The notes beneath the pieces were generated by a model that saw only the letters and a program-made list of their open reading frames with translations, did not search any database and was not told the origin of the DNA. Below are positions 1-64,000 of a stretch of DNA of 64,000 nt, one piece after another. The DNA comes from Marsupella aquatica. Taxonomy: Eukaryota > Plantae > Marchantiophyta. The stretch spans positions 24,557,538-24,621,537 of the forward strand of contig OZ316895.1 of assembly GCA_973895155.1 (NCBI GenBank). The letters run 5' to 3'. Every line of letters begins with the position of its first letter. Positions within the stretch are counted from its first letter, which is position 1. The position numbers and the translations under genes are program-made.

Positions 1-3000
1 CTGTAGCCCACCTGTAGGGTTATGTAATTTCAAGCACAATTCTCAGGTAAAAAATTGAGAGAAATTATACTTGGTGTTTATGTGTGTTAATCTATGGCTA
101 TTTGGGGCCATGGCTGTAACCTTCTCAGGCTCACGGTCTTCAGGAATTACATCTCACAATCCCCTTGGAGGGGGAGTGATGGGTTACCGTACATGTTAAG
201 GTCATGCGTTCACTTACTAGAGTCTTTGCCCTGTTACTCCTATTTCTCAAATGGAAAGCTGGGCAGCATGGCAAACAGAACATAAATATCAGGTCCAATT
301 ATAAGTGAACACAGCACCTGGAAGTACTATCAAACTCATATGGTACGCTTATGATTATACGGCCTCCTGTATTTCTTGTAGCTATGCCTCCTAAAGGGGA
401 CAATATACCCTTAATCCCATACGTTTCGTCATACATGCGCATTTCCAGGACTATACTCCACTTGGAGCATAGTGAAGCTCGCGATGATTAGTGTGAGAAA
501 CGAAAGGTTAGAAGGCGGGGGGCAGCCAGTGCCCACTACTCCGGAGGGGGACCATACAGCATGGGACCGCCACCTAACAGCCGCTGCCAACAGAAACGAC
601 CCCCATGTGTAAAAAGTCGATCACGAGCAGAGCTGATTCGTGTTGTTCACGACATTTCATGGTGAGGGCGAGAGTGATGTGCGGAAGGCAGATATGGGGG
701 AGTGAGCGACTGCGGACGATGCTGAATTGCTGAGAGCGGCGAGATATATCACACTGCCACTGCCAAAAAGACAGGAGCGCCAAACCGGGAGACACGGAGA
801 CATGATCCCAAAGGCAAAAGGCAGGAAGAGCACCGGTCGCGGGTGTCATTAAGTTGTAGCTGGCTAGCTTGGCCGGCCATCGCTTGGAGGCTTCCCTTCG
901 TCGGCACTCGGCAGCCGGCTGCAGTGTCTCAACTCTAGCCGGTGTTGGTAGAATCGTTGAGTACTGTTGGTGTAATCGTCGAGTTGTGAATTGTTACATA
1001 GCTGCTGCGTGTTGCGGGGTGCAATTGCCAATGCACTGTTACTGTAGCCGCACCTGCTTGCCTGCCAGCCAGGGAGGTCGATCGAGGTCGAGGCTGGCCT
1101 CCTTTGGGAGTGAGCGTGTGTCCATTCCGACTTCTCAATTCAGTCATCAGTCATCATCAAGAATGATGTCGGCTGCTATGATCATGGACCGCGAATATTA
1201 CCAATGGCTTGTTTTAATGCGACGCTTCGGAGCCTGTTGAAGCGTAGTGAGGCCGTCAGCATTGCGGTAAAAGTTGCGTAGGAGGGGAAGCAAGCCTACG
1301 GCAACAAGTGGATCCCGCAGTATTCGGCTTTCGTTCGGGTGGATTTTCATTCCGTTCCTCGCCCAATGACTGCCTACGAAATTGAAACGGAGAAATTTGC
1401 GTCTGCAGCCTCCGGCCACAATCCAACCCCCTAGCTCTTCTTCGCCTGTTCTAATCAATTCTGTTCTTCTCCGTCCGTCTCGTCGTTCCCACCGGGTTTT
1501 TATTTTCAGTTGGCAGTTTCTCGAGATTGGGACTCAGGATTTGCTCTCCGAAAATATTCGGCGTCCTCATAGACTGTGAGTTAATCATGATCTTCTCCTG
1601 AAATATGCTGTGCTTGAAACAATCTTGTCTGCTGGTTTTTGCTGTCAGCTTCCCGGTTTATGCATGTTGAATCGGACGACGTGCTCCTCGTTTTCAATCA
1701 CCTTCTCAGACATTGTGAGCCAATCGCGGTCATCTCCTGGGTCAACCTCTGTCCGCTCAGTGTCGATCCTGTCCGCTCAGTGTGACGAATTTCGAAACTG
1801 AAATGGATTTCTATAATTCTTGGTCTGTTCGTGTTCTCCTGAATCACTATCCGTCTTTGAGGTGCCAGTCTGCACTGGTTGGTTTCATTTTAAGTCACAA
1901 TGCCCGAATTAGAACGGAGCATTAATAACGTGCTCTGCATCTGCTCGAATCGTGTTAGTCAATTCCTGCGTTGATTCCGATCTTCTGATTGGGGGATGCA
2001 TGCAGACTCGAAAAGCAGAAGAGAACTGAGAAACTTTGTGAATATTCGGTCGCTTCTTCTCGTTTGATTGGGGATGCTGATGAGCATATCTCTAAACCCG
2101 TGGCTCGTTTTCATTGTAGACCGTCGGCAGGCAAAGGACCGATCGAGAAATAGACGGCAGCCCCGGTTGGAAAGAGTTCAGCGACCAATATATGGTTTGT
2201 CCGGGGGCGTCTACGGGGGTATCTCCCAATGAGCTGTTCTACGGAGATGCTCTTCCGATTTGGATGGCTGAACCCCCGCCAGAGCCTGCAATCATCATAC
2301 CCGGAGGAAATGCTCCTCATAGAGATTGTTCTCCGCGGTGAAGTCGCAGGTATGGGGCTTGTAAAGGTACTGGAACTGCCTCGGATTTGTTTACCGGAGA
2401 AACACCGAGGAGGGATGCTAAAATCGTCCCCAGCCCACCAATCCTTCTGTGAATCACTGGGGCGCGTGCTGGAATCGTCTTCTGGAATTGGCCGACAGCA
2501 GGCCCCTGCCTCGTCCCACAGCTGATTGTACATATTGTTGGGTTACTGTCCGGAACTTGTGGTCCATATCCAGGAGCCAGATTAGTCATTTGAACAGAGC
2601 TGTAATTCGTAAACCAAGACAACGGAACGAGCTACAGTCTGGGACAACGTCGTTGGCGGAGAGAAAAATGGCAATATGGATTTCTGGGATATGCTACAGT
2701 TCTCGTCGTTGAACAAGTAAGATCAAGTAAAACTGCAAGGAACTGCTTTGAAGCCGTCCGAGAGACGGTCTTCCCAGGACATGCCTTCCGTGAGCTGTAA
2801 TGAACTGCAGAATGGTCGAGCAACAAAACCTGGAGTGCAAATCGGTCCAGCAATGTAGAGCGGATTGCATTCTTAGGCTCAATTTTGCATCCATGAATCG
2901 GGTCGCACAGGGTCTGACAAACATGATTGTACATTATCTCTTATCTGTAAGAATTCTCTTGCACGTGAGACATTCTCATCATTCTTCCTATTTTGCCGGT

Positions 3001-6000
3001 TGCTGAACTCTTCCGGAACGCTATAACAATATTCATTTTATGTGTATCAAATCTCCCGGTCGTGTTGGGTCATTATCGTCGTCCTCATTTATAGCATCTT
3101 TTTGGTGATTGTAACGATGCTAAAGCTTTCAGGCTCGTCAAAAAAAAGACTGGTTATATCCATTTGCAGGCAAGGCCTAGGAGGCTGCCCAATGTTCACT
3201 CTTTTCCTTTAGCCTCCTGGGTCGGGTGTAGCTGATGCATAGAGCTATGAAGTGCTTTATGACCGGACTTATTGAAGATAGCACAGTACTTTTTTGGCAG
3301 GTACATTTACATAGGATTTACATTATTTAGTTCGTCCTCACTTCAGTGCCTTTCGAAGAAGTGATGCCCTGAGTCTGTCCTATGTGATAGTTGGTACTCT
3401 GCCGCCCCTGTAAGCCACTTATAAGGTAAGCGCAGGAGACGCTGACTATTATTTGCTCTCCTTACTGAATGAATTGTACGTGTTGCGTATAGAGAGGCTG
3501 TTTTGTAACAAAAAGTTTCGTAGGCCTTAGCAAGTCAGGTGATACATGGACAGTGAGTGTACTGCCTGGATCGATTTCGCAATGCTTGTTTGATAGCAAT
3601 GTTGGCCTTCATCCTAGTGGATACCGTGGACCACTGGAAGGCAAATCTAGACAATCTTACCCTAGTTATGTCAGTGTTGTCGCAGCTTTTCTAACACAAC
3701 TTGATTTGTGAACATGCACAGTACAACAACTATCCCAGTTTGGGAAAAGGAGCGACAAAGCAATTCAAGAAGCTTGGAATGATTGCTGTCACTCTGAACA
3801 TCATAAATTCATAATGGCTCTTTAGCACTGACGTCGGTACATGAGTTCTGGTGCAGATGACAGTAGTAACTGCAGTTCGAAATGAAGACATTCGCTTCAC
3901 TGCAGGAGCAGCAAAGCATATCATTATCTCGAGCATCTTGGGAGAACAATTTATATTCACGAAACCAGAGATTTTGATCAAACCGTGATGTGATTTGCTA
4001 ACAAAGTAGCCCATTGCATGGAAACTTGCGAATTTCAATTGTGAGTAAAGGTATGAGACACCTAGGCATACGGTTGGTCACTTGTTACTTACTCTATGTG
4101 CTCATCAATAAACGGGATCGTATGCAGGCTGAGAGTTTTAAACCACGCCTAGAATTCTAGCAGAACACTTGCAGGGTCCAAATTTCTGAACCCTCCATGG
4201 GCTCCTAGCAGGGGGTTGCATCCCAGCTTGGGCAAAACAAGAGGGCTCAAATCTTACTTATAAAGGGCAAACTCCAAGCTAGAGAGGAGTTTGGGTCTAG
4301 GTGTCTAGAGTGAAGTCTCTAGACCGCAAGTGTCTAGAGTGAAGTCTCTAGACCGTAACTGGATGGTCCACCATGTGGATGAAATTATTCATGGGTATGA
4401 TGTATGTCAAATGATGATTGTGCATGCTCTTTGTCATGGCTCCTATTTACATTTAAACCCGAAGCTCTCATTTTAAAGAACACAGGTTTAGAAATAGACT
4501 TTGAGCTCCACAAAAGGTGCTAGTGTTTCACCTTTTATGGTGAGTACTGAGACATGGAATGAGGCTTTTATAGTGACAGGTCTTTAAAGCTTTTATAGTG
4601 ACAGGTCTGGTTTAAAGTGGTTTAAAGAATGGGTAATCAGGCTCGTATTTCTAAATGCTAGACTCTCAGGATAGTAGCTACTCAAATTGACCACCGTCAA
4701 CACATGAGTGCTATACAACTATATGCTTTCAAATGCATCCGGTAAGACAACATGGTTTGCACGGGGAATCATGACGAAGAGGAAGACTTGACATCATCAT
4801 CAACGTAGCCTAGTGCTTTGAATGTTGGGAGTGTTCCCTATGATGGAAACAGTGATGCACCTTAAGATAGCTGCTTATATGCTCATCATCAGCAAAGGAT
4901 ATCAAACTCATCCTGGCTTCAAGACAGATCGGAAGGGTAGGTTTGTAATATTTTTTGTAATTTTGCGAGATTCATAACCTGACAGGGCAACCACAGCATA
5001 GCTGTTGTCCCCTTGTTACTTACTGACATTATCTGCTCATGAAGTAACTTGTACCACACCTTCAGCATAGCTATTGTCCCAACTTTATCAGCTCATGAAT
5101 GACCATATGGTAGCTGCACTCCAAATGACAGTTTTACCCCACCAAAAACTCATTCAAGCAGGGTACCGTATGTATTGTGCAAGTACACATGGGTAATACG
5201 TGTACTATCTTGATACCTTGTAAGAAAAGACACAACTCACGTTTTAAATCAATGCCACATGGAGATGTTAATAAAGAATCTGTAAATATTCATGGAATAA
5301 GACAGCATAATTCAAGCAAATCCAAAGACAGCATCCACAGAACTATGTCAGAATTCAACCTTGCAAATTCACTATATGGTGGATCCAATAGCCTATAATT
5401 CATGCATGTCAGTGCTACTTTATCCTACATGTTCAATTTGTTCGGCCCGATGGCTATTACCTGCTCTGCCATTCTGATGACTAAGACAAATAATTATGCC
5501 AATTGCAGAGGACTAAACTAGGTCTAATGACCACATCTCCTAGGTGCACACTAGAATGCTTAATCTCAACTAGGATCAGAAATCTAATAGTGTGTGCCTA
5601 AACCCTAAACTTTCGTTGCCAATGTAAGAACCTGATCCTCATAATATAAGTGCATGTGGTTTGGGCAAGAAGAGTCTTTGAAGCCCCTCTGATTTCTTTG
5701 CAAGGAAAAAGAAATAACCACAACAACAAGAAGTCCACTGACAACCATTAAACACAAAGTAGGAAGAGCTCAAAATAAATAGCATTTTCTTCTTTGAAAG
5801 AAGGTGTGCCTATTGTCAGCAAATAATCTAGCATGTAGACTGGTCTTGGCGTCTCCTGGTAGGAGAAATGTCCCCAAATCCACACCACGAATAAACCTCA
5901 GCAGACCAAGTTGAACAGACTCATTGAGTTGTTCAAAGGAATCTATTGAAACCCCAAATATCATGGCTCATAGTAGTCTTTGTGTGAATTGCTTTTTCCG

Positions 6001-6713
6001 GTTCAGTTTCCATGATGCTAAGAAGATAGTGTGAGTACATACCTGAGATTAGGGCAAATGATATGGAGGGGCAGGGAGGGGAGCTACTGTAACGTACACG
6101 TTGCAGACTCTAGTTCCAGCAAGTCTCCAACTTTTAATATACCTTGGCATCTCTGGTCCCAACAAGTCTCACACTTTTAACATCCTTGGCATGCCTACTT
6201 AGTATAATATTCGAGTCCAACAGGGACAGTAGTCTCCTACTTAGTGTAACTAGCCTGATTACCTGGTCCTTGAATGTCAATAAAGACTGAGTTAAGAAAA
6301 ATCCAAAAGAATTTATTATTATTATTTCCGGTTCATTTTTGCTCCTATCCCGGTTTTCTGTATCAATGCATTTTCACTTAAATATCCCTTAACTTAGAGT
6401 CAGTGTCTTGAGGCTTCACTCTAGAATGTAACCATGAAGAGTAAATTTTGAACATGCTTTACTAGTAAAACATTCCTGACCATTCAAACAAGCATGGGCT
6501 ATAGTCCCCTGGGTATGCAGAGTGTAATTTTCAAATCAGACAAGCTTCAGTTGGACAACATTAACTCATGTCACTATTGAGGTTTGTGTCTAAAATTGTA
6601 TAATTATATAAGGGAAGGTCAGACAGTGTTAACTGCATTAACTCACCTCAATATTGAGGTTTATCAAAAATGGCTTGTAGGGGTGGCCCCATTGGTCCAC
6701 AAAATGCTTGTAT

Positions 6714-6736
6714 CAGTCTATTCATTAAAACTGGAA
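6714..6736 (+). repeat. Left terminal inverted repeat
   Basis: CAGTCTATTCATTAAAACTGGAA; the reverse complement of the right end reads CACCCTATTCATTAAAACTGGAA. Confidence 0.85.
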
Positions 6737-6749
6737 AATTATTTGATCT

Positions 6750-6872
6750 TTGGACATTTGGGCACCAAAATATATACTTTTGGGTACAAGAATTGTACAT
6801 TTGGGCAGTGAAAGTTGTATATTTGGGCACAAGATCATGTACATTTGGGGAATCAAGATTGTATATAGGGGA
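6750..6872 (+). repeat. Left subterminal degenerate ~22-bp tandem repeats (TGTACATTTGGGCACAA-like)
   Basis: 5-6 units, e.g. tggacatttgggcaccaaaa, tgtacatttgggcagtgaaa, tgtatatttgggcacaaga, tgtacatttggggaatcaaga. Confidence 0.7.
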
Positions 6873-9410
6873 AAATGAAATATTAATTTGGATTCTAAAG
6901 AAAAACATTTGGGTGATAATAATGTAAAATATGTTGGATAAGAAGTAGAAAATTGATTCAATCTGACTAACTAGTAAGTAAGTAATATAATATAACTAAA
7001 GCTAACTTCAATATGATCTCGACCCTAGCTCAACCTTCTACGTAATAAATGAAAGCATTAATTTATAAACTTGTCAGGATGGTATCTATCCATATTAATT
7101 CAAGTAACTAACTAATTTGTTAGTACATTCTATAGTAAGCAACTCGAGTTGAAACTAAGGTTTACTAGAGGCAGTCACATCCCATCACGGATATGACTTC
7201 TTGTAATATAGTCAGATAGTATTATGTAATTATAATTAAAGCAATTAATATAAAGGTATCCAAGTCCAATTAATACCTCCTGCCCACCTATTCAAACTAG
7301 TCTCCCAAAATATTATAAAAGTTACTTCTAAGATTCACTAGTAACCAACTAGTACGTAAACTAAGACATTCCAAACCAATTGACATACTTAGACTCCCTC
7401 ACTCTGACTACTAGAAAACTTTAATTTGACTTAATGAACAATCCCTTCCATGTAGGTTTTGAGTGTGTTCAAAACATTCTTGGGAATGGTCAAACCTCTA
7501 TCAATTATATTTTCTTCTCTAGAGCGTGACTTGAATCCATACATAGCAGAATTAGCAAATTGCCAACGTTCAGTGGCACTGTCAAACCCAGGATCCATCT
7601 CCCAAGTCTTAGTAGTCTGAAAGCAACGTGAATATCGTACATGATCCAGTGCATCATGTTTACCATGTTTAGGCCTCCACCATTGCACTTGGAACATAGG
7701 AGCATACCTTGTACTAGTAGAAATACTGTTATTGCATTGCAAGTCTCCTGAAGGAACTTCATGGTTTGGGTCCACAACACCCAAAGCTCTCACCAACCAG
7801 AAAAGTTTTTTGCCATTCTTCTTTTCCCATTCATCCTTTGGACGAAGAAATACAAAGTGGCCCTCTTGAATGTCCTGGAGAGGAATCCAACGGGCAAGTT
7901 CTCGCTCGTGTCGAGTGCCAACAAATGGTGCAGTTTGATCCTCCATCTCTTCCAGGTACTCATTCTGAAGCTCCACCATTTCTGGATTCTGTGTACTACT
8001 ACTAGGTTCCCCCAATGGTTCAGAGGTTCCTGTACTATTCACCTTGTAACCAGTTCCGTGGTTGGTTTTTGGCCAAAACTCATATGTCAATGCCAACTGT
8101 ATTTCGGCCTCCCCTTCAATTGTAAGCTCCCCAGATAATACTTGCACCACCATTTCCCAATATTTCACCAAAGGAAACCTCTCACGATATGCTGTAGAGG
8201 TCTCATCCTTACAACTCTTCTTCAAAAACTCGATGTAACGATTAAGGAATGGGATGATTTCTTCAACCTTGCCTCGTACATCCCCGGAGATGGGTTTTGC
8301 AAACGGTTGACCTTCTGGTAAAATGAGAGCATTGGTGTTGGAATCAGTTCTCCAAATGGACCTTCCGGTTGAAGGGTACCAAGGTTGTTTCACATGTGCT
8401 TTGTATTGATATATTGGAACATTATCTCTCATAGAGAAAAGAAATGCCACTGGTTTTGAGTGACCCTCTATGTCTTTTACCTTGAAAGTTTTCAAAAACT
8501 CTTTGTAAGCTGCAACCTCTTGAATCAACCGTGGAACACGATGAATGCTTTCACACTCCCAAACCTCAGCCATCAACCCCAAGAGGGTAGAAACCTCCTT
8601 GTACTTCACTTGGTTGGATACTTTTGAAAACAATGCATCAACATCCTCATGGGTGTGACCAACCATGAGAAATGACATCTGCACTGTTTCAAAGACCCCT
8701 CTACTAACAAGCTCACTGCAAAATGTCATCACGTACTGGTTTTTGTTATCTTTCCCTGAATTATCCATTTGCAAGGTCAGGTGCCTTGGCAATGGTTTGA
8801 AAGAGGTAGCAGCCTTGGGATCAATACCAAACTCGTCATCCACCACATTTGATAACCCAATATCTTGGTCATCTTCAGCTCCTTGAAATCTAGCAATTGA
8901 GACTTTTTTGGGTTCTAAGTACCCTGCAAGAAATGCTTCAAAGTCCAAAAGAGATTGAAAAATTGGCCTCGTTGCAGCCCAATATAACCCTTCAAGGAGG
9001 TCTCCAGATTTGTCCCCCTTGTAATCCTCCAGATCTCTAAGGCACTTGGCCAACGATGTCACTATGAAGTCTACATCTCCTGGCCAAAGCCCAGTGAAAC
9101 TGAAGTGAGCATACACTCCGGGATCCCTTTTGTGGGTCAACATCCCAGTGAGCGCAATGGGGAGAGGTTGACCACTGCCGGACAATGATTTAGGAGTGGG
9201 GACCAACCTAGGGATCCATGTCTTGGCTTGGTCCATCTTGTCATGTATAATGCAAAGATAGTTCTCAGGATCCTTCTTCGCAAGAACCCTGTGAGCATAG
9301 TAAACATATCTCCTAGACATTTGCTCATGAAGATGACGAGCTCTTCTTTCCTCAATCTCTAAACGCTCTTTCTTTCTCTTCTCACGCATCAACTGATCTT
9401 TGAACTCAGT

Positions 9411-9707
9411 CTCGGGGGTTTCACTTCCACAAAAATGGCATATCACGTGCGACGAAGGATAGGGTCATTTTATTGGTTCTAAGGGAAGACTTAAGAATTT
9501 TTGTAGAAGAACAATAGGGTCTTTTAAATTCAATTTTGAGACTTATAAGAACATTAGGGTCTTTTTAATCCATTTTTTAGAATATTCCAAGAATATTCCA
9601 ACTTTATAGGGGTTAAAAAATAAATTTTTTTTCTTACATTTTAGGGGGTTCGAGGCCTAAAAACGTCGCAGGCGATAGGGAGGTCCCCATATAGTGAGAC
9701 CCCTGAG
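9411..9707. mobile_element. 297-bp MITE inserted in the transposase
   Basis: 8-bp TSD AACTCAGT (9403-9410, 9708-9715); 15-bp TIR CTCGGGGGTTTCACT vs CTCAGGGGTCTCACT (13/15); AT-rich interior. Confidence 0.9.
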
Positions 9708-10519
9708 AACTCAGTGCAAAGTGTACACTTTGCAAATGCACTACCCTTGTGAAAGTCAAAATTCATGAAGGACTCACTCCAGAGTTTATACATAGTGTTT
9801 TCACTCACCTTCACGTAGCCATCTAATTCCATCTTGGAGTACACCTCAAAAATCTCTTTCTTCGTGAAACAAGATGGAAGTCTATACTCAACCGTGTCAG
9901 TACCATGAGACCCTCCATAGGGTAGATGCGGCATGGGTTCTCCGTTTTGGGTTAGAATGGACTCCAACAAAGCACGAGCGTGCAAGGTGCTTCCCCGTGT
10001 CTTGTGTGAACCCTTGTTTCCATGGAATCCAACCTTGCAACCTGCTTTGTATTGATTTTTGTAATCATAATACTTGGCAGTGCTGAATCCATGCATTTTA
10101 ATAAATGCACCCTTGCATACACGTCGACCTCTTACAACAAAATATCCTTTTGTCTCCACTTCCTTCTCCCTGCAACCAAAAAGAGTGAAAATGTGACTGG
10201 TTTTGTTGTCGTTTGACATCCCATGGTATTCCCTCCTTATCGCCTGTAGGTCTTCTCTCGGCATGTTGAGGCAACACTTCAACTTACAACAACCTTCTCT
10301 TTGGATGGAATCAATTTCCTCCTCTGTGATTTTCAGAATTGCCCTCGACTCCAGGTGCTTCTTCCTTTTTTCATCAGGGTTCCCCTTCGTTCTCTTGATG
10401 AAATTATAAGGCCGTTTTGAAAACTCAGTGTGACCATTCATATCTACCTCTAGACAATCTCGACCATCAATAATTGGCTCGGGAGAAACCTCTCCAATGA
10501 GATCCAGAAGAAAAATCCC

Positions 10520-11440
10520 CCTTGATATCAGCACAAGTGAACGGATGGCCCACCTAACAAGACCGGGCACTCCGGGGGAGATATTCGGGAAAAATTGAGG
10601 GTCAATCACGCCTGTGACAACAACCCCAACGTGATCTGGCCCAAGAACCTCATCATCAATGGCACCGGACTCGAAAGGAACTGTGATGATGCCAAGCCCG
10701 ACCTTGGTCCGATTATCATCAACATACAATTCCACTTCCTCCGCCATCCAGTTCGAATGCAAACTATAATCTTTGAAATTATCATTTCCAAAAACATCCC
10801 GTGCGGACGGCTCATCTAGTAAATCATGGGAAGAACTCCTTTGATGAACATTCCTTAAATTCCAGATTACAAAATTGTCCAATCCTTCCTGAACGGTATC
10901 GGCTCCAGCGTGCGGAAAGGGTAACCTCTCCATTCCTTGAACAACTTCACATATCTTCACACTAATCCTATCAGGGCCAAGTCTTTCATTGTGACAAGTG
11001 TCATCGGGATTCATCTTGAATACAAATCCTCGACACACAATCTGATTTCCAATCGAGAGCTCCACTTCATCGCCATCTGTAATTGAGTCTCCCAAACTTC
11101 CCACCGCAGATTTGTCAGGTAAGCAATTGGGAAATGTATCATTTGTAGAACATGTAGCATCCACTTGTGTCATCGCTGGAGTTGACTGTGACCTCAAATA
11201 TGTGAAAGAGGCATCCCAAATAATGCAGGAGTCTACAGCATCAAAAAGTGTCCTGATCGGTGGCAACGGGAATGGAATTTCTCGAGATCCATCATAGCAC
11301 CTCTCAATAAGAACTCCTATACGATTAATACCCAAATCAACGTTACGCACTGAGTCACCGGGGTCAACCTTAAGGACTGTTCCAGAGGCAACTTCAACTC
11401 CGTCAAGTAAGAGGGAAACCTCGTCTCCTCGAAAGAATAT
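10520..11440 (-). other. Three tandem Tnp1/En-Spm-like (Transposase_23-type) domains at the transposase N-terminus
   Basis: Three units with the pattern V(A/C/G)xG…LG…(I/V)xV…P…(I/V)xW: VASGTVLKVDPGDSVRNVDLG…IPFPLPPIRTLFDAVDSCIIWD; VCRGFVFKMNPDDTCHNERLG…LPFPHAGADTVQEGLDNFVIWN; VGLGIITVP…VLGPDHVGVVV…GLVRWA. Confidence 0.65.
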
Positions 11441-11542
11441 CCCCATTTGGAAAAGATGTTCCAAACAGGAAGCTGTTGTACCTCGAGATGATCTCAAGGT
11501 AAAGTGACTAGCAAAAACAAACCAACTGAACTAGCAGTAACA

Positions 11543-11777
11543 GATTAAGAAGTCTTTAGCTCGAGACAATCTCGAGGTAAAGAAAGGACCACAAAAATCA
11601 CGAGATATAGATTAACAAAGTCTTCAGCTCGAGACGATCTTGAGGTAAGTAATGGACCACAAAAACCACGAGATATAGATTAACAAAGTCTTCAGCTCGA
11701 GACGATCTTGAGGTAAAGAATGGACCACAAAAACCATGAGATATAGATTAACAAAGTCTTCAGCTTGAGACAATCCA
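11543..11777 (+). repeat. 68-bp tandem repeat (~3.5 units), each carrying the element palindrome, upstream of the transposase
   Basis: Unit gattaacaaagtcttcagctcgagacgatcttgaggtaaagaatggaccacaaaaaccacgagatata; palindromes at 11559, 11627, 11695 and 11763 (partial). Confidence 0.9.
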
Positions 11778-13476
11778 CATGAAGAGGGAATTCTATACTT
11801 CCAACGATCAATAATCCACCCTAGAAGAAGAACTATGAAGTGCATAGAAACAACAGCTCATAATAACTCCTCAGAGAAGCATGAACTCACGCAAGAGAAG
11901 GAAAGATACTTAAATACTTGTGGATTTAAAGGAGCTAGAAACAAAAACAGACAATTCCCAAGAAGATACCTAAAGCTTGAGACGATCTCGAGCCACAAAT
12001 GACACTCTAATTGAAAAATATGTTGTTATGATTGAGGAGCTCTAGATGATCTAGAGGTAAAAGTTTGACATTGAAATACATAAAGTAGGCTTATAGAAGA
12101 CTAATGAGAAATAGCTTAAAAAAAAGAGAAAAGGTTCACAAATGGATTCTGAGTGACAATGTTTTAAGCATAAATGGTTTGGTATTCTAAAAGGTATGGG
12201 TTCAATTATTTTAGACCAACTTCATGGCTTCAAATGAGAATGTCTCCAAAACCAAATAAACAACTGAGAGAGAAAGGACTTCGAGAAAAAATCTAGAGCC
12301 AGAGAACAGGGAGCGAGAGGCAGGGGCAGGAAGAGGGATAAGAGAGAGAATGAGGGGAGCAGGAAGCGAGCAATGAAACAATATCTGAAGAATGACCCGA
12401 TGGAGAGGAAAACGAGCAATATATAAAATCCTGCCTGACCAGACGGCTCTGTCAAACCAATGGCAAGGATGAACTAGCGGCAGGGTGAAGTACAGACCGC
12501 AATAATGATGGTACGTGTGACAGCACCGTCATCATGACTCAACTCAAGATTCACTCCCACGCATGGGCGCGTGGCATCCTGCACGTGGCCGGGCATCCGT
12601 CGTCGGGCACCCCAGCCTGACTCAGGGCCGACCGAGCGGCTTATAGTCCACATTCGCAACGTCGCCACCCTCATTTGCACATTTGCCTCCCTGCCTACCT
12701 CCCCTCCGCGCCTCACTCGCCTCTTGCTTGCTGCCTCTAGATATTTTGTCACTTTTGCCTCTAGATCGTCATTTTTTCCTCGAGACTTGTTTAGGGTCAA
12801 GATCCCCTTTGAGCCTCGAGATATTTTATAGCCGTTTGGATTGAGATTTTCTTGTGAGCCTCGAGATAATATTTTCTTATATCACCCAGATCTAGTATCC
12901 ACTATCCAGTAGCCATGTCGACCGTTGTAGATTTCTCCAAGGACAACTTCGCCGAGTACGACGCATCAACTGTAGCGATGGAGCTTCAGACCCTTCTAGA
13001 TTCATCATAGAACATCCACCGCACTATCAAACGTAATATATTATCTTTTCTCATTGTTAGATGGAGGTTTGGCTCGAGATCATCTCGAGCTTCAAATCAT
13101 ACTTGGTTTTTGATCCACTTGAGGGTCGAGATCATCTCGAGCCGATTGATATTTTCTGCATTACTTTGCTTCAAGAGGTGGCTTCGAAGTGAACAAGTTT
13201 ATCGTTTGTAACTGAGATTAGGCTCGAGATCGTCTCGAGCCTAATATCCACAAAGTTAAGAGGTTTCTGTCATTTTCATATTGATGTATCTGTCAGATTG
13301 CTGTATCTGTCATGCTGTATCTGTCATGCTGTATCTGTCAAATACTAACAGCATATCCAAAAGGGATTATGGAAAAGGCAGATTTAGATTCCTATTGAAT
13401 ATGTTGTTCGTATTTGACTTATGTTTTGTTATTTCCGATGGAAAACAATATCCTTCGGAAACCAACATCATATCGA

Positions 13477-14110
13477 AAGTCGTCCAAGCTTGCTTCTGAA
13501 AATGACTTCTGTACTCTCCAACTTGTTCTGATCATGGAAATCATCCCGAGTTAGAGAGTTTTTGAAGCCTTTGCCAGAGGTGAACTTGGACAACTTTTGA
13601 GTATGTTGTTCGTATTCGATCGACATTCTCATATTTGAGAATCAATGTCTTCAGTGAAGAAACATGATAATGCAAAGATTTAGTTAACGGTGAACGAATG
13701 CCAATTGTGAGTCTCTGTATTCTAACTTTTAGAGACTTGGGTCGAGATGATCTCGACCCAAGTATTAAAATATCCAATTCATCAATAGTGTACTAACTTT
13801 TTGCCTTGTCAGATTTTTTGCATATGGAAGACCACGTCTATCGACCACAAAAGTCGACCAAGCTTGCTTCTGTCAACGACTTCTGTACTCTCCAACTCGT
13901 TCTGATCATGGAAATCATCCCGAGTTAGAGAGTTTCTGAAGCCGGTGTTAGACATAAGCTTGATCAACTTTTGAGTATGATGTTCGTATTCAATGGAGAT
14001 TCTCATAATTGAGAATCGATGTTTTCCTACGACGAAATATGATAATGCAAAGATTTAGATACCGTTGACTGTTTAGCCACGATTGACTCTTCCTGTATTC
14101 TATTTCTAAA
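13477..14110 (+). repeat. ~250-bp imperfect direct duplication inside the first cargo-gene intron
   Basis: aagtcgtccaagcttgcttctg…gataatgcaaagatttag at ~13477-13730 and ~13851-14110; each copy is followed by a palindrome (13740, 14130). Confidence 0.85.
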
Positions 14111-15344
14111 GTATTGTTCACGAATTTAGGGTCGAGATCATCTCGAGCTTCCATTGTATTCCATGCTTGCCATCTGTAGATTGCGAAATACCCTCCAACT
14201 CGTTTCCATTGATGATTGGGGTTCGAAAAGGTGATTGGTAGTTGGGTTTATGATATTTTAGAATCAATTCCTCCCCCCAAATACATCTGGCCATGAAACA
14301 ACGGTTTTGTACTTATTTGAGTTCAACTATGTTAATGGGTGAGGGAAGCTCGAGATCGTCTCGAGCCTCTTACGGGATTTCTCATTTCTGTGATTCTGAC
14401 AATTGGTCTATTTTTCATTTTTTCCAGGTGCAAAATTGGGATCGCCCAATTTGATTGTTGAAGATGAACATGCCCTTGAGGTTTTGTGCCCTGGACAAAC
14501 TGATATAGGATTCTGTTGGGCCATTGAGCTAGCTGAAATTGAGGAGATGGAGGGGTCAGTTATTTGCTTGAAGACGAGGTCTCCATCTACCAAACCTCTA
14601 GTTTGCAGCTTACTTGGGCCTGTTGTTTCCATTGTCACAAGTAATGGTAAGGACATGGTCTTGACGGTGGAGAACCATGAGACTGGGAAATGGGCTCTCA
14701 TTAGGCTTCACTCCAAGAACTACTCGTGCAATCTTAATATTGAACGTGCTGCTAGGAAACAACTGAGCGTGATACCAATGGGATTCTTCCCCGATGGATT
14801 TACTGCCAGTAATTTGTTGGAAGAGTCCAAAATGACTGGGGCAGATATAATTTTTGGATTCTTGTATTGCCGGAAATACGGTTTTGATCATGACAATGAA
14901 TTCACGACTCCTTTCACTTGGAAGGTTTTGAGAATAATGTCAGATTCCAAGGTGGGAGAGTTTCAATCCATTTCCCCTGATTTTGTTTTTGGAGCTGGTG
15001 AATTTGACGAGGAAGGGTGTAAGAAGTGGGTGTTGTCTCATCGGAGACAAACAGGTAAAGGAAAATCAGGAGCTTCAGGAGATAAGATGTCAGGCTCGGA
15101 CAAGAAGGAGGTAAAGGTGGCGCAAAAGAGGAAAAGGGTTGAGAAACCTGAAAGCGCTTCGAAGAAGGCTCCGCCTAAGAAAAAATCTGCGCCTGTAAAG
15201 GTAGATCTCATTCTGGCATCTTCTTCGGGTGTGATTGCACATACCGATGATGATGGCACTCCAGGAGATGCTCCGGGTGAAAAGAGCGTTAAAGAAGGAG
15301 CCGAAGTTCTTAAGGAGATTGAGGAGTATTACACATTTGGCATG

Positions 15345-15790
15345 AATGAAACTTTTGACATTCCTGTCACTAGTATAGATTCACCTTCTGCAGTTTTGGT
15401 ATATAGGATGTTCAATAAGGACCATGCCATGGAGATCGCAAAATCCATGGTTAGAAACCCTGGAATGGTACCAGCTGTGGCGGATTTAATTCCGTATTCA
15501 AGAGAGAGTTCGCAGTTGCTCCATTATGATAATACTCCTGAGGATCGAAAGGAGTTCGAGTGGGGTGTTAAGAATAAGAAGGTGCAATTCCTTGCAATTA
15601 GTGGACAACACTCGGCCAAGGCAGCAGTTTGGATCATTGGTTGGTCTAAGAGCGATGCAAAGTTGAAGGAGGTCACCAAGAGTCTTCAGCTTTGAAAGTC
15701 ACAAATTCTTTTGGACAAAACTCCAAGAACAATACTTGCTCAACACTCACAAAGGGCAAATGCAGTTAACAAGACAATGGAGTATGAGTC
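15345..15790 (+). other. ParB/Sulfiredoxin-like domain in the cargo protein
   Basis: FDIPVTSI…YRMFNKDHAMEIAKSMVRNPG…FLAISGQHSAKAA…(stop)KSQILL…HSQRANAVN follows the ParB-N pattern (IPxxxI, R, LAxSI..G, IDGxHR, terminal EN/AN); the GxHR Arg is replaced by Ser. Confidence 0.6.
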
Positions 15791-16759
15791 CTATTTTCTT
15801 GATACTATGGTCCATGCCCGTCGACAGTTTGACGTGTGTGGCCATCCGGAGAGACTCGTGATTGGGTCCAATAGACTAACGGATCATCAAAAGTTCCAGG
15901 TATATTCGAACTCAAATCCACTTCTAGCTCGAGATTGTTTCGAGCCTCAAGGTCAAGTTTTTGTATTCAAGTCTTTTTCAATAAATTCCAACATAGTTTC
16001 TTCATTCTACCTCTAGATCGTCTCAAGCCTCAGATTTTCGTTGTTATCTTTGGATCAGGATTTCATGGCTTTGGCCAAAATAACGACTGGAAAATCTGAC
16101 CTGAAGAATATTTTTTGGTTGTTGTTTTCGGAAGAGAAACTGTTCCAGTCTTGGAGACTAATATGCATCGATTGGGTCAAGGGGCTTCTTCCTGATGGAC
16201 TTGGTGAGTTAGGTTCAAAAATGAACGGGAAAAGCCGGACAACAAAAATGATTACACCGGCATTGTTTAGATGCTTTGAAGGGGACCTCAGTAGTGAGGA
16301 CATTCTAAAGGTGTTCACCGCCGTTCATCATCAAAAGGTTCTATTGAAGAAAGACCCGGCGAACAAATCTGATGTTCAATCAATGAGTGACATGGCCCAT
16401 ACTTTTAAAGTCATGACAAAGCTGAGGGCAAAAATCGTGGAGTACTACGTTTTAAAGTATCCCGAAAATTTTTCCGATTCACTTACTTGGTTTGAGCTAA
16501 CTCAATTTTTGCCAGCATTTTTAGATCGCGGCGAATTGCCGAAACTGAGACAGCTCGCTGGGGAGGTTTGGCTGTCCAATCTCCTAAAGAGAAATAGGGC
16601 CAAAGAACCATTGCCGCAAAGTCTCATTGTGAAGCTTGAGCAGATATAGTGCAAGACGTTTGGTGGGACTCCTGCTATGGTGGATACTCCTTATCACAGT
16701 TTTTTAAGCGACAATCTTATGAGGACGATGAAGCCGGAATCAGTTGGACCCTTTCATAA

Positions 16760-17480
16760 TACGTGCGCACTTGCCGTTGTCGACTTTGGTCGTATTCGAC
16801 AACGTCAGTGGACAGATGCTGAGATTTTTGTCTTGTTGGAATATTGTCTGGAGATGTCTAACTCAACCGAGTTTTTGGCAATCATTTTTGTCCGTCAGGG
16901 CCCTTTAATAGGCCAGATTCAGAGTGCCTTCGAGAAGTTCCGTCGTGAGAAGAAAGTCCACACTAAGCTCGAGTACGATAGTTACTACCATGAAGATGTA
17001 CCCAAGGAGGAAGGTGACTTTCTCATAGGAGCACGGGACACTATCATTTTTGGGGGAGTTTGTTGTGATGAAGAGCCTGACTGGTCCCAAATTTTCTTCG
17101 ACGATTTTTATGCGTTCTGGAATTACAATGCTAAGTACGACAAAGACTTCACCATCTTACCGATGAGGTCTTCCGCTGGGAAAAGCAAGGATCAACAAAG
17201 AGGGAAAGAGAAGCAGGATGAAGTTGGAGTTGATGTCAAAGTATTGGAGAAGATGGCCCCGTCTTATGAGATGGTCGGTCGGAGAGGGGGCTTTGTAAAC
17301 CCCAGAGCTAAACCTATACGAATGACAAAGCGTCTTGTTGATTATTTCTCCAGCACTGGTCACACAGTGCTTGACTTCTTCTTCGGAGGGCAGACCCTCA
17401 AAGCTTGCGTCATTGTTGGTCAGGATTGTTTTGTTTATTCTGACACAGCTCAAGAGATGGAATTCATCGAAGCTTATGCG
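16760..17480 (+). other. Degenerate beta-class N6-adenine/N4-cytosine DNA methyltransferase-like domain
   Basis: VNPRAKPIRMTKRLVDYFSSTGHTVLDFFFGGQTLKACVIVGQDCF resembles the N6_N4_Mtase C-terminus (HPxxKPxxLxxRLI..S..GD.VLDPFxGSGTT..A....R.F); the motif IV position probably reads LAVVDFG (no DPPY/SPPY). Confidence 0.65.
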
Positions 17481-18603
17481 CGGCTCCTCCATGACAACCG
17501 CCATGTTTTATATATTCCACCCCGAGAGTCGTTGCCATCTGAGGCCATTGAAGTCGGTCCCCTTACTGTTTTGGAAGAAGTGGCCTCGGATCCAGCTCCA
17601 GTTGAGGCGAGTGTTTCCGAGGAAGTTTTTGCGGAGAATTTGGAGCATCGCAAAACAGAGGGCCCCAAAATCCCAAGCTACATGGAAGAGGAGGGTGAAA
17701 TATTGCCCGAATTTAATGAGGTAAATGATGGTCGAGATGATCTCGAGCTTCCTGGTGTACCTTCTTCGGGGGACGTGTTTCATGCAGAGGATGCACAACG
17801 TGAGCAGCAGTCTTTGAACTTGGATGTTGGTTGGGAAACCACCTTGCAGGATGCTGCCAGCCACCCAATTCCTAGCCCACCTTGACTCGATGAGATCCTT
17901 TCAACCAAGAAAGCTTGTTGCTCCCCTGCCATAACTCCCCCTCAGGACGAGGCAGGTGCATCGTCTTCTCCCTTGGACCAAATGTTTTGCGCTTCAGAGG
18001 ATAAGCTTGTTTTCACAGATTCTTCTACTGGAAGCCCCATAATTCTCCCTTTTGTTAGGAAACCTGGTGTTGAAATCGGTAGAACTGACTACAAATCTCT
18101 CAAAGCTAATGCTACTCATTATGTGTGGATTCATGGTCCATCAAAAGGCGAACAAGTCAGTGTAGATCAGGCTGAGAAGATTATGCGTTCCAGGGATTAT
18201 AGGAAAAATAAGTTCAAATTAGTGCCAGTCTGGTCTGAGCCAGCTCTTGTTGAAATGCTTCCTGGAGGGATCAATTTGGACATCCAAAACCAATTAGGAG
18301 ATAACCTTCTAGATGAATTTGGGTCTTTTGGCAAGTGACGTTGAAACCCAAGCTACCTTCAGTCCTCAAATTCAGCCATCTAAATTATTATGTCTACCTT
18401 CACAGTGATAGGCGGGCCATTACCAGTTGTGGATTGCATCGACAATAGTCTCCAAAGCTTTCCACATTCTTTGACATCTGCCCTTCAGCCAATTGCAGGT
18501 TTGTCACGCACTGTTGTTCATTTACTTTTCATGCTCGAGATCATCTCTAGCCTACCATTATTTTGTCTCACACAATTTTAATATAGGTGTCTCTTGTTTG
18601 CAG

Positions 18604-19661
18604 GACCCTTGCCTCCACTTCACGGTCCAATCAGACGGAAGCTATTGATTCTTGACCTCAACAAAATGTGTTGGGATTCTGTTAGAACTCCGAGTCCCGG
18701 ACCGCGTCGAAGTGCCACAAGTGTCAAGGGTGTTCATTGGGGGAGAAGTGGAGGATTTAACTTTATGTATGTTGAGCGTCCCCATCTTCACGAGTTCTTA
18801 ATCGCAACTTTTGCTATATTTGATGTTGCCATCTGGACTTGTGCGAGAAAGCCCAGGGCAAATGAAATGATTCATTTGATCTTCACTCAAGAAGAGCAGG
18901 AGCAATTCAAGTTTATTCTAACGCAAGAAGATACATTTGACACTGGAATCCAGAGGCCTGATGTCACCGAAGGAAAGGCAAATATTCTTTTGAAGGATTT
19001 GAGGGTTGTTTGGAAACGTTATGGTTTATTATACGATGAGACTAATACACTCCTCCTTAATGACTCTCCAATGAAGGCGTTTGCAAATCCAGAGAATTGT
19101 GGGTTGTTCCCTTCTTCATTTTTGCATCACTCCACGGATGATACTTTCTTTCCCGAAATACTGTGGCCTCTGCTGAGGAAATTGTATCATGCCTTCAATC
19201 TTCAACACTACCTATTTATCAATCAACCAAAGTGGTCTATGATCAATGTTTTATCGGACAGGGATCAACATGCTGCCATTTATGCGCTGTTGTCGGAGAG
19301 GTGGGGTAGTATGGTATGGGTTCCCACTGTTATCCATACAGTCTTGGATGTTACAGCGGACGAAATTCCCTGGGATATCAAGAATGAAGTGCAACAATTG
19401 CCACCAATTGAGGAATTGACGGAGGAGGCGATCGAGGACCTTATAAGGATATTAATTGGGGATCAGTATACAGGACCCTATAGAGACAATCATCTGGCAT
19501 TTGTTTTGGAAGTTCTGAGGACTAGAGACCTCACGACTAAGTTTTGGAATAGAAATCCTCTGGATTTCTGCAATCGTGATATGAAATATGACCCGTCAGG
19601 GTCTAGATTTACTTGCTCAAATGAATTCTGCGGGGAGGAGGATCATGAGATTTGGGTCTAG
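18604..19661 (+). CDS. FCP1/NIF-type HAD phosphatase-like domain (probably the last exon of the cargo gene)
   Basis: RRKLLILDLNKMC…YVERPHLHEFL…FDVAIWTCA…LLKDLRVVW…YDETNTLLLNDSPMKAFANP; acceptor ttgtttgcag at 18603. Confidence 0.8.
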
Positions 19662-20244
19662 ATGATCTCGACCCTACACCAAACACTGATTATTAGTTAG
19701 GGGTATATGTTTGCAGGAAAGCGTGAAGCTTACCGTAACATCCATTTGGGTCTAAATGTTCTCGACCCTCTACTGAAGAAATAGGATTTTACTTATAGAT
19801 ATATACTCATAAAAAGGTTAGTCTATTCGGGTCTTAACCCTATACAGAAAGAATAGTAAGTTAAAGATATACATTCAACAACGGGTCAGAATTATGTGAA
19901 CCCTCCATTTTGGTCGAGATGGTCACCATATAGATTTTTATAGATATGCATTCAACAACCGGTCAGAACCATCTGGACCCTAAATAGGGGTCAACGTGAT
20001 CTCGACCCTGTAAAATAGGTTTTATAATTTTATAATACATCACTTGTTTTCCTGGAGTTCCGTGTTCATGACCCTTGGTTAGAGTGTGTCATTTTTAATG
20101 TTATCATTTGAATTTATTGTATTGTCAAACTAATATTGTCTTATTCTATATTTTTATCTGTTTATATTTTAATTAATAATATTTATAATTAATAACTTAG
20201 TTATTTAATAATTTGAGCATCACAATTGTAAATTTACACTTTAA

Positions 20245-20371
20245 AAAGTGTACATTTGGCCACAAAAATGTATGATTTTGGGGACAAAGTTATAGAATTT
20301 TGGGGTGTAAAATAATAGATTTAAACATCAACTTTTGGACTAGAGAAATTCCAGTTTTAATGAATAGGGTG
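20245..20371. repeat. Right subterminal repeats and right TIR
   Basis: tgtacatttggccacaaaaatgtatgattttggggacaaag…; TIR 20349-20371. Confidence 0.75.
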
Positions 20372-21578
20372 ATTTGTTGGGTACTAACCAAGATTCTGCG
20401 TTACTCTTGGAAGGAGGAATAAAATGTATGAATCTTAGTTTATTATGTATCACGCTAAAGAACAGAACGGGCCAAACAGGGAGAGAGGATCTCTATAGGG
20501 GAGAAAATAATGGCAAGTAATTGAAGAAATGCGGAAAGAAATGTCAAGGACCATTGAAACTTTTGAGAGTTTGGTGGCTTTTGAACTGTTCAAGTTGTGG
20601 CACATCTGTTTCTGCCTAATCTATTTTGGGCATTTTGGAAGCTGTCAGTTTGGCGAGCCCTCAACTTCTGTTGCTGAAAGAAGCACAAATCAAAACAGTA
20701 GTGTGAAATCATCAAACATATGGGTATTCACGAGGTTTAGCGAGAGCTTTCGAGGTCATTTGAATGTTTGTTCTCTGCATGTATATGCTCGGGGGATTTT
20801 GGAGCCAGTCAGCAATTTATATGTAAGCTGAGGTGGGCTTTACAAGATGGTGGGGGCCATTAAGTCTCTCTCCATACAGAGCAAAGCTGATGGCCATTTC
20901 CTTCCACAAAAGTTAAAATGCCTGAGCCTAAATGTGTCTGGTTTGGAAGTAATCAATGCAATTCCCTGAAAATAAGCGGCCGTTTGCTCCAAGTTTTTAG
21001 ACCACCTCAAGAGGAAGTCTAAGTTTTTGACAAAAAAGCTTGCACACCACACCTCAGCAAAAAAAGGGACCCACAAGGGGCCCACTGACAGATGACTAGG
21101 TTTGGTAATGATTTTGGTTCATTGTGCCCCCAAGTTCATGTAAAGTGAAGTGTGGTCAGTTCCCACATATGAATGACTAGGATTGCATCTTTCACTTAGA
21201 AAAAAAGGAATTGCTGCCCCCAAGTTCTTGTAAAGCCACCCTGAGACATCTCTGCAAGCTGAGATGAAGAACAGACAACTTTCAAACGCGGAAAAAGAGG
21301 AGTACAATCATGGCTGTAATGATTGTGCAGTTTTTTCTTCGACCTGTAATGATTGTATTGTTCCTGGTCCAGTATTCAATCCTTTCTATCCAATTGGGGA
21401 AGGCATACAATTGGGGAGTTGCAGGGATAATGATGTAAACGTAGGTGAGGCGGCAAAGAGTCTCAACTGAGGCATGTCAGGTGAGAGATCGAGAGATATG
21501 TAGAGCCAGGACTTGGGTTGTTCACTAAAAGAGGCAAACATGGTGAAGGCAGGATCGGAAAGGCAGTAAGCTCTGAAC

Positions 21579-21919
21579 ATGGCTGAGGCGAGTTGGAGCA
21601 GTATGGGCTACTGCAGCTCGCCATCGATGTTATGGAACTCAATGCCCATGTTTGCCGTGGTGTACGCCTTTGATTACTTCGTGGTGGTCAAGCAATGGAA
21701 AGGGAAGCCTCAATTTGATGCAGCGAGTTGCTGCATCTAGCTGGTGCATGGCACAATCTCAACCATTCTGGCCGCGCAGGATATCTTCAGCAGCCATTGG
21801 GTTCTGGATGCTCCCAATACCCTGAGGAAAACCCAGATCATGGAGTACAACATGGCCTACTTGTAATTGACCTGCTCAACTACATGTATGCTTCTCCTGA
21901 TGATTACCTCTTCATAGCG
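21579..21919 (+). pseudogene. 5' fragment of a TLC (TRAM/LAG1/CLN8)-domain membrane protein gene, At5g14285-like
   Basis: Translation MPMFAVVYAFDYFVVVKQWKGKPQFDAASCCI*LVHGT…APNT…IMEYNMAY(fs)IDLLNYMYASPDDYLFIA resembles that family (…FRNW…EASSCLIS.FHG…NT…AYF..DL.HY…P.D.LFI.HH). It has an in-frame stop and a frameshift, and is truncated before the HH motif. Confidence 0.7.
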
Positions 21920-24652
21920 TGTACTCTGACTAAAAGGAGGTTGAGCTGATTGGAGTTCAGGGCCGGGTGAGGTAACTTTTCTGAAGTCTAAAGTTTTGTC
22001 AACTGTGGCATAAGAGTGTTTCTTGTGTCTGGTGGTATTTTATTGGAAACTGACTGTATTGGGTTTTGGATTGAAGTTTCTAGAATTGTTCAAGTACAAA
22101 TGTTGTCTATAATAGTTACTCCAGGATGTCATAAAATCAAAGCTTTTCATACATTTGGTATTTTCAAAAATAATTCTCTAATAGAAAGTGGCAGTTTTGG
22201 AATGAGAATTTTGAAGGTTTCGAGCATTCCTTGGAGGCCCGATTCAATCCTAAATCTGGTACAAAATGAGATTTAATACATGCTAGATCAATGTTGCTTT
22301 TGTTACAAAAATACCACCAATTTCAAATGGTAGAAGCAACCAAAATGGAAAACCCCTTTCTGGTTTGGTCCAACATTGTGTTTAAAGAGTAAACATAATT
22401 GTAAAAGAAGAGTTTCTTGGAAGGAATCTCCAATATTTGTTGTTTTGGTTGGCCATCAACATGATATATAGTGGTAGGAAGGTGCACACGGTTACTCTTT
22501 GGTAGTGTATGGCATTCAATGTAAGTGCAAATGGATGTGTGTCCTATGCAACACTTAGCAACTTACAAACTGTGAGGCCCTTGGCATGGAACTGTGGAAA
22601 GTACACCATGTGATAATGTGTAAGGTGAAGGGCCCACCATGAGTGGATTATCCAAAATAGTGACTGAGGTTGATGCTGAAGGACTTCTATTCAGATAACT
22701 TACAAGGCTCGAGGACCCTAATTTGCTTTGATTCCAGGCCCTAAACTTCTAACTTTAGATTGGTCAAATAGAGAATGCCCCTTGTACGTTGTGAGTGCAT
22801 CATTCTCTCTCTGCCCAACACATTCTGCTCTCATTCTCTCTCTGCCCAAGTCTCTCAAGAGAGTTTCATTCTAGGTCTTCCAGCTTACAATCCAAGTTTT
22901 GGCCCAGGCTTACAGAATCACAGGTTTCCCAACTTTAGTGAAACGAACATTGATGATGGATCTTTGCGGTGATGAAAATACTGCTCCCATGCACTGTTCA
23001 CAGAACCTACTGATCTGGGATGGACTACTTGGGAACGGGCTTGTCGTTTTACTCTCTGACATTGTGAAGCAAATGTGGTCCATTGGGGCAGTGTTTCATG
23101 ATTGGTGTTAAATAAAAAAACCAAAAAAACCTCTAGTGTATGCTCCAGTGCGCATTCCACAAGCGCAAGCTCTTCCTTATTGAAAGGCTGCTCATTTTTC
23201 AGTTTTTTTCTTTGTATTTCTATGGGTTACGCCTTTGCCTCCTTACCAGCCTGGCCTGGGGTGTACTATGAGATTTATGCCCTTAATTAGGCTACCCTGC
23301 CAGTAGGGTTATCCAATTCTGGGCTCAATTATCAGGTCATAAAGAGCCTTAAACTACACTTGGGCTAACTCTTGTTCATCCAGAGCCACTCTGGGGCCAT
23401 ACCTGTAACTCCATTATCCATAATCCCATTGGGGCCAGGGGTTACCCTTCTCAATTTAGCTCTAGACCTACAACGGCAACCTTACAGTAGCCCACACGGT
23501 ATTATTCTGCCCTGGGTAGCCCGCAGGGCAACAGACTCGCAGCCCGAACGTTGCCTGTTGGGGCGCTCGAGAATTCGCGAATGAGGAATTAGTTTGTTCG
23601 ACGATGGAGCATTTGGGAAGGCCATGGACGAGGCGAATCGAGCATTCGTGGAGCAGGGAAAAAATGCACAGGTTTCCAATCTTTGGTCGTGAAATGGGTG
23701 ATGTTCTCCACAGTTTAAACCTCAGGAACGTGAGAAATGCAGCGCCACAAAATAGGCACCACACTCGAGAAAAATTGGAGAGCTTGGCCACTTTAGTGCC
23801 CCCTGTCTTGAATCGTGAAGCAAGCATACAGATACAGAAAGTTGGGACCAGACGATGCAGACTCTTGGAAATTCAAGTATCTGGCAGCAGCCAGCTCTGA
23901 TTCTTACCGAGTGAGTGCATAGGGACCGAAACACATAATGACGATACCAAGATAAGACGTACACAGGTAGATTTGTGCAAACTAGTTGTGGAAGGCCTCA
24001 CTTTCCAGAGCCACAAGTGTTAAGCATATATTGAGCATCTCTTGATCCAAATATCTTACTTTTTACAATGTCGAACGAACGACTCGCTATTCGTACTATA
24101 CAAACATATACTGAGCATCTCATAGAAGCTCAGCTCTTTCAAAACTTGGCGAAACTTGTGATTCGCATGCAGTACCCCGACAAATCTACATTTCATCCTT
24201 GTAATAATCTCTATCGGAGCCTAATTACTCGCCCCAAATTTGAGCATTGCTTTTGCGTCGCTTGCGGTAATGTACCCGCTTTCAGGGAAAACTCTCACAA
24301 GCACGTCTGGAGAAGAGGAACTGCCATGTTGCGGCCAAACTCCGAGATTTTCGAAGAGAGGAAGGGACCGGGCGATCCAGCTCTACGACATATAGAGTCG
24401 GATGAAAATGGCCCTGTCTCATCCCCAAGGATGCTCATGTGCGCGGCGCTGGCTCTCGTCTATGATGACAATGCACATTGCTCCAAGAGTTCAAATTGTG
24501 CTGTCTAAGTGTCGTCGTCGACTGTTGGAGAGGGGCGGTTCCAACTTTCGTCGTAAACGCCTCCTACTACCAGCATTTTGTCAAGCCGGGATGCGAGGCC
24601 AGACGGGTGTTGATTTGAGACAGACCCAGCTTGTTCCAACCTCGAGAGACGC

Positions 24653-25105
24653 TCAGTCATCGTCGCTCCACATCCTGGACTTTCTGAAAATCCTTCTACA
24701 CTCCAAGAGAATGTCCGCAGCAGCAGCGGTGGTCACCACCACGGTCACCCTCTCCTTGAGTACGTTGCATTCCACGGACTTCACGCCCTTCATCTCAAAC
24801 AGAGCAACCTTGATTGAATCCACACATTCTCCGCAGCAAATTGGAACCTTCATCACGACCTTTGTCTCCTTCTTGTCCTTCGCGTCGCCGCCTTCTTTCT
24901 TCGGTTGGGGCGCAATGTAATCCGGATAATAGTAGGGGTAGTAAGGAATGCTTGCGAGTATAGTGTCGTCCTTCTCTGCGGCCTTCTTACCGCCGCCCGA
25001 AGACGAGCTCTTGTCATCGCCCCCTTTCTTGTTGTCATTCTTCTCAGGCTTCAACACCCACACGGGCTCCGAGCCCCCGTAGAACAAATCCTGCATGGAC
25101 ATCAT
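24653..25105 (-). CDS. HMA-domain protein (HPP-type metallochaperone-like), paralogue 1, 150 aa
   Basis: VVMKVPICCGECVDSIKVALFEMKGVKSVECN…RVTVV; ends MWSDDD; start context gcaagATG shared with paralogues 2 and 3; no CaaX. Confidence 0.88.
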   Translation of the reverse strand: MMSMQDLFYGGSEPVWVLKPEKNDNKKGGDDKSSSSGGGKKAAEKDDTILASIPYYPYYYPDYIAPQPKKEGGDAKDKKETKVVMKVPICCGECVDSIKVALFEMKGVKSVECNVLKERVTVVVTTAAAADILLECRRIFRKSRMWSDDD

Positions 25106-28100
25106 CTTGCCGAGCTGAATTGATCGAGCTAGCGCAACCTCACTATGTACCGTCCCAGAATGCGACTCCCAGAACAATCTTCCCCACAGGCCGCTGCGCA
25201 CCACAGATTAAACACCTTCGATTTACTGGAACTCCACTCGTCGTCACAAATGACGGCGACTAATGCACAATGTGAACGGGACGGGATTTCAAAGCTCCAG
25301 AAAAGCAGGAGAGCAACAAGCAAATTGAGAGAAGGAGAGAGAGAGAGAAAGGATGTGAAGTGGAAAGTTATCTGATAGAGTGGAAGAGAAGAATGCGAAT
25401 GTCTGGCTTAGGGAGCGAAGGAGCCGTTCTTATAGTACGATGAGTCAGCAGCTGCAACTGAGGATTGGCACCCAGTTAACTTCACGTAGAAGCTTCCCTC
25501 CTAGATGATCCAAATCGCACAAGCCCACCACAACGTCCAGTACGGAGGGGGGGAGGTAGTCAGGAAGGAGCCGCACATTGCTGATTGCTGGAGACTCGGA
25601 ACCAAGGAGTCTGGTACAATCCACAACTGTAGATATTCCGAAGCGGAAGGGGGACAGGGCGACGAGTAGGAGACTACGAGACAGCAGTCAAACTGTGGCA
25701 CTGTGCATCAGCGATACAGCCGCGTCGAAAAGATGAGCTGAGACCAGTTCCTTGCAGCGCACGCGGAAAGGGAACCGGGAAAACTGTACAGTTGTGAGAA
25801 TTCAGCGGCGCTTCGCAGTTGGATTGTGGGGATGACGACGAGAGGGACGACGGACGACTTGAGTTGACCTACAGGCGACCTGACCGATCAACGACTGTAA
25901 TCAGTCACGTTCTCTGTAATGATGTGTGGGTTCGAAGGTGCATGAATAACGAGATAAAGGTGACGTGTTTCCGTTCGAGAGAAAAATAAATGATATGATT
26001 GCCCTGAGCTGGAGCCCCTTCCATACTTACCTCAACCTTCCAGCAACGCATACAGTACAGAGATTTGTGGCACCGGCCAATAGATTTGTGTCAGCTTTCA
26101 GTTTCAAGGCAAAGTGTGCCTTGGAAGTTGTTCTCTAATATTAAACGGGAGGTGGTCGATTATGTAGTACCTTCTCTAAAGGAGCTCTACTAAATCTTCC
26201 TTGAATTTGGGATTGTGTGCGGACAAAAATCTCAGAATATTCTAAGATGGCACAATCCAATATGGTAGGACACTTAGTTTTCAAGATCTTCTTTGGAAGA
26301 CTTTCACAATCATGGTTTTCGTTGCCTAGTTGTGGCCAATAGCTAAGGAGTGCGAGTACTAGGCAAGATTGGGGTTAGTGCCTGTTTTCGTAGGACGGGC
26401 AACATGCAACTGAGCCATTATGCATCATAGATTGAGTTGGCAACCCATTTAGGGAAGTTGATTGTTAAGGCCACAGTATGATTGTAACAATTGTCAAAAG
26501 CTATCGATCAAAGACGTAGAGATGGTGGCTGGATCTTCAGGTGAGCTGAAATAGCATGTGGTGTCATCTAGATAGGCTTTAATTTGAGCAAATAGGATGG
26601 TGTGAGTTGCACGACGGAGATATTGAATGGGTGTTTTGATACTACTTGCAACAGATTTATTAGCACACAAGGGGAAATCCCTGGGAAAAAATATGGCGAA
26701 GATTGAGTGAATGTCAACAACCAGACAAAGACAGTTTCAAGAAGTTTTGCTTTACTTTGTCAATGGAGGATTGAAACCTGGGGATGAAATAAGCCCACAT
26801 GTAAGGGTTTCCAAGCAGTGATCAAGCAAAAGAAATCTTACCATACAAGCTCTAACTAAAGCCTACTCTTCAGGGCCTAGGGAAACATCCGGACTCCCTA
26901 CTCAAGCAAGAGCAAGTTTTGACAAATCTCCAAGTAGAATGACATGATATGAAGACCAGTGAGACTTGTGGCATGAAGGAAAATAGTAAAGAAAGTTTAT
27001 TATTCTTTGGTAGTAAGAGTAGCTTTTAGAAAATGATGCTCCCATGCATGGACCACAACGTTGGTCTTTTGAAACCCCATGGATCACGTTTCCCAAAATT
27101 TGAGCTCAATTGGAATAACTTCATGTTCATAAACTATTTTTAGTTTTGACTATGCGCTAGAGGAGTATGTAAGCTACATTTTCATCAAAGTGACTGAATT
27201 TTTGGCCATTTTGGTTGAGTTTATTCATCATGGAATGAGGAGGGGTAATTCTATTAGATTAATTTTCATTGTGTGAATATGAAATATTAGGGCTTGTGTT
27301 TTTGTATGTCTCCTCCTTCTGTAGTTGCCTTGCCTGTGAGAAACTAAACTTTGTTTTTAGACTGATAATCATCAAGTTATATATGATGACCATCTCTTCG
27401 AAGTTGACAGGATGGACCACCAGGTCGGACACAATGCTCCTGTGGACATCTCTTGTGGTGCCCACTGGCTAAAGCTATGAAACTACGGGCACAGCAGTGA
27501 ACCAAATGAAAAAACACCCTAACAGACCATACTCAGCCAACCAAAACATTTTTCTGGAGGTTGGAAATGTGCAAATTCTAAGAGACTTTGACGTGCTTTG
27601 TATCAACACCAAAGGCACTCTACATGTCAAGCACTCACCCCCATGCCTGGTAGCAATAAGAAAATCCAAAAAAGAAAAAAGAAACGACAGAGCAGGAGAG
27701 AACATTATTGTGGACGTGAAGCTCCTTATGAATCATTGAACAAGTGCTCCAAATGACAGAGCCGGAGGGACAAGTGAGTCCTCCTCAAGGTAATTACCTC
27801 ATTATACGCTGAAGAAATTACATAGCAGAGTAGCCGTGGCAGGATTGCACAGCTTACCGTTTTGAAGAACATTTACGCAGTCTATCCTGCTGCAGCAAAT
27901 TATGTCGGCCAGAGTTGAATGGCGATGCCCTGTTTCGATTCTTGAATAGTCAGTGATGAAAGACAGCTGTGTTCCGAAAGAGACACATGTGCCATGCTCT
28001 AGAAGCTCCCACTAGAGCTGGTGGGCCTGCTCCAAGTCGGAGGAAAGTCGTTTGCCGAGAAGTGAATGTTGAATCTGTGGATTCTCGGGAGAAGAAGGAC

Positions 28101-29339
28101 GAGATGAAGAAAATTGAAGAACCCGGGTGCAGTTTGGCAGGCAAGTTTGCAGATCTCAAACAAGTGCTGCTTATCAACAAGTGCATAGGGCAGACTATGC
28201 ACCATGGCTCTGGATCTGTTGAAGGTGAGGTTGGTTTCATGCTCGAGCAAGTTACCTTGCTTTTTTGACTTGACTGCTCTTAGTGGTGTTCAAATGCGAA
28301 TCCAGCAGGAAGCATTGTTGAAGTGGAGCTGCAAATGGCCCCATTCTGTGCACCAGTTCTGTAACATTTGAATTTAGCAGGAGAAGGCTGGAGATTTTTG
28401 CATTTACATGCTTCGTGTAGAGTTTTACCTGATTGCCAAGTGTCAAAGCTAATCAGCTGGACAAGGTAATCCTCTGCGAACTATAAGTTCTCTTGGGACT
28501 CATCCTTGTGTGGTAAGTCCATGGTTCTTCACAATTGCTGAACTGCATGGTGACGGAGGAGTTCTGATTCAGCTAAAATTGGAGCGTGTTGTATTGAGTC
28601 CTGCTCTTTCTCACAACATCTGTCTACTGAAGGAGCAGAAATGTCTGCGAACTGGTGCATTGTTGGGTCTTGAACATGAACCTTCATTTACAGATAGCAG
28701 ATAGTACACAGAACGCCAGACTAAACCTGGCAGTTATTTAATGTTTTGGGTTCTAAATGAGAACATTTCTGTAATTCTGAATCGAGGCTAGTAATCTACA
28801 TTTTAGTGAACTATTTGACAAGTTTGCAGCTAGAACTACAGTTGGATTTTGTAATAGAATAGGTGTATCTCCTTTGGATCCATTGCAATATGAGATACCA
28901 TCTCATCGGACTGAAAGTGACAGATTCCAATGGTGTACTACCACATTGCTAATTGAGCGCACGAAGAAATACCAGAAGATACCAGGAAGCTTGTAAAACG
29001 AATCTTGTTCCCCCTTTACCGTTTTGTCTCCACATTTTGTTATTGTCAGTTTGGCGTTATCAACACAGTTTATGGGCTTTACATGTAAAAGGACACGGGC
29101 GTTATGAAAGTTGAGGATTCAACTCGTGTTGAGCTCCGCTTCTCCCGCTCCTTGCTCGTTTCTGTTCCCTCTTTCCAATTCTTTGGGTTTCCCACTCTGT
29201 TTGGGGAAGCACTTATGGAGACACATTTATGTATTGGATAATGATGGTCTGGGTATGCCTAGAAGGTTAAGAAAAGTTGACCAACTATAGCCAGAAAGGT
29301 TTTCCAAGCATTCTGAGAGCAGGGTTCTAACTAGAACTC

Positions 29340-29471
29340 CAGTTTAGTCTGTCATCATATTACATAAACGTGATAGGGGGACAAAATAATGATCATGACG
29401 TTTGAACCCCAGTTTAGACTGTCATTATATTACATAAATGTGAAACGGGAAAAATCATTGATCATGACGTT
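29340..29471 (+). repeat. ~70-bp tandem duplication
   Basis: cagtttag(t/a)ctgtcat(c/t)atattacataaa…tgatcatgacgtt twice. Confidence 0.8.
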
Positions 29472-30291
29472 CCTGGAGAACATTATGGAAAATAACAGGG
29501 ACCTCCAAAAATAGTAACACACTGGTACCCAAATTATGTCCACTGAGTACACTCGGAAAAAGGGAGAGCAATAATCAATTGAGTATTTCCACATTCACAT
29601 GACAACTTAGTGCTCTAAATACATTGTTTTTTGTGTCTCATATCGCACTATGAGTTTTAGAAGTGTGTACACAATCATCACACTTCCATTTAGCTTAGCT
29701 ACCCATTCACAACGATGAAATTCTTTTGAAGAAATGTACATGACTCATGAATAAAAAAGGCACTCACATGTACATAAGATATCAACAGTTTCACGAGAAT
29801 TGTCTAAATTTACAGGAACTTCAATTCGCACACAAACGAGCTTGAAGTACTCTTGTACATGCATTAGCTGATCCTAGCCACGATTCAAATGTACTTCTAT
29901 TTTATTCCGCACTACAGTAGCTGTACACGAACTCTGTGGGGTTACACTCAACATTTGATCAGGTACCTAAATGACACGGGTCAAAGAAAGCAAGCAAAAA
30001 CTGTCAGCATACATAGGGATATTGAGAAACTCTGTAAACGCTTGGCTGACCAAAGCCATGTAGAAGATCGGACACATTTTGCCGCTCTGAGATCACTTGA
30101 TACCCGATGCACTTGGGCAAAATTATAAATGCCAGTTTTCTCGAAATGTATTCTGGATTTTGCTCCAATCCGGGCGTCGAGAAGCGTGGACAATTTAGAG
30201 AAGGATATCTTCAGCATTATGGAAATGATGTTTCCAGAGCAGGACCTTCACATTCAATAATTTGGTTAAGCTTCCTCGGTTTCTTGGGTGG

Positions 30292-30783
30292 TCAGTCATC
30301 TTCGTTCCACATCCTGGACTCCTTGAATGCCTTCCTACATTCCATGAGAATGTCTGCGGGAGCAGCTGTGGTTACCACCACCGTCACCCTGTGTCTCATG
30401 ATGTTGCACTGCACAGACTTCACTCCCTCCATCTCATTCAGAGGAACTTTGATTGAATCCTCACAGCCACTGCAACAGATTGGGATCTTCATCACGACCT
30501 CCGTTTCCTTGTTGGCATAACCATACGAATTGTCCGGTAGACGACCAAAGTGATAAGGGTCAGGTTGGTAAGGGTAGGGAAAGTAGGGAGAGTAGTAAGG
30601 ACTTGTCGTAAAGGTTGGGTACTCCTGTTTCTCTGCTTCACTGGCCCCACTTGAAGTTGAGTATTCATCGTTGTCAGTCTCATTCGTGCTTCGTGACTGT
30701 TCCTCATCTTCGCCCTCGTCGTCGTCCCTGGGAATCCAGACGGGCTCCGCCTTCCCGTAGAACAATTCCCTCATGGGCAACAT
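30292..30783 (-). CDS. HMA-domain protein, paralogue 2, 163 aa
   Basis: MLPMRELFYGKAEPVW…VVMKIPICCSGCEDSIKVPLNEMEGVKSVQCN…MWNEDD. Confidence 0.88.
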   Translation of the reverse strand: MLPMRELFYGKAEPVWIPRDDDEGEDEEQSRSTNETDNDEYSTSSGASEAEKQEYPTFTTSPYYSPYFPYPYQPDPYHFGRLPDNSYGYANKETEVVMKIPICCSGCEDSIKVPLNEMEGVKSVQCNIMRHRVTVVVTTAAPADILMECRKAFKESRMWNEDD

Positions 30784-31377
30784 CTTGCTGTGGCGAAATT
30801 GACTCAGCTGAAGAAAATGTATGTCACAAGACCTTTTCGACTTTTGCAATAGAGGCAAAGCAGCGAATTCGTTTCTAAGAACGGCACTGGAGAACGTGTT
30901 GAAAGAAAGTTTGCCATCTCATATATACTGTACAGGTATGCAAGGCAGACGCGATGAAAACAATCGATGCATGGGCAACAATCTTCCTGATTACTCTGTT
31001 CAGGTTGTCTTCCTGGATACGATGATGGAAGCTCTTCCTTGTCATCAGTTGGCTTGGAGGGAAAGGAGAATATTAGCGCCTAGTTTTGTTCGCTTGTGTA
31101 TATTTAGTATGTAACACACACAGACACAGAGATGCACATCACAGCTGTTCTGACCCAGACGGCTAGTCGAACAAGAACTTGGAACCACAACGCGGGAACA
31201 AGCAAACTTCTTGACCACTCGGCTCACAGGTGCCTTGTCGGACACGATTATGGAAGCTCATCCTCGTCACTCAATTGGCTTCGAGGGAACGAGTGTGTTC
31301 AGTGCTCGCTTGTCGATATTGTGACACCCACCGACACAGTGGTGCACATCATTGCTCTCCTCACCAAGGTGGCTTGC

Positions 31378-31443
31378 TGAACAAGAAGATTGAATGGCTT
31401 GTTGAACAAGAAGATTGAATGGCTTGTTGAACAAGAAGATTGA
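31378..31443 (+). repeat. 25-bp tandem repeat (~2.6 units)
   Basis: tgaacaagaagattgaatggcttgt repeated. Confidence 0.85.
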
Positions 31444-34400
31444 AGCTCAGCAGTGACTGTCACTTCTTTGGCTGTAAGGGGGACACAGTAACCATTTTTT
31501 GTTGTTTTGTGAACATTTTGAGTTGAGATTCCATGTTGGGGCCCCGAATCTTAACGTGTAGTGGGTGTTTTCCGTAGCGGGTCAACCGTTTCCGATAAAA
31601 GGGTATTTCCGCCCCAACCAACTTCCTTACAATGCTCTTAGCTTACTCGACAGCAGTGTGAACTTTTACGGAGTACTAACAAATTGTCGTTATCTGGACA
31701 GACTAGCGACCGAAAGGGCCCGTCACGGTATTGTATTGATTTGGCTCCATATTAAAACAGAATCCATTCCTTGGGGTTCTCGAAGAATTTGCAAGCACCG
31801 CAACAGAAATTGAGGGAGACTAGTCAATTGCCCAAATCGCTGCCACTCTTGGTTGCGTTTGTAGTATGGGATACATCTTGAAATTCCCACCTATTTCTGT
31901 TGACATGCAGTGGAGATTGGCTGTCAGGAAGTTATTACTCGTGGGAAGTTATCACGGCAGTTGAAATAGAAGTTTAGGGGTAGAACTAAGGTAGATCCAG
32001 TCAAGAGTGTACACAATTTATGTAGAAGATTCTTAAGATGCAGTCTCTTCAATGATGGAAGGCTTCCTTCGCCGGGCGACTCCAGGCTTTTTCCATTTTT
32101 GTACAACCAAAGTTAGGGGCAAGAACAGATGTATAGCTGTAGATTGAAGGACTGAAGAACACGATTCAACGGTTACTCGATCTTAAACAACCAATTCGAC
32201 GATAGCAAATTAAAATCTGGCTGATTAATACCTGTACGGATTTGGAGCTGAAATTCGTTCCTTCAGATAGCCCCTGCTCTATGTCAATATTTGGTGCTCA
32301 GTTTGAAATTTTGAAAATTGATTCAAAAGCCATCGCAGTATTAGCTACCCCGAGGAAAGTTCAGGTCAGGTTCTGGTTGGTACAGTTTGCGAGTGGCCAT
32401 CTAAAGGATAGAATGAAGTGTTGCGATCAAAATTCTTCCATGAATCTTTAGATTTGGAGCAATTTGAAACAGTAGCTCGACCACTACTGGCTACCTCAAT
32501 TATCGACGTTGTGAGAAAATCACAGTGCGCGAACAGGATGAGAGCGGTAGACGGCTTTAGCGTTTACGTACAAGCAAGGTAGCAACAGCCTTTTGGGACT
32601 GTTCTCACTGTCTTAATTGCTGTACAATATAGTACCTTGTAAAGCCTGTAAACAGTCTGATCTGCTCGACTACGGATGCCCGAAACGAAAGCCTTAAGCC
32701 CACTTCCCAGCTGCTGCCGTTAGCACTTAAATATTAAGACCGATGGAGCTCAACTATTAAGACCTCCGACCATAAGACCTCGGACCATAAGTTGAGTACA
32801 GCCCCTGTAAACTTGCACCAAGGCATTTGATTTTTGCACATGTGGTGTCTATCAGATAAGCCCGCTCTGACCTGCTTCCGACCACTGTGGTACTGCACAT
32901 CAAGATGACAAATGAACTTTTCAATGCTCCTCTTAGAAACCTTTCGTCTCTCCCTGCTTCTTGGTGTTTTGTTAGGTTTCACTACAGTAGTTTTCTTCCG
33001 AATCTAAGATTGAGAATACCCCAGAGAATACCTCCATGAAGCATGCTCCTGATTAGGCCAAACGAAATTCAATTCCAAAATCGAGCTGGGTGGGTAGTGA
33101 AGGTCAGATTCAAAGAAAATGGTGAACTCAAGAGTCCAAGAGAAAGGAGAGGTAGCTGTGGTCCAAGAGGAGTCCTAAGAAAAGTGTAATGGTCAATGAC
33201 CAATAGAATGGGAATATGTGAGATACGCCTAGACCCTTGTGAGATACAGTTGCTGGGTTTCACACCAAACAGGTGAGACGGGAAGGTCAACTCTTTCCAA
33301 AGAGACACTAGAGTGAGAGGGCTGGCAAAATAGGAACACTACCAAATATACTCTTGACCCAGACCCCTGGTTCGCCCACTCTAGGTAATCGGATGGATTT
33401 CAAAGAATTTGCACCACGCAACTATTTTCCAGGAGCATCTACTTGTGTCACATTTTCACCCTTTTAGACAAAGAATAGATGGTGGAGCTTGAGAGAGTCA
33501 TGGATGGAATTTCTTCAAATGATCAAGATCCCTAGGAGGTAAAGTACAGTGGGTTGAATTTCACTCAAAGTGACCCTAAGTAAGGCCAAGCACTGAAAAT
33601 GAAATCCCCCAATTGCAGAGCTTGACATGCTTTGGAAAACTAAGTGGAAAATTAATTAAAACAACCTCAAATGTCAAAAGCAAAGCCCGGATAGACCTCT
33701 AGGTTGTCAAAATGCTCCCATGGATATCTGCAACTCAGATAAACCACAGTTTACTCACAATGTCACATAGAATATTCCTAATTAGTCCATCCCAATTGTA
33801 TGGTTTCCATCTACAGTCCATCATTTTCCCCCAATGTCACATCAAAAACTTGCCACACAAAGTGTTTATATTGCAGTGCCTAATATCAAATGGCATCCAA
33901 TGGGGGATACACGATCCCAATTGCAGGAGACCTACTAGTTGGGCAGAAACAAGGAGAAACCCCAGGAAGACCAAAAGAGCTCAAAGACCCAAGAGCCCCC
34001 AGCGGAAACCCCCACTGCAGCGGCTAGAAGCAAAAACCCTAGAAGTCTACCTATCCGCAACATTGTAGAGCTCTGGGCTGAACTGCAATAGAGACCAAAA
34101 GCATCAAATCTGACACGTAAAGCATGCTTGAACAAGGCACTCCCTTACAATTGCTTACCAACACAAGTTTCTGTGGGAGAGTGCAATCAGAATTTGATAG
34201 TTTGAGAGCCCACTGTCATTGATACTGGGTCGTCATATACTTCTCAGCTGCCCACTATAGCTGCTCTGTGTAAGTCCAGCTTCAGGTCTGTTCTCTGTCC
34301 TCCTGACCAAAGATGGCACTCTGTAATTGTATTTGAAGAATTGCAAGAGGGGCCCAATAGACCTCTTTCACACTTGGTGGTGGACGATTCCTTGATATAC

Positions 34401-34901
34401 TTCGTTGGAGACAGAAAAATTAGAAATGTAAAATATGTGCTAATGTAACGAATTGAAGGGACAGCATTCCAGTCTAACCGATAGCCTGCTAGCGAAAGTA
34501 GCCACCCTTCTTGGGACACAATAAGTTTAAAGATGCTACTGGAGGTCCCCTACATGTCAAGTGGCAGTGAGATTTTTTATTATCGAAGTGAGACTTGTAA
34601 AGGAACCGTCGTTGTCCAGAACTGTTCAAAAAATAGAACAACACTAAAATCAAGTAAGAAAAAACCTCTAGATCATACATATTTGTGCATAAAAAGCATA
34701 ACAGATATTTTGTCATTTCCAACAGTCCGTCAAATCAATGACACGGAACACCTAAGGGTTGCATTAGCCAACCATTATTTAACACGTAATGTGTCCAACA
34801 ACCTTGTGTAGGATCTCCACCAAGGCACCTACTTTTCGTCCCTGATAAATTGTCCAATATTTCTGCACCTATCTTCTTCTCCATTACATGCTTCCACTGG
34901 T

Positions 34902-35684
34902 TTGGCTATCCCAGTACCAATTTCCAGTGGTAGAGACGATAGTATTGCTACAGATTGTGTGACCAGAGCTACACTTGATTCTGGTCATGCTGCTCCATCT
35001 TTCCTGGCTATGCTGTTGAGTGGGAAGACCGTGGACACTAACTCCCTTCACAAGGTACCTCATCATTTGCCAAAAGTGGTGCCTAGTGATAGGACTTTAG
35101 TTTCCACCACCATTGCCATTGTTGACAACAGGAATTCAGCGGTCAAGTTGGAGGGTCACACTCAAGTGGTCATGCTAGACACAGGCGCTCAACCAGTGAT
35201 ATTGGGCATTCAGTTTGCCAAGAAGATGGGATTGCTGACTGATCATTTACAGCGTGGCACATTTGGACTGTTAGTGGCACTATGGAGGGTGTGCTGGGTG
35301 AGCGTTCTACTTTACTCACTCTCACTTTTAATGGAGGTACAGATCAGGAATTGCATTTCCCAGTCAAATGTTTGGTTACCAATGCCACTACGTATGATGT
35401 GCCAGGAGGCTTTGTTCCCACCAGGTTTTACCATTGACAACTGGCATGAGCATGCATACTACAGAGTTGATTGGCATACGGATGGCTCACACTTGGGCTA
35501 TATTCCACTTGATTTGCATGGTGCCCATACACCTATGGCTCACCACTGTGTGTTGAAAGCAGTGCACACAGCTACCTATGTCAACCACCCATTGCAGGAT
35601 TGGATTGAGGAGGATGATGATGAGGTGGCTATTGCACATGCTGCTGCACGTATAGCAGCACTTTCCAGCAACGTGGATCATTAA
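34902..35684 (+). pseudogene. Retroviral-type aspartic protease region
   Basis: VMLDTGAQPVILG; two compensating frameshifts near 35255 and 35400 (alternative frame WHIWTVSGTMEGVLGE…CLVTNATTYDV). Confidence 0.8.
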
Positions 35685-35799
35685 CCAGAGGTGGTACAAC
35701 GGCTCCAAGCAGCCCATGGACCTTTGGTGGCTGCATTGCAAAAATTTGAGGACCTTGGGCAGCACAATGGCCAACCAATAGCCCCAATCTTGAGCGCAC

Positions 35800-36790
35800 C
35801 AGTTACATGGACTCCTCCTCCGGATGGCCTTACATTGCTTGAGCTTTTTGGTGGCATTTCTACAGGCCTGGAAGCTCTCATACAGTCTGGCATGGTGGTG
35901 AAGCAGTACATCTATGTGGACATTGATCCAGGTGCAAGGCAAGTGGCTGAATCCCGTCTACTGGAATTTTCAGAGCGATTTCCCCAGCAGTTTCCACACA
36001 GTGCATGGAAGTCTGCATTTTCTTTCTTTCCTCCAGATATCCAGCTTGTCCAGCACTGGCACTTAACCCTTCTTGGCTCCCTTGATTTGATCATAGCTGG
36101 TTGGGAATGCCAAGGGTTTTCAGCTGCTGGTCATGGTGGTGGACTGCATGATTCTCGTTCTGGCCTTTTCACAACATTGGTTCAGATTCTCACCTGGGCT
36201 CAATCCCTTTATCCTGCTGTTGGTTATATCATTGAGAATACTCCATCTCAGTTTGACCAACGTCCACAGGTCAAAGAGGATTTCAGTGTGGTCCAGCACT
36301 ACTTGGGACCACCCCTTCTCATTGATGCAGTGCACTATGGTTCTTATGCACATCGTCTTCGTAACTTTTGGATTAACTTTGCACCACCTTCCTTGTTGGA
36401 GTTAGCTCTTCACCACACATCCAGGGACACTAACCTCACAGCGGACCAGATTTTGGATCCTGACAGTTCTTGCCAACCAGTTACACAGCAAGAGCCAGCA
36501 CCTTGGTATCCAGCCAATACCATTGGACAGCCCCGTGCTGCTTGGCCTACATTTGTATCCTCTCCAGGTGCACATGCCTTTCAAGGTGATGGTCCTGGCC
36601 TGGTTTATCGACATTCTACCGGTACTTGGGATGAACCTAGTCTTGAGGAGAGAGAACGGGCTATGGGCTTCCAATCCGGTACTACAGGCCACACCCAAAT
36701 CACTAGGCTGGTCAGGAATGCTTTACTTGGCAGGGTAATGGATCTTAAGGCTCTCACTTGGCTTCTGGTCACTTGCATCCTTTTTCAGAT
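35800..36790 (+). CDS. C5 cytosine DNA methyltransferase domain embedded in Pol
   Basis: Motif I LLELFGGISTG; II YVDID; IV LIIAGWECQGFS (catalytic Cys retained, PC->EC); VI YIIENT; VIII HRLRNFW; IX ERERAMGF; X LLGRVMD. Confidence 0.9.
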
Positions 36791-37166
36791 GTACATTCAT
36801 CCAGCATCTGGAGCTCCAGCCCTACCACTCCACAGTGCTGCTACATGGCATCCAGACCAGGTGCACTTACCTCTGTCCAACACTCACCACTTCAGTCCAA
36901 GTGTTGGGGGGGAGGAGGTCCCTTGTAATGTGGCTGATATTATTTTTGAGTTTCATGGTGTGGATCAGACCAGAGCAACAGATACAACAGACCTTGGAGA
37001 GGCCTCATCACCTTATCAACAGCATGCTAGCAGCTTGGATAGTGGAGAGGCTGGCACTTCTGGCTCTTCAAGCACAAGTACATAAGGTCCTATTCCTAGT
37101 GTTGCCAACTACACATTCATCACGGGCAACCACCTGAGTAAAGGACAGAAGGACCAGCTGCTGAAT

Positions 37167-38030
37167 TTGCTCCTCAAGCATGAGAATGTCTTTGCTTTCT
37201 CTATGAAGGACTTGGGTAAGTGCAAGACTATGCAGTTCTCCATTGAGTTGGTTGATGAAACACCTATCTTCAGGCGGAGACACCGTTTGAGTAAGCATGA
37301 GTGGCAGTTGGTGGATGAGAGGTGCCAAGAGCTCTATGAAGCTGGTCTTATTCAGCCATCTATATCAAATTTTGCAGCAGCTACAGTGATGCCAGCAAAG
37401 AAGGATTCCAGTGGGTTATGGACAAAGAAGCGCATGTGTGGGGACTACAGGCCACTGAACCTGGTCACACCCCAAGACAGGTACCCCATGCCACGGCCAG
37501 AGGAGCTATTTGACAGCATTGGAGACTTAGACATCTTCACTCTTGTGGATCTAAGGCAAGGCTTTAACCAGATTTTGTTGCTTGCAAAGGACCGCAAGAA
37601 AACAACTTTCCATGGTAGTAACCAACTATGGGAGTGGTTGGTGATGCCATTTGGCTTGAAGAATGCGCCCATATTCTTTCAAAGAGTCATGGACCAGGTT
37701 CTTCAAGGTGCTGAGTTTCTGAAATGCTACATTGATGATGTGTTGGTCCACAACAAAGGATTTGACCAGCATCTACTTGACCTTGAAGAGCTATTCGTGA
37801 GGCTTAAGAAGGTGAACCTAAAGATACACCCCAAGAAGTGTGAATTTGCTGTCAGATCAGTAGTATACCTTGGGCACCGCATTCTTCCAAATGGAAGCAT
37901 GGCTCACTGGGCCAAGGTGGTATCCATCTTGGAAATGCTCACTCCTACTGATGTTCACACTTTGAGGAGTTTTATTGGGTTATGCAATTACTACCAGATC
38001 TACATCAAAGATTTCAGTACCATTGCTGAC
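37167..38030 (+). CDS. Reverse transcriptase (Gypsy-type)
   Basis: KRMCGDYRPLN, DRYPMP, LVDLRQGFNQI, VMPFGLKNAP, CYIDDVL, KCEF, YLGH, LRSFIGLCNYY. Confidence 0.95.
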
Positions 38031-38359
38031 ACTATATCCCGCAGCCCTTTGATTGCCTCTGATGATTCCTCAGATGCACGGCAGGATTTTGACCAGGTTT
38101 CCATCTTGTCTATATTTCATGCATCTACCTATCTTGCTTTGCTGCCATGCTACGTTGTTGACCAACCTGTGGTGGACATATGGGAGGACAACGACACTCT
38201 GAGATTTTTGCAGCATGGGGAGTACCCCATACATGTCACTGCTGCCCAGAGAGACCAAATTCAGCAAAGGTCCAAGCGTTACTTGTGGAAGGGAGATCAT
38301 CTCGTGTGCTGCTTGCCAGACAGGGAAGTGGTGGTTCCACCCATTCATGAGAGGGTTGG

Positions 38360-39505
38360 CCTTATCCGTAAGGTACATTCTGAGCTTGGTCATTTTGGCG
38401 TTAAGAGGACTTACAGCCTCTTGGTCCCTCATTATCATTGGAGAGGCATGCATGGCCAGGTTCGAGATGTTATTGCCCGGTGTGAACAGTGTGATAGGGT
38501 GAGGACTTCTTTCACATCTCGACAACCCACACTTCATCCACTCCCTATTCAGGGCATGTTTTATCGCTGGTCATGTGATTTGGCTGGAGAATTACCCTCA
38601 CATCTCGGGGTAATCTCTACATCATGATGATGATAGAGCATTTCTCCAAGTGGATAGAACTTGTGGCATTGCCGGATAAGACCTCCCGTAGCACCAGCCA
38701 GGCATTCCTGCAACAAGTTCTCAGTCGCTTTGGAGCTTGTGCAGAATGTCTCACTGACCAGGGCTCAGAGTTTAGAGGAGAGTTCCAGGAGCTGCTTGAT
38801 CAGGCCCTCATTGATCATCGCCGGACATCACGAGATCACCCACAGGCAAATGGCTTGGCAGAGCGCATGGTTCAGACATGCAAGAAGGGCCTCTGGAAAA
38901 TCTGCCTCACCAAAAACAAGGAGGATTGGGACCTGGCCTTACCCTACATTGCCATGGGGTATAGGATGTCCAGACATGCAGCACTGTCTAATTTTTCTCC
39001 CTACTTCTTGTTGTTTGGTCGTCACCCAGTTCCACCTTCTGCTATTGCTGCTCACATGCTTCAGGTGGTGGACTTGGATTCAGCTGTGACTTGGTCTGAT
39101 GTGATCTCTGAGAGGGCTGCCCTATTCAGGAGGGTTATGCCCATGGCCATGGAGAATTTGGCCATTGCACAGCACAGGGACACACTACGTTATGCACACA
39201 CACGAGGGGGCACTTTTGAGCCCAAGGTCAGGAAGTTTGATGTGGGAGATTTTGTGTACTTGCAGCGGCAAGCTAACGACACCCTGGACACCTCTACCAG
39301 TCGTACTATTCTCAGGGTTAAAGCTATTCGACCGTCTGGAGTGCTAGAGTTACAAGGGGCAGATGGGCGCACAATTGCTGACAATGCCAAGAATTGCGCT
39401 CCTTGTCATCTGCCTAACCTGGATCCCACCATTGTGACTTCTACGTGGATTCCACCTGTGGACTACCCTTGCAAAGTGTGTTTGTGCATTGACGATGCTG
39501 ACTAG
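38360..39505 (+). pseudogene. Integrase (HHCC zinc finger + DDE core), frameshift near 38600
   Basis: VHSELGHFG…CEQC; WSCDLAG, LTDQGSEF, HPQANGLAERMV; FSPYFLLFGR. Confidence 0.92.
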
Positions 39506-39613
39506 ATGCTGCTATGTGATAATTGCAATGGAGGGTACCATCTTTTCTGCCTTCGGCCTGAACTTACCCAGGTGCCAGAAGGGTTATGGTTTTGCCCTTC
39601 CTGTGCTACCTGA
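39466..39613 (+). other. PHD finger at the integrase C-terminus (one in-frame stop)
   Basis: [44 protein letters not shown] = C4HC3 PHD. Confidence 0.9.
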
Positions 39614-39640
39614 CTTTTCTTTAGCCCTCCTTTTGGCTGT

Positions 39641-39652
39641 GGTCTGGGGGGG
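39641..39652 (+). promoter_or_regulatory. Polypurine tract (PPT) candidate
   Basis: ggtctGGGGGGG just after the pol stop and before LTR-derived sequence. Confidence 0.6.
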
Positions 39653-39828
39653 ATACAGAGGTTTACACCTACACTACGAACATACCACCTCAGTTGCTTT
39701 TTCTTGGCACTTGTGAATGTGATTGGACTTTTTCTATGCATGTTGGTTGCTAGTAGCTTGCACATATGCATTGTCGGTGACTTGTATGTTTTCGATACAC
39801 TATGGCTACGATACTATATGTCACGACA
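39653..39828 (+). repeat. Extra copy of the 3'-terminal 176 bp of the LTR
   Basis: Near-identical to 40188-40363 (atacagaggtttacacct…tatatgtcacgaca). Confidence 0.9.
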
Positions 39829-39830
39829 AC

Positions 39831-40363
39831 TGTCATGCCGAGGGACAGTGCCTCTTATGCACATCGGCATGTCCCTCGCATGCCCGCTAGGTATGTAGTT
39901 AGGGCTAGTGTATTACTTGAGTTAGCGACATGTTCTTATAGCAAATTCCAGGCGTTCTTGAAGTAAACACGCTTGTTAGTGTGACGCCAGGACTTTGTTT
40001 ACTTAGGGCATGTCTTTCTTTGTTGGTTTTTAGTTCTTCTTGAATCGTTGTTGACAGAGCTCAGACAGTGCTCATCGGTTCCGTACACGGGATTCACACA
40101 GTGATTCGTTAGATGCTCCCGACCAATCTTGGCATCCCGCCGGTTTTTGATTCGATTTCAGTACGCTTGTTTCTCTTACGCCTTTATATACAGAGGTTTA
40201 CACCTCCACTACGTACATACCACCTCAGTTGCTTTTTCTTGGCACTTGTGAATGTGATTGGACTTTTTCTATGCATGTTGGTTGCTAGTAGCTTGCACAT
40301 ATGCATTGCTGGTGACTTGTATGTTTTTGATACACTATAGCAACGATACTATATGTCACGACA
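39831..40363 (+). repeat. 3' LTR (533 bp)
   Basis: TGTCATG…CACGACA termini (TG…CA with a short inverted repeat). Confidence 0.75.
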
Positions 40364-41089
40364 GTCTCACACACATTGATTATGCCTGGTGATATCTTAT
40401 CTTGCAATGACCTTTGTTCCCTAATAGTCTCTGAAAGATTACTTGAGACTAATTAGGGTAATCAGTGTACAACGGGATTCTACCAGCAAGGCAACTTCAC
40501 TTTTGCCAGTTATAGCGACTGTGCTCGAATTCATTTGCCACTATAACTTAGTTAGGCCCCCATCTAGTTTTCCCGTCAAACGGAGGCTGGGTCGCTCCCA
40601 CTAGCCACCCCTGCCACACGGACCGTGGGGAGGCCACTACTGTGGAAGCTAGGGAGGACAAGTACGATGGGAAAGATCGAAACTCTGTGTCTTGAGAGTT
40701 CCCAAGCAGGAGAGATCTTTGGGAAAGGTAGGAGCAGACAGGGGGACCTAACTGGCAAGGACGTCCTTCATGGCGTCCAGCGTGCCAGAAGTAAAAGGTG
40801 CCCAAACCAACACATGGAACCGTACTTCGATCGTGCTGGACTACTGCCTAGGCCCTTATTAGTCCCGCCTTCCCTGTGAAGTGGCGAGCCTTTGGCCGCC
40901 CTCCTTTCCCTGCTGGAAACGTGTCCCTCCCCCTCCACTACCGTGGGGACTCCAATGCCTAGCCTGTCCCTTCACATCGAGAGCAGGCTATTTACTTGTG
41001 ACTGACACCACCGCTAGGCCAGGATTCCCTTAGATCTGGTCCTTTTGCGCCTTTGAATTTGGAGTAGGTTCCAGGACCTGTGTCATGAC

Positions 41090-41655
41090 GTCTGGACACC
41101 CTCCTCCACCCTCCAGTCCTCCTGCACCTGGCGCCCAAACCTTAATAAAAAGAAAATTGCCGTCGTTTCACTATGTCTGGGAAGGAACTCCGTTCGCCTT
41201 CTCAAACTCAGCCAGGAAGCTCCTTGTACTTTTCTTTGATATAAAGCACTACACCTTCACCTACACCCCGTATTATTCTAGCATAGCTCGCCCTAAGAGA
41301 TATATACAATTTGAATTTTTAATATATCCTTACAGTTTGCATTTGTTGTTGGGAGACCTTCTATATTTTGCAATTGCTAGGGGACCTCATATACCAGTTC
41401 AATACCATATCTTGCCTGTCAAAGATGTACACTATATATTAATACCTTTACCTGGTTGGTATATAGAAAACCTTTACCCGCCCGACACTGTCTGAACACC
41501 CTCCTCCATTCCTACTGCATCTAGCGCCCAAAACATTAAATAAAAATTAATTTGTTGTGTATTCACCGGAGGTTTCAGCATATTTGGGAAGGAACTCCGT
41601 TTCCCTTTTCAAACTCTCGCATGAAGGCCCCTTGTACTTTTCTTTGATATAAAGC
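41090..41655 (+). repeat. ~160-bp diverged direct repeat pair
   Basis: gtctg(g/a)acaccctcctcca…gggaaggaactccgtt…cttgtacttttctttgatataaagc at ~41090-41247 and ~41489-41655. Confidence 0.8.
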
Positions 41656-42724
41656 TCAATCCAGAACCCTTCCAAGAAAGAAGAAAACAAGGACATGCCT
41701 TAGATAGCCTAATTCCATGTCTGCCAGCCTCTCATCCGCATCACCCAGGTAATTACAAATTTATGGATGGTTTCATGGTCCCAGGGATCCCCAAAAAACT
41801 TCAACTATTTTTACCTGTTCTGATAAATTGGGGATTAATTTAGCATATTTCTTGATCTACTTATTTAATATACCGCCATTTTATACGGCATATGTTTGAT
41901 AATTACTGTACTTCAGAATATAAATGATCTTAAATAAGCCATTCTTAAAATGATTTAGAAATAACAAAAATGTAGAGAAATTTAAACAACAAGATTCCAG
42001 AAGCAAGTCCAATTCACTTTTTTCCTCCCCTTCATTGACTTGCTTAGCCTTTGGGATCATGTCTCCCAGTTAGGCCTTTTTTGCCTTTGGGCACTGTGAT
42101 ATATAGATTCCAAAGGCTCCTACCTCATAAAGGGGAGGGAACAAGGAAAAACCCTGGATAACCCAAGAGCCAGAGACAGTCCCCCACCCCAACCGTCAGT
42201 ACAACGCACAGTTCTATTCCACTTGGTGAGAATCGGATCCCACTAAAGTGTCCCGTTCTGCAGTGTTCCTTCCTTGTGTCGTTCCATTGACCGTACTCCT
42301 GCTTGGGCCCTCAGCAAAACAACTTATGTCTAGACTCGACAGGACAAATAGCTAGTAATAAGCTGGTTAGCCCTTGGATCACGAGGGTACGAGAATCCGA
42401 GGAACAGCAATGGGTTGTACAGTCTAAACGGTTCCTTCCATGAAGTACAGAGAACCGAAAGTGACTCCAGAAAGGGAAAGTAATCGTAACTTCTCTTTCA
42501 GCAAAGGCGCTGCAGAATGATCTAGAGAAGCATCGAGCTCCCTCTGGAGCTCGCTCAGCAGCTAACACGTATGCGCCTGCCATTTGATACACTTCGAGCC
42601 TCCGCTGGCATAAAAGAGACAACCCTCCACCAGATCAGTCACTCATCACTTCCCAGCTCCTCTTTCTGTCTTTCCCTCCTCTGTTGCATTTTCTACTCCA
42701 GGATTTTTCTCTTCTACAGTGGTT

Positions 42725-43106
42725 AGCAATTCCGCAATGCCAGGTTCCTGAATTTTTCTTCTTCGCATTTGGATTTTGTACCTCAGGACTGTCTGTGCGT
42801 AGCTAGCTCTACCCAGCTTAGTATTTGGCGTCTTTCTGCTGGTTCCAGTGAGCAATTCTGTAGTGCCAGGTTCCTGAAGGCCTCTTCTTCGCGTTGGGAT
42901 TTTAGTACCTCAGGACTTTCTGTGCGTAGCCTGCTCTACCCAGCTTAGTACTTGGCGTCTTTCTGGTTGTTCGAGTGAGCAATTTATGTAGTGCCAGGTT
43001 CCTGAAGTTTTCTCTTTCGCATTTGGATTCTAGTACTTCAGCTATTGTGTGCATAGCCAGCTCTACCCAGCTTAGTAGTTGGCGTCTTTCTGCTGGTTCC
43101 AGTGAG
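42725..43106 (+). repeat. ~126-bp tandem repeat x3 just upstream of HMA paralogue 3
   Basis: agcaatt…tgccaggttcctgaa…gctctacccagcttagta…ggcgtctttctg…agtg three times. Confidence 0.9.
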
Positions 43107-43257
43107 CTCGGAGTAACCCGAATTTGGTCCCTCGAATTGATCTACAGTAGCTCCCATCTGATTACTTAGGCGCTGTGACAAATTTTCTCACAGTTTTTGC
43201 GCATTCATTCGGGACAGGATCGCTTGAGCTTAAGGTTGGTTAATTCAGCTAGGCAAG

Positions 43258-43785
43258 ATGTGGTCCGTGAGGGATATGTTCTATGGGGAGGCGGAGCCCG
43301 TCTGGATTTCGAAGCCTGAGAAGGAGGATAACAAGAAGGGCGAGAGTAAGGGCGCGGGCGATTCTCAGGTCAGTAGGGGGGGCAATAAGAAGCAACCGGA
43401 GAGGATCGAAGAGTACCCCGTTCCTTATTATCCTTACCGAGATCCTTACTACTCCTACCCAGAGTACATTCCTCCTCCTTCTCAACCCAAGAGGGAAGAG
43501 TCCAACAAGGGCGGTGCTGCTCAGCAGCAGCAGCAGCAGCAGCAAAAGAAGGAGACAAGGGTCGAGTTGAAGGTTCCCATCTGTTGCGGAGAATGCTTGG
43601 AATTAATTGAGGGTGCTCTGTATCGGCTGAAGGGTGTGAAATCTGTGGTAGGCTACACCTACAAAGAAAAAGTGACAGTGATCGCAAGCACGGCTACCCC
43701 TGCAGACATTCTCAGTGTCGGAAGGTCTTCAAAAAGTCCAGGATGTGGACTGACGATGACTGAGCGTAATTATAATGTGGATTAA
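43258..43785 (+). CDS. HMA-domain protein, paralogue 3, with a C-terminal frameshift (ancestral stop at 43761-43763) and a poly-Q tract
   Basis: MWSVRDMFYGEAEPVW…VELKVPICCGECLELIEGALYRLKGVKSV; after PADIL the shifted frame reads CRKVFKKSRMWTDDD* as in the paralogues. Confidence 0.82.
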   Translation: MWSVRDMFYGEAEPVWISKPEKEDNKKGESKGAGDSQVSRGGNKKQPERIEEYPVPYYPYRDPYYSYPEYIPPPSQPKREESNKGGAAQQQQQQQQKKETRVELKVPICCGECLELIEGALYRLKGVKSVVGYTYKEKVTVIASTATPADILSVGRSSKSPGCGLTMTERNYNVD

Positions 43786-46327
43786 TCACTGGACGAGATC
43801 CAGGCGATATCGTATGTTCATCAATTGGGAGCTACAGTGCCTCGACCGAGGTTTCAGCTCACGCACTGTTCTACACCTTCTCAGAGGCGAATGTACAAAG
43901 GAATTTACTCAGTCTCTACATGTCTGCCCACTTTTCACAGTCACGCTGTCGATTAAAACCCTCGACGACTTCGTGGATAACCCCTTGGACTTGGGCGGCC
44001 CCGAGTGTTTCTCATCCTCTTCTCCGCCTAAGAGAGGGGTGAGAGAGCGGTAAAATATGATACAGGTTTGCATCTACAAACTCGACCACTCTGAGCAAAC
44101 AGTTTTGATTGATGGAGCCAAGCTCTCGAATACTGTTGCCAGCGGAAATCGGCATCAGGGACAGCTGATTGTGTGTACTGCTGCTGTCAAATTCGCTAAG
44201 CTGCTGGCACCTGAGCAGGACTATACTGCTATAGTATAAAGTTTTGAACAGTTAAAGTTCTGTAACTATAGAAACGGAAAGAGCGAGCAATTCTTATAAC
44301 AGATTTGGAGTATATTTACATCAATTCCAGGTCTGGCATTCTTCGAGAGGGCAGACGCCATGAGACTTAATAGATGCTGAGTGTTGTCCTTGGAGTTAGA
44401 GGTTCGGCATTCTGATCATAGATTTGGAGCTTGGTCCTATTTACTTCAAATTGCAGGCTTTGGCGTAGTGCGAGAGGGCAGATGCCGTGAAAAATTCATA
44501 GACTGTAAGAATTATCTTTAGAAGGTCAGCATCATTCAGGGGGTGGAACCCTGCCAGTACTTTTGGAAAACGAACTTTCCCCGGTTTGTAATAGGATGTT
44601 ACTCATAAAATTTGATTTGGGTATATCCATTGTGTTATGATATACGCTTGAGGCCCAGGGATGTTTTATGGCATGTTTTCAGAAAATTACCTCCGGACTG
44701 TAAAATTTGAGCCAACAAGCGAGATTTTGTTTTTTCATGAGATATTTCGCCATGAGATATGTGGATTGTGGATTCGGGTGAAAAATGGCGCGTTTTCGAA
44801 TTGACGTGAGTATCAGCAATATGAAGAAAATATGTGAATTAATCATGGTATGATCCTGTAAGCCACTGCAAGTCCCAAAGTTCCCTGACATAAGTTAGCA
44901 GGCTTGATTCTGGTCCTTGTTGGCAAAAAATCATTACCAAGACAGAAGAGAGCTAGAAGAACAGAGACCGAGAAGTACCCCAACACTGTTTCTTGTTTGC
45001 GCTCAGTTGTGTTGATCTACAAACAGTCATCGCATGAATGTAGACTAGACACAGGCTCGGGGTAGGCTTAGTGCTTCGGCTATGATTGTATTTTGTCAGC
45101 AGATCTGAAACTTTGTTTGGAGTCGACTAAATTGGTCTTAGAGTGCAGGGGAGACCCAGGGCAGAGCAAGTTGAACAACATTTTAGAAATATCCTCTCAA
45201 AGTTGCTTTCACTGCCAGTTATTGATTCACACCAGTAGGAACCTGTTGCACTACATCCTAAACGGATAAACATTGGGTGGGGGGAACTCTTTAAAAGGGC
45301 AGCAGGTTTTGCGGTACTTCCTCCAACAGCAGCCCGGAATCAGAAATCTTTCTACTCATTTCCACAATTATTTTGGTTCTGCATGAAAAATGCTCTCTGG
45401 TCTCCATTCAGCAGAAAATTCATTCCATTTGGTTTCAAAGAAAATATGCAAACATTTTCCTTTTAAGGCAAATTCTGAGAGTTTTCTTTGCTGTTTGCAC
45501 CCTCATAGTGTTCAAGGATGGTCCTGGACAAACTGCACTTACCAAGGAAGACGTTTTGAGCTTAGTAAACAGCCAACTACCCAAGACGCCATTCATACCT
45601 CTCGATTGAAGGACAAATGTATCAATGATCCTAGCCTTGAAAATAAATTAAGATTTTACCATGCTACGCTCGAATTATATTCAAAAATCAAAATGGTTAC
45701 TAAATGAATTCGTTATAGTTCAGGAAACCATAGTCCAGTCAGTTTTTCAGTACGGGAGCATTTCTTATGACCAAAAAATGAGGGGCATGGTATGATTAGT
45801 ATGTACAAGACCAAAAACCCATTTTGGGCGAGAATATAGGTAGGGACAGAGAAATGCATCAGCATTCCCAGGTTGCCAGCTCCATTACCAGTTACTCCTC
45901 AATGTCCTAGTTTGAATGTCCATATTTACTGCTTGCTCCCTAAGTTACTTGCATTCGATTTTTTGTCACAGTGCATATACTCATCCCACCATCCCCTTGT
46001 CATTTCCACCCACCCCAACTTTTGGTTGTCCACCCGGTTGTCCATAGTGTCTGTTAGTCACGGTACATCTAGAGGCTTCACTCTAGACCGCAGCCCTAGC
46101 TAAAGAGTAGGTTTTGATAATCATTTACTACACTGCCCACTGTTAATAGTGTGAGTATACAATTGGTGTTACTCCAAAATTAGATAGACCCACACTAAAT
46201 GTGTGGAACAGTTTTTCTAATCCAAATCCCACTAATTAAGCATGTTTAAGTCACACTATTTACTTTGTATTGAGCATCCGCTTGAGTCTCAATTTTGTGC
46301 CTTGATTTTCAGTTGCAGTATTCAAGG

Positions 46328-46627
46328 CTCGGGGACCTTGCTCTAAAGGGGGTCTCATAACATGCTCTATGATTTTAGCTATTAAACACCCTAAAAAATA
46401 TAAATAAAAATTTTTAAAAAAGTATTTTTTACCCCTATATATCTTTCTAAAATATTCTAAAAATATTCCCAAAATTCATTTCTAAAATCCTATCTTCTCT
46501 TAGAATTCTCAAAATTGTATTTTAAAAACCCTAATAGAAATTTAAAAGTGTTCTTCTCAACTCAATAAACAAACCCTATACTTATTTTTGCATGATGGGT
46601 AGAAAGGAAATAAATGAGGACCCCGGG
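46328..46627. mobile_element. 300-bp MITE, similar to the one at 9411-9707
   Basis: 8-bp TSD ATTCAAGG (46320-46327, 46628-46635); termini CTCGGGGACCT… / …AGGACCCCGGG; AT-rich interior with aatattc repeats. Confidence 0.8.
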
Positions 46628-48447
46628 ATTCAAGGCAAACCCCTCAATTAGTGAGACCAAATTTGTGACTTCTTGTGAACTACACTTGCAATAATGTGAC
46701 TGATGTGACTCTTTTATGTGATACATAAAATTTAAAGGGCTTCACAATTAGTGTGGTTAACACTAGTTGTGATGGACAGTGTAGTAAGATATGCTAGTTG
46801 ACAGACTCACAAAATTTCAATAATACTCTAGACTGCCACAATGTTTATAGTTTCCTTTAGAGCTCTCCTGTAAGCGTGATTGCTGATTCGAAATCCAAAC
46901 TACAGGGCAATGGTTGTGTATGTTTTCCAAAGCCTCGACTGCTGTGTTTTGAACGGTCAGCCAGGATCTTAATGTAGCATCAATAACGAGCAATTGTTAT
47001 AGGAATGTTTGAATCAACTACAATGTCCACCATAATTAGTGTCAGTGACCAATAAGTGATTAAAATGACTCACACTAATTTGTGTATAATTCTTTGGAAT
47101 TTGGGAATCACAATAATAATTAAGTATGTTAAGTCACACTAATTATGGACAAATGAAAGGAAGAAGTACAGTAACCGTCAAGGACTTGAGAGATAAGACA
47201 TTATATTCTAGGTCGTTAGGTATGATCTTTCTCTTTGGAAACGATTCAATAAATAGTACAGTCAACAGTTCCTCCGTTAAGCTTAGTAAAGTAAATGGGG
47301 TAGTCTAAGTGCTAGATAATCATTTTCTTAATTTCAAGACGCACATCAGCATTACAACCTCTTCGAGCAACCCCACCATAGCGAATATCTATTGTAGTCC
47401 TTAGGATTTGGGCAACAAAGAGTCGACGATGTAATTGGCAGGACTGACCCTCCAGTTATGCAGTTGGGATCTGGCCAACCTAAGAACCAAGGAAAGAGCG
47501 CACACGCAGAGGGGCCATATCGAACCAGACAAGACGACTGGAGATTGCAAACTAAGAGTGTCGACAATGACAAATATCAACGAAGTGAGGAACCTCGACT
47601 ACACTCGAGGTTTTAGATGTGTTACGTACGTACTGTCTAGTTGACGCCACACCTGAAGCCGAAACCCCAGATTTAATTACATCGGTGGCGACTATCGTTT
47701 TCAAGCGATAGACTGAGGAGTCCCGCACATAGTCCCCCCCTAAGTGGAGATAAACATTCTTTTAACAACTGTGGCAGTATGGAAATGACCATCTGCTTCA
47801 CCCAGACCAGATAGAAACCATGCATTCACTGCTTTCAATCTCAAGGCTGATCCTTGCCAACCTTTACTAGCTAAAGTATAGAGCACAGCGGCTCGATCAG
47901 ACTGTCTTGCTTCGTCGATCCAGACATTACACTAAAACGATGAGAAAGTCGTAAAGTAGCTCTTCCTTTCTCTACACAAGTAATGTTACAGATCAAGCTG
48001 TTACGCTCGAGCCGATCGAATCCTTACAAGGAACTCTGTCGCTCTCAAGTAGAAGGAGTAAACACGCTAAAAACCAGACGTTGGGCCAAGTATCCGTCTT
48101 CTTTCCACTGCGTAAACGAACCTTTGCCGGGTGGGTGTTCTAACAGGAAGAAAGGAATTTGCTTCATTCTAGTACGTATTAAGGCGATACTCAGAAATGA
48201 AACGAGATGCTGAAATTGTTAAGAAAATCCTGATCCTGCTCGCAGTTGTTGTATCAGAGAGCAATGATGTAGAGTCCTTTGGAATCATCTTTATATTGGC
48301 CGGGTAGACCAAAGAAGGGTTGGAAATGGTCGAGGGAGAACTGACCCCGAGTTCCAATCCAGTCTGCCAGGTTACATTCGATGAATTGGATAGTGTTGTA
48401 AGCAAATCATGATACACCTGCAAAATTGATCGGTACTGAACAACTGA

Positions 48448-48903
48448 TCAGTCATCGTCGCTCCACATCCTCGACTTCTTGAAATGCTTCATGCACTCCA
48501 AGAGGATGTCTGCGGGAGCAGCAGTGGTTGCTACCACAGTCACTCTTTCTCTGAACCAGTTGCATTCCACAGACTTCACACCCTTCAATTCTCCAATAGC
48601 AACTTTTACTGTCTCCTCGCAATTACCGCAGCACATATTGACCTTCAACGCTACCGTTGTTTCTTTCTTCTTGTCTGTGCCCTTGGGGTCGTTCTTCCGC
48701 TTGTCGTGATCATCCTTCTTCGCGGGAGTAGGATCGTTGTAGAGGTAATTGTAGGAGCGAAGGTATTGAATGGGATTCGACCCCACTTTCTTTCCACTGG
48801 ACGCATCTTGGCCACTTGGATTCTTTTTGTCACCCTTCTTCGCGGCCCTCGGAATCCACACAGGTTCTAGGTGTCCAAAGGACGACTCCTTTGTAAATGA
48901 CAT
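48448..48903 (-). CDS. HMA-domain protein, paralogue 4, 151 aa
   Basis: SFGHLEPVWIPR…VALKVNMCCGNCEETVKVAIGELKGVKSVECN…MWSDDD; ATG at 48903. Confidence 0.85.
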   Translation of the reverse strand: MSFTKESSFGHLEPVWIPRAAKKGDKKNPSGQDASSGKKVGSNPIQYLRSYNYLYNDPTPAKKDDHDKRKNDPKGTDKKKETTVALKVNMCCGNCEETVKVAIGELKGVKSVECNWFRERVTVVATTAAPADILLECMKHFKKSRMWSDDD

Positions 48904-51712
48904 ACTGCAGTTTGTGTCGTGCACGGAACCAGGAGCTTTAGCCAATTGTTGTTGCAGCACCCGTCATATAGAGGATGCCAGATGGATAGCGATCCACAAT
49001 TGAAGACCGGGATGACCACTACCTCAGCTAGATAAATTCGCTACGGAGCAAAGTAGTGATGAACGATTGCAACACAGACACGAGTTTGAAGAAGCCTTTT
49101 GAGTATCGATACGAAGAGGTACGCACTTTGCCTAAACGGAAGAACGCACCAAAATCAAAGCAAGGTTGGACAGCCAAGCATTCGCTTTCTTGGAGAGGTC
49201 GCCTCTGTAGACTTTAGCGGAAGTGAGAGAGAACTTCGGTAGATCGAGCCAGAACTGAGACTGAGACGAGGCCGGAGCTTGAGGGAAGATAATTACTGAT
49301 ACTGTCTTATATAATTTCGGACATGAGTTTTAAAATGACATTTAGAGCGAGAATCAACGATGATACTTGCTGTACTCGGTCATAGATCCTGGACCCAGAT
49401 GAGAGCCCATGACGTGCTGAGAGAATATAAAATTGAGCTCCTCAGTGCTCTCATCGCGGCACCATATGGTCCGGATTGTGCTCCACGATCGGTTCGCTTG
49501 CAAGAAACGACATCGTTGGCGACGCTTGTTTTAGAGTACATGATGTAAGTGTGCAGTCGTAAAAAGCAATGCAAGCCAGACACTGCATGCAAATGTGGAG
49601 TCCGCGACGATATCTAGGCTCCGGCACTCCACTCCATTTCAAAGACAAGTAAATTATATACAACAAGTATCAGCCCGCGAAGGGTGAGGGGATCTGCGTG
49701 TACCTCCGACAAATTGGGGCCGCCATACTAGGCACCAAGAAAGGTTGAGTGCTAATGTTTAGAAGTGCGAGCTAAAGTGCAGAAAAAAGCCGATTGAAGC
49801 GACAAGATCCAAAAAAGAATAACGGGTTAACCGCACGACTACTGTAGACTATGGAGATTTTAAAGTTTGATCCAAAGATGAAATCTCGGTCTTCTCGGTT
49901 TCTACCAAAATTTTCCGCTGGGTTTTTATTTACGTTTGAAAACGACATGGACATCTATTTCTTTTTACATAGGAATTCTTTACTAGCAAAAAGTTTGGGA
50001 AGCCATCTAAGCTATGGCTCTCGACTTAGATCTTTATTTCCACTTAAGTAGCAACCAAGTGAAATGAGGTATAATCTGGGAGGCACAATCCAAACTTTCA
50101 ACTTCAACACTAGCCATGTCAAAAACCTGATTTCCCCATTTTTAGTGCTTTTTCCTGATCGAAAGTGTGGAGCAAAGTCTCACTGTAGAGGAAAACAATG
50201 CCAAAAAGGGAGAAATATTGGACCTTTCTCCCTCTTTATATGGCCAGTGGTGGTTTAGATAGGATTAATTTGTAAGCTTACCTTTACAAGTGAGCATTTT
50301 CGCAAAGGTAGAAACCCTCAACACATCTTAGAATCTTGTCAACCCTTATGGTTGAGACTTACTATTTCTAGACACACGGCAAAATTGAGAGTCCTGGTAG
50401 GAACAGTGAAATACCTAGTGTTTTCCCTAGTATTTTGTGAGTCCTTGGAGGACTAGGAAAGATCCTATTTGGAGATCCATGAGAATCTAGTTTCCATGTA
50501 CCTTGATCCTGGAATACTTGCTTTTCCCATATGTGATTCTTTTATCTGGGAGATTGTAGAATTTCCATTGAGAAAGGTGAGAAAAGCTGAAAAGCTGAGA
50601 AGTTCTGGAAGACACTATTTTATAACCAAAAAATGCATACATTTTTATTTTTCATTTTTTTAGGGGAAACCCCACAGAAAGAGAAGAATCAGTCACAATA
50701 GTTGGGAAATGTCAGCCACAATAGATGAACCCAAGACCTATCAGTCTCTATTCAAGTGAACTACCACAAAGTCATGCCCCTCAAAAAACACTTACATTCG
50801 TGTCATGAATCATAAATGTATTAAACTTCACTGCCACACTGCTCACTGAAATTTATTTTGTTGAATATTGCAAAGTGGTGGTTTTGACCCCCATTCAATC
50901 TGGGAAGTTTACTTCTTTGTTAATTACCCTAGGAAATTGTCAAACTAATAGGATATCCTCCTACCTGATCCCTGGACCATTTTTCCCCGGATTTTTCCCT
51001 GTGAGACTTGAGTGCATGTCTTGAATGGAGGCAAAGTGCTCTGGCAATTATTGCTGAACAAGAATTGTAGTCAATATTTCCAGTACAAATGACCAGGCAA
51101 ACCCCATGATCTTTTGAATGAAACTCTGAACAAATGACATGAAAACCCATCAAAGTCAAGTTTAGTGTAGCACATTGTTACGGAAGTGGAAATTAAGGAG
51201 GACTGACTTCCTCATTGTCAAAAGTAGGCCCCAAGAGAGGATGTCCCCACATGCGCAAGAAATATTTACTTCAGCCGATGAGCAGCAAGCACTGAAGCCT
51301 CTTTAACTTTCTTCATGTTAAGCTCTTGCCCCCGCTGTTGGCCTTCAAGAAATTCAAATCTGAACGCAGACTCCATTTTACAGGCCAAAGTCATCACCGC
51401 TATGGCTCTGTGCTAACCCTAAACCCTAAGCTGGAAAACTGCGGACCCTGATCCTATAGAAGGAACCACAGTACACATTCCCAACCGATCTCACCTTCTC
51501 TGATACTCATTGAATTGGGAAGGTAGTCACCCAAGACAGCCTGACTCACCTCTGGATTTGATTGTGACTAAACAGGAATGCTTGTTGAAATATCCACCCC
51601 ACAGCAACAGTTTCTGAACTCTTGTCTTTTCTCCCTTAGATTTTGCTACCAATCTAGCTGTTCTTTAGGACTAAATTAGCTGTCATTAATTAATGTGTCT
51701 TTCAGATTAGTG

Positions 51713-52095
51713 CCCGGTTTGAAATGACGTTTCAACTTGCCATTTGTCACATATTTGCCTATATTCCCTGGCCGGCCCCCAACTTTCCTGACCCCCTCCC
51801 GGCCCCCTCCCGGCCCCCTCCTGGACTCTCCAAAACCCTCCTGGCCTGGTCCCGGACTCCCCTGATTTAGCAAGCCAGCCCCCAGTCAGGGGTTGGGACA
51901 GGCGGCTGGGGAAGGGCCGGGACAGGTTGGGGCCAGGGTCAGGGGAGGGGGGGGGGTGTGGACGGGTTGGGCCAGGCCGGGGCCGGGTTGGGGCGGGGTG
52001 TGGGCTGGTTGGGGCCAGGGCGGGGACGACCGGTTGTGACATATGTGGGATGTAGGGGTCCAGACCCCTCATTTGTCGGACAAGTCCAAACAGGG
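51713..52095. mobile_element. 383-bp GC-rich non-autonomous TIR element
   Basis: 8-bp direct repeat GATTAGTG (51705-51712, 52096-52103); termini CCCGGTTTGAA / CCCTGTTTGGA (9/11); C-rich left half and G-rich right half. Confidence 0.65.
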
Positions 52096-53262
52096 GATTA
52101 GTGGCACTTACTTCTTCTTGCCTTTACTTTTCTTGTGTGCATTTACTTTTCTTGTGTGCGGGTGCTATGTTACCTCACTTGTGTATTTAACGCTCCTCTG
52201 ATGAAGGAATTAACAAGTGATTTTAAATATACCCAACATTTCTACAGTTCCGACCCAAGAGAATATTTTCAGCTTTCAACAAATACGGTGCGACACGAGA
52301 CATGACCAAAAACATTAGATGAATGTGAGATTCATATTTCCCCTAACAGAGCGCACAACAGATCATAATAGGGGGTCTGCAACAGAAAGACAATTGTACC
52401 GCCAGGTATTGGGGGCTGTATAGGAAACAATCTGAGCGCTGCATGCTAGCTTCCTTAACTTCTGTTTTTGGATCCCAGATCCTTGTCCACGAACTCTGCT
52501 ACTCGGCCTGGACTGATGTCCAAGCATTCAGCAACATCATTAGAAATAGCATGAAATTCATATTCCTCAGTCAGAGAAAATCTACTAACCAAGGCAATCT
52601 AAACACGGATTGAGCTGAGTGTAATCAAGAAATGAGATTGAGCTTTCTTCTTACCAGCTCCTGTGTATTTATTTGATCATGCTCGTTGGAGCAGCGATAT
52701 TACTTAGGCTCGTTGGGAGTGTCTGTTTCAGAATATAGATCCTTGTATCAAATCTCTATTTTCCTCCAAACAATCTTGTCTTGCTCCCGTGCCAAAAACA
52801 GCTTTTGTGAGCCATATTTACAGTCATGCATGATTGTGAAGGTTTTACTTCAAGTTTCTCCTTGATAAGACATATGAAATCACTTATGTCAGTGGACTTA
52901 CGATGCATAACTCTGCTCATGCATTCAACATAGTTCAGAAAATTACTGTAGATAACTTCGTTTGTCTGGATGATACGATGGTAGAAACTGATTTAAGAGT
53001 AAACCCGAGAGTAAATCGCTCTAAGACTGGGAATTTTTGGATATCATAGCATTGCTCGCCTATAAGAACATAATATTCCATGATGTGACTTCAAAAGATT
53101 ATCTTGTCTTGAAATCACTCTCTTAGTCTCTTGGCTTGAAAGTACTGTTGGCACGGACAAGTGGACATTAGAGCAAGATTTTATGCGGTGAAACGATATC
53201 GTGGCTCACCAACATAGGAGACACAAGTCATGTTGACAGTGGATATAGCGCTTCACCTTAAT

Positions 53263-53582
53263 TGAATTTCGCTGGAGGCACCGTTAACCATTTGAATCTG
53301 AAAGGAAGTCTCCAGGGACCAGGGCCCATTATGGGCAGTCCTGTTCCTGAATTTCGCAGAAGGCACCGTTAACCAGTTGAATCTGAAAGGAAGTCTTCAG
53401 GGCCCATAACGGGCAGTCCTGTTCCTGAATTTCGCAGAAGGCACCGGTAACCAGTTGAATCTGAAAGGAAGTCTTCAGGGCCCATTATGGGCAGTCCTGT
53501 TCCTGAATTTCGCAGTAGTCAACGTGAACCATTTGAATCTGAAAGGAAGTCTTGAGGGCCCATGTTCATGAATTTCGCAGAA
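53263..53582 (+). repeat. ~78-85-bp minisatellite x4
   Basis: ggcaccgttaacca(t/g)ttgaatctgaaaggaagtct…gggcccat…tgttcctgaatttcgcag. Confidence 0.9.
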
Positions 53583-56500
53583 AGAATCGTCGAGCAATGC
53601 CTCGTTTTTCTTCGTGTCAGCGGAATAAAGGATGGCGTGAAGTGTCCATAAGGTTTTCCTTACCTTAGGGAGACCGAGTGTATGCGTCTGGTCAATTGGA
53701 CTTCAGGTCTGTGTACTGGAGCACGCGCGGACTTTCAAATGCGCACGAATCACACGCGATGCATGTTGTTCGACGCGCTGTATAAAAGATATGAAGGCAG
53801 TAATACTAAAGAATGATGGAAGGCCAAGATGGCGTTTTACATACAAAACTATTTTTATCAAAGCTCCCGATTTCAATATGCGAATCTCTCATCATCGTCC
53901 TCGTCACTGTGTCAGTGAGGTACATTACAGTACCGAAAACCCACGCCCAAAGCGAGGGCATGGAATGTGACCTTTGTACAGGGTGCCCATATTACTCCCT
54001 TTTCCGCGGGAGGCCGACATTAGTAATGATATGTAACGGGTACAAAAAGATGACGAGCTCACAAGAGCCATGCAAATGAGCGTCCCTGGTCTCAGAACAC
54101 GTACGAGGGAAGGATGAATGGACATGCCGGAGGTGCGGTACCTTGAATGGAGAAATGATTTCCAATCTGTAGCGTTGCAGACTGCAAGTACAGTATATAG
54201 TATAGGACAGTTCTCAAAAGCTTCCCAAGTTTGAAATTCTTCAATTGAAGCAGTTTTTTCAACACAAGTGGGGTACGGTAAAGACCTTTTTTGAAGCACA
54301 CAATCCAATCTACGAAAGTGTTTTGGAAGAGCATGTGCTACGACCTCATTACTGCTGCAGCAAGTGCAATCCGTACCTTGATAGCAATGCATAGTACAGT
54401 CTTTCTTTCCTCCTCGATCATTCTACCAAGCGTTTTTTAGCATCCCAGGGCTTAAGCTCGTATTTATTGCACATGTGCATACACCAGCAACAATTGCAGT
54501 ACAGCACCGTAGTTTACATAATTATGGAACCAGGTCGGTGCTTAAGGCTATTTAAAAATGAGAAAATTTATATGCTCAGAGTGTTTCATGATCCAACCAC
54601 TAGCGGTCCCAAGTTTTGCCAGCGAATGATCGATCAGGTTTTTTTTAAGGTCAAGATCAGAGGCGAGTAGGCATTATGGCTACGTACTGCCCATTGGCTT
54701 GCCTAAGTAGAGGTAGCCACGGTATGTTTTTGGCTGCATGTACTGTAGTAATGTGATCTGTCCATATGGACTCAGTTGGCCACAAGTCTAGGTTATGTAT
54801 CAGAAGATTTGGCAGGTTTGAAGTTTGAGCCACGGCCTCAAATAAGCACAAGCCAGGAAAAATAGGGCGATGAAATAACCTGCTAAACTAGATCATAAAT
54901 CACTCTTACCAATTGTGAAGTACAAAAACATGAATAATTATTAACCTCCATTCATCGAAACACACCTGCTGCCAAGTACTTTAGCTGCTGCCTGGTGCAC
55001 ACGTATATGCGGAGGAGGTGGCCATAGATACATTGATATGGTAGGACACAGGCTGTCCAGGCCAACAGTGGCTTGGGAGGGGCTACACAGTCAACCCTCG
55101 GGAGTACTCCTGAGTACCCACAGTGTCACCTCAGTATATAAAAATGTAGATAATAAGAATTTAAAACTTCCCTTTGGGAAAGCAGCTGGGCATAATCCCA
55201 AGGCAGGATTTGGGGAATTTTTGCCATTAAAAACAGGGGCAGAGTGGGTTTAGGGTTTTTTGTTTTCTTTGCCTCAAAAGAACCAAATGAATTCCATTCA
55301 AATAGCCAACATACAAAAACAGTGGGCCACAAAGAGCACCAACCCAGGGGACCGGAGGTCAGAGTGCAAAAACCGGTGGGGCCGGGACCAGGGAGGAAGC
55401 TGAGCCCATAAGGGACAATTAAACAAGAAATTTAGGAACTACAGCCGGAATAGCACACTCCTAAAGACCGACCAGTGACCAGGTTCCGGTGGGGTTCCTG
55501 CCAGTGGATCCGTGCGGGAGCAAAGCTCCAAACAGTCACAGAGTGGGTCGCCTTGTTTTCGTGTGGGGGTCCCCATGTGGTTGGGATGCCAAAAGCTCCA
55601 TCTGCGTAGTGATGACAGAGGCAACTTGGATCCTGCAATGGCTTTTGGCTGGTAAGATTCCAAGTTGGAGCTACAGGAGTTTGAATCAGGGTTAATGGGG
55701 TAATGGCTACAGTCCTTGCTAAAGTGAATGATTTCAAATTACAACTAAAAAAAAGAATTATTGTGATACTTCCCTTACAATCTCTCAAGCTATGGAGGCA
55801 AGCTCTGGTTTGCATTGCTCATCGACAATGAAGTCTAGTGGGCAGCTGCTATCCACAACATATGAGCCAGTTGCATCCCGTTGCAGTGGGAGGTTCTTTG
55901 CTGTTGTTGAGTTACTGCATTGTGGGCCAAAACGCTGCAAAAATGATTGCTTTAGCTTGAGTTTTGAGGGGCTATTCTTGCCCATTATGATCTCATAATA
56001 GGGAATGAATACACTTAAAATGCCTGCATTGTTTTCCATGCAGTACAAGATTACAAAGAGAAATATTAGAAGGGCATTAAGGTAGTTCTATTGTTTTGTT
56101 GTTCTCTTTTACGCTCACTGACAGTAGTCTGCAGCAACCTCGTAAACCTTGCCCCCTGCGCCATCTCCCCCGCCCCTAAATAATTAAATGTTATGAAGAA
56201 GATCGATGAACTTTTAATGCACCCCGCCTTCTCCCTTCCTCCCTTTCTTTTGACACTGATTGAGAGTGAAGTCGGAACGACGGCACAAGATTCGTATTGC
56301 CCTCTAGGGAAAAGTGAAGTTCGTTGGTGGCTGGAAAAGGTAGAGAAATACAGTCCTAGCAACTGAATATCATCGATCACGTCACGAATCATTGGCAGAA
56401 GCGGAAAAACAAGGCAGAAAATGTGAAATTCTTGAAAAATTGAATCATTATCTAGTTCTTGTCGGTTTACAAGGCTAATGTCCGACAAGGTTGTAGGGAA

Positions 56501-59500
56501 ATGGGAGTGTACCGTTGAAGGATTCCAGTTTCCGTGAGGAGGCATTTTGCCCCAGTCAGAAGACAAAAGGAGACATGGCGATTGATTGATTTGAAAGTTG
56601 TCTGGTCTCCGACATTCCCAACGGGACTAGTGAACCTGCCCCAGACTATGTTTTGCTGATGTGAAAGTCTAAGTTATGACTAATTTAACTAATTAGTCAT
56701 GCTCCCGTTAATTTAGTCGAGCACGGATGAAGAACTCGGTCACTGAACATGAAGTCAACCGACGAAGTGATCGCGTCCTCCATCGATGATTGCCAGAGAA
56801 ATCTTCGAAGGGACAAAGTTTCGTCTAGGTCAAGTAAAATAGCTACAAACTCATTTGTCGAATGACATTGAAATAGTCTATAGCATGGGGAGTTCCAACG
56901 TATCAAAACGAATCTGGTGTGACTTCGAATTGCAATCATCACTAGGATCTTGTTATTGAACTCGAGCAACAAAATCTCTCGAGACGGAGCTTCTGTCTGT
57001 GTGGACAGAAATTCTTATCGTCAAGATTGTGGATCACCTTTCCACAGTTGGGGTTGAATGACTTCGATCCTGCTCATCAGCATCTTTCCAAATCGACCCT
57101 TCAGCAGCCAAATGTGACTGTTTTTAGTTCGTTTTGGTTTTCACAAAAGACATCGTTAGATAAAAAACTTTTCCAGACCGAATCTAATTCCCAAACTAAC
57201 GACTTTTGTCCAACAATCCATCCAAGATCTTTAGGACGGGAACTGATGAGGAAAGTGTTGTTTTCTCCCACGACACTGAATCCATCCAATATGATAGAAT
57301 TGACCAACTTCTTTGTCTGTGAAAGACTTTACTGCAGTTGTTGTGGAATGAAAAAAATATACTGAGTGGGGCCATGTGTAAAACACGGGGTAGAAAAAGC
57401 TACTCAACCAGACCCTGATGGACAACGTTCCAGTGAAATGTGATGAGAGGGGCTGGTAAGGCCGGGTTCTAGGGTGTTGAGGCGGGGGCAGTCCAAGCAA
57501 TACTTCATGTGCGTCACTTATTATTGAGCTTTTCCGCTGAGCCCAACAAGCATCCAAAGCTACGAGCAAGATTTGCAAAGACCCTCCCATCGTGAGCGTT
57601 GATTGCCACGTTGATTGAGCTTCAATGCAAGTCCTGGAGCATTAAGCGGGAAAAATTGAAGAGGGCTGATTGAGAGAGCTCTAATTCGCTGCTTTGAGCT
57701 ATACTAGGGCATCTCAGAACTCTGCCGCGGGCCTGAAGTTAACAGAGTCATGGTGAATCCCGAAACTCTGGTTACGCGACCAAATAAACGATCTTAAAAC
57801 TGAGGGAGGCAGCATTGACCCATTGGGCCCCAGCCCGCATTGAACAGTGTGTTACATATGCAGATTCCCATGTGGCATGCACTGACTTGTGCGAATTTGT
57901 TGGTGAGTGTGGGCTTCACTAATAGAATTTGAAACACGTCCCTGTTCTTGAAGTAAATATCCCTTCATTCTCAGCTACACACCTTCACTAACTGACTTGT
58001 CCCAACCCCTGCCCGTGTTTTCTGTATGCACCTCCAAGTTAACCCCGCTCGCTTTCTGTAGTCACCTTCTCCAGTGACGACCGTCGGCTTCACTCTTTCT
58101 GCCTGCACCCCCACTCACTTGCCTTGAGAGTAGCTTTGGATTGGGATTATATAATGATAGATTCGGGCCTGCTTGAAAGGCTTTTTTGTGGGGCCACACT
58201 AAGTATCTCTCTGCGAATGGAAAGTATGAGCATTGACAAAATGGCACCAGCGCGCCACTTGGGAAAGTGCTACAGTAAGTTCCACCGATTGGTAATGTAC
58301 AGCGCTAAGCGAAGTCTGGACGTACCGCTTCGAATTCCTTGTCCGGAAAGCAAATAAGTACTCAAGCATGGGGAACAGGACTTGGGACAAAATCTGCACG
58401 TTACAGTTGTTGGGTTCAAGGAACCGAAAAGGCGAAAACCCCTGCGTGGAGGAGCAGATCAGATAAGATCAGATCTTGTGTTGCTTGCAGAATACACTGC
58501 ATTCAAACGTTCCTTGCCATCCAAGGCGGTAAGGGCCTACTAGAGGATGAAAACGAGACAAATTGCAGTTAATTTTGTTTTCATGCGTTAGTCGTCCGGC
58601 CTTGGGTTCAAGTGGTTTGGTCTCATTTCAGGCGCTGATGGGAAGTTACAGACAGAGGACTTGGTCACCATCCTCTATCCACAAGACCACAACCCATTGT
58701 TCTACTGGAGCCTATGCATTCGATGGTGCCGTGTGCATTTCGCGTTTCATTAATTACACTTCCGTAGTGGTGGGCCGCTTAATTCTTTGACCGGGATCAC
58801 TTTTCGTCTTTTCCTTGAATCATATTCGTAGAAGTGAAAAGAGCCTGACAGTTTTCCTTCGAGGAAATGAGCTGACCCATCGAGTTGCCTACTGACTAAA
58901 TTGTGTTATTGTCTGTGATAAGAATCAAATGCCCAATCAGGATGCTGTTCAGTCGATATTCCAGACGGCAAAATGACAAATCTGTTTCTCGCTTTCTACC
59001 CTTTGTATTTCCTACAGTAAATATAGTCGCTCGTATGGATGAATGACTCTCAATCTCCCGCTGCCCGCGGGTGTGAGTTCCCAAGAAAGCTCTACTTTGG
59101 GAATTCGTTGCTTGCTAAAATTCGGGAGGGGAAGTCCAAGCGGCTGATGAGCATCGAATCTGATGACGCACACGAGAACTTGCACAGTGCTGTACAGTAG
59201 GCTAGAGAGCTAGAGCTTTCATATAAGGTGATAAAGTAGAATACGCAGGTACTGTAGGCCACAGACGGTGATACGTCGTCAATGTTGAAATAATCATCAC
59301 CGATACACTCCAGTAGACCCTGAGTCTGACTGTGGACTACCAAAGTCTACAAAAGTCGAATAATCACTTGCAAACCAGTTCAAGTTGATTAATGACAATA
59401 TGTACAATCGCAATAAGCGGCAGAGACGACGGCACTGGCCTACGTCGAAACGAATCAATGCTCAGCTCTCGGAAGGTCGACCGTGGGCCCGTGGCTGTGA

Positions 59501-62500
59501 TGTAAGCAGGAAAAATCAAAAGCCTCAAATTGCGGCCCATGCCTCCCACCCAGGTGCTGTACAAAGCAGAGGTCCACTTGTCAGGATTTGAATGGGTATA
59601 TAAGTAAATGCTATCAACAAGATGGACAGACTGACAGAGGACATTAATCTCTGTGGACGTAAACAGAGGACATATAGACGCCGTTTTAAGCAGCCCACAA
59701 GAGGACAATCTTTCTGTTTTGCTCTGGGTAGCTGGCCTGAACCCTTCAGAGTTTCGGGTAGATCGCAAGTACGGCAACTGTGTCACTGCAATTTAGCAAT
59801 AGATACGGTACTCACTGCGCGTTAGCAACAATGTACTCTCGCTAGAAAGTTCCGTTTCTTCGAAGGTAGTCTCTGTCCTTTCAACAAAAAAGAAAGCATA
59901 GCTCAATGCGTGTCTGCTCCAAGGTAACATCAACTTATTCTCTCCTGGGCGTGCAGTCTGGAACGAATTGTATATAAATTCTTCTAGCTATCGAAAGTAA
60001 TGCCCTGATAGATTTGCAGACTGTCCCTGGTAACTAGTATGAACTCCTACAGGCTTCTTTTGAAATTGAGTTTTTAGGACTTAAAGGCTAAACCAGTTTT
60101 TAGGTAGGACTTAAAGGGCACATCACAAGTTTGAGGGGGTAATCCTTTCCCCCCCATAAATCTCATATCACTAGACTTGCCCTCTAACTTGTGATGTGAC
60201 ATTGATGGGATGGAAAGGAAACGATAGGATAGTTTTATCACACCTTTCCACTTACTGATCTATTTGGCTCTATTTTAATTTGCCTGGAGCTTCAAGACAA
60301 AAAGTTCCATGATTCAGGTTCAATCAAAGAGTGATCACGTCAGAGGGTCAATTGAAAACAGGTTTCTAGACTTTACAGGTCATTTCTCACTACAACATGT
60401 AAACAATTCTATGTGAGCAATTTAGGATGTTTCTGTACAGTCCCTAGCAGGTTTGTCAGTCGATGAGGGCATCATGCCTAAGCTGCCAGTCCATCCTGGC
60501 ATTACTTTTAGTAATATCTATCCCATGCAAGTGTTTGTGTCAAAGAAACCATAGTTCTCAACAAATTCTATGGTGATTTCCCATCTGAAAGAAGTTTGCC
60601 ACTGTTTTTCTTTCAATTATCTCAAACTTCATAATTGCCATCATAATCTTGGACATTACTATCATATAGTGAAGTGAATTTTGATATCATTTGTTAACTT
60701 GGTCCAGATAGAAGCTTAGATTTTGTTGCTCTTTCAGATTCCAACTTTTTAGGATGTTTTAAGTGAAGAAAACCCAAAGGAGGTAATGGCATAATGGACT
60801 CAGGTGAAAATCCATCCCCCAAAACTAGCCAAGAAAGCAAACTAAGTAAATACTTTGCAATTCATTATGGGAATGCAATTGCCTTGATTGTACCTTTGCT
60901 TGTGAATGGTGTAATCGTGTGGTTCCATGTCGTTGTGTAGTACACACTTCTGTGCAGAACCTTGATTTGATGATTTAATCGCAACCCAACAGGTTTGCTA
61001 ACAAAGGGGCCAATGGACGCAAATTACACCTGGCCATAGCTTCACCTTGATTGCTTCAAGATATTCAACAGCTATGCTGTGTCTTTGTCCGTCCTTTCTC
61101 CTTCTATCATTATCCTCGATTCCTCGGACCGAGGTAAAGTTAAATTAAGCTGTAATGTGATCATGTGATGTAACAAGACGTGTCCCTTAATTTGCTCATC
61201 AAAATGTGATTAAATATGGTGTACTATGTCATTTCACATCATGATAAATAAATTGTTTTGTTTAAGTTTGGAGAGTGTTACTCTAAACAGGTATCTGGTT
61301 GTCAGATTTTGATGTGCAATGAAGGGGACGCAAGTCGAGGCAGATCACCTTAGTTGGTAGTAGGTAATGCATCCTTAAATTGGCAAAGCTTCTGAATTGG
61401 CCATAACAGAATAATTATAACTTTTCACAAGCTCATGTAAAAGTTTAAAAAATAATAATATGTCACCAGCCTGTACAGTGCGATGGTAATGGGAGATGGT
61501 AATGGTTATGAACTATGAATTTCATACACCATAACAGTTTGTGTCATTTTGTGTCATCCATAATCTGTAAAAATACAGAGTTAAAGTACTCAAATTGTCA
61601 ACTTTGTCTCAACCGTCACAGTTTCAGGTTATGGTCACGGTCTAACCACAGTCTTCCGATGGCATCGTAATTTTAGTTATGATTCTCGAAGTTGACAGGC
61701 TCATGAAGATGAAATCATGGAGAAAGAATTTTAAGAGCGGCGGTGGTTGTGTGCTGTGTCTGCAGTGGGCCTGGATTCCTGACGCTCTTTGTCCGACAGT
61801 TCCTGCGCGGCATACGATACAGTACCAAATGCGACCTTTTACGCCCAAATTCGTATATCAACTTTCAGTGGATTCACTCTCCATGATAGGGAAAATATCC
61901 AATACGAGCGATCCAGTGTCGAGACTCCAGAGTTCCCCTGCTGCTAATCACACATCAAAATGTGATTGCATTCATTGATTGAAAGGAAAAAACTAGAATT
62001 ATCACGGTATGCAGGGGTGTCGTACATCGTATATGTCAGAGTTCGTGTCATCCAGACATGTTTGTCCTCCAGATAGTTCTGATCAATCAAGCTCGTACTT
62101 ACGGGACATCTACAGTAACGTCCAAAACAATCCCGAGTGAATAATGAGTACTGAGACTCTGAGAGAACCAAGATGATGCCAGCTTCCAGCAGCTCTCTGC
62201 ATCACTGCGGCAGTGGGGTACGCTAGAACCTTTCTCGCGGCAAAATCGCATTTGTTATGTTCAGTCTCGGGCATTGGAGTGCGGCGAATCTTCTCTGCCT
62301 TATCCTGCAGGGAAATGATGGAACAGACAGAAGACTCGCTGAGATCTACGAAGTCAGGAATTTCTGAGCTTCACTCGCTCTAAAGAGTATTTTCTGATTG
62401 TGATCAGGCTCCCAAGAGCGAATGCGTCTCTGGTGAACGCCTATAAAAACTACAGCAAATACAACGCGACAGGTCGAATGCATTTCGATACCACAGTAAA

Positions 62501-63603
62501 CCTGGTAAATGTATATTAAAAGGCAACAACGCATGATGTACTGTGTATTTTAATCCAACAATTTTAATAAACTAAACTGGTCTGTTATATCTCTGAGTTT
62601 CATTCCTTCTCCGTATTGACGGCAACTTTGTGATCTGCAATGACTGAGATGCCAGGGACTGTCTCTTGCAGGTTTCATGTAAACAGGACAGTATACATGG
62701 ACTGTAACCTCAATTCTCAGAGAATCAGATGATAAGAGTGATGTAAAACTACTATATGCTGCTGTCAGGAGCAAAGTAACAAAATCAACAGCGCATTATT
62801 ATGAAAATACGGTAGATCATTCCTGCAATAATGGAATTATGAAAACAAACTACAGCTCATTTCACTATTTTTGCGGCGGACGATCTGACTTGCTGAGGAC
62901 CTCTGCTTGCCAACAACCCATTGCAGCACTGACTTGGGGTGGGAACTGGGAAGAGGAGCGGGATACCTCTACGTAGAGGCCTCTCATGAATTGATCGACC
63001 TACATCAGACTCGCGTTCGCTGCTGGTTGTCGCATGACCTGTCCTCCCGCTCATTACTGTAGCTGTCAAATCAGGGCCAGGGTTCCAGCACAACCAGCAG
63101 TTCATAGATTCCACAACATGGAAGACCACTCAGGACTCGCAAAAAGGACTAGATGTGGCAGTGTGCCGTAATCAGCGCAATGACGTCGTTGTTCGCTGTA
63201 CTAAGTTGTCTCCAAGAACTCTTCGTGTTGTTAGATGCCTATCATAGCTGCACTGATCAAGGCTGACGATCGTGTTTGGAAGATAGCCAACTCGACCAAC
63301 GGCACGGCAGCTTCATCATGCCTCCACATAGAAACGACCACTGACCCGATTATTTTCTGTTCCTCATCGTGTCAAGAACGAGAAAGCCAAATGGCACTAT
63401 GAACAAGTGAGGAGAACTTCTACATGATGGAAAACCGAAATCCGGGGCTCATTCTCAGAACATGTTTTACCTTTCATGGGTCTTAGTATTTCCTTTCAGT
63501 GATATGAGCTACAAAGAACAGCAGTCACAGTGCATGCAGAGCCATAAAAGGAGATCAAACTAAGAAGTATCAATAGGAAACGTTGCTTTGATTCCCGTGG
63601 TTA

Positions 63604-63647
63604 ACATGGTTTAGAAAACATGGTTTAGAAAACATGGTTTAGAAACA
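63604..63647 (+). repeat. 14-bp tandem repeat x3
   Basis: acatggtttagaaa repeated. Confidence 0.85.
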
Positions 63648-64000
63648 TATGCAGCTACTCCACATCTGCGCCGGAGCCAGTTGGCTTTTGGGGGCTACTG
63701 TAGCAATTCGTAGTCGTTTAAGCTCTTCCCTAGTCACCGGGAAAGTAGGCGAGCTTGGTGAGCACCAAAAACCGAACACCAAATAGTCTTTCACATAACG
63801 ATACATCGTTGGATTTGACACCAACACCGCTACAGACTAAACCTCCTTCATGGGATGCAGGCAAAGGACTGCTTGCTTCTCACGAGGGGAAAGAAGCTTC
63901 AGCAGGACCCAATAGGGCTGTCTCAGTTAGGCACAGAATGATTACGAAACACCATTAAAGAAATGAAGCGCCCAAATGAGACCCAATAGGGCCGTCTCAG

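Follow-up and report, generated by a model that had tools for sequence, protein, structure and literature searches.

Does a liverwort transposon encode a protein together with the DNA sites that this protein reads, and what might such a pair do for the element? The question is raised by a 13.7 kb element of Marsupella aquatica (contig OZ316895.1), which occupies positions 6714..20371 of the 64,000 bp stretch that was analysed (the window). A sequence-only reading had described a giant transposon with a transposase gene, a divergent cargo gene and many copies of a CpG palindrome, and had proposed from these a self-regulatory epigenetic system.

Ends and classification of the element

The element is bounded by 23 bp terminal inverted repeats (TIRs), the left one (6714..6736, plus strand) beginning CAGTC and the right one (20349..20371, minus strand) beginning CACCC. 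They are inverted relative to each other and agree at 21 of 23 bases, and no further TIR matches are present in the window at ≤5 mismatches. The dinucleotide AT lies outside the left end (6712..6713) and again at 20372-20373 and is a candidate 2 bp target site duplication (TSD), with chance agreement possible at a single insertion site; the flanks (left GTAT, right ATTT) do not fit a TSD of 3 bp or 4 bp. Subterminal repeats of families D8/D9 are present at both ends on the plus strand, with a period of about 22 bp on the left (6750..6880) and about 22 bp long on the right (20226..20290). In public sequencing runs the flank contigs, at single depth, end 25-27 bases within each TIR-bounded end (5500-6739 and 20345-20906 in run X1, with the left contig end at 6739 also in run X4), and the interior lies under deeper contigs than the flanks in all four runs. 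Depth in run X2 is 5300-5750 over the transposase, cargo and right end alike and 20 in the flank, where the contigs of these runs are mutually unlinked and contig depth is not copy number. The TIR-bounded 13.7 kb unit is thus borne out, and the element is a member of a repeated family.

The minus-strand transposase has a DUF7869 core of DDE type (Pfam, E 8.7e-42). Its 3' part (7431..9410) encodes the catalytic region that follows a CxxC motif (HDKMDQ, DNxxKDNKN, GHTHEDxD) and has 124 homologues, with the acidic residues invariant in all 29 that were aligned. The 5' part (9707..11446) is stop-free over 580 codons. A profile built from the portion of Riccia P0102 that scores with PF03017 picks out three Tnp1/En/Spm-like repeats in it (residues 9-52, 134-170 and 233-281; E 3e-11 to 7e-17). 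The two parts are split by a 296 bp MITE-like insertion (9411..9706), whose inverted ends are short and imperfect and which sits between 9 bp direct repeats at 9402 and 9707; transposase homologues align straight across it, and it has very high read depth with loose contig ends at 9411. The transposase was therefore correctly recognised from the sequence, but it is not intact.

CAC-type ends with a short TIR and subterminal repeats at both ends are consistent with EnSpm/CACTA in the broad sense, and the element is likely an EnSpm-type DNA transposon; in Pfam and profile searches its transposase combines a DUF7869 core with Tnp1/En/Spm-like repeats. Classical plant CACTA elements of the TnpD type have a Transposase_21 core, a CACTA/CACTG end and a 3 bp TSD, and the element is not one of these, its only Pfam core match being DUF7869 and its ends CACCC and CAGTC. 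The transposase catalytic motifs recall Sola1 as well; Sola1 is rejected on its 4 bp TSD, the left flank being GTAT and the right ATTT. A VANDAL-type assignment is rejected on the transposase, which matches DUF7869 and no MULE.

The cargo and NIF/FCP1-like genes

The cargo gene is on the strand opposite to the transposase, as in the algal type of accessory gene discussed below. Its 5' region (12915..14427, plus strand) contains what may be the first exon (ATG near 12915) and predicted introns in which six palindromes lie, and is followed by an exon (14428..15899) encoding a lysine-rich stretch and a ParB/Srx-like region (approximately 15290-15860, motif ISGQHS). A predicted phase 0 GT..AG intron with two palindromes (15900..16058) has a counterpart of identical position and phase in relative L001, and homologues P0161 and P0279 read through it. 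The last exon (16059..18338) encodes a helical domain, a methyltransferase-like fold, an acidic linker and a short conserved C-terminal domain. This copy of the element is dead: in-frame stops interrupt the cargo at 13008, at 15693 in the ParB-like exon, and at 16647 and 17883 in the last exon. The stop at 13008 is private to the window copy, with C in the other copies in three of the four runs and no cover in the fourth. P0279 is an intact homologue, a single 1009 aa ORF that aligns to window positions 15279-15854 (34%) and 16059-18335 (26%), and in it the ParB-like part (a weak label) and the methylase-like part lie within one protein. By comparison with such homologues we infer that the cargo would be one spliced protein with a ParB-like domain, a helical domain and a pseudo-methylase in that order.

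Immediately downstream on the plus strand is a NIF/FCP1-like gene (18390..19661; exons 18390-18498 and 18604-19661), whose start and intron (18499-18603, holding one palindrome) are predicted from sequence. It matches the NIF domain (Pfam, E 1.8e-15) and UBLCP1 (E 3.5e-7). The catalytic motif of FCP1/SCP/UBLCP1 phosphatases is DxDx(T/V), and in its place there is DLNK in the window, DVEG in Riccia models and DLNG in Adiantum models. In both plants the automatically predicted gene models fuse the cargo and FCP1-like parts. Here, nonetheless, the ORF is probably a third gene and not a portion of this clade's cargo protein, since P0003, P0278 and P0279 all terminate where the window has its stop at 18336-18338. 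The long plus-strand cargo gene of the earlier reading thus holds as a divergent gene homologous to a 1009 aa protein, albeit with four stops; the FCP1-like domain placed in it is real, but it probably has a gene of its own and is without the catalytic motif.

Riccia, Calypogeia, a fern and Ginkgo also harbour relatives. Two of the 19 cargo locus tags in Riccia sorocarpa adjoin one of 56 transposase tags, where 0.08-0.09 adjacencies are expected (p 0.003), and the other 17 have no adjoining transposase among those in a partial list.

A methylase fold without its catalytic motif

An AlphaFold model of P0279 (108 aligned sequences) has pLDDT mostly >90 at residues 260-750. Residues 463-758 superimpose on CcrM (Z 17.8, rmsd 3.7, 222 aligned), and the model also matches M.BceJIV, M.MboIIA, M.PvuII and M.RsrI (Foldseek E 4e-7 to 5e-5). 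A cargo profile matches M.RsrI and M.MboIIA with the motif order IV ... X, I kept. On this modelling, the last exon region is a beta-class amino-methyltransferase fold of prokaryote/phage type, sharing fold and motif order with CcrM, M.RsrI, M.PvuII, rotifer N4CMT and Marchantia DN4MT1. Beta-class enzymes keep (D/S/N)PP(Y/F) in motif IV (the available text on Marchantia DN4MT1 gives TSPPY; bioRxiv 10.1101/2021.02.12.428880), unlike the cargo clade. The window cargo, lacking (D/N/S)PP(Y/F), has DFGR where DPPY stands, and a profile alignment places DFxR on the DPPY motif of M.MboIIA. A DPPY-like motif is absent in 59 of the 63 aligned relatives with a residue there (about 3 of the 59 being misaligned). 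The land-plant cargo clade is thus likely to consist of predicted pseudo-methylases that have lost the ability to methylate, and the amino-methyltransferase-like domain noted earlier survives as a fold but not as a catalytic site.

In our estimate the cargo is very unlikely to be instead a working N4C or N6A methyltransferase that marks the palindromes by means of an atypical active site, as has been suggested for the algal proteins. The fold is kept whole, relatives conserve both the aspartate of motif IV and the DFFSGG region of motif I, and four deeper relatives of the 63 rows retain DPPY, DPFY, DPPF or DIPH and cluster with a prokaryote-type methylase (SH-aLRT 90, in a quick tree with long branches). 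However, the positions that follow the aspartate differ freely from relative to relative (DFSR, DLTH, DFAR, DAAH and others), and compared with M.RsrI the motif I region lacks one residue.

The upstream region is more elusive. Its ESM Atlas scores are 0.95 for fungal DUF3723 clusters and 0.91 for a cluster in which 35% of the members carry ParB_N, and ISGQHS aligns to the GxxR box in two of four phage ParB proteins. The hhalign probability is 1.2% at best, searches of 12 intact cargo homologues in Pfam, NCBIfam and PHROGs gave no ParB match, and the region has a pLDDT of 40-55 in the P0279 model. The CTP-binding box of ParB is GxxRxxA; the cargo family has GQHS, GAHS, GLHS or GNHS, and both CTP-box arginines are substituted. 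The similarity thus hints weakly at a ParB-type domain. The helical domain is modelled at high confidence, and a whole-model structure search identified no DNA-binding domain in it (best Z approximately 5).

A palindrome confined to the element

The 17 bp CpG palindrome STCGAGAYNRTCTCGAS has 18 matches at ≤2 mismatches, all within 10448-19672 (at 10448, 11482, 11560, 11628, 11696, 11976, 12040, 13073, 13125, 13223, 13741, 14131, 14349, 15928, 16011, 17731, 18534 and 19656), as against 0.16 expected and at most 2 in 100 shuffles. Weaker copies are at 7007, 19750, 19913 and 19990, and at ≤3 mismatches there are 21 within the element and one elsewhere in the window. The claim of about 20 element-confined palindromes is upheld. 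The element is 65% coding, and 16 of the 18 lie in its non-coding DNA (p 3e-6 by a binomial test, in which three copies belong to a single tandem repeat and short 5' exons may be missing from the model). Six are in the spacer between the divergent genes (11447..12914), presumed to be a bidirectional promoter, three of them in a 68 bp tandem repeat, and most predicted introns contain at least one. Each site has two CpGs, and 11 of the 36 CpG positions are altered across the copies. With motifs masked, CpG observed/expected is 0.64 in the spacer and 0.88 in the cargo 5' region, and 0.34 in the site-free transposase 3' half and 0.30 at the left end, a contrast that is confounded by promoter position. 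The single homologous intron available, that of the distant relative L001, has no palindrome.

The sites could have nothing to do with the cargo, serving host factors or acting as RNA hairpins that aid splicing, since STCGAGAYNRTCTCGAS can fold into a 7 bp stem and is so common in the introns. We regard this as highly improbable: six copies are intergenic and two exonic, and the remaining 50 kb of the window, several host genes among it, has none at ≤2 mismatches. A further reading, unlikely in our view, is that the palindromes are read by the transposase, or by a Tnp1-like protein spliced from its 5' part, and the cargo has another job. The three Tnp1/En/Spm-like repeats lie in the transposase N-terminus, and in the available text of bioRxiv 10.64898/2026.08.24.746577 transposases can act as sequence-specific activators in their own right, TnpA-type regulators derive from transposases and the AtMu1 transposase alone activates its copies. 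TnpA sites, as described there, are terminal, whereas the termini here carry the different 22 bp repeat; the palindromes lie in the interior, most closely packed near the cargo, with none at ≤2 mismatches in 6714-10447.

A proposed role and its relation to known systems

A plausible scenario, to which we give about an even chance, is that this dead copy belongs to a repeated, likely EnSpm-type family whose helper protein would bind palindromes of the element itself and keep the element unsilenced with a methylase fold that likely does not methylate. The helper would bind as a dimer on a two-fold symmetric 17-19 bp site, as ParB does on parS, and its occupancy would shield the palindromes from host CG methylation or recruit host demethylation, as with VANC and TnpA; this is proposed because every site has two CpGs and the sites are spread over spacer and introns. 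The subterminal 22 bp repeats would be the transposase's own sites, a separate system, and the NIF-like protein would be a non-catalytic partner that may engage the transcription machinery. With methylase and phosphatase both devoid of catalytic motifs, any effect is more likely to come from binding than from chemistry. The protein-plus-cognate-site system of the earlier reading gains in part from the element-confined, non-coding palindromes and from the recurrence of the cassette in liverworts and a fern, twice beside a transposase.

The cargo could also bind the palindromes to a non-epigenetic end, either to bridge or organise the 13 kb element when it transposes or to act as a repressor of its own two genes; this too is unlikely. 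The parS-like symmetry and spread of the sites, the six in the spacer and the lost catalytic motifs, which suit a scaffold, agree with it, but it leaves aside the two CpGs in every site and the higher CpG observed/expected around sites than in site-free parts, where promoter position confounds. A bolder extension of epigenetic binding, which we put forward as improbable, is a parS/ParB-like self-marking of land-plant EnSpm-like transposons by pseudo-enzymes: a dimer would load at intron palindromes and spread, the dead methylase fold would mask CpG bases or flip them, and RNA polymerase II machinery would be held there by a partner that is a dead CTD phosphatase. If true, this would be a third, bacterially derived anti-silencing route beside VANC and TnpA, testable in a liverwort.

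The system is not, as first supposed, apparently undescribed: accessory genes with ParB and N4/N6-methylase, and the idea of self-binding, are published for brown and red algae (PMC12477816; bioRxiv 10.1101/2025.02.11.637652). As far as its available description goes, Ectocarpus Sola1-1_Ec32 (PMC12477816) is a 21.5 kb giant DNA transposon in which a 1104 aa ParB-like plus N4C/N6A methyltransferase gene lies opposite to the transposase, and self-binding and self-modification are proposed for its product. Compared by description, the likeness is in size class, strand and a ParB-like plus methyltransferase protein of about 1100 aa. Sola1-1_Ec32 differs in being a Sola1 element with AACCG ends, a 282 bp TIR and a 4 bp TSD, as opposed to CAC-type ends, 23 bp and a candidate 2 bp TSD; only here are there a land-plant host, loss of DPPY, a neighbouring NIF-like gene and palindromes throughout spacer and introns. 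Ectocarpus EnSpm-1_Ec32 has the same CAC-type end pattern, and the accessible description notes neither ParB nor methylase and calls its transposase a fragment (PMC12477816). Red-algal Plavaka giants (EnSpm superfamily, 17-19 kb) are described as carrying N6-methylase and ParB-like accessory genes (PAG2/PAG3) adjacent to inverted-repeat arrays proposed as binding sites (bioRxiv 10.1101/2025.02.11.637652). In those elements one gene joins ParB to a 2OG-oxygenase and another joins the methylase to a SET domain, whereas one protein is predicted here, and their repeats are tandem arrays beside PAG3 whereas these sites are dispersed.

VANDAL/VANC is the functional model: an accessory gene within the element, with the element's own motif enriched in non-coding DNA (here 16 of 18). 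According to the text available, VANC21 binds to short motifs that lie within introns and between genes of the element that encodes it, and VANC binding and demethylation are demonstrated experimentally (PMC5735166). VANDALs are Mutator-type, with 8-9 bp non-palindromic motifs in tandem repeats, as opposed to DUF7869 and a 17 bp palindrome. En/Spm TnpA shares the broad superfamily by its ends and the Tnp1-like domains; by the same partial account (bioRxiv 10.64898/2026.08.24.746577) it is transposase-derived and acts at terminal motifs, whereas the cargo has a prokaryote-type fold and internal sites. What appears new here is the occurrence, in a clade of land plants, of predicted pseudo-enzymes together with palindromes throughout the introns.

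The algal genes with ParB and methylase have been put forward as a further anti-silencing class (PMC12477816; bioRxiv 10.1101/2025.02.11.637652, as far as their available text goes). That the land-plant clade as a whole has lost the catalytic motif is an argument for this class working by binding and not by writing 4mC/6mA, a reading that changes the published algal hypothesis. To our knowledge, sequence-specific countering of host silencing by transposons has been shown for VANC and TnpA only. With a sharp candidate site, a recent near-identical family, intact homologues and a transformable Marchantia, the proposal is directly testable, and if true it would provide a new sequence-specific tool for epigenome editing.

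Element ends and the repeated family

The element at 6714-20371 is a real feature, delimited by 23 bp inverted repeats with 21 identical positions (left end CAGTC, right end CACCC), with an AT dinucleotide on both flanks and subterminal repeats of about 22 bp next to both ends. Its repetition was assessed in public assembly contigs from four runs (X1-X4) of two studies, one of them possibly on the source sample; for these, contig depth is not copy number and the contigs over the element are unlinked to each other. The X1 flanks are represented by identical contigs with depths of 14.7 and 20.7 that end 25-27 bases inside the element ends, and the interior by contigs that are approximately 98-99% identical with depths of 53-79, roughly 3-5 times the flank; the ratios in X2, X3 and X4 are similar. 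Diverged contigs are far deeper, at 5300-5750 across the transposase, cargo gene and right end in X2, against a flank depth of 20. The two ends thus clearly delimit a family of repeats that has a few close and many diverged copies, a point on which the sequence-only reading had made its proposal depend.

In X1, one contig of depth 363 connects position 6825 with 20245 and so brings the two subterminal regions together. The joint may come from a short non-autonomous derivative, although its matched side is just 28 bases and the shared repeats may explain it. A second repeat lies immediately to the right of the element (20828-21245), with 30 bp inverted arms (20828-20857 and 21216-21245) and high depth.

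The transposase and a nested insertion

The transposase gene is on the minus strand (11446 to 7431) and matches DUF7869 (E 8.7e-42), a term of which no mention was found in the literature searched. There are 124 homologues among 5602 candidates, with those named coming from Calypogeia (70% across half of the query), Riccia, Ceratodon and marine invertebrates, which makes a liverwort host likely; the acidic residues of HDKMD, DN and GHTHEDxD are invariant in all 29 aligned homologues. The N-terminus contains three repeats that resemble the PF03017 (Tnp1/En/Spm) segment of a homologue from Riccia; a PDB sequence search gave no useful match. The frame is broken by a 296 bp MITE-like insertion (9411-9706), which has imperfect inverted ends, lies between 9 bp direct repeats, and is itself a very high-depth repeat in all four runs; the homologues align uninterrupted across it. 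A 9 bp duplication suggests a Mutator-type family. The segment was also considered as an intron, a reading we reject: the frame is not restored by any GT-AG cut, and both the high depth and the direct repeats mark the segment as a repeat.

The ends, the likely 2 bp target site duplication and the layout all match Ectocarpus EnSpm-1_Ec32, whereas they do not match Sola1. On these features we class the element as probably EnSpm-like in the broad sense and as distinct from the classical CACTA elements of plants (classification background in the available parts of PMC4455052 and PMC5751038).

The cargo gene

The cargo gene is on the plus strand with two long exons (14428-15899 and 16059-18338; splicing predicted), here read through stops as X. 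Its homologue P0279 is a single intact 1009-residue open reading frame spanning both, and a distant relative (locus L001, 27% identical) has an intron matching the predicted one between them in both position and phase. With a cut-off of E 0.001, a three-sequence profile recovered 160 relatives from 1.84 billion representatives, and the 30 looked up include 18 from Riccia sorocarpa and one each from Riccia fluitans, Calypogeia fissa, Adiantum nelumboides and Ginkgo biloba; none of the 30 carries a Marchantia name that would link it to the methylase DN4MT1. A metagenome scan added at least one locus among 597 pattern matches. A short C-terminal domain (17949-18335) is conserved in P0003, P0278 and P0279, with a pLDDT of about 95 at P0279 residues 938-984.

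Four in-frame stops interrupt the cargo gene in the window (13008, 15693, 16647 and 17883). The stop at 13008 is missing from other copies in the public-run contigs, and the second sits opposite a conserved arginine; those at 15693, 16647 and 17883 are probably private to this copy too, judging by intact distant homologues. Because of these stops and the broken transposase, the window copy is, by its reading frames, dead.

The sequence-only reading had also suggested checking the cargo protein by AlphaFold and Foldseek, and the intact homologue P0279 does model as a beta-class amino-methyltransferase (Z scores of 17.8 to CcrM, 16.1 to M.PvuII and 15.4 to rotifer N4CMT); Foldseek returns the same top matches, together with phage methylases in the viral library. 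The methyltransferase-like domain proposed from sequence is present, but its catalytic motif is lost: the window has DFGR at the position of DPPY in M.MboIIA, and a DPPY-like motif is missing from 59 of 63 aligned rows. An active cargo methylase, which the fold by itself would accommodate, is very unlikely given this loss. In a quick tree, the four rows with the motif, Ginkgo included, form a separate group together with a methylase of prokaryote type. These distant ParB-like plus methylase relatives are P0253 (Ginkgo biloba Gb_37443), P0255, P0272 and P0283, of which the first three pass the N6_N4_Mtase cut-off; with motif kept and cut-off passed, a possibly active N4/N6 methylase gene is thus present in a seed plant record.

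The ParB-like region is conserved among relatives, and the window matches a profile built without the window sequence at E 3e-28. Its Atlas scores are 0.95 for fungal DUF3723 clusters and 0.91 for a ParB_N cluster, and its ISGQHS aligns onto the GxxR box in two of four phage ParBs. It has no HMM match in three libraries and low confidence in the P0279 model; 'ParB', another label given to the cargo protein from sequence, is a weak one. A weak, length-limited search of 571 candidates for homologues of greater length gave none.

The third gene, and linkage of cargo and transposase

A NIF/FCP1-like open reading frame could start 52 bases past the cargo stop and has one predicted intron, which contains a palindrome. 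Because P0003, P0278 and P0279 all terminate at the cargo stop, we read it as a probable separate gene, so that the FCP1-like domain earlier placed in the cargo protein is present but would lie outside it. It may alternatively be a fusion; gene models in Riccia (P0176, P0219 and P0224) and Adiantum (P0250 and P0281) place the NIF part in one protein with the methylase-like part, and by these models the pair travels together. The second aspartate of the DxDx(T/V) motif is missing.

Cargo and transposase genes also lie together more often than expected in Riccia sorocarpa, with locus tags as a proxy for position and a partial list of 56 transposases: two of 19 cargo genes adjoin a listed transposase (0.08-0.09 expected, p 0.003), and three lie within five genes of one (0.4 expected, p 0.007).

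The internal palindrome

The sequence STCGAGAYNRTCTCGAS has 18 matches with up to two mismatches, all within the element (0.16 expected), confirming its reported confinement. By column counts the symmetry reaches about 19 bp. Sixteen of the 18 are in spacer, predicted introns or beyond the last stop, with coding sequence being 65% of the element (p 3e-6, a value that hinges on a gene model with edges a few bases off, and three copies share one 68 bp tandem repeat). The intronic copies might invite a host or RNA-level role, which, with every match inside the element, we regard as the least probable reading. The palindrome is absent from the 1802 bases searched of L001. Contig joints and loose ends at 13090-14418, 14369-16049 and 17714, left out of the counts as their matched sides are below 30 bases, suggest that diverged subfamilies carry the palindrome at corresponding positions.

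A 177 bp unit (13476-13652 and 13850-14026, 87% identical; partial at 13392-13434 and 14189-14204) alternates with palindromes in the cargo 5' region, and may represent small exons or untranslated repeats. Viral contigs contain the palindrome at 54 loci, with one exact match each and two or three near-matches at 10; none has an array, and we take these as chance.

Of 36 half-site CpG positions, 25 are intact, five deaminated and six have transversions; the change from TCGAG to TCTAG occurs in the copies at 10448, 12040, 16011, 18534 and 19656. Transversions being about as frequent as deamination, this may be a tolerated variant. Once the motifs are masked, CpG observed/expected comes to 0.64-0.88 near the dense sites, 0.53-0.66 in the remaining exons, 0.30-0.49 in the ends and the transposase 3' half, and 0.24 in the Ty3 element of the window, a pattern that fits local protection from methylation but is confounded by age and promoter position.

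Other features of the window

In a decayed Ty3/gypsy retrotransposon (34812-39505, plus strand), a C5 cytosine methyltransferase domain (PF00145, E 1e-6, 35685-37085) separates the protease-like segment from the reverse transcriptase, and the integrase follows. The available part of PMC5890265 describes this arrangement in the alga Klebsormidium and names no land-plant case. Related heavy-metal-associated (HMA) domain genes are clustered at 24653-25207 (minus; Pfam E 9e-6), 30292-30918 (minus), 43234-43785 (plus) and 48448-48963 (minus).

A candidate protein and site system

The element holds two motif systems, the subterminal repeats, likely the transposase's, and the internal palindromes. 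Transposase recognition of the palindromes as well is unlikely. Since they are two-fold symmetric and repeated only inside the element encoding a ParB-like and methylase-fold protein, the palindromes would most simply be the site of that protein. Its effect on chromatin would come through occupancy or recruitment, because the methylase motif is lost, as modelled on the anti-silencing proteins VANC (available part of PMC5735166) and TnpA (available part of 10.64898/2026.08.24.746577). We put this combination of binding and chromatin action at about an even chance; that the binding serves transposition or self-repression instead is improbable.

The accessible text of PMC4738411 describes adenine methylases fused to ParB-HTH from chlorophytes and chytrids, and land plants as having few N6A methylases. 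No land-plant report of a ParB plus methylase cassette was found in the mainly open-access literature searched; two algal papers alone matched (PMC12477816 and 10.1101/2025.02.11.637652). What would be new is a land-plant clade, with a predicted pseudo-methylase and a predicted pseudo-phosphatase, of a class so far only proposed, from algae, together with a sharply defined, intron-wide candidate site in the palindrome.

Follow-up and report, generated by a model that had tools for sequence, protein, structure and literature searches.

Transposons that carry a ParB-like protein have been described in algae. Green-algal cases are reportedly treated in Iyer 2011, as cited in the algal transposon literature. 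Sola1-1_Ec32 of Ectocarpus (PMC12477816), which we liken by its description to the element reported here, is a large DNA transposon with a 4-bp target site duplication (TSD), in which an accessory gene and the transposase are encoded on opposite strands. The accessory protein combines ParB-like and N4C/N6A methyltransferase domains; binding and modification of the element that encodes it have been proposed. In the red alga Bostrychia, the PAG2/PAG3 case of a Plavaka (EnSpm) transposon (bioRxiv 10.1101/2025.02.11.637652) likewise involves a ParB-like protein that is encoded by the transposon and fused to a 2OG oxygenase. Inverted repeats have been suggested as the sites it binds; they form tandem arrays beside PAG3, and an N6-adenine methylase-like gene is carried separately by that element. 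For the accessory genes of both 2025 reports, binding to the own element was proposed, and the accessible parts of the two papers give no site sequence or test.

Outside the algae, phage fusions of ParB_N with N6_N4_Mtase, from ParB-terminase loci (PMC4738411), show the domain order of the protein described below. In KorB with its operator OB of plasmid RK2, ParB/parS, Noc and VirB, a ParB/Srx N-terminal fold is followed by a helical domain, a G/C-centred palindrome is repeated on the element, and genes are regulated. KorB binds 12 dispersed copies of a G/C-centred palindrome of 13 bp; VirB, an anti-silencer, belongs to the ParB family (PMC13768133). In plants, VANC of the VANDAL elements of Arabidopsis (PMC5735166) and TnpA of Spm are transposon-encoded factors with family-specific motifs that are enriched in introns and other non-coding parts and partly multiplied in tandem; VANC21 in particular binds its motif in introns and other non-coding regions. 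As far as the accessible text of these sources goes, the motifs are 9-10 bp long and non-palindromic, and anti-silencing was demonstrated for these systems.

Here, we describe a whole DNA transposon of 13,662 bp at positions 6712..20373 of a 64-kb stretch of liverwort DNA, hereafter the window. The element carries a dispersed palindrome together with a gene whose product, hereafter the cargo protein, is predicted to have a ParB fold, and we lean towards the reading that the palindromes are operators for this protein, used in self-regulation. The element is flanked by the 4-bp TSD TTGT (6708-6711 and 20374-20377) and has 25-bp terminal inverted repeats (TIRs; 6712..6736 on the forward and 20349..20373 on the reverse strand, 23/25 matching). 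Low-depth contigs identical to the element flanks end at 6739 and begin at 20345. Just inside the ends lie 22-bp subterminal tandem repeats of the TGTACATTTGGG type (6751..6878, forward strand, and 20227-20289), which are unrelated to the palindrome and are candidate transposase sites. A reading with a 2-bp AT duplication and ends at 6714/20371 (CAG/CAC termini) fits too, more weakly.

Three genes could be identified. The transposase gene (7431..11446, reverse strand) has a DUF7869 core (PF25273, E=8.7e-42) with the motifs HDKMD, QMDN and GHTHEDVD, and by eye three similar small domains can be made out in its N-terminal region, for which no match was found in Pfam or in the Atlas. It is interrupted by a palindrome-free 296-bp insertion (9411..9706), whose inverted ends are short and whose target duplication is 9 bp long (GAACTCAGT); the joint 9401-9707 across this insertion is present in two runs, and a 72% match to the insertion lies at 46416-46533 of the window. 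Because of the 25-bp inverted ends and the 4-bp target duplication, the element is likely of Sola type rather than CACTA. The 4-bp TSD and TIRs that mark Sola-1 are both found here, as judged on one insertion only, and the QMDN and GHTHED motifs presumably resemble those of Sola. When the transposase was compared with the CACTA/EnSpm group (CMCT clade, as defined in the accessible part of PMC12730594), QMDN and GHTHED were found to be separated by ~40 residues, with no C(2)C between them, the catalytic acidic residues being putative. Sola1-1_Ec32 has a 4-bp TSD as well (PMC12477816). An assignment to CACTA with a 2-bp TSD and a transposase intron was dropped, as the 4-bp TSD fits better and the supposed intron is the insertion with its 9-bp duplication.

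The cargo gene runs on the forward strand. Its likely first exon (12915..13031, ATG at 12915), proposed from GT/AG ends and matching phase, contains one in-frame stop and is followed by an intron of 1,396 bp (13032-14427). The next exon (14428..15899, stop at 15693) encodes an N-terminal domain, a basic linker and the ParB/Srx-fold domain with YR and ISGQHS motifs; the last one (16059..18338, stops at 16647 and 17883) encodes a helical domain in the place of the ParB DNA-binding domain, a beta-class amino-methyltransferase-like domain without the catalytic xPPY motif, and an acidic tail. This copy of the element is dead. Downstream on the same strand, a NIF/FCP1-like HAD phosphatase (18390..19661, exons 18390-18498 and 18604-19661; PF03031, E=1.8e-15) is encoded separately. 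The reading of a single fused cargo-phosphatase protein was dropped: the cargo frame stops at 18338, at the same end as the homolog P0080, and the phosphatase starts, in phase, from an ATG at 18390.

The sequence-only reading had proposed about 20 copies of the palindrome, and this estimate proved accurate. With the core TCGAGA-NNN-TCTCGA, eight perfect copies (11561, 13074, 13126, 13224, 13742, 14132, 14350 and 17732), 16 with at most one mismatch and 21 with at most two were found in the whole window. By chance, 0.09 copies are expected on average at one mismatch (maximum 1 in 100 shuffles of the window) and 0.58 at two (maximum 2 in 200 Markov copies of the element). All 21 lie within 7008-19928, thus in one element, and none in the remaining ~50 kb, in line with the earlier remark that no full copy was noticed outside the TIRs. 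The copies listed earlier were placed 1-2 bases before the core; only eight of the sites are perfect, 19751 has two mismatches, 19991 has three, and 11765 is a half-site.

Along the element, a copy with two mismatches (7008..7022) lies in the left non-coding end and one with a single mismatch (10449..10463) within the transposase exon. Six copies (11483, 11561, 11629, 11697, 11977 and 12041; 11483..12055) stand upstream of the transposase, three of them carried by a 68-bp tandem repeat of 3.5 units (11542-11775). Just 5' of the cargo ATG, six half-sites (12736, 12760, 12780, 12797, 12816 and 12861; 12736..12875) share one orientation on the forward strand. Six perfect palindromes (13074, 13126, 13224, 13742, 14132 and 14350; 13074..14364) occupy the long first cargo intron, two (15929 and 16012; 15929..16026) the 159-bp intron between the ParB and helical domains, one (18535..18549) the 105-bp intron of the phosphatase gene, and a further perfect one (17732..17746) the cargo exon at the acidic tail. 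The right non-coding end (19657..20005) holds copies at 19657, overlapping the phosphatase stop codon, 19751 and 19914, besides the 3-mismatch copy at 19991. Sequencing-depth peaks were seen over the sites 13074-13224; they are not taken as copy numbers.

The claimed concentration in introns and non-coding parts was borne out: 19 of the 21 copies are non-coding in an element with a coding share of 66% (p=1.5e-7, or p=1.1e-6 with the tandem trio collapsed). Even the short introns contain copies, as had been noted, with two in 15900-16058 and one in 18499-18603, both introns having GT..AG ends and being in frame. Instead of about one mid-exon copy there are two; the cargo copy (DGRDDLEL) was recognised earlier, but the one at 10449 in the transposase (DGRDCLEV) was overlooked.

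The site itself turned out to be longer and more constrained than first thought. The supposedly free three-base spacer has T (31/42) or C (10/42) as the outer base of its half-sites and G or C at the centre of 18/21 sites, and with the consensus of its flanks, T(T/G)(A/T)(A/G)G(C/G), the palindrome reaches ~27 bp. Variants had been ascribed mostly to CpG decay. Indeed, 14 of the 18 core mismatches strike CpG, but only six are deamination-type transitions, and six are G>T changes that give a TCTAGA half-site. The observed/expected ratio of CpG is similar in the non-coding parts of the element without sites (0.66) and in the rest of the window (0.57), thus there is no clear footprint of methylation protection. 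Among the palindrome copies, only the tandem trio shares flanks at 26 or more of 60 bases, so that most copies are not plain duplicates. The pair beside the centre is complementary in 10/19 sites against 11.8 in shuffled ones and thus not above chance, which fits two half-sites read in double-stranded DNA. In keeping with the protein-bound sites proposed earlier, the copies behave like binding sites in double-stranded DNA, being private to the element within the window, dispersed, non-coding and set in unrelated flanks.

The cargo protein is predicted from structural models to carry a ParB/Srx-superfamily N-terminal fold. For the AlphaFold model of the ParB-fold domain of the window (pLDDT 89.5), all 28 Foldseek rows before rank 40 belong to ParB/Noc/KorB/Srx families, among the matches listed, with a best E of 3.1e-3 and thus no match at E<=0.001. 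The six best VIA matches fall in the same superfamily (Z 7.7-5.4), every Z being below 8 and flagged by the tool as possibly a common arrangement. The alignment of a modelled Riccia homolog to pNOB8 ParB (5k5d) covers 183 residues and continues beyond the N-terminal domain (Z 7.4, rmsd 5.3). The model of its helical domain has four predicted helices and alone matches mixed helical bundles (Z<=5.3); a helix-turn-helix is only suggested. By sequence, no ParB was found with the ParB families of Pfam and NCBIfam (Pfam, 0/38 family members) or in a PDB profile search, and phage tblastn and viral contigs gave no match for the ParB part; Pfam returned just DndB in two of the 38 members (E 0.04). Where ParB has GERRxR / GxxRxxA, the family reads G-Q-H-S-x-x-A, with S in 35/38 aligned sequences and R in 0/38, and no GQHR-type motif occurs among all collected proteins. 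The earlier reading of parS-like sites with an element-encoded protein is thus upheld as to the predicted fold, but with GQHS in place of the phosphate-binding arginine motif the parS/CTP-clamp model is weakened and CTP-dependent loading is doubtful.

The C-terminal half of the cargo protein matches M.RsrI (E 1.2e-8 and 1.6e-7), weakly some phage DNA methylases, and PF01555 (E 2e-4) below the curated cut-off. SAM-binding-like motifs (HP..K, DxFxG) are present, with D-[FIL]-F-[SF]-G-G in 11/11 sequences, and the catalytic [DNS]PP[YFW] is found in 0/11. At the place presumed, from motif order and not from an alignment, to be that of the catalytic motif, D-L-T/A/I or D-F-G/T stands in ten of the 11 sequences, while the eleventh carries a deletion. 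Marchantia DN4MT1 has TSPPY, according to the accessible text of bioRxiv 10.1101/2021.02.12.428880.

Named homologs of the cargo protein come from two liverworts. The family of the modelled Riccia homolog is homologous to the second cargo exon of the window (hhalign 99.6%, E 3e-24); pairwise BLAST of this exon against Riccia P0082 was not significant (E 0.23), and the link required profiles. The nearest named look-alikes of the Riccia homolog in the Atlas are phage ParB_N + N6_N4_Mtase clusters (score 0.78, a lead only). A search for longer homologs with the methylase region returned none. DNA of distant relatives was obtained from neither metagenome nor viral contigs, and for genome contigs five stretches were confirmed with 0 loci returned. 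Among other copies compared over 12900-14500, two of 40 differences listed fall in the six cores, both at the central base. With no non-central core difference against 2.1 expected, conservation of the motif from copy to copy falls short of significance (P=0.12, among 40 of 78 differences listed). In one diverged relative (loose end at 13172) a site is retained, preceded by a spacer that differs and is shorter; the right half of the exonic site 17732 is broken in a relative (loose end at 17714).

In comparison with Sola1-1_Ec32, the liverwort element is 13.7 kb long, has 25-bp instead of 282-bp inverted ends, and additionally encodes a NIF phosphatase; its methylase domain lacks xPPY, and it has a defined dispersed palindrome, whereas the accessible text on Ectocarpus mentions no palindromic sites. 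Unlike in Bostrychia, the fusion partner of ParB is a methylase-like domain, the sites are scattered along 13 kb, with copies in each of the three introns, and the transposase belongs to the DUF7869 type. KorB, ParB, Noc and VirB differ by having GERRxR in place of GQHS and by their context, which for the cargo is eukaryotic chromatin; no ParA-like gene was found among the element ORFs of at least 120 aa scanned against Pfam (eight ORF pieces), and a methylase-like fold follows where KorB and ParB have a C-terminal dimerisation domain. The phage fusions are predicted in the accessible text to be active DNA methylases, unlike the cargo. No protein kinship is expected with VANC and TnpA.

Several other explanations of the palindromes have to be weighed. 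It is unlikely that the transposase, for instance through its three small N-terminal domains, binds them for synapsis or activation of the element's own promoters, the cargo being incidental. The cluster 11483-12041 directly upstream of the transposase gene would suit this, and both transposases and TnpA occupy clusters of their cognate motifs and thereby act as activators of the elements (bioRxiv 10.64898/2026.08.24.746577, accessible part). However, TnpA binds at termini and its motif is non-palindromic according to the same text, the palindromes stay clear of the termini, the nearest cores lying ~300 and ~370 bp away from them, where separate 22-bp subterminal repeats are found at both ends, and the N-terminal region is without a Pfam or Atlas match. 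Quite unlikely, too, is that the palindromes, instead of being protein sites, are by-products of tandem duplication or template switching or serve as structural signals in the form of DNA cruciforms or intron RNA hairpins. The 68-bp repeat does account for three copies, two sites have perfect 13-14-bp arms that fold at -13 to -14 kcal/mol, and flanks are mildly more self-complementary than shuffled half-sites (p=0.01-0.05). Yet the same core recurs in mostly unrelated flanks, T-G and C-A combinations often disrupt the inner pair, G..G mismatches stand beside three perfect cores, a hairpin needs no fixed sequence, and two copies persist in exons.

The remaining two explanations concern methylation and the host. 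We regard it as very unlikely that the methylase-like domain is active through a non-standard motif and that the sites are guided 6mA/4mC targets, marking self or blocking host CpG methylation. The sites contain TCGA and mostly GATC, the M.RsrI and phage matches and the invariant D-[FIL]-F-[SF]-G-G would agree with an enzyme, and the same role was proposed for the Ectocarpus protein (PMC12477816, accessible part); the family-wide lack of [DNS]PP[YFW] argues against it. Least probable of the four is a host transcription or chromatin factor whose motif the element accumulated to exploit it. Transposons often bear host factor sites, but no copy with at most two mismatches occurs in 50 kb of flanking DNA with several genes and other repeats, a degenerate palindrome of ~27 bp is long for a plant factor, and the element encodes its own candidate reader.

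We therefore return to the operator reading, in which the cargo protein would bind the palindromes as a dimer and regulate its own element. Such binding is a prediction that we hold to be somewhat probable. The helical domain behind the ParB fold may read each ~13-bp half-site, like the central domain of KorB and ParB. Since xPPY is missing from the methylase-like domain family-wide, the protein would act by binding or as a scaffold and not by writing 6mA/4mC. Occupancy would extend over the whole element, peak in the first intron and in the stretch that separates the two divergent genes, and possibly keep the element transcribable in a CpG-methylated genome, like VANC for VANDAL or VirB against H-NS. 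Given binding, anti-silencing has about an even chance of being the purpose, with autorepression that caps transposition as the main alternative. A more far-reaching version, improbable as a whole, is that a phage-derived ParB-pseudomethylase acts as a site-loaded clamp or scaffold on plant chromatin: it would load at its private palindromes, spread over the 13-kb element with a non-CTP nucleotide or none, and shield it from CpG silencing, the FCP1-like phosphatase acting on RNA polymerase II.

In a literature search for a land-plant description that covered few subscription journals, only the two algal papers were relevant. What is new is the land-plant lineage, together with sites in each of the three introns and a degenerate motif in either enzyme fold. 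VANC and TnpA belong to the few transposon proteins known to recognise the element that encodes them and to protect it, and in 2025 the ParB-bearing accessory genes of algae were put forward as a new class of this kind. The present element provides a precise candidate site of ~27 bp, the positions of 21 copies and a protein family that includes named liverwort sequences near a genetic model plant, which makes binding and anti-silencing directly testable. If it works, a protein-plus-site pair that keeps plant DNA active would offer a means to counter transgene silencing. With both enzyme motifs lost throughout the family, the expected mechanism shifts from writing a bacterial-type methyl mark to binding and shielding, and, should the clamp reading hold, it would mean a parS/ParB-type anti-silencing device in a plant nucleus, testable in Marchantia.

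A pattern scan of the window for the palindrome TCGAGA-NNN-TCTCGA returned 8 perfect copies, 16 with at most one mismatch and 21 with at most two. The latter all lie between 7008 and 19928, i.e. within the 13,662-bp transposon at 6712-20373 (the element), and none was found in the 50 kb of the window beyond it, which bears out the roughly 20 element-bound copies of the sequence-only reading. By chance, the one-mismatch class averaged 0.09 copies (maximum 1, shuffled window) and the two-mismatch class 0.58 (maximum 2, Markov copies of the element). A symmetric matrix derived from 42 half-sites (one arm with its flank) gave the consensus T(T/G)(A/T)(A/G)G(C/G)-TCGAGA(T/C)-(G/C centre), with a total length of about 27 bp. 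The top 23 matrix scores all fell within the element, and six extra half-sites of the same orientation were detected directly upstream of the start of the cargo gene, which encodes a predicted ParB/Srx-fold and methyltransferase-like protein. A small TCTAGA-based inverted repeat (TCTAGAGTGAAGTCTCTAGA type), distinct from the palindrome and possibly from another repeat family, occurs beyond the element at 4304-4352, 6398-6425 and 46068-46087.

The placement of the sites is strongly biased. With the gene models used, 66% of the element is coding, yet the non-coding remainder holds 19 of the 21 sites (p=1.5e-7), or 17 of 19 if a tandem trio is collapsed (p=1.1e-6), confirming the proposed concentration in introns and non-coding parts. 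One site lies in the left non-coding end, six between the divergent genes, six in the first cargo intron, two and one in the two short introns, which had been said to hold copies and do, and three in the right end, where one overlaps the phosphatase stop codon. The foreign 296-bp insertion in the transposase gene holds none. The two exonic copies are translated DGRDCLEV and DGRDDLEL; the earlier list was right for most copies, including the latter as its mid-exon case, while it overlooked the former at 10449 and took 19991, with three mismatches, as full. Several upstream sites (11483-12055) end in GAG-GTAAA/GTAAG and resemble splice donors on the plus strand, although this may reflect the half-site consensus alone.

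Variants had been described as mostly CpG decay. The CpG is indeed affected in 14 of 18 mismatches, but only six are of the deamination type, and six are G>T changes giving TCTAGA. In other copies of the element, 2 of the 40 differences listed (of 78) over 12900-14500 fall in the six cores, both at the central base; at P=0.12 this is suggestive of core conservation, though not significant. Diverged relatives without most of the first cargo intron (joint 13090-14418) still align through the site at 13074, and in one a site is kept behind a different spacer. Against conservation, one relative has the right half of the exonic site 17732 broken.

The element belongs to a multi-copy family with the ends as mapped: contigs of four public runs from two studies and two organisms cover it with thousands of variant pieces, and low-depth contigs identical to its flanks end at 6739 on the left and begin at 20345 on the right. 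Its terminal inverted repeats (6712-6736 and 20349-20373; 25 bp, 23 matching) are flanked on both sides by TTGT. Shorter CAG/CAC ends with an AT duplication would fit too, but more weakly. The 22-bp subterminal repeats at both ends are unrelated to the palindrome. The 4-bp target duplication matches that of Sola1-1_Ec32 of Ectocarpus; the likely Sola assignment otherwise follows from Sola-like motifs in the transposase. The DUF7869 transposase gene (11446 to 7431, minus strand, E 8.7e-42) is broken in its reading by the 296-bp insertion (9411-9706, 9-bp target duplication), presumably a Mutator-like MITE, and contigs of two runs join across that stretch. Summed contig depth of the insertion was very high in all four runs, and a 72% relative lies at 46416-46533. 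At the transposase start (11446-10450, minus strand), three small domains look alike by eye and are, we assume, Tnp1-like; they gave no Pfam or Atlas match and no BLAST self-match. The likely spliced cargo gene (12915-13031, 14428-15899, 16059-18338, plus strand) is interrupted by four in-frame stops. Downstream on the same strand lies a gene for a NIF/FCP1-like phosphatase (18390-18498, 18604-19661, E 1.8e-15). The copy in the window is dead. Its first cargo intron contains a 177-bp duplication (87%; 13476-13652 and 13850-14026) without palindrome, in a part absent from high-depth relatives.

In the case of the cargo protein, the ParB/Srx-type domain has a confident predicted fold (pLDDT 89.5). 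Its top structural matches were Noc, ParB, PadC, KorB, SerK, SbnI and sulfiredoxin (Z up to 7.7), none at E<=0.001. A model of a 384-residue Riccia homologue gave the same ranking and shows four helices in place of the DNA-binding domain of ParB; pNOB8 ParB aligned over 183 residues. A helix-turn-helix is at most suggested. The domain after the helices matches M.RsrI and phage methylases via its SAM-binding end. Searching cluster representatives with a 151-residue query gave 69 proteins at E<=0.001, at least one of which (P0031) looks spurious. Species look-up of 20 proteins (18 of those matches and two methylase-region matches) named liverworts only, Riccia sorocarpa 6 times and Calypogeia fissa once; another search added eight Riccia proteins. 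The Atlas holds two eukaryote clusters (62 and 55 members), with Streptophyta commonest. On this evidence the host is probably a liverwort. The window's family and the Riccia family are homologous over 448 columns. Many fragments stop at F-[QEK]-V, the same point as the window's exon end, which suggests an old age for the intron at 15900.

Given the symmetry, privacy and dispersal of the sites and the ParB-type architecture, we lean towards the putative reading in which a dimer of the cargo protein would bind the palindromes and in this way regulate the element that encodes it, the purpose of such regulation being less sure than the binding. A close model is KorB of RK2, with a 13-bp palindrome, a G/C centre and 12 sites in the available text (PMC13768133). 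As for parS-like loading sites, an element-encoded protein with a predicted ParB fold was found, while loading fits less well: canonical GERRxR (PMC13768133, available part) is replaced by G-Q-H-S-x-x-A, with arginine in none of 38 aligned rows. In the methylase-like domain, [DNS]PP[YFW] is missing from all 11 family sequences, 10 of which read D-L-T/A/I or D-F-G/T at the expected place. The missing motifs lower the odds of a CTP clamp and likewise those of an active methylase, and guided methylation of the sites is accordingly hard to credit. Sites are dense around the two promoters and within introns, which is reminiscent of VANC as far as the accessible text describes it (PMC5735166), and VirB is a ParB protein able to undo silencing (PMC13768133, available part). 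Yet autorepression fits the sites as well as anti-silencing does, and CpG observed/expected (0.66 in non-coding parts, sites excluded and with slightly earlier gene borders, vs 0.57 in the rest of the window) shows no clear protection from methylation. The boldest idea, a clamp of ParB type that counters silencing within plant chromatin, is unlikely.

Binding by the transposase instead is unlikely as well, and recognition by a host factor is the faintest of the alternatives. A structural or neutral origin of the palindromes, which is rather unlikely, draws on outer flanks that pair slightly above chance (77/152 vs 62.8, p=0.01). The pair adjoining the centre, however, is complementary in 10 of 19 sites vs 11.8 by chance, and flanks are shared only by the three copies in a 68-bp tandem repeat. 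Together these pairing statistics favour two half-sites read in duplex DNA, leaving a small residue for hairpin explanations.

Elsewhere in the window, a Ty3-type retrotransposon (34812-39505; RT, integrase) carries upstream of RT a C5 cytosine methyltransferase domain (35685-37082, PF00145, E 1.1e-6) in a CpG-poor stretch; comparable captures are known in other eukaryotes. Four related heavy-metal-associated domain genes form a dispersed cluster (24653-25207, 30292-30918, 43234-43785, 48448-48963; E 9e-6 and 2e-3 for the two scanned), and tandem repeats at 42725-43107 (127 bp x3) and 53235-53563 (78 bp x3-4) share CCTGAA-T-rich words.

Related systems have been described in algae. On the strand opposite its transposase, Sola1-1_Ec32 has a gene for a 1,104-residue protein with ParB and N4C/N6A methyltransferase domains; binding and modification of the element that encodes it were proposed for this protein, with no test reported in the available text (PMC12477816). 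In Bostrychia, Plavaka elements contain a ParB-2OG gene with inverted-repeat arrays next to it, its role likewise a proposal with no test in the part accessible (bioRxiv 10.1101/2025.02.11.637652). Both may hold similar sites. No land-plant case was found in the literature searched, a scope with most subscription journals outside it. New here are a lineage that probably belongs to land plants, a defined site that is dispersed and occurs in each of the three predicted introns, the degenerate motifs of both predicted enzyme folds and the addition of a phosphatase. Altogether, the feature is real and striking, and it is of a kind recently proposed from ParB-bearing transposons of algae.

Follow-up and report, generated by a model that had tools for sequence, protein, structure and literature searches.

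The window analysed here, a 64-kb stretch of DNA taken as a whole, contains a DNA transposon of 13,662 bp at positions 6712 to 20373. High-depth contigs begin at 6712 in several sequencing runs, and the unique contigs of run X1 stop at 6739 and restart at 20345. In runs X2 and X3 the left flank (to 6711) runs straight into the right one at an empty site, which fixes the termini as ATCA...TGAT and the target-site duplication (TSD) as the 4-bp word TTGT (left copy 6708 to 6711, right copy 20374 to 20377). The left terminal inverted repeat (TIR; 25 nt, 6712 to 6736, plus strand) is 92% complementary to the right one (20349 to 20373, minus strand), and 22-bp subterminal repeats at 6751 to 6878, with similar copies at 20227 to 20322, are likely candidate sites for the transposase. 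In four public runs from two studies, the summed contig depth of the element was far above that of its flanks, and unique contigs halted at its ends. TIRs, TSD, transposase and multiple insertions, the marks of a cut-and-paste DDE/D transposon, were all found. The earlier note on this DNA had assumed a plant transposable element, a context that is confirmed by the TIRs, the TSD with its empty site, the DUF7869 transposase and the multicopy state: the gene of interest, hereafter the cargo gene, sits within a multicopy TIR cut-and-paste DNA transposon.

Two other assignments of the element were discarded. A 2-bp TSD with CAC-type ends is ruled out by the empty site, where the duplication is 4 bp long. 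EnSpm/CACTA elements have CAC...GTG termini, a TSD of 2-3 bp and a Transposase_21 domain; membership of this group is ruled out by the ATCA...TGAT termini, the 4-bp TSD and the lack of any PF02992 match. Judging by the 4-bp TSD and the D..DN..GH..D motifs of the transposase, the element may belong to the Sola superfamily.

The transposase gene (7431 to 11530, minus strand) is read divergently from the cargo gene and encodes a DUF7869 protein (PF25273, E 8.7e-42) with the motifs CxxC, DKMD, DN and GHTHEDVD. It is broken by a 305-bp high-copy insertion with a 9-bp duplication, GAACTCAGT (9402 to 9715), which we take to be a Mutator-like MITE, and it forms a single open frame when this insertion is left aside. 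Other copies lack the insertion, as runs X1 and X2 join 9401 to 9707 with 9 shared letters. At the transposase N-terminus (10300 to 11500, minus strand), a module of about 75 residues, e.g. VxLxxDGxxVxxGxV...PLP/PFP, occurs in three similar versions with no Pfam match; they bring to mind CACTA accessory domains. After the cargo gene lies a two-exon NIF/HAD phosphatase-like gene (18390 to 19661, plus strand; exons 18390 to 18498 and 18604 to 19661) of 388 codons, which is open, matches PF03031 (E 1.8e-15) and bears the motif DLNKM.

The cargo gene, of about 1,250 codons on the plus strand, begins no later than 14429, where there is a splice acceptor, and runs to 18338, its reading frame opening at 14400. 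The N-terminal part (14429 to 15308), with no Pfam family near the cut-off, consists of an unassigned domain and, after it, a Lys-rich, NLS-like stretch; about 210 of its residues (14429 to 15060) appear globular and have no Pfam or PHROG family near the cut-off. Next come a putative ParB/Srx-fold domain of the DGQHR/DndB-like kind with an SGQHS motif (15309 to 15860), recognized by profile and Atlas structure comparison, and a frame-keeping GT...AG intron of 159 nt (15900 to 16058). A conserved helical linker (16059 to 16680; about 230 residues between the two domains) leads to a predicted beta-class N6/N4 methyltransferase fold (16683 to 17504), recognized by fold and profile matches. The protein ends with an acidic variable tail and a short conserved C-terminal domain closing on (E/D)(F/Y)GSF (17505 to 18338), the true stop being at 18336 to 18338. 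AISGQHS (15594 to 15614), NPRAKP (17298 to 17315) and RLVDYFSSTGHTVLDFFFGGQT, the DFFFGG stretch (17331 to 17396), share one spliced frame. The earlier note had put the first two of these in a common spliced frame, rightly as judged by their positions, by the frame-keeping intron and by alignment with P0097, an intact and intron-less ENA relative of 1009 aa that spans both exons (tblastn E 9e-27 and 2e-58). Upstream, a 177-bp duplication (13476 to 13652 and 13850 to 14026, 87% identical) contains the open frame RPxKSxKLASxNDFCTLQLVLIMEIIP and possibly represents upstream exons of the cargo gene.

The window copy of the cargo gene is a pseudogene, since it has three premature in-frame stops (15693 to 15695, 16647 to 16649 and 17883 to 17885). 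It also carries private changes at conserved positions. Synonymous changes account for 5 of 14 coding differences in the cargo gene and 6 of 16 in the transposase, not above chance, and these 30 differences, being mostly private to the window copy, are uninformative on selection.

Predicted structure and profile comparison both show the C-terminal domain as a beta-class N6/N4 methyltransferase fold, far above chance. The model of the window domain (pLDDT 85) matched M.BceJIV in Foldseek (E 7.8e-9) and CcrM in VIA (Z 18.1, rmsd 3.2, 214 aligned residues), with lower Z scores for bdelloid N4CMT (15) and METTL3-type enzymes (11); the best 14 VIA matches are all bacterial enzymes. The family profile matched M.RsrI (E 1e-10), and the permuted Rossmann fold is present in the model, with motif IV ahead of the TRD and motif I. 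Significant matches to Rossmann methyltransferases, in CcrM by structure and M.RsrI by profile, thus uphold the proposal in the earlier note of a degenerate N6/N4 methyltransferase. By Pfam, the window scored 21.8 bits against PF01555 (gathering threshold 26.7), a cut-off reached by two of the 16 proteins scanned (P0010, 29.2; P0076, 26.7).

The usual catalytic residues are missing from this fold. At the motif IV position, which we set by strand order and not by residue-to-residue pairing, the window reads DFGR (within 16773 to 16793); Asp occupies the position in 25 of the 26 covering family rows, in a loop reading DFxR, DLxR or DLTH, and a catalytic (D/N/S)PP(Y/F/W) occurs in none of the 26, nor in any other family protein of this analysis. 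In motif I the window reads DFFFGG and 24 of 40 family rows read DFFSGG, one residue shorter than DFFAGSG in the comparison with M.RsrI, and the canonical FxGxG is absent. Among 14 close rows N, K, P, DFF and GG are invariant. Residues past strand 2 vary widely in the family. The lack of DPPY/SPPY and of FxGxG that had been remarked on in this one sequence therefore extends to the whole family, and because of this the loss of the motifs is ancestral and not a decay of the window copy. Catalysis has probably been lost, and the conserved Asp together with the partly kept SAM-binding loop may leave room for unusual chemistry.

The assignment of the N-terminal domain to the ParB/Srx fold is supported, more modestly than that of the methyltransferase fold. 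Its HMM, compared with that of 11 DGQHR/DndB-like proteins, reached 31.9 (E 3e-4), a score that none of 100 block-shuffles attained (maximum 20.9); the alignment placed YR..N..HV opposite YQR...RV and SGQHS opposite DGQHR. The HMM-HMM score of 21.06 for 30 chromosomal ParB proteins fell inside the shuffle range (21.4), in a test so insensitive that DGQHR against ParB itself scored 13.9. DUF3723 was nearest in ESM Atlas features (0.96, 193 of 256 shared). The Atlas structure of P0100 gave TM values of 0.62 to DndB, 0.63 to DUF3723 and 0.58 to ParB_N clusters, all below the Atlas naming bar; the range over bacterial and eukaryotic clusters of the three was 0.58-0.68. In Pfam, DndB appeared in one of 16 proteins scanned (E 0.031) and otherwise no ParB-type family, PF02195 (ParB_N) being absent from the window and the 16 family proteins. 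A poor model of the ParB-like domain plus linker (pLDDT about 50) gave nothing notable in Foldseek or VIA (KorB ranked 28th, Z 3.6), and no HTH or DNA-binding fold was found in its linker. We therefore favour a placement nearer the DGQHR/DndB and DUF3723 branches than ParB_N proper. The fold named by the earlier note stands (HMM-HMM 31.9; Atlas TM 0.58-0.68), with PF02195 probably the more distant branch. The Arg of the P-motif (GxxR), kept in all 11 bacterial rows, is Ser in all nine family rows, SGQHS replacing DGQHR. In a published study, other ParB-fold proteins no longer bound NTP once this Arg had been substituted (bioRxiv 2025.10.10.680097).

The second exon as query gave 92 matches at E up to 0.001 among 1.84 billion cluster representatives (clusters at 50% identity), none with an intact TSPPY-type motif. 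The exon 1 domain gave six, three of them from Calypogeia at 49-54% identity. Thirty relatives were looked up, of which nine are named Riccia sorocarpa and three Calypogeia fissa, so that the named cargo-family relatives come from two liverworts, and the host of the window element is likely a liverwort too. Members share the order ParB-like domain, helical linker, methylase fold, acidic tail and short conserved C-terminal domain, and order and motifs are kept at 20-50% identity across two liverwort classes. A Riccia gene model holds cargo-type and NIF domains side by side, as in the window element. Long open relatives are P0097 and P0003 (901 aa); most others are fragments, many coinciding with exon-sized gene calls on short contigs. 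Homologue searches limited to long proteins gave no match; the one confined to 1767-5000 aa is uninformative. Pattern scans found no relative in metagenome or viral contigs, and in GTDB one 19-residue match at chance level. Two JGI loci, nearly identical to each other, encode a relative of the transposase (46% identity) and have neither the cargo gene nor the palindrome described below within 10 kb. The joint occurrence of cargo, transposase and palindrome comes from one element family only.

Judging by the model, the closest matches of the methylase fold are bacterial enzymes, which fits horizontal acquisition. On this point the earlier note was right in part: the prokaryotic affinity of the methyltransferase holds (the 14 best VIA matches), and a ready-made phage ParB-N fusion as donor is not supported. 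The ParB branch is another one, the linker is about 230 residues long and none of the six best bacterial methylase loci, searched with small profiles, has a ParB-like domain. The methylase profile matched six of 401 bacterial genomes, and the ParB-like profile two of 301 genomes of one bacterial phylum, outside the motif region (E 0.03-0.05); genomes G019, G049 and G002, flagged as unpublished, enter these tallies only, with no locus used. In phages, tblastn gave weak methylase matches for the C-terminal part (best E 1e-3) and none for the ParB part, and no ParB family matched in PHROGs or NCBIfam. DUF3723-like relatives occur in fungi and animals. The Marchantia and bdelloid N4C enzymes, invoked earlier as parallels, showed no close link.

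The element also contains 20 palindromes of the form TCGAGAyNrTCTCGA (7008 to 19928; matches with up to two mismatches), starting at 7008, 10449, 11483, 11561, 11629, 11697, 11977, 12041, 13074, 13126, 13224, 13742, 14132, 14350, 15929, 16012, 17732, 18535, 19657 and 19914. All 20 palindromes in the window fall within the element, shuffles predicting 0.45, and the remaining 50 kb has no match to the pattern, which was derived from these same repeats. Sixteen of the 20 lie in non-coding DNA, which makes up 37% of the element (p 1e-4): both mapped introns, in the cargo gene (15929 and 16012) and the NIF gene, hold palindromes, and three ride in a 68-bp tandem repeat. The consensus stretches to about 25 bp, is distinct from the 22-bp subterminal repeats and contains two TCGA sites per palindrome. 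A hairpin or cruciform was considered and set aside, the outer arms showing no covariation beyond the consensus (p 0.13-0.22) and Rfam no match. Because the outer arms do not covary, the pattern points to a dyad site for a symmetric protein.

ParB-family proteins bind their sites as dimers. They load on palindromic sites (bioRxiv 2025.10.10.680097), and we propose that dimers of the cargo protein, with both of its catalytic centres degenerate, would bind the palindromes of its own element and oppose silencing or affect the regulation of the element in another way, a prediction to which we give a probability of roughly 45%. In this scheme a ParB/Srx-fold domain joined to a beta-class methyltransferase fold would make the intact protein a non-enzymatic DNA binder; a dimer would load on the palindromes, and the loaded protein would help the element to stay expressed or mobile despite host silencing. 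Even without activity, the methylase fold could lie across CG-containing DNA. That the cargo protein, and not another one, is what binds the palindrome has about an even chance. Anti-silencing of the VANC kind as the outcome is a more tentative proposal that we would not yet bet on. More doubtful still is the fuller version, a ParB-parS-like system built from prokaryotic parts and independent of VANC, in which the double pseudoenzyme on about 20 dyads would shield the element from host methylation, its dead methylase serving as a CG-covering clamp. CpG protection near the palindromes was not significant (Fisher p 0.22 for coding DNA, 0.36 for all), and the CpG observed/expected ratio was 0.61 in the element versus 0.55-0.64 in its flanks. 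This counts weakly against anti-silencing, the comparison being a weak test where the copy is dead and methylation in the host is of long standing.

Alternatively, it could be the transposase or some host factor that binds the palindromes, and the pseudoenzyme could serve otherwise, for instance by bridging the ends in transposition or by acting on methylated DNA as a decoy or reader. A long N-terminal region of the transposase is without an assigned domain, no DNA-binding fold was seen in the cargo linker, and phage ParB-fold proteins can be NTP-independent activators of DNA-modifying enzymes (PMC13229309). However, the separate 22-bp subterminal repeats already provide candidate transposase sites, and the two related-transposase loci that lack a cargo match also lack the palindrome, a weak sign that the two are linked. 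We consider this division of labour unlikely, though it deserves to be taken seriously.

It is improbable that the protein is instead an active, atypical amino-methyltransferase in which DFxR takes the place of DPPY and which marks the palindromes of its own element with 4mC or 6mA. In favour of this, the complete fold is retained, as are the motif IV Asp and the N, K, P, DFF and GG invariant in close rows, every palindrome offers two TCGA sites, and C5 methyltransferases on transposons are known (PMC5890265). Yet PP(Y/F/W) is found in no family protein, motif I lacks one residue relative to DFFxGSG, the residues after strand 2 are variable, and the Marchantia enzyme retains TSPPY (bioRxiv 2021.02.12.428880). 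Least probable is that the cargo is captured passenger DNA, decaying and without function for the element. The stops and private changes of the window copy and the fragmentary state of most relatives would fit it. On the other hand, P0097 and P0003 are long and open, domain order and motifs persist in two liverwort classes, the NIF neighbour is found again in Riccia, and many fragments reflect gene calling on short contigs. A neutral family is unlikely because the family persists, in 92 clusters with Calypogeia and Riccia members.

Comparison with known systems places this protein among several partial likenesses. It shares the permuted fold and motif order of beta-class N6A/N4C methyltransferases (CcrM 6pbd, M.BceJIV 8urk, M.RsrI 1eg2; PF01555) but differs from them in lacking DPPY/SPPY, in its shortened motif I, in an identity of 15-19% and in standing behind a ParB-fold domain and linker, spliced, in a eukaryotic transposon. 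Its YR..N..HV and GQH motifs align with the DndB/DGQHR branch and eukaryotic DUF3723 (Atlas TM 0.62-0.63). DndB is an ATP-dependent DNA-binding repressor (bioRxiv 2025.10.10.680097), whereas the cargo protein, with SGQHS for DGQHR, has lost the NTP-binding Arg and is fused to a methylase fold. The two folds occur in the same order in phage and prophage ParB_N plus N6_N4_Mtase fusions (bioRxiv 2025.10.10.680097; PMC4738411), from which the cargo differs in ParB branch, long linker and alteration of both catalytic sites.

In layout the element resembles Arabidopsis VANDAL, whose extra gene, VANC, is accompanied by a short motif that has built up between genes, within introns and in tandem repeats (PMC5735166); an element-specific motif enriched in non-coding DNA is likewise found here (20 of 20 inside, 16 of 20 non-coding). 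The protein is unrelated to VANC, and the candidate site is a dyad of 15-25 bp, against the asymmetric 8-9 bp word of VANC. A bacterial-type beta-class fold in a eukaryote is shared with Marchantia DN4MT1 and bdelloid N4CMT (Z 15), which in contrast belong to the host, are active, keep the motif intact (TSPPY in DN4MT1, bioRxiv 2021.02.12.428880) and have no extra domains (PMC8885841). Methylase-fold cargo is also carried by DIRS1, with inactive N6A-methylase domains (PMC4738411), and by DNMT-bearing retrotransposons (PMC5890265); unlike the present element these are retroelements with other methylase groups and no ParB fold, and the portions of those sources available report no binding-site array.

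Elsewhere in the window, protease and reverse transcriptase of a Ty3/Gypsy-like pol (34812 to 39505, plus strand) flank a C5 cytosine methyltransferase domain (PF00145 E 1.1e-6 in the open reading frame 35685 to 37082; motif WECQGFS). The frame of this pol is broken by stops and its CpG observed/expected ratio is 0.24. Gypsy-Dnmt3 elements are described in the alga Klebsormidium (PMC5890265), and a land-plant Gypsy element with a C5 methyltransferase may be new. The window also holds four dispersed copies of one repeat family (24653 to 25119, 30292 to 30797, 43233 to 43767 and 48448 to 48670; 74-85% identity, one inverted) and tandem arrays at 53235 to 53590 (78-bp units) and 42730 to 43111 (127-bp units).

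A conserved family of ParB-fold plus methylase-fold pseudoenzymes in plant transposons appears to be undescribed in the literature searched. No account of the cargo gene or element was found there, including the available parts of PMC4455052, PMC5751038, PMC5753468, PMC3985635 and bioRxiv 2021.09.26.461848; subscription journals, Repbase and the supplements of the ParB-fold survey, in which eukaryotic members are included, lay outside this search. Among the eukaryotic adenine methylase clades listed in the available part of PMC4738411, none is a ParB-methylase cargo of a land-plant transposon.

Arabidopsis VANC is the main well-documented case of a transposon protein that counters silencing in a sequence-specific way, and the element described here is a second, unrelated anti-silencing candidate with a candidate target site at hand. 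If the proposal is true, the nucleus of a eukaryote would contain a DNA-loading protein of the ParB fold, and bacterial amino-methylase folds would have entered liverworts, the lineage where 4mC marks sperm DNA, by a second route.

Follow-up and report, generated by a model that had tools for sequence, protein, structure and literature searches.

A putative DNMT3-carrying Gypsy retrotransposon with split terminal repeats in the liverwort Marsupella aquatica

Introduction

The closest described systems are two kinds of retrotransposon with a Dnmt3-type cytosine methyltransferase (DNMT) domain. In KnitGypsy-Dnmt3 of Klebsormidium nitens the domain is part of a Gypsy Pol (de Mendoza et al., 2018; PMC5890265), and the accessible parts of that paper describe conserved catalytic residues, purifying selection and a DIRS-like repeat layout. 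In SymbioDIRS-Dnmt3 of Symbiodinium, a Dnmt3-type domain shares Pol with the reverse transcriptase (RT), and the repeats follow the order A-coding-B-A-B; these DIRS-borne domains were shown to methylate CG sites de novo in yeast, and the authors consider their acquisition independent (PMC5890265, accessible parts). Retrotransposon DNMT3s are also mentioned "in streptophytes" in the available part of a paper that cites the 2018 work (PMC12344493). In the literature searched we found no land-plant member of the DNMT Gypsy elements, although the supplements of PMC5890265 and PMC12344493 may bear on this, and no integrase element with split repeats beyond those of PMC5890265.

Other known elements share single features with the family described here. 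Tf1, Sushi and Tcn1 have a primer site complementary to their own 5' repeat and use no tRNA, and Gypsy-7a_cRei has a PHD finger in Gag-Pol; the consulted portions of the sources describe all of them with conventional LTR pairs and mention no cytosine methyltransferase for them (PMC6317226, PMC9940879).

Here we analyze a retrotransposon copy in a 64,000-nt stretch of Marsupella aquatica contig OZ316895.1 (the window), which an earlier note had singled out from the sequence alone. It shares with KnitGypsy-Dnmt3 the conserved catalytic residues, purifying selection and DIRS-like layout, and with SymbioDIRS-Dnmt3 the Dnmt3-type domain beside RT and the repeat order, but the latter has a tyrosine recombinase where the window family has a DDE integrase. 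We consider it on balance probable that the whole can be explained as a dead Gypsy copy whose DNMT likely methylated its own cDNA and whose family integrates with split ends.

Results

Layout and Decay of the Element

The element occupies positions 34902-40363 of the window on the plus strand, and its domains make it almost certainly a Gypsy-type retrotransposon with a DNMT3-like methyltransferase in Pol. The copy is 5'-truncated and decayed, with gag and the 5' repeat A1 absent within the window. The homology of its relatives begins at about 34938, and in run X3 the contigs of the unique flanks stop at 34901 and restart past the 3' repeat. All further features of the element lie on the same strand. 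The aspartic protease (PR; 35121-35401) has its D-T-G motif at 35178-35186; it matches PF13650 and PF13975 in the Pfam scan at E 4e-4 to 5e-4, under the cut-off, because the first half alone is in frame, while 35255-35401 reads in another frame in tblastn as a result of compensating indels. After a stop at 35682-35684 comes a stop-free DNMT frame of 466 codons (35685-37085, by ORF translation), which ends at a stop in the DNMT-RT linker (37083-37085). The RT with its YIDD motif (37209-38027; PF00078, RVT_1, 97.2 bits) is followed by an in-frame deletion junction at 38025-38056, where comparison with relatives indicates that about 158 codons covering RNase H (RH) were lost. The integrase (IN; 38172-39481) comprises an H2C2 zinc finger (PF17921, 51.2 bits) and an rve core (PF00665, 45.1 bits) and has a frameshift near 38594-38600; a C-terminal PHD finger (39482-39613; PF00628, 42.5 bits) is interrupted by a stop at 39503-39505.

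A one-frame translation of 34812-38630 thus reads protease, stop, DNMT, stop, RT. Of the in-frame PR-DNMT-RT polyprotein proposed in the earlier note, the shared frame stands; a single open polyprotein does not, given the stops, frameshifts and RNase H deletion. That reading had overlooked that the copy is dead, that it has a PHD finger and that its terminal repeats are split.

The two stops and the deletion are private to the window copy. At 35682-35684 a different letter is found in all four public runs examined, and the related proteins P0165, P0139 and P0122 are open across this position; at 37083-37085 the contigs of runs X1 and X3 run on with different letters, and P0121, P0165 and P0168 are open. 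Residues 303-460 of Calypogeia P0334 have no counterpart in the window element, about 500 nt of the related locus L003 are absent at the same junction, and the X3 contigs continue past 38026 into other sequence. The window copy is dead, as follows from the stops, the frameshifts, the loss of RNase H and the absence of gag and the 5' repeat.

The element is a member of a multi-copy family. Run X3 covers both window flanks without a difference at a depth of 15-17, and its element contigs, about 98% identical to the window, reach a depth of 1200-1700. The ratio is a rough hint of some 70-110 similar copies in the host, depth being no copy number; for Klebsormidium, 33 DNMT genes in all are given in the accessible text of PMC5890265. 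A stretch just before the element (33451-34084) also has raised depth in runs X1-X3; it would be another repeat, perhaps connected with how the element lost its 5' half.

The Methyltransferase Domain

The DNMT3-like C5 cytosine methyltransferase domain spans 35820-36770 without a stop and matches PF00145 with 28.7 bits against a cut-off of 22 in the Pfam scan, so the profile search that had been proposed identifies it as a C5-methyltransferase. Of the motifs I-X claimed, those located follow each other in the normal order: the SAM-binding motif I (ELFGG) at 35841, II and III at 35913 and 36033, motif IV (GWECQ) with the catalytic Cys codon at 36108, motif VI (EN, with its Glu) at 36234, motif VIII (AHRLR) with its Arg, IX at 36648 and X at 36723. 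Motif IV has Glu in place of the usual Pro before the catalytic Cys. This had been called unusual, which does not hold within the family, where Glu occupies the position in 61% of 160 distinct domains. All 160 carry the catalytic Cys, the Glu of motif VI and the Arg of motif VIII, and the window domain keeps 46 of the 49 columns conserved at ≥85% in this set. Judged by these residues, the domain looks catalytically complete.

A family profile built from 44 members matches DNMT3A at 7e-26, DRM at 2e-13, M.HhaI at 5e-10 and DNMT2 at 5e-4. The structure model of the window domain (pLDDT 95.8) aligns to DNMT3A 6f57 with E 1.1e-17 and TM 0.71/0.84, and its best fold matches are DNMT3A and 3B throughout. 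By the ranking of profile and modelled fold, the domain would belong to the DNMT3 class, nearer to DNMT3 than to DRM, DNMT1, DNMT2 or the bacterial enzymes. It has the fold and motif order of human DNMT3A/3B, but shares only about 21% identity with these cellular enzymes and lacks their PWWP and ADD domains; plant DRM2 is permuted, whereas the window DNMT is not.

In a comparison with L003, the DNMT has pN 0.185 and pS 0.72 (dN/dS about 0.09, with dS near saturation), which for this one pair indicates purifying selection; the pN of RT in the same pair is 0.094. Few intact copies are seen among 78 full-length DNMT stretches: 76 carry stops, and the window and L003 alone are stop-free. As for the intact copies that the earlier note had suggested looking for, open PR-DNMT-RT readings occur in Calypogeia fissa P0165 and in the related protein P0139.

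The stop-free frame amid broken neighbors raises the question of whether it is a host gene, either a domesticated stand-alone DNMT or a piece of host DNMT3 captured in the window copy. Without selection, roughly three quarters of nucleotide differences are expected to change a residue; of the 31 differences from the family majority (31/1401 nt of the DNMT frame, by run contigs), 16 do so, which is fewer. Nevertheless, the first ATG behind the stop (35892) falls after motif I, and the frame has no introns. Read depth over the DNMT domain is that of the family, as elsewhere in the element, and the same fusion occurs in liverwort, Sphagnum-type and algal relatives. Finally, its divergence fits the age given by the two B repeats at the 3' end of the element, which mismatch at 7 of 176 positions. 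A host gene is therefore largely refuted and in our estimate very improbable, and we retain the DNMT as a part of the element. With a substitution rate of 9.4e-9 (PMC12513842, available part), the two divergences date the window copy to about 2 million years, with a wide error.

Relatives in Green Algae and Bryophytes

Protein searches gave 138 close matches, 16 long matches and 1893 distant ones, of which the best 150 were examined. The named close relatives come from Calypogeia fissa, Sphagnum compactum and S. magellanicum, and further ones from Closterium, Klebsormidium nitens, Coleochaete and Tetradesmus. In keeping with the suggestion of a land-plant representative, the closest matches among the named relatives come from Calypogeia fissa and Sphagnum. 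C. fissa P0165, 65% identical, carries Gag-PR-DNMT-RT in one frame, and P0121 is open over DNMT-RT-RH. No named vascular plant with the DNMT domain was among the protein matches examined, which is weak evidence for the absence of DNMT Gypsy elements from vascular plants. Among viral contigs, 44 pattern matches included no relative.

The DNMT is also present in other copies of the family, both in the X3 contigs and in related loci. We surveyed 80 of 541 confirmed loci, and these 80 are close to named Sphagnum proteins; in 79 of them, further gag and pol domains follow the order Gag-PR-DNMT-RT-RH-IN-PHD. In addition to this architecture there is a second one. Among the long proteins, most read RT-RH-DNMT-IN-PHD (the Tetradesmus type) and a minority PR-DNMT-RT, and among the 160 DNMT domains 99 are of the chlorophyte type and 23 of the window type, with 37 left untyped. 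An example of the former is provided by Tetradesmus deserticola P0127, with a DNMT of the same family (38-39% identical) and the same IN-PHD end; the chlorophyte-type order RT-RH-DNMT-IN-PHD, often with a Tudor-like end, differs from the PR-DNMT-RT of the window type.

RT trees were built from 170 rows and then from a 47-row subset whose groups were picked after the 170-row tree. The RT of the window nests with Calypogeia and Sphagnum-type RTs (support 99), in line with a bryophyte host, and the RTs of both architectures fall together against 18 other Gypsy RTs (support 98). In the window's RT group, 6 of the 15 rows have no DNMT in the record, as these records begin at RT. In the unrooted DNMT tree, 15 PR-DNMT-RT rows form one side of a branch (100/98), opposite to the chlorophyte type, although a FastTree rooted on the long DIRS-type branch does not hold this group together. 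It includes the window, Closterium and K. nitens P0289, so that the kinship to charophyte retrotransposon DNMTs anticipated in the earlier note is recovered. P0289 (KFL_013780020) reads Gag-PR-DNMT and is 35% identical to the window over 326 aa, with GFPC in motif IV against the GWEC of the window; we infer that it is one of the KnitGypsy-Dnmt3 copies described in the accessible parts of PMC5890265. Those parts make no mention of a PHD finger, 4-bp duplications, an internal end junction or a self-priming site for KnitGypsy-Dnmt3, all of which are found or predicted in the window family.

These trees are most simply read as a single, old green-plant lineage of elements whose DNMT domain shifted its position in Pol. 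The domain seems to have changed its place or host element more than once, as suggested by P0124 (residues 913-1238), a PR-DNMT-RT protein whose DNMT falls among the RH-DNMT-IN type as sister to P0195 (100/98); forcing it into the window's group gives p-AU 0.044. Two separate captures may also have occurred, as the trees contain no cellular DNMT3. Green algae and bryophytes share this DNMT family, in two Pol positions, so its capture probably dates far back and is no peculiarity of Klebsormidium.

The RTs of the window, a Sphagnum-type copy and the liverwort Calypogeia are 84-85% identical (85% between the window and P0121, 84% between the window and Calypogeia P0334), with silent sites near saturation; either slow evolution or old horizontal transfer could account for this. 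A related DNMT is also found fused to a DIRS-type RNase H (PF00075) in P0136.

CpG Content and the Role of the Methyltransferase

The element had been called CpG-poor by eye, and the observed/expected ratio agrees: 0.30 in the element and 0.17 in the DNMT ORF against 0.61-0.62 in the flanks. None of 96 overlapping windows of the same size outside the element is as low. Across codons, silent CpG number 4 against 52 expected, and CHG is not depleted (1.07). In the DNMT frame, the window copy differs from the family at 6 of 36 CG, 6 of 167 CHG and 4 of 508 CHH sites, so host-type decay in the window genome favors CG. A set of the 31 best-supported differences out of several hundred (CHG 11, CHH 5, CG 2) had seemed to speak for self-methylation, but in the complete list for the DNMT frame CG is highest, and this argument was dropped. 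CpG depletion in the Sphagnum-type loci is weaker within the elements (0.43-0.55) than in the flanks (0.15-0.31), and CHG sites are lost as fast as CG sites (47/129 and 76/220, respectively). The loss of CpG follows the host; it is explained equally well by host methylation and gives no verdict on self-methylation.

As a part of a Gypsy Pol, the DNMT domain is present in the particle together with the cDNA. This placement, the invariant catalytic residues and the activity of the DIRS-borne Dnmt3 domains make methylation of the element's own cDNA its most likely job, and we give active CG methylation of that cDNA about an even chance. The same element may instead use its DNMT elsewhere, on target or host DNA after insertion, on RNA, or mostly as a nucleic-acid-binding module. 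The K. nitens domain produced no methylation in yeast, a result the authors call inconclusive, and they list RNA methylation and host benefit among the options (PMC5890265, accessible parts); the domain also occupies two different Pol positions in sister lineages. Yet the invariance of Cys, Glu and Arg in all 160 domains argues for catalysis, the closest solved enzymes act on DNA (DNMT3A, 7e-26) and DNMT2 is far behind (5e-4), and residence in the particle with the cDNA also counts against an activity elsewhere. We regard such an activity as rather doubtful and continue with methylation of the cDNA.

Split Terminal Repeats

The 3' part of the window element consists of three repeats in the order B-A-B. 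Repeat B1 (39653-39828, 176 nt) begins directly after a polypurine-tract-like G-run (39646-39652), found in the same position in all five related loci examined, and ends in CACGACA. It is joined to A2 at a near-palindromic junction of head-to-head ends, CACGACA-NN-TGTCATG (39822-39837), with a 2-bp spacer, as in 16/16 B-A junctions resolved in related loci. Repeat A2 (39831-40187, 357 nt) starts with TGTCATG and is joined exactly, end of A to start of B, to B2 (40188-40363), which again ends in CACGACA and marks the 3' end of the element, where depth drops to flank level. The 5' partner of A2, A1, has been lost from the window copy: no second copy of repeat A was found within the window, and neither A1 nor a left target duplication was found when sought there.

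In related loci A1 lies upstream of gag, giving the full layout A-coding-B-A-B. Their 5' side is A alone in 37/37 cases; the 3' side is B-A-B in 16, B in 15 and B-A in 2. Since L026 (A..B) and L062 (A..B-A-B) share one insertion site, recombination or assembly collapse also makes B-only ends, and these may have arisen after insertion or by assembly as well as being a possible by-product of integration. An inverted B repeat between gag and PR in two loci (8871-9032, minus strand, in both L025 and L028) is possibly the end of a nested copy.

The ends of the relatives have TG and CA and are flanked by a 4-bp target duplication, with 4/4 nt at 7 of 11 distinct sites and 3/4 at two more; it is absent at the other two. 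In this count L026/L062, L049/L066 and L074/L077 were each taken once, L014 (no B2) and L075/L080 (end unresolved) were left out, and the ends of L014, L019, L039 and L047, whose B finishes in a tandem motif, were read by eye. Thus, the relatives have the TG..CA ends and the duplication within the 4-6 bp characteristic of Gypsy elements (the window's left end being lost), and in place of two complete equal LTRs they have the split repeats A..B-A-B.

The A-coding-B-A-B layout is called typical of DIRS elements in the consulted sections of PMC5890265, which raises the alternative of a DIRS/Ngaro-type element inserted by a tyrosine recombinase. The window element, however, has protease, H2C2 and rve integrase domains, and the TG..CA ends with 4-bp duplications also speak against a DIRS/Ngaro origin. 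No tyrosine recombinase family was detected in a Pfam scan of the window frames and 25 related proteins. This alternative is refuted. Given the TG/CA ends with 4-bp duplications, a DDE integrase inserted the elements of this family, and the split ends suggest an unusual mode of insertion. The window element also has no chromodomain match.

Predicted Self-Priming Marks

Tf1-type elements prime reverse transcription on their own RNA. In the relatives, the 12 nt after A1 have a complement within A, 127-130 nt before its end and some 33 nt below a TATA-like box. The pairing covers 11 or all 12 of these nt in 15 of 24 distinct related 5' copies, a level reached by at most 1 in 200 control 12-mers per copy. 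The predicted site in the window lies at 40032-40043 (plus strand, in A2) in a version changed at two positions. Its complement is found in run X1, where 8 contigs have a loose end past 40185 (agreement 0.72), and is absent from run X2, where the loose end differs. The complement and its place below the TATA-like box are predicted marks of Tf1-like self-priming. The end model of the window copy would thus rest on relatives and one X1 loose end, the copy having lost its own A1, primer site and left duplication.

By its predicted priming marks the LTR is B+A, while A..B are the ends after integration. Because the two differ, we infer that the integrase cuts inside the LTR, which we hold to be fairly probable. 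A different explanation starts from a closed circle with two LTRs, which would be integrated after a cut at one or the other of two equal B-A sites. Its attraction is that the exact A2-B2 join matches the circle junction of a B+A LTR and that the B-A spacer is constant. A circle with two equal sites nevertheless predicts A-B-A 5' ends in about half of the copies, and these were seen at 0 of 37 loci; a B end before the 5' A copy was seen at 0 of 35. The lack of A-B-A 5' ends is easier to reconcile with a linear form cut close to its ends, and we consider the circle unlikely.

Discussion

The life cycle that would reconcile these observations combines a methylated cDNA with cuts near the ends of the linear form. 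The protease would release the DNMT beside RT and integrase. The RNA would begin inside A1 below the TATA-like box, prime itself on the 12 nt behind A1 in the manner of Tf1 and then jump to A2; the plus strand would begin at the G-run, leaving a cDNA that ends in B..A without TG or CA. Inside the particle, the DNMT would methylate CG sites on this new cDNA, and the methyl marks may give the new copy the look of host DNA or determine its chromatin state. A second B would be added by an end-to-end jump or by closure, which would also yield the exact A-B join. At each end, the integrase would then make a cut staggered by 2 nt in the nearest B-A palindrome; the product would be A-coding-B-A-B, with the same overhangs as ordinary 3' processing, and the PHD finger may steer the insertion by chromatin. 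For HIV-1 integrase, the available part of PMC1905944 describes an ability to cleave a palindromic LTR-LTR junction, which is a precedent and no test of this route.

In its most far-reaching form, the proposed history is that of an old green-plant lineage that has had its own DNMT3 since before land plants and, in bryophytes, was alive as recently as the last few million years, with the domain in two Pol positions, the cDNA methylated before insertion and an integrase cutting a palindromic junction inside the LTR. We advance this combination only tentatively. If true, it would describe an integration route new for LTR elements, one that produces split repeats and lets the family escape LTR finders.

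Several consequences follow for further analysis. DNMT-carrying retrotransposons are extended from one alga to land plants, and a young multi-copy family makes the role of a captured DNMT testable in hosts with ordinary plant silencing. The ends provide a concrete, testable model of DIRS-like split repeats in an integrase element. Catalogues made with LTR-FINDER, for which two equal LTRs with TG and CA are required according to the part of its description available, would probably overlook the family, whose DNMT domains can, we expect, inflate DNMT3 gene counts in bryophyte genomes.

Other Features of the Window

The window contains further features outside the element. A block of intronless frames at 7431-19661 resembles a large DNA transposon. 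It includes a DUF7869 frame (7431-9389, minus strand; 143.5 bits), an amino-methyltransferase-like frame (16677-17885, plus strand; PF01555 at E 2e-4, under the cut-off) and a NIF phosphatase (18666-19661; 48.9 bits). In the Atlas, the second frame matches unnamed clusters (0.93-0.95) as well as N6_N4_Mtase clusters (0.87-0.88). The block is possibly a second methyltransferase-bearing mobile element in the window. Four short, intronless paralogs with a heavy-metal-associated domain (PF00403) lie around the retrotransposon at 24653-25105 (minus), 30292-30783 (minus), 43258-43785 (plus) and 48448-48903 (minus), three of them above the cut-off and one below. Short tandem arrays are found at 53235-53563, 11550-11775 and 42730-43111, with units of 78, 68 and 127 nt, respectively.
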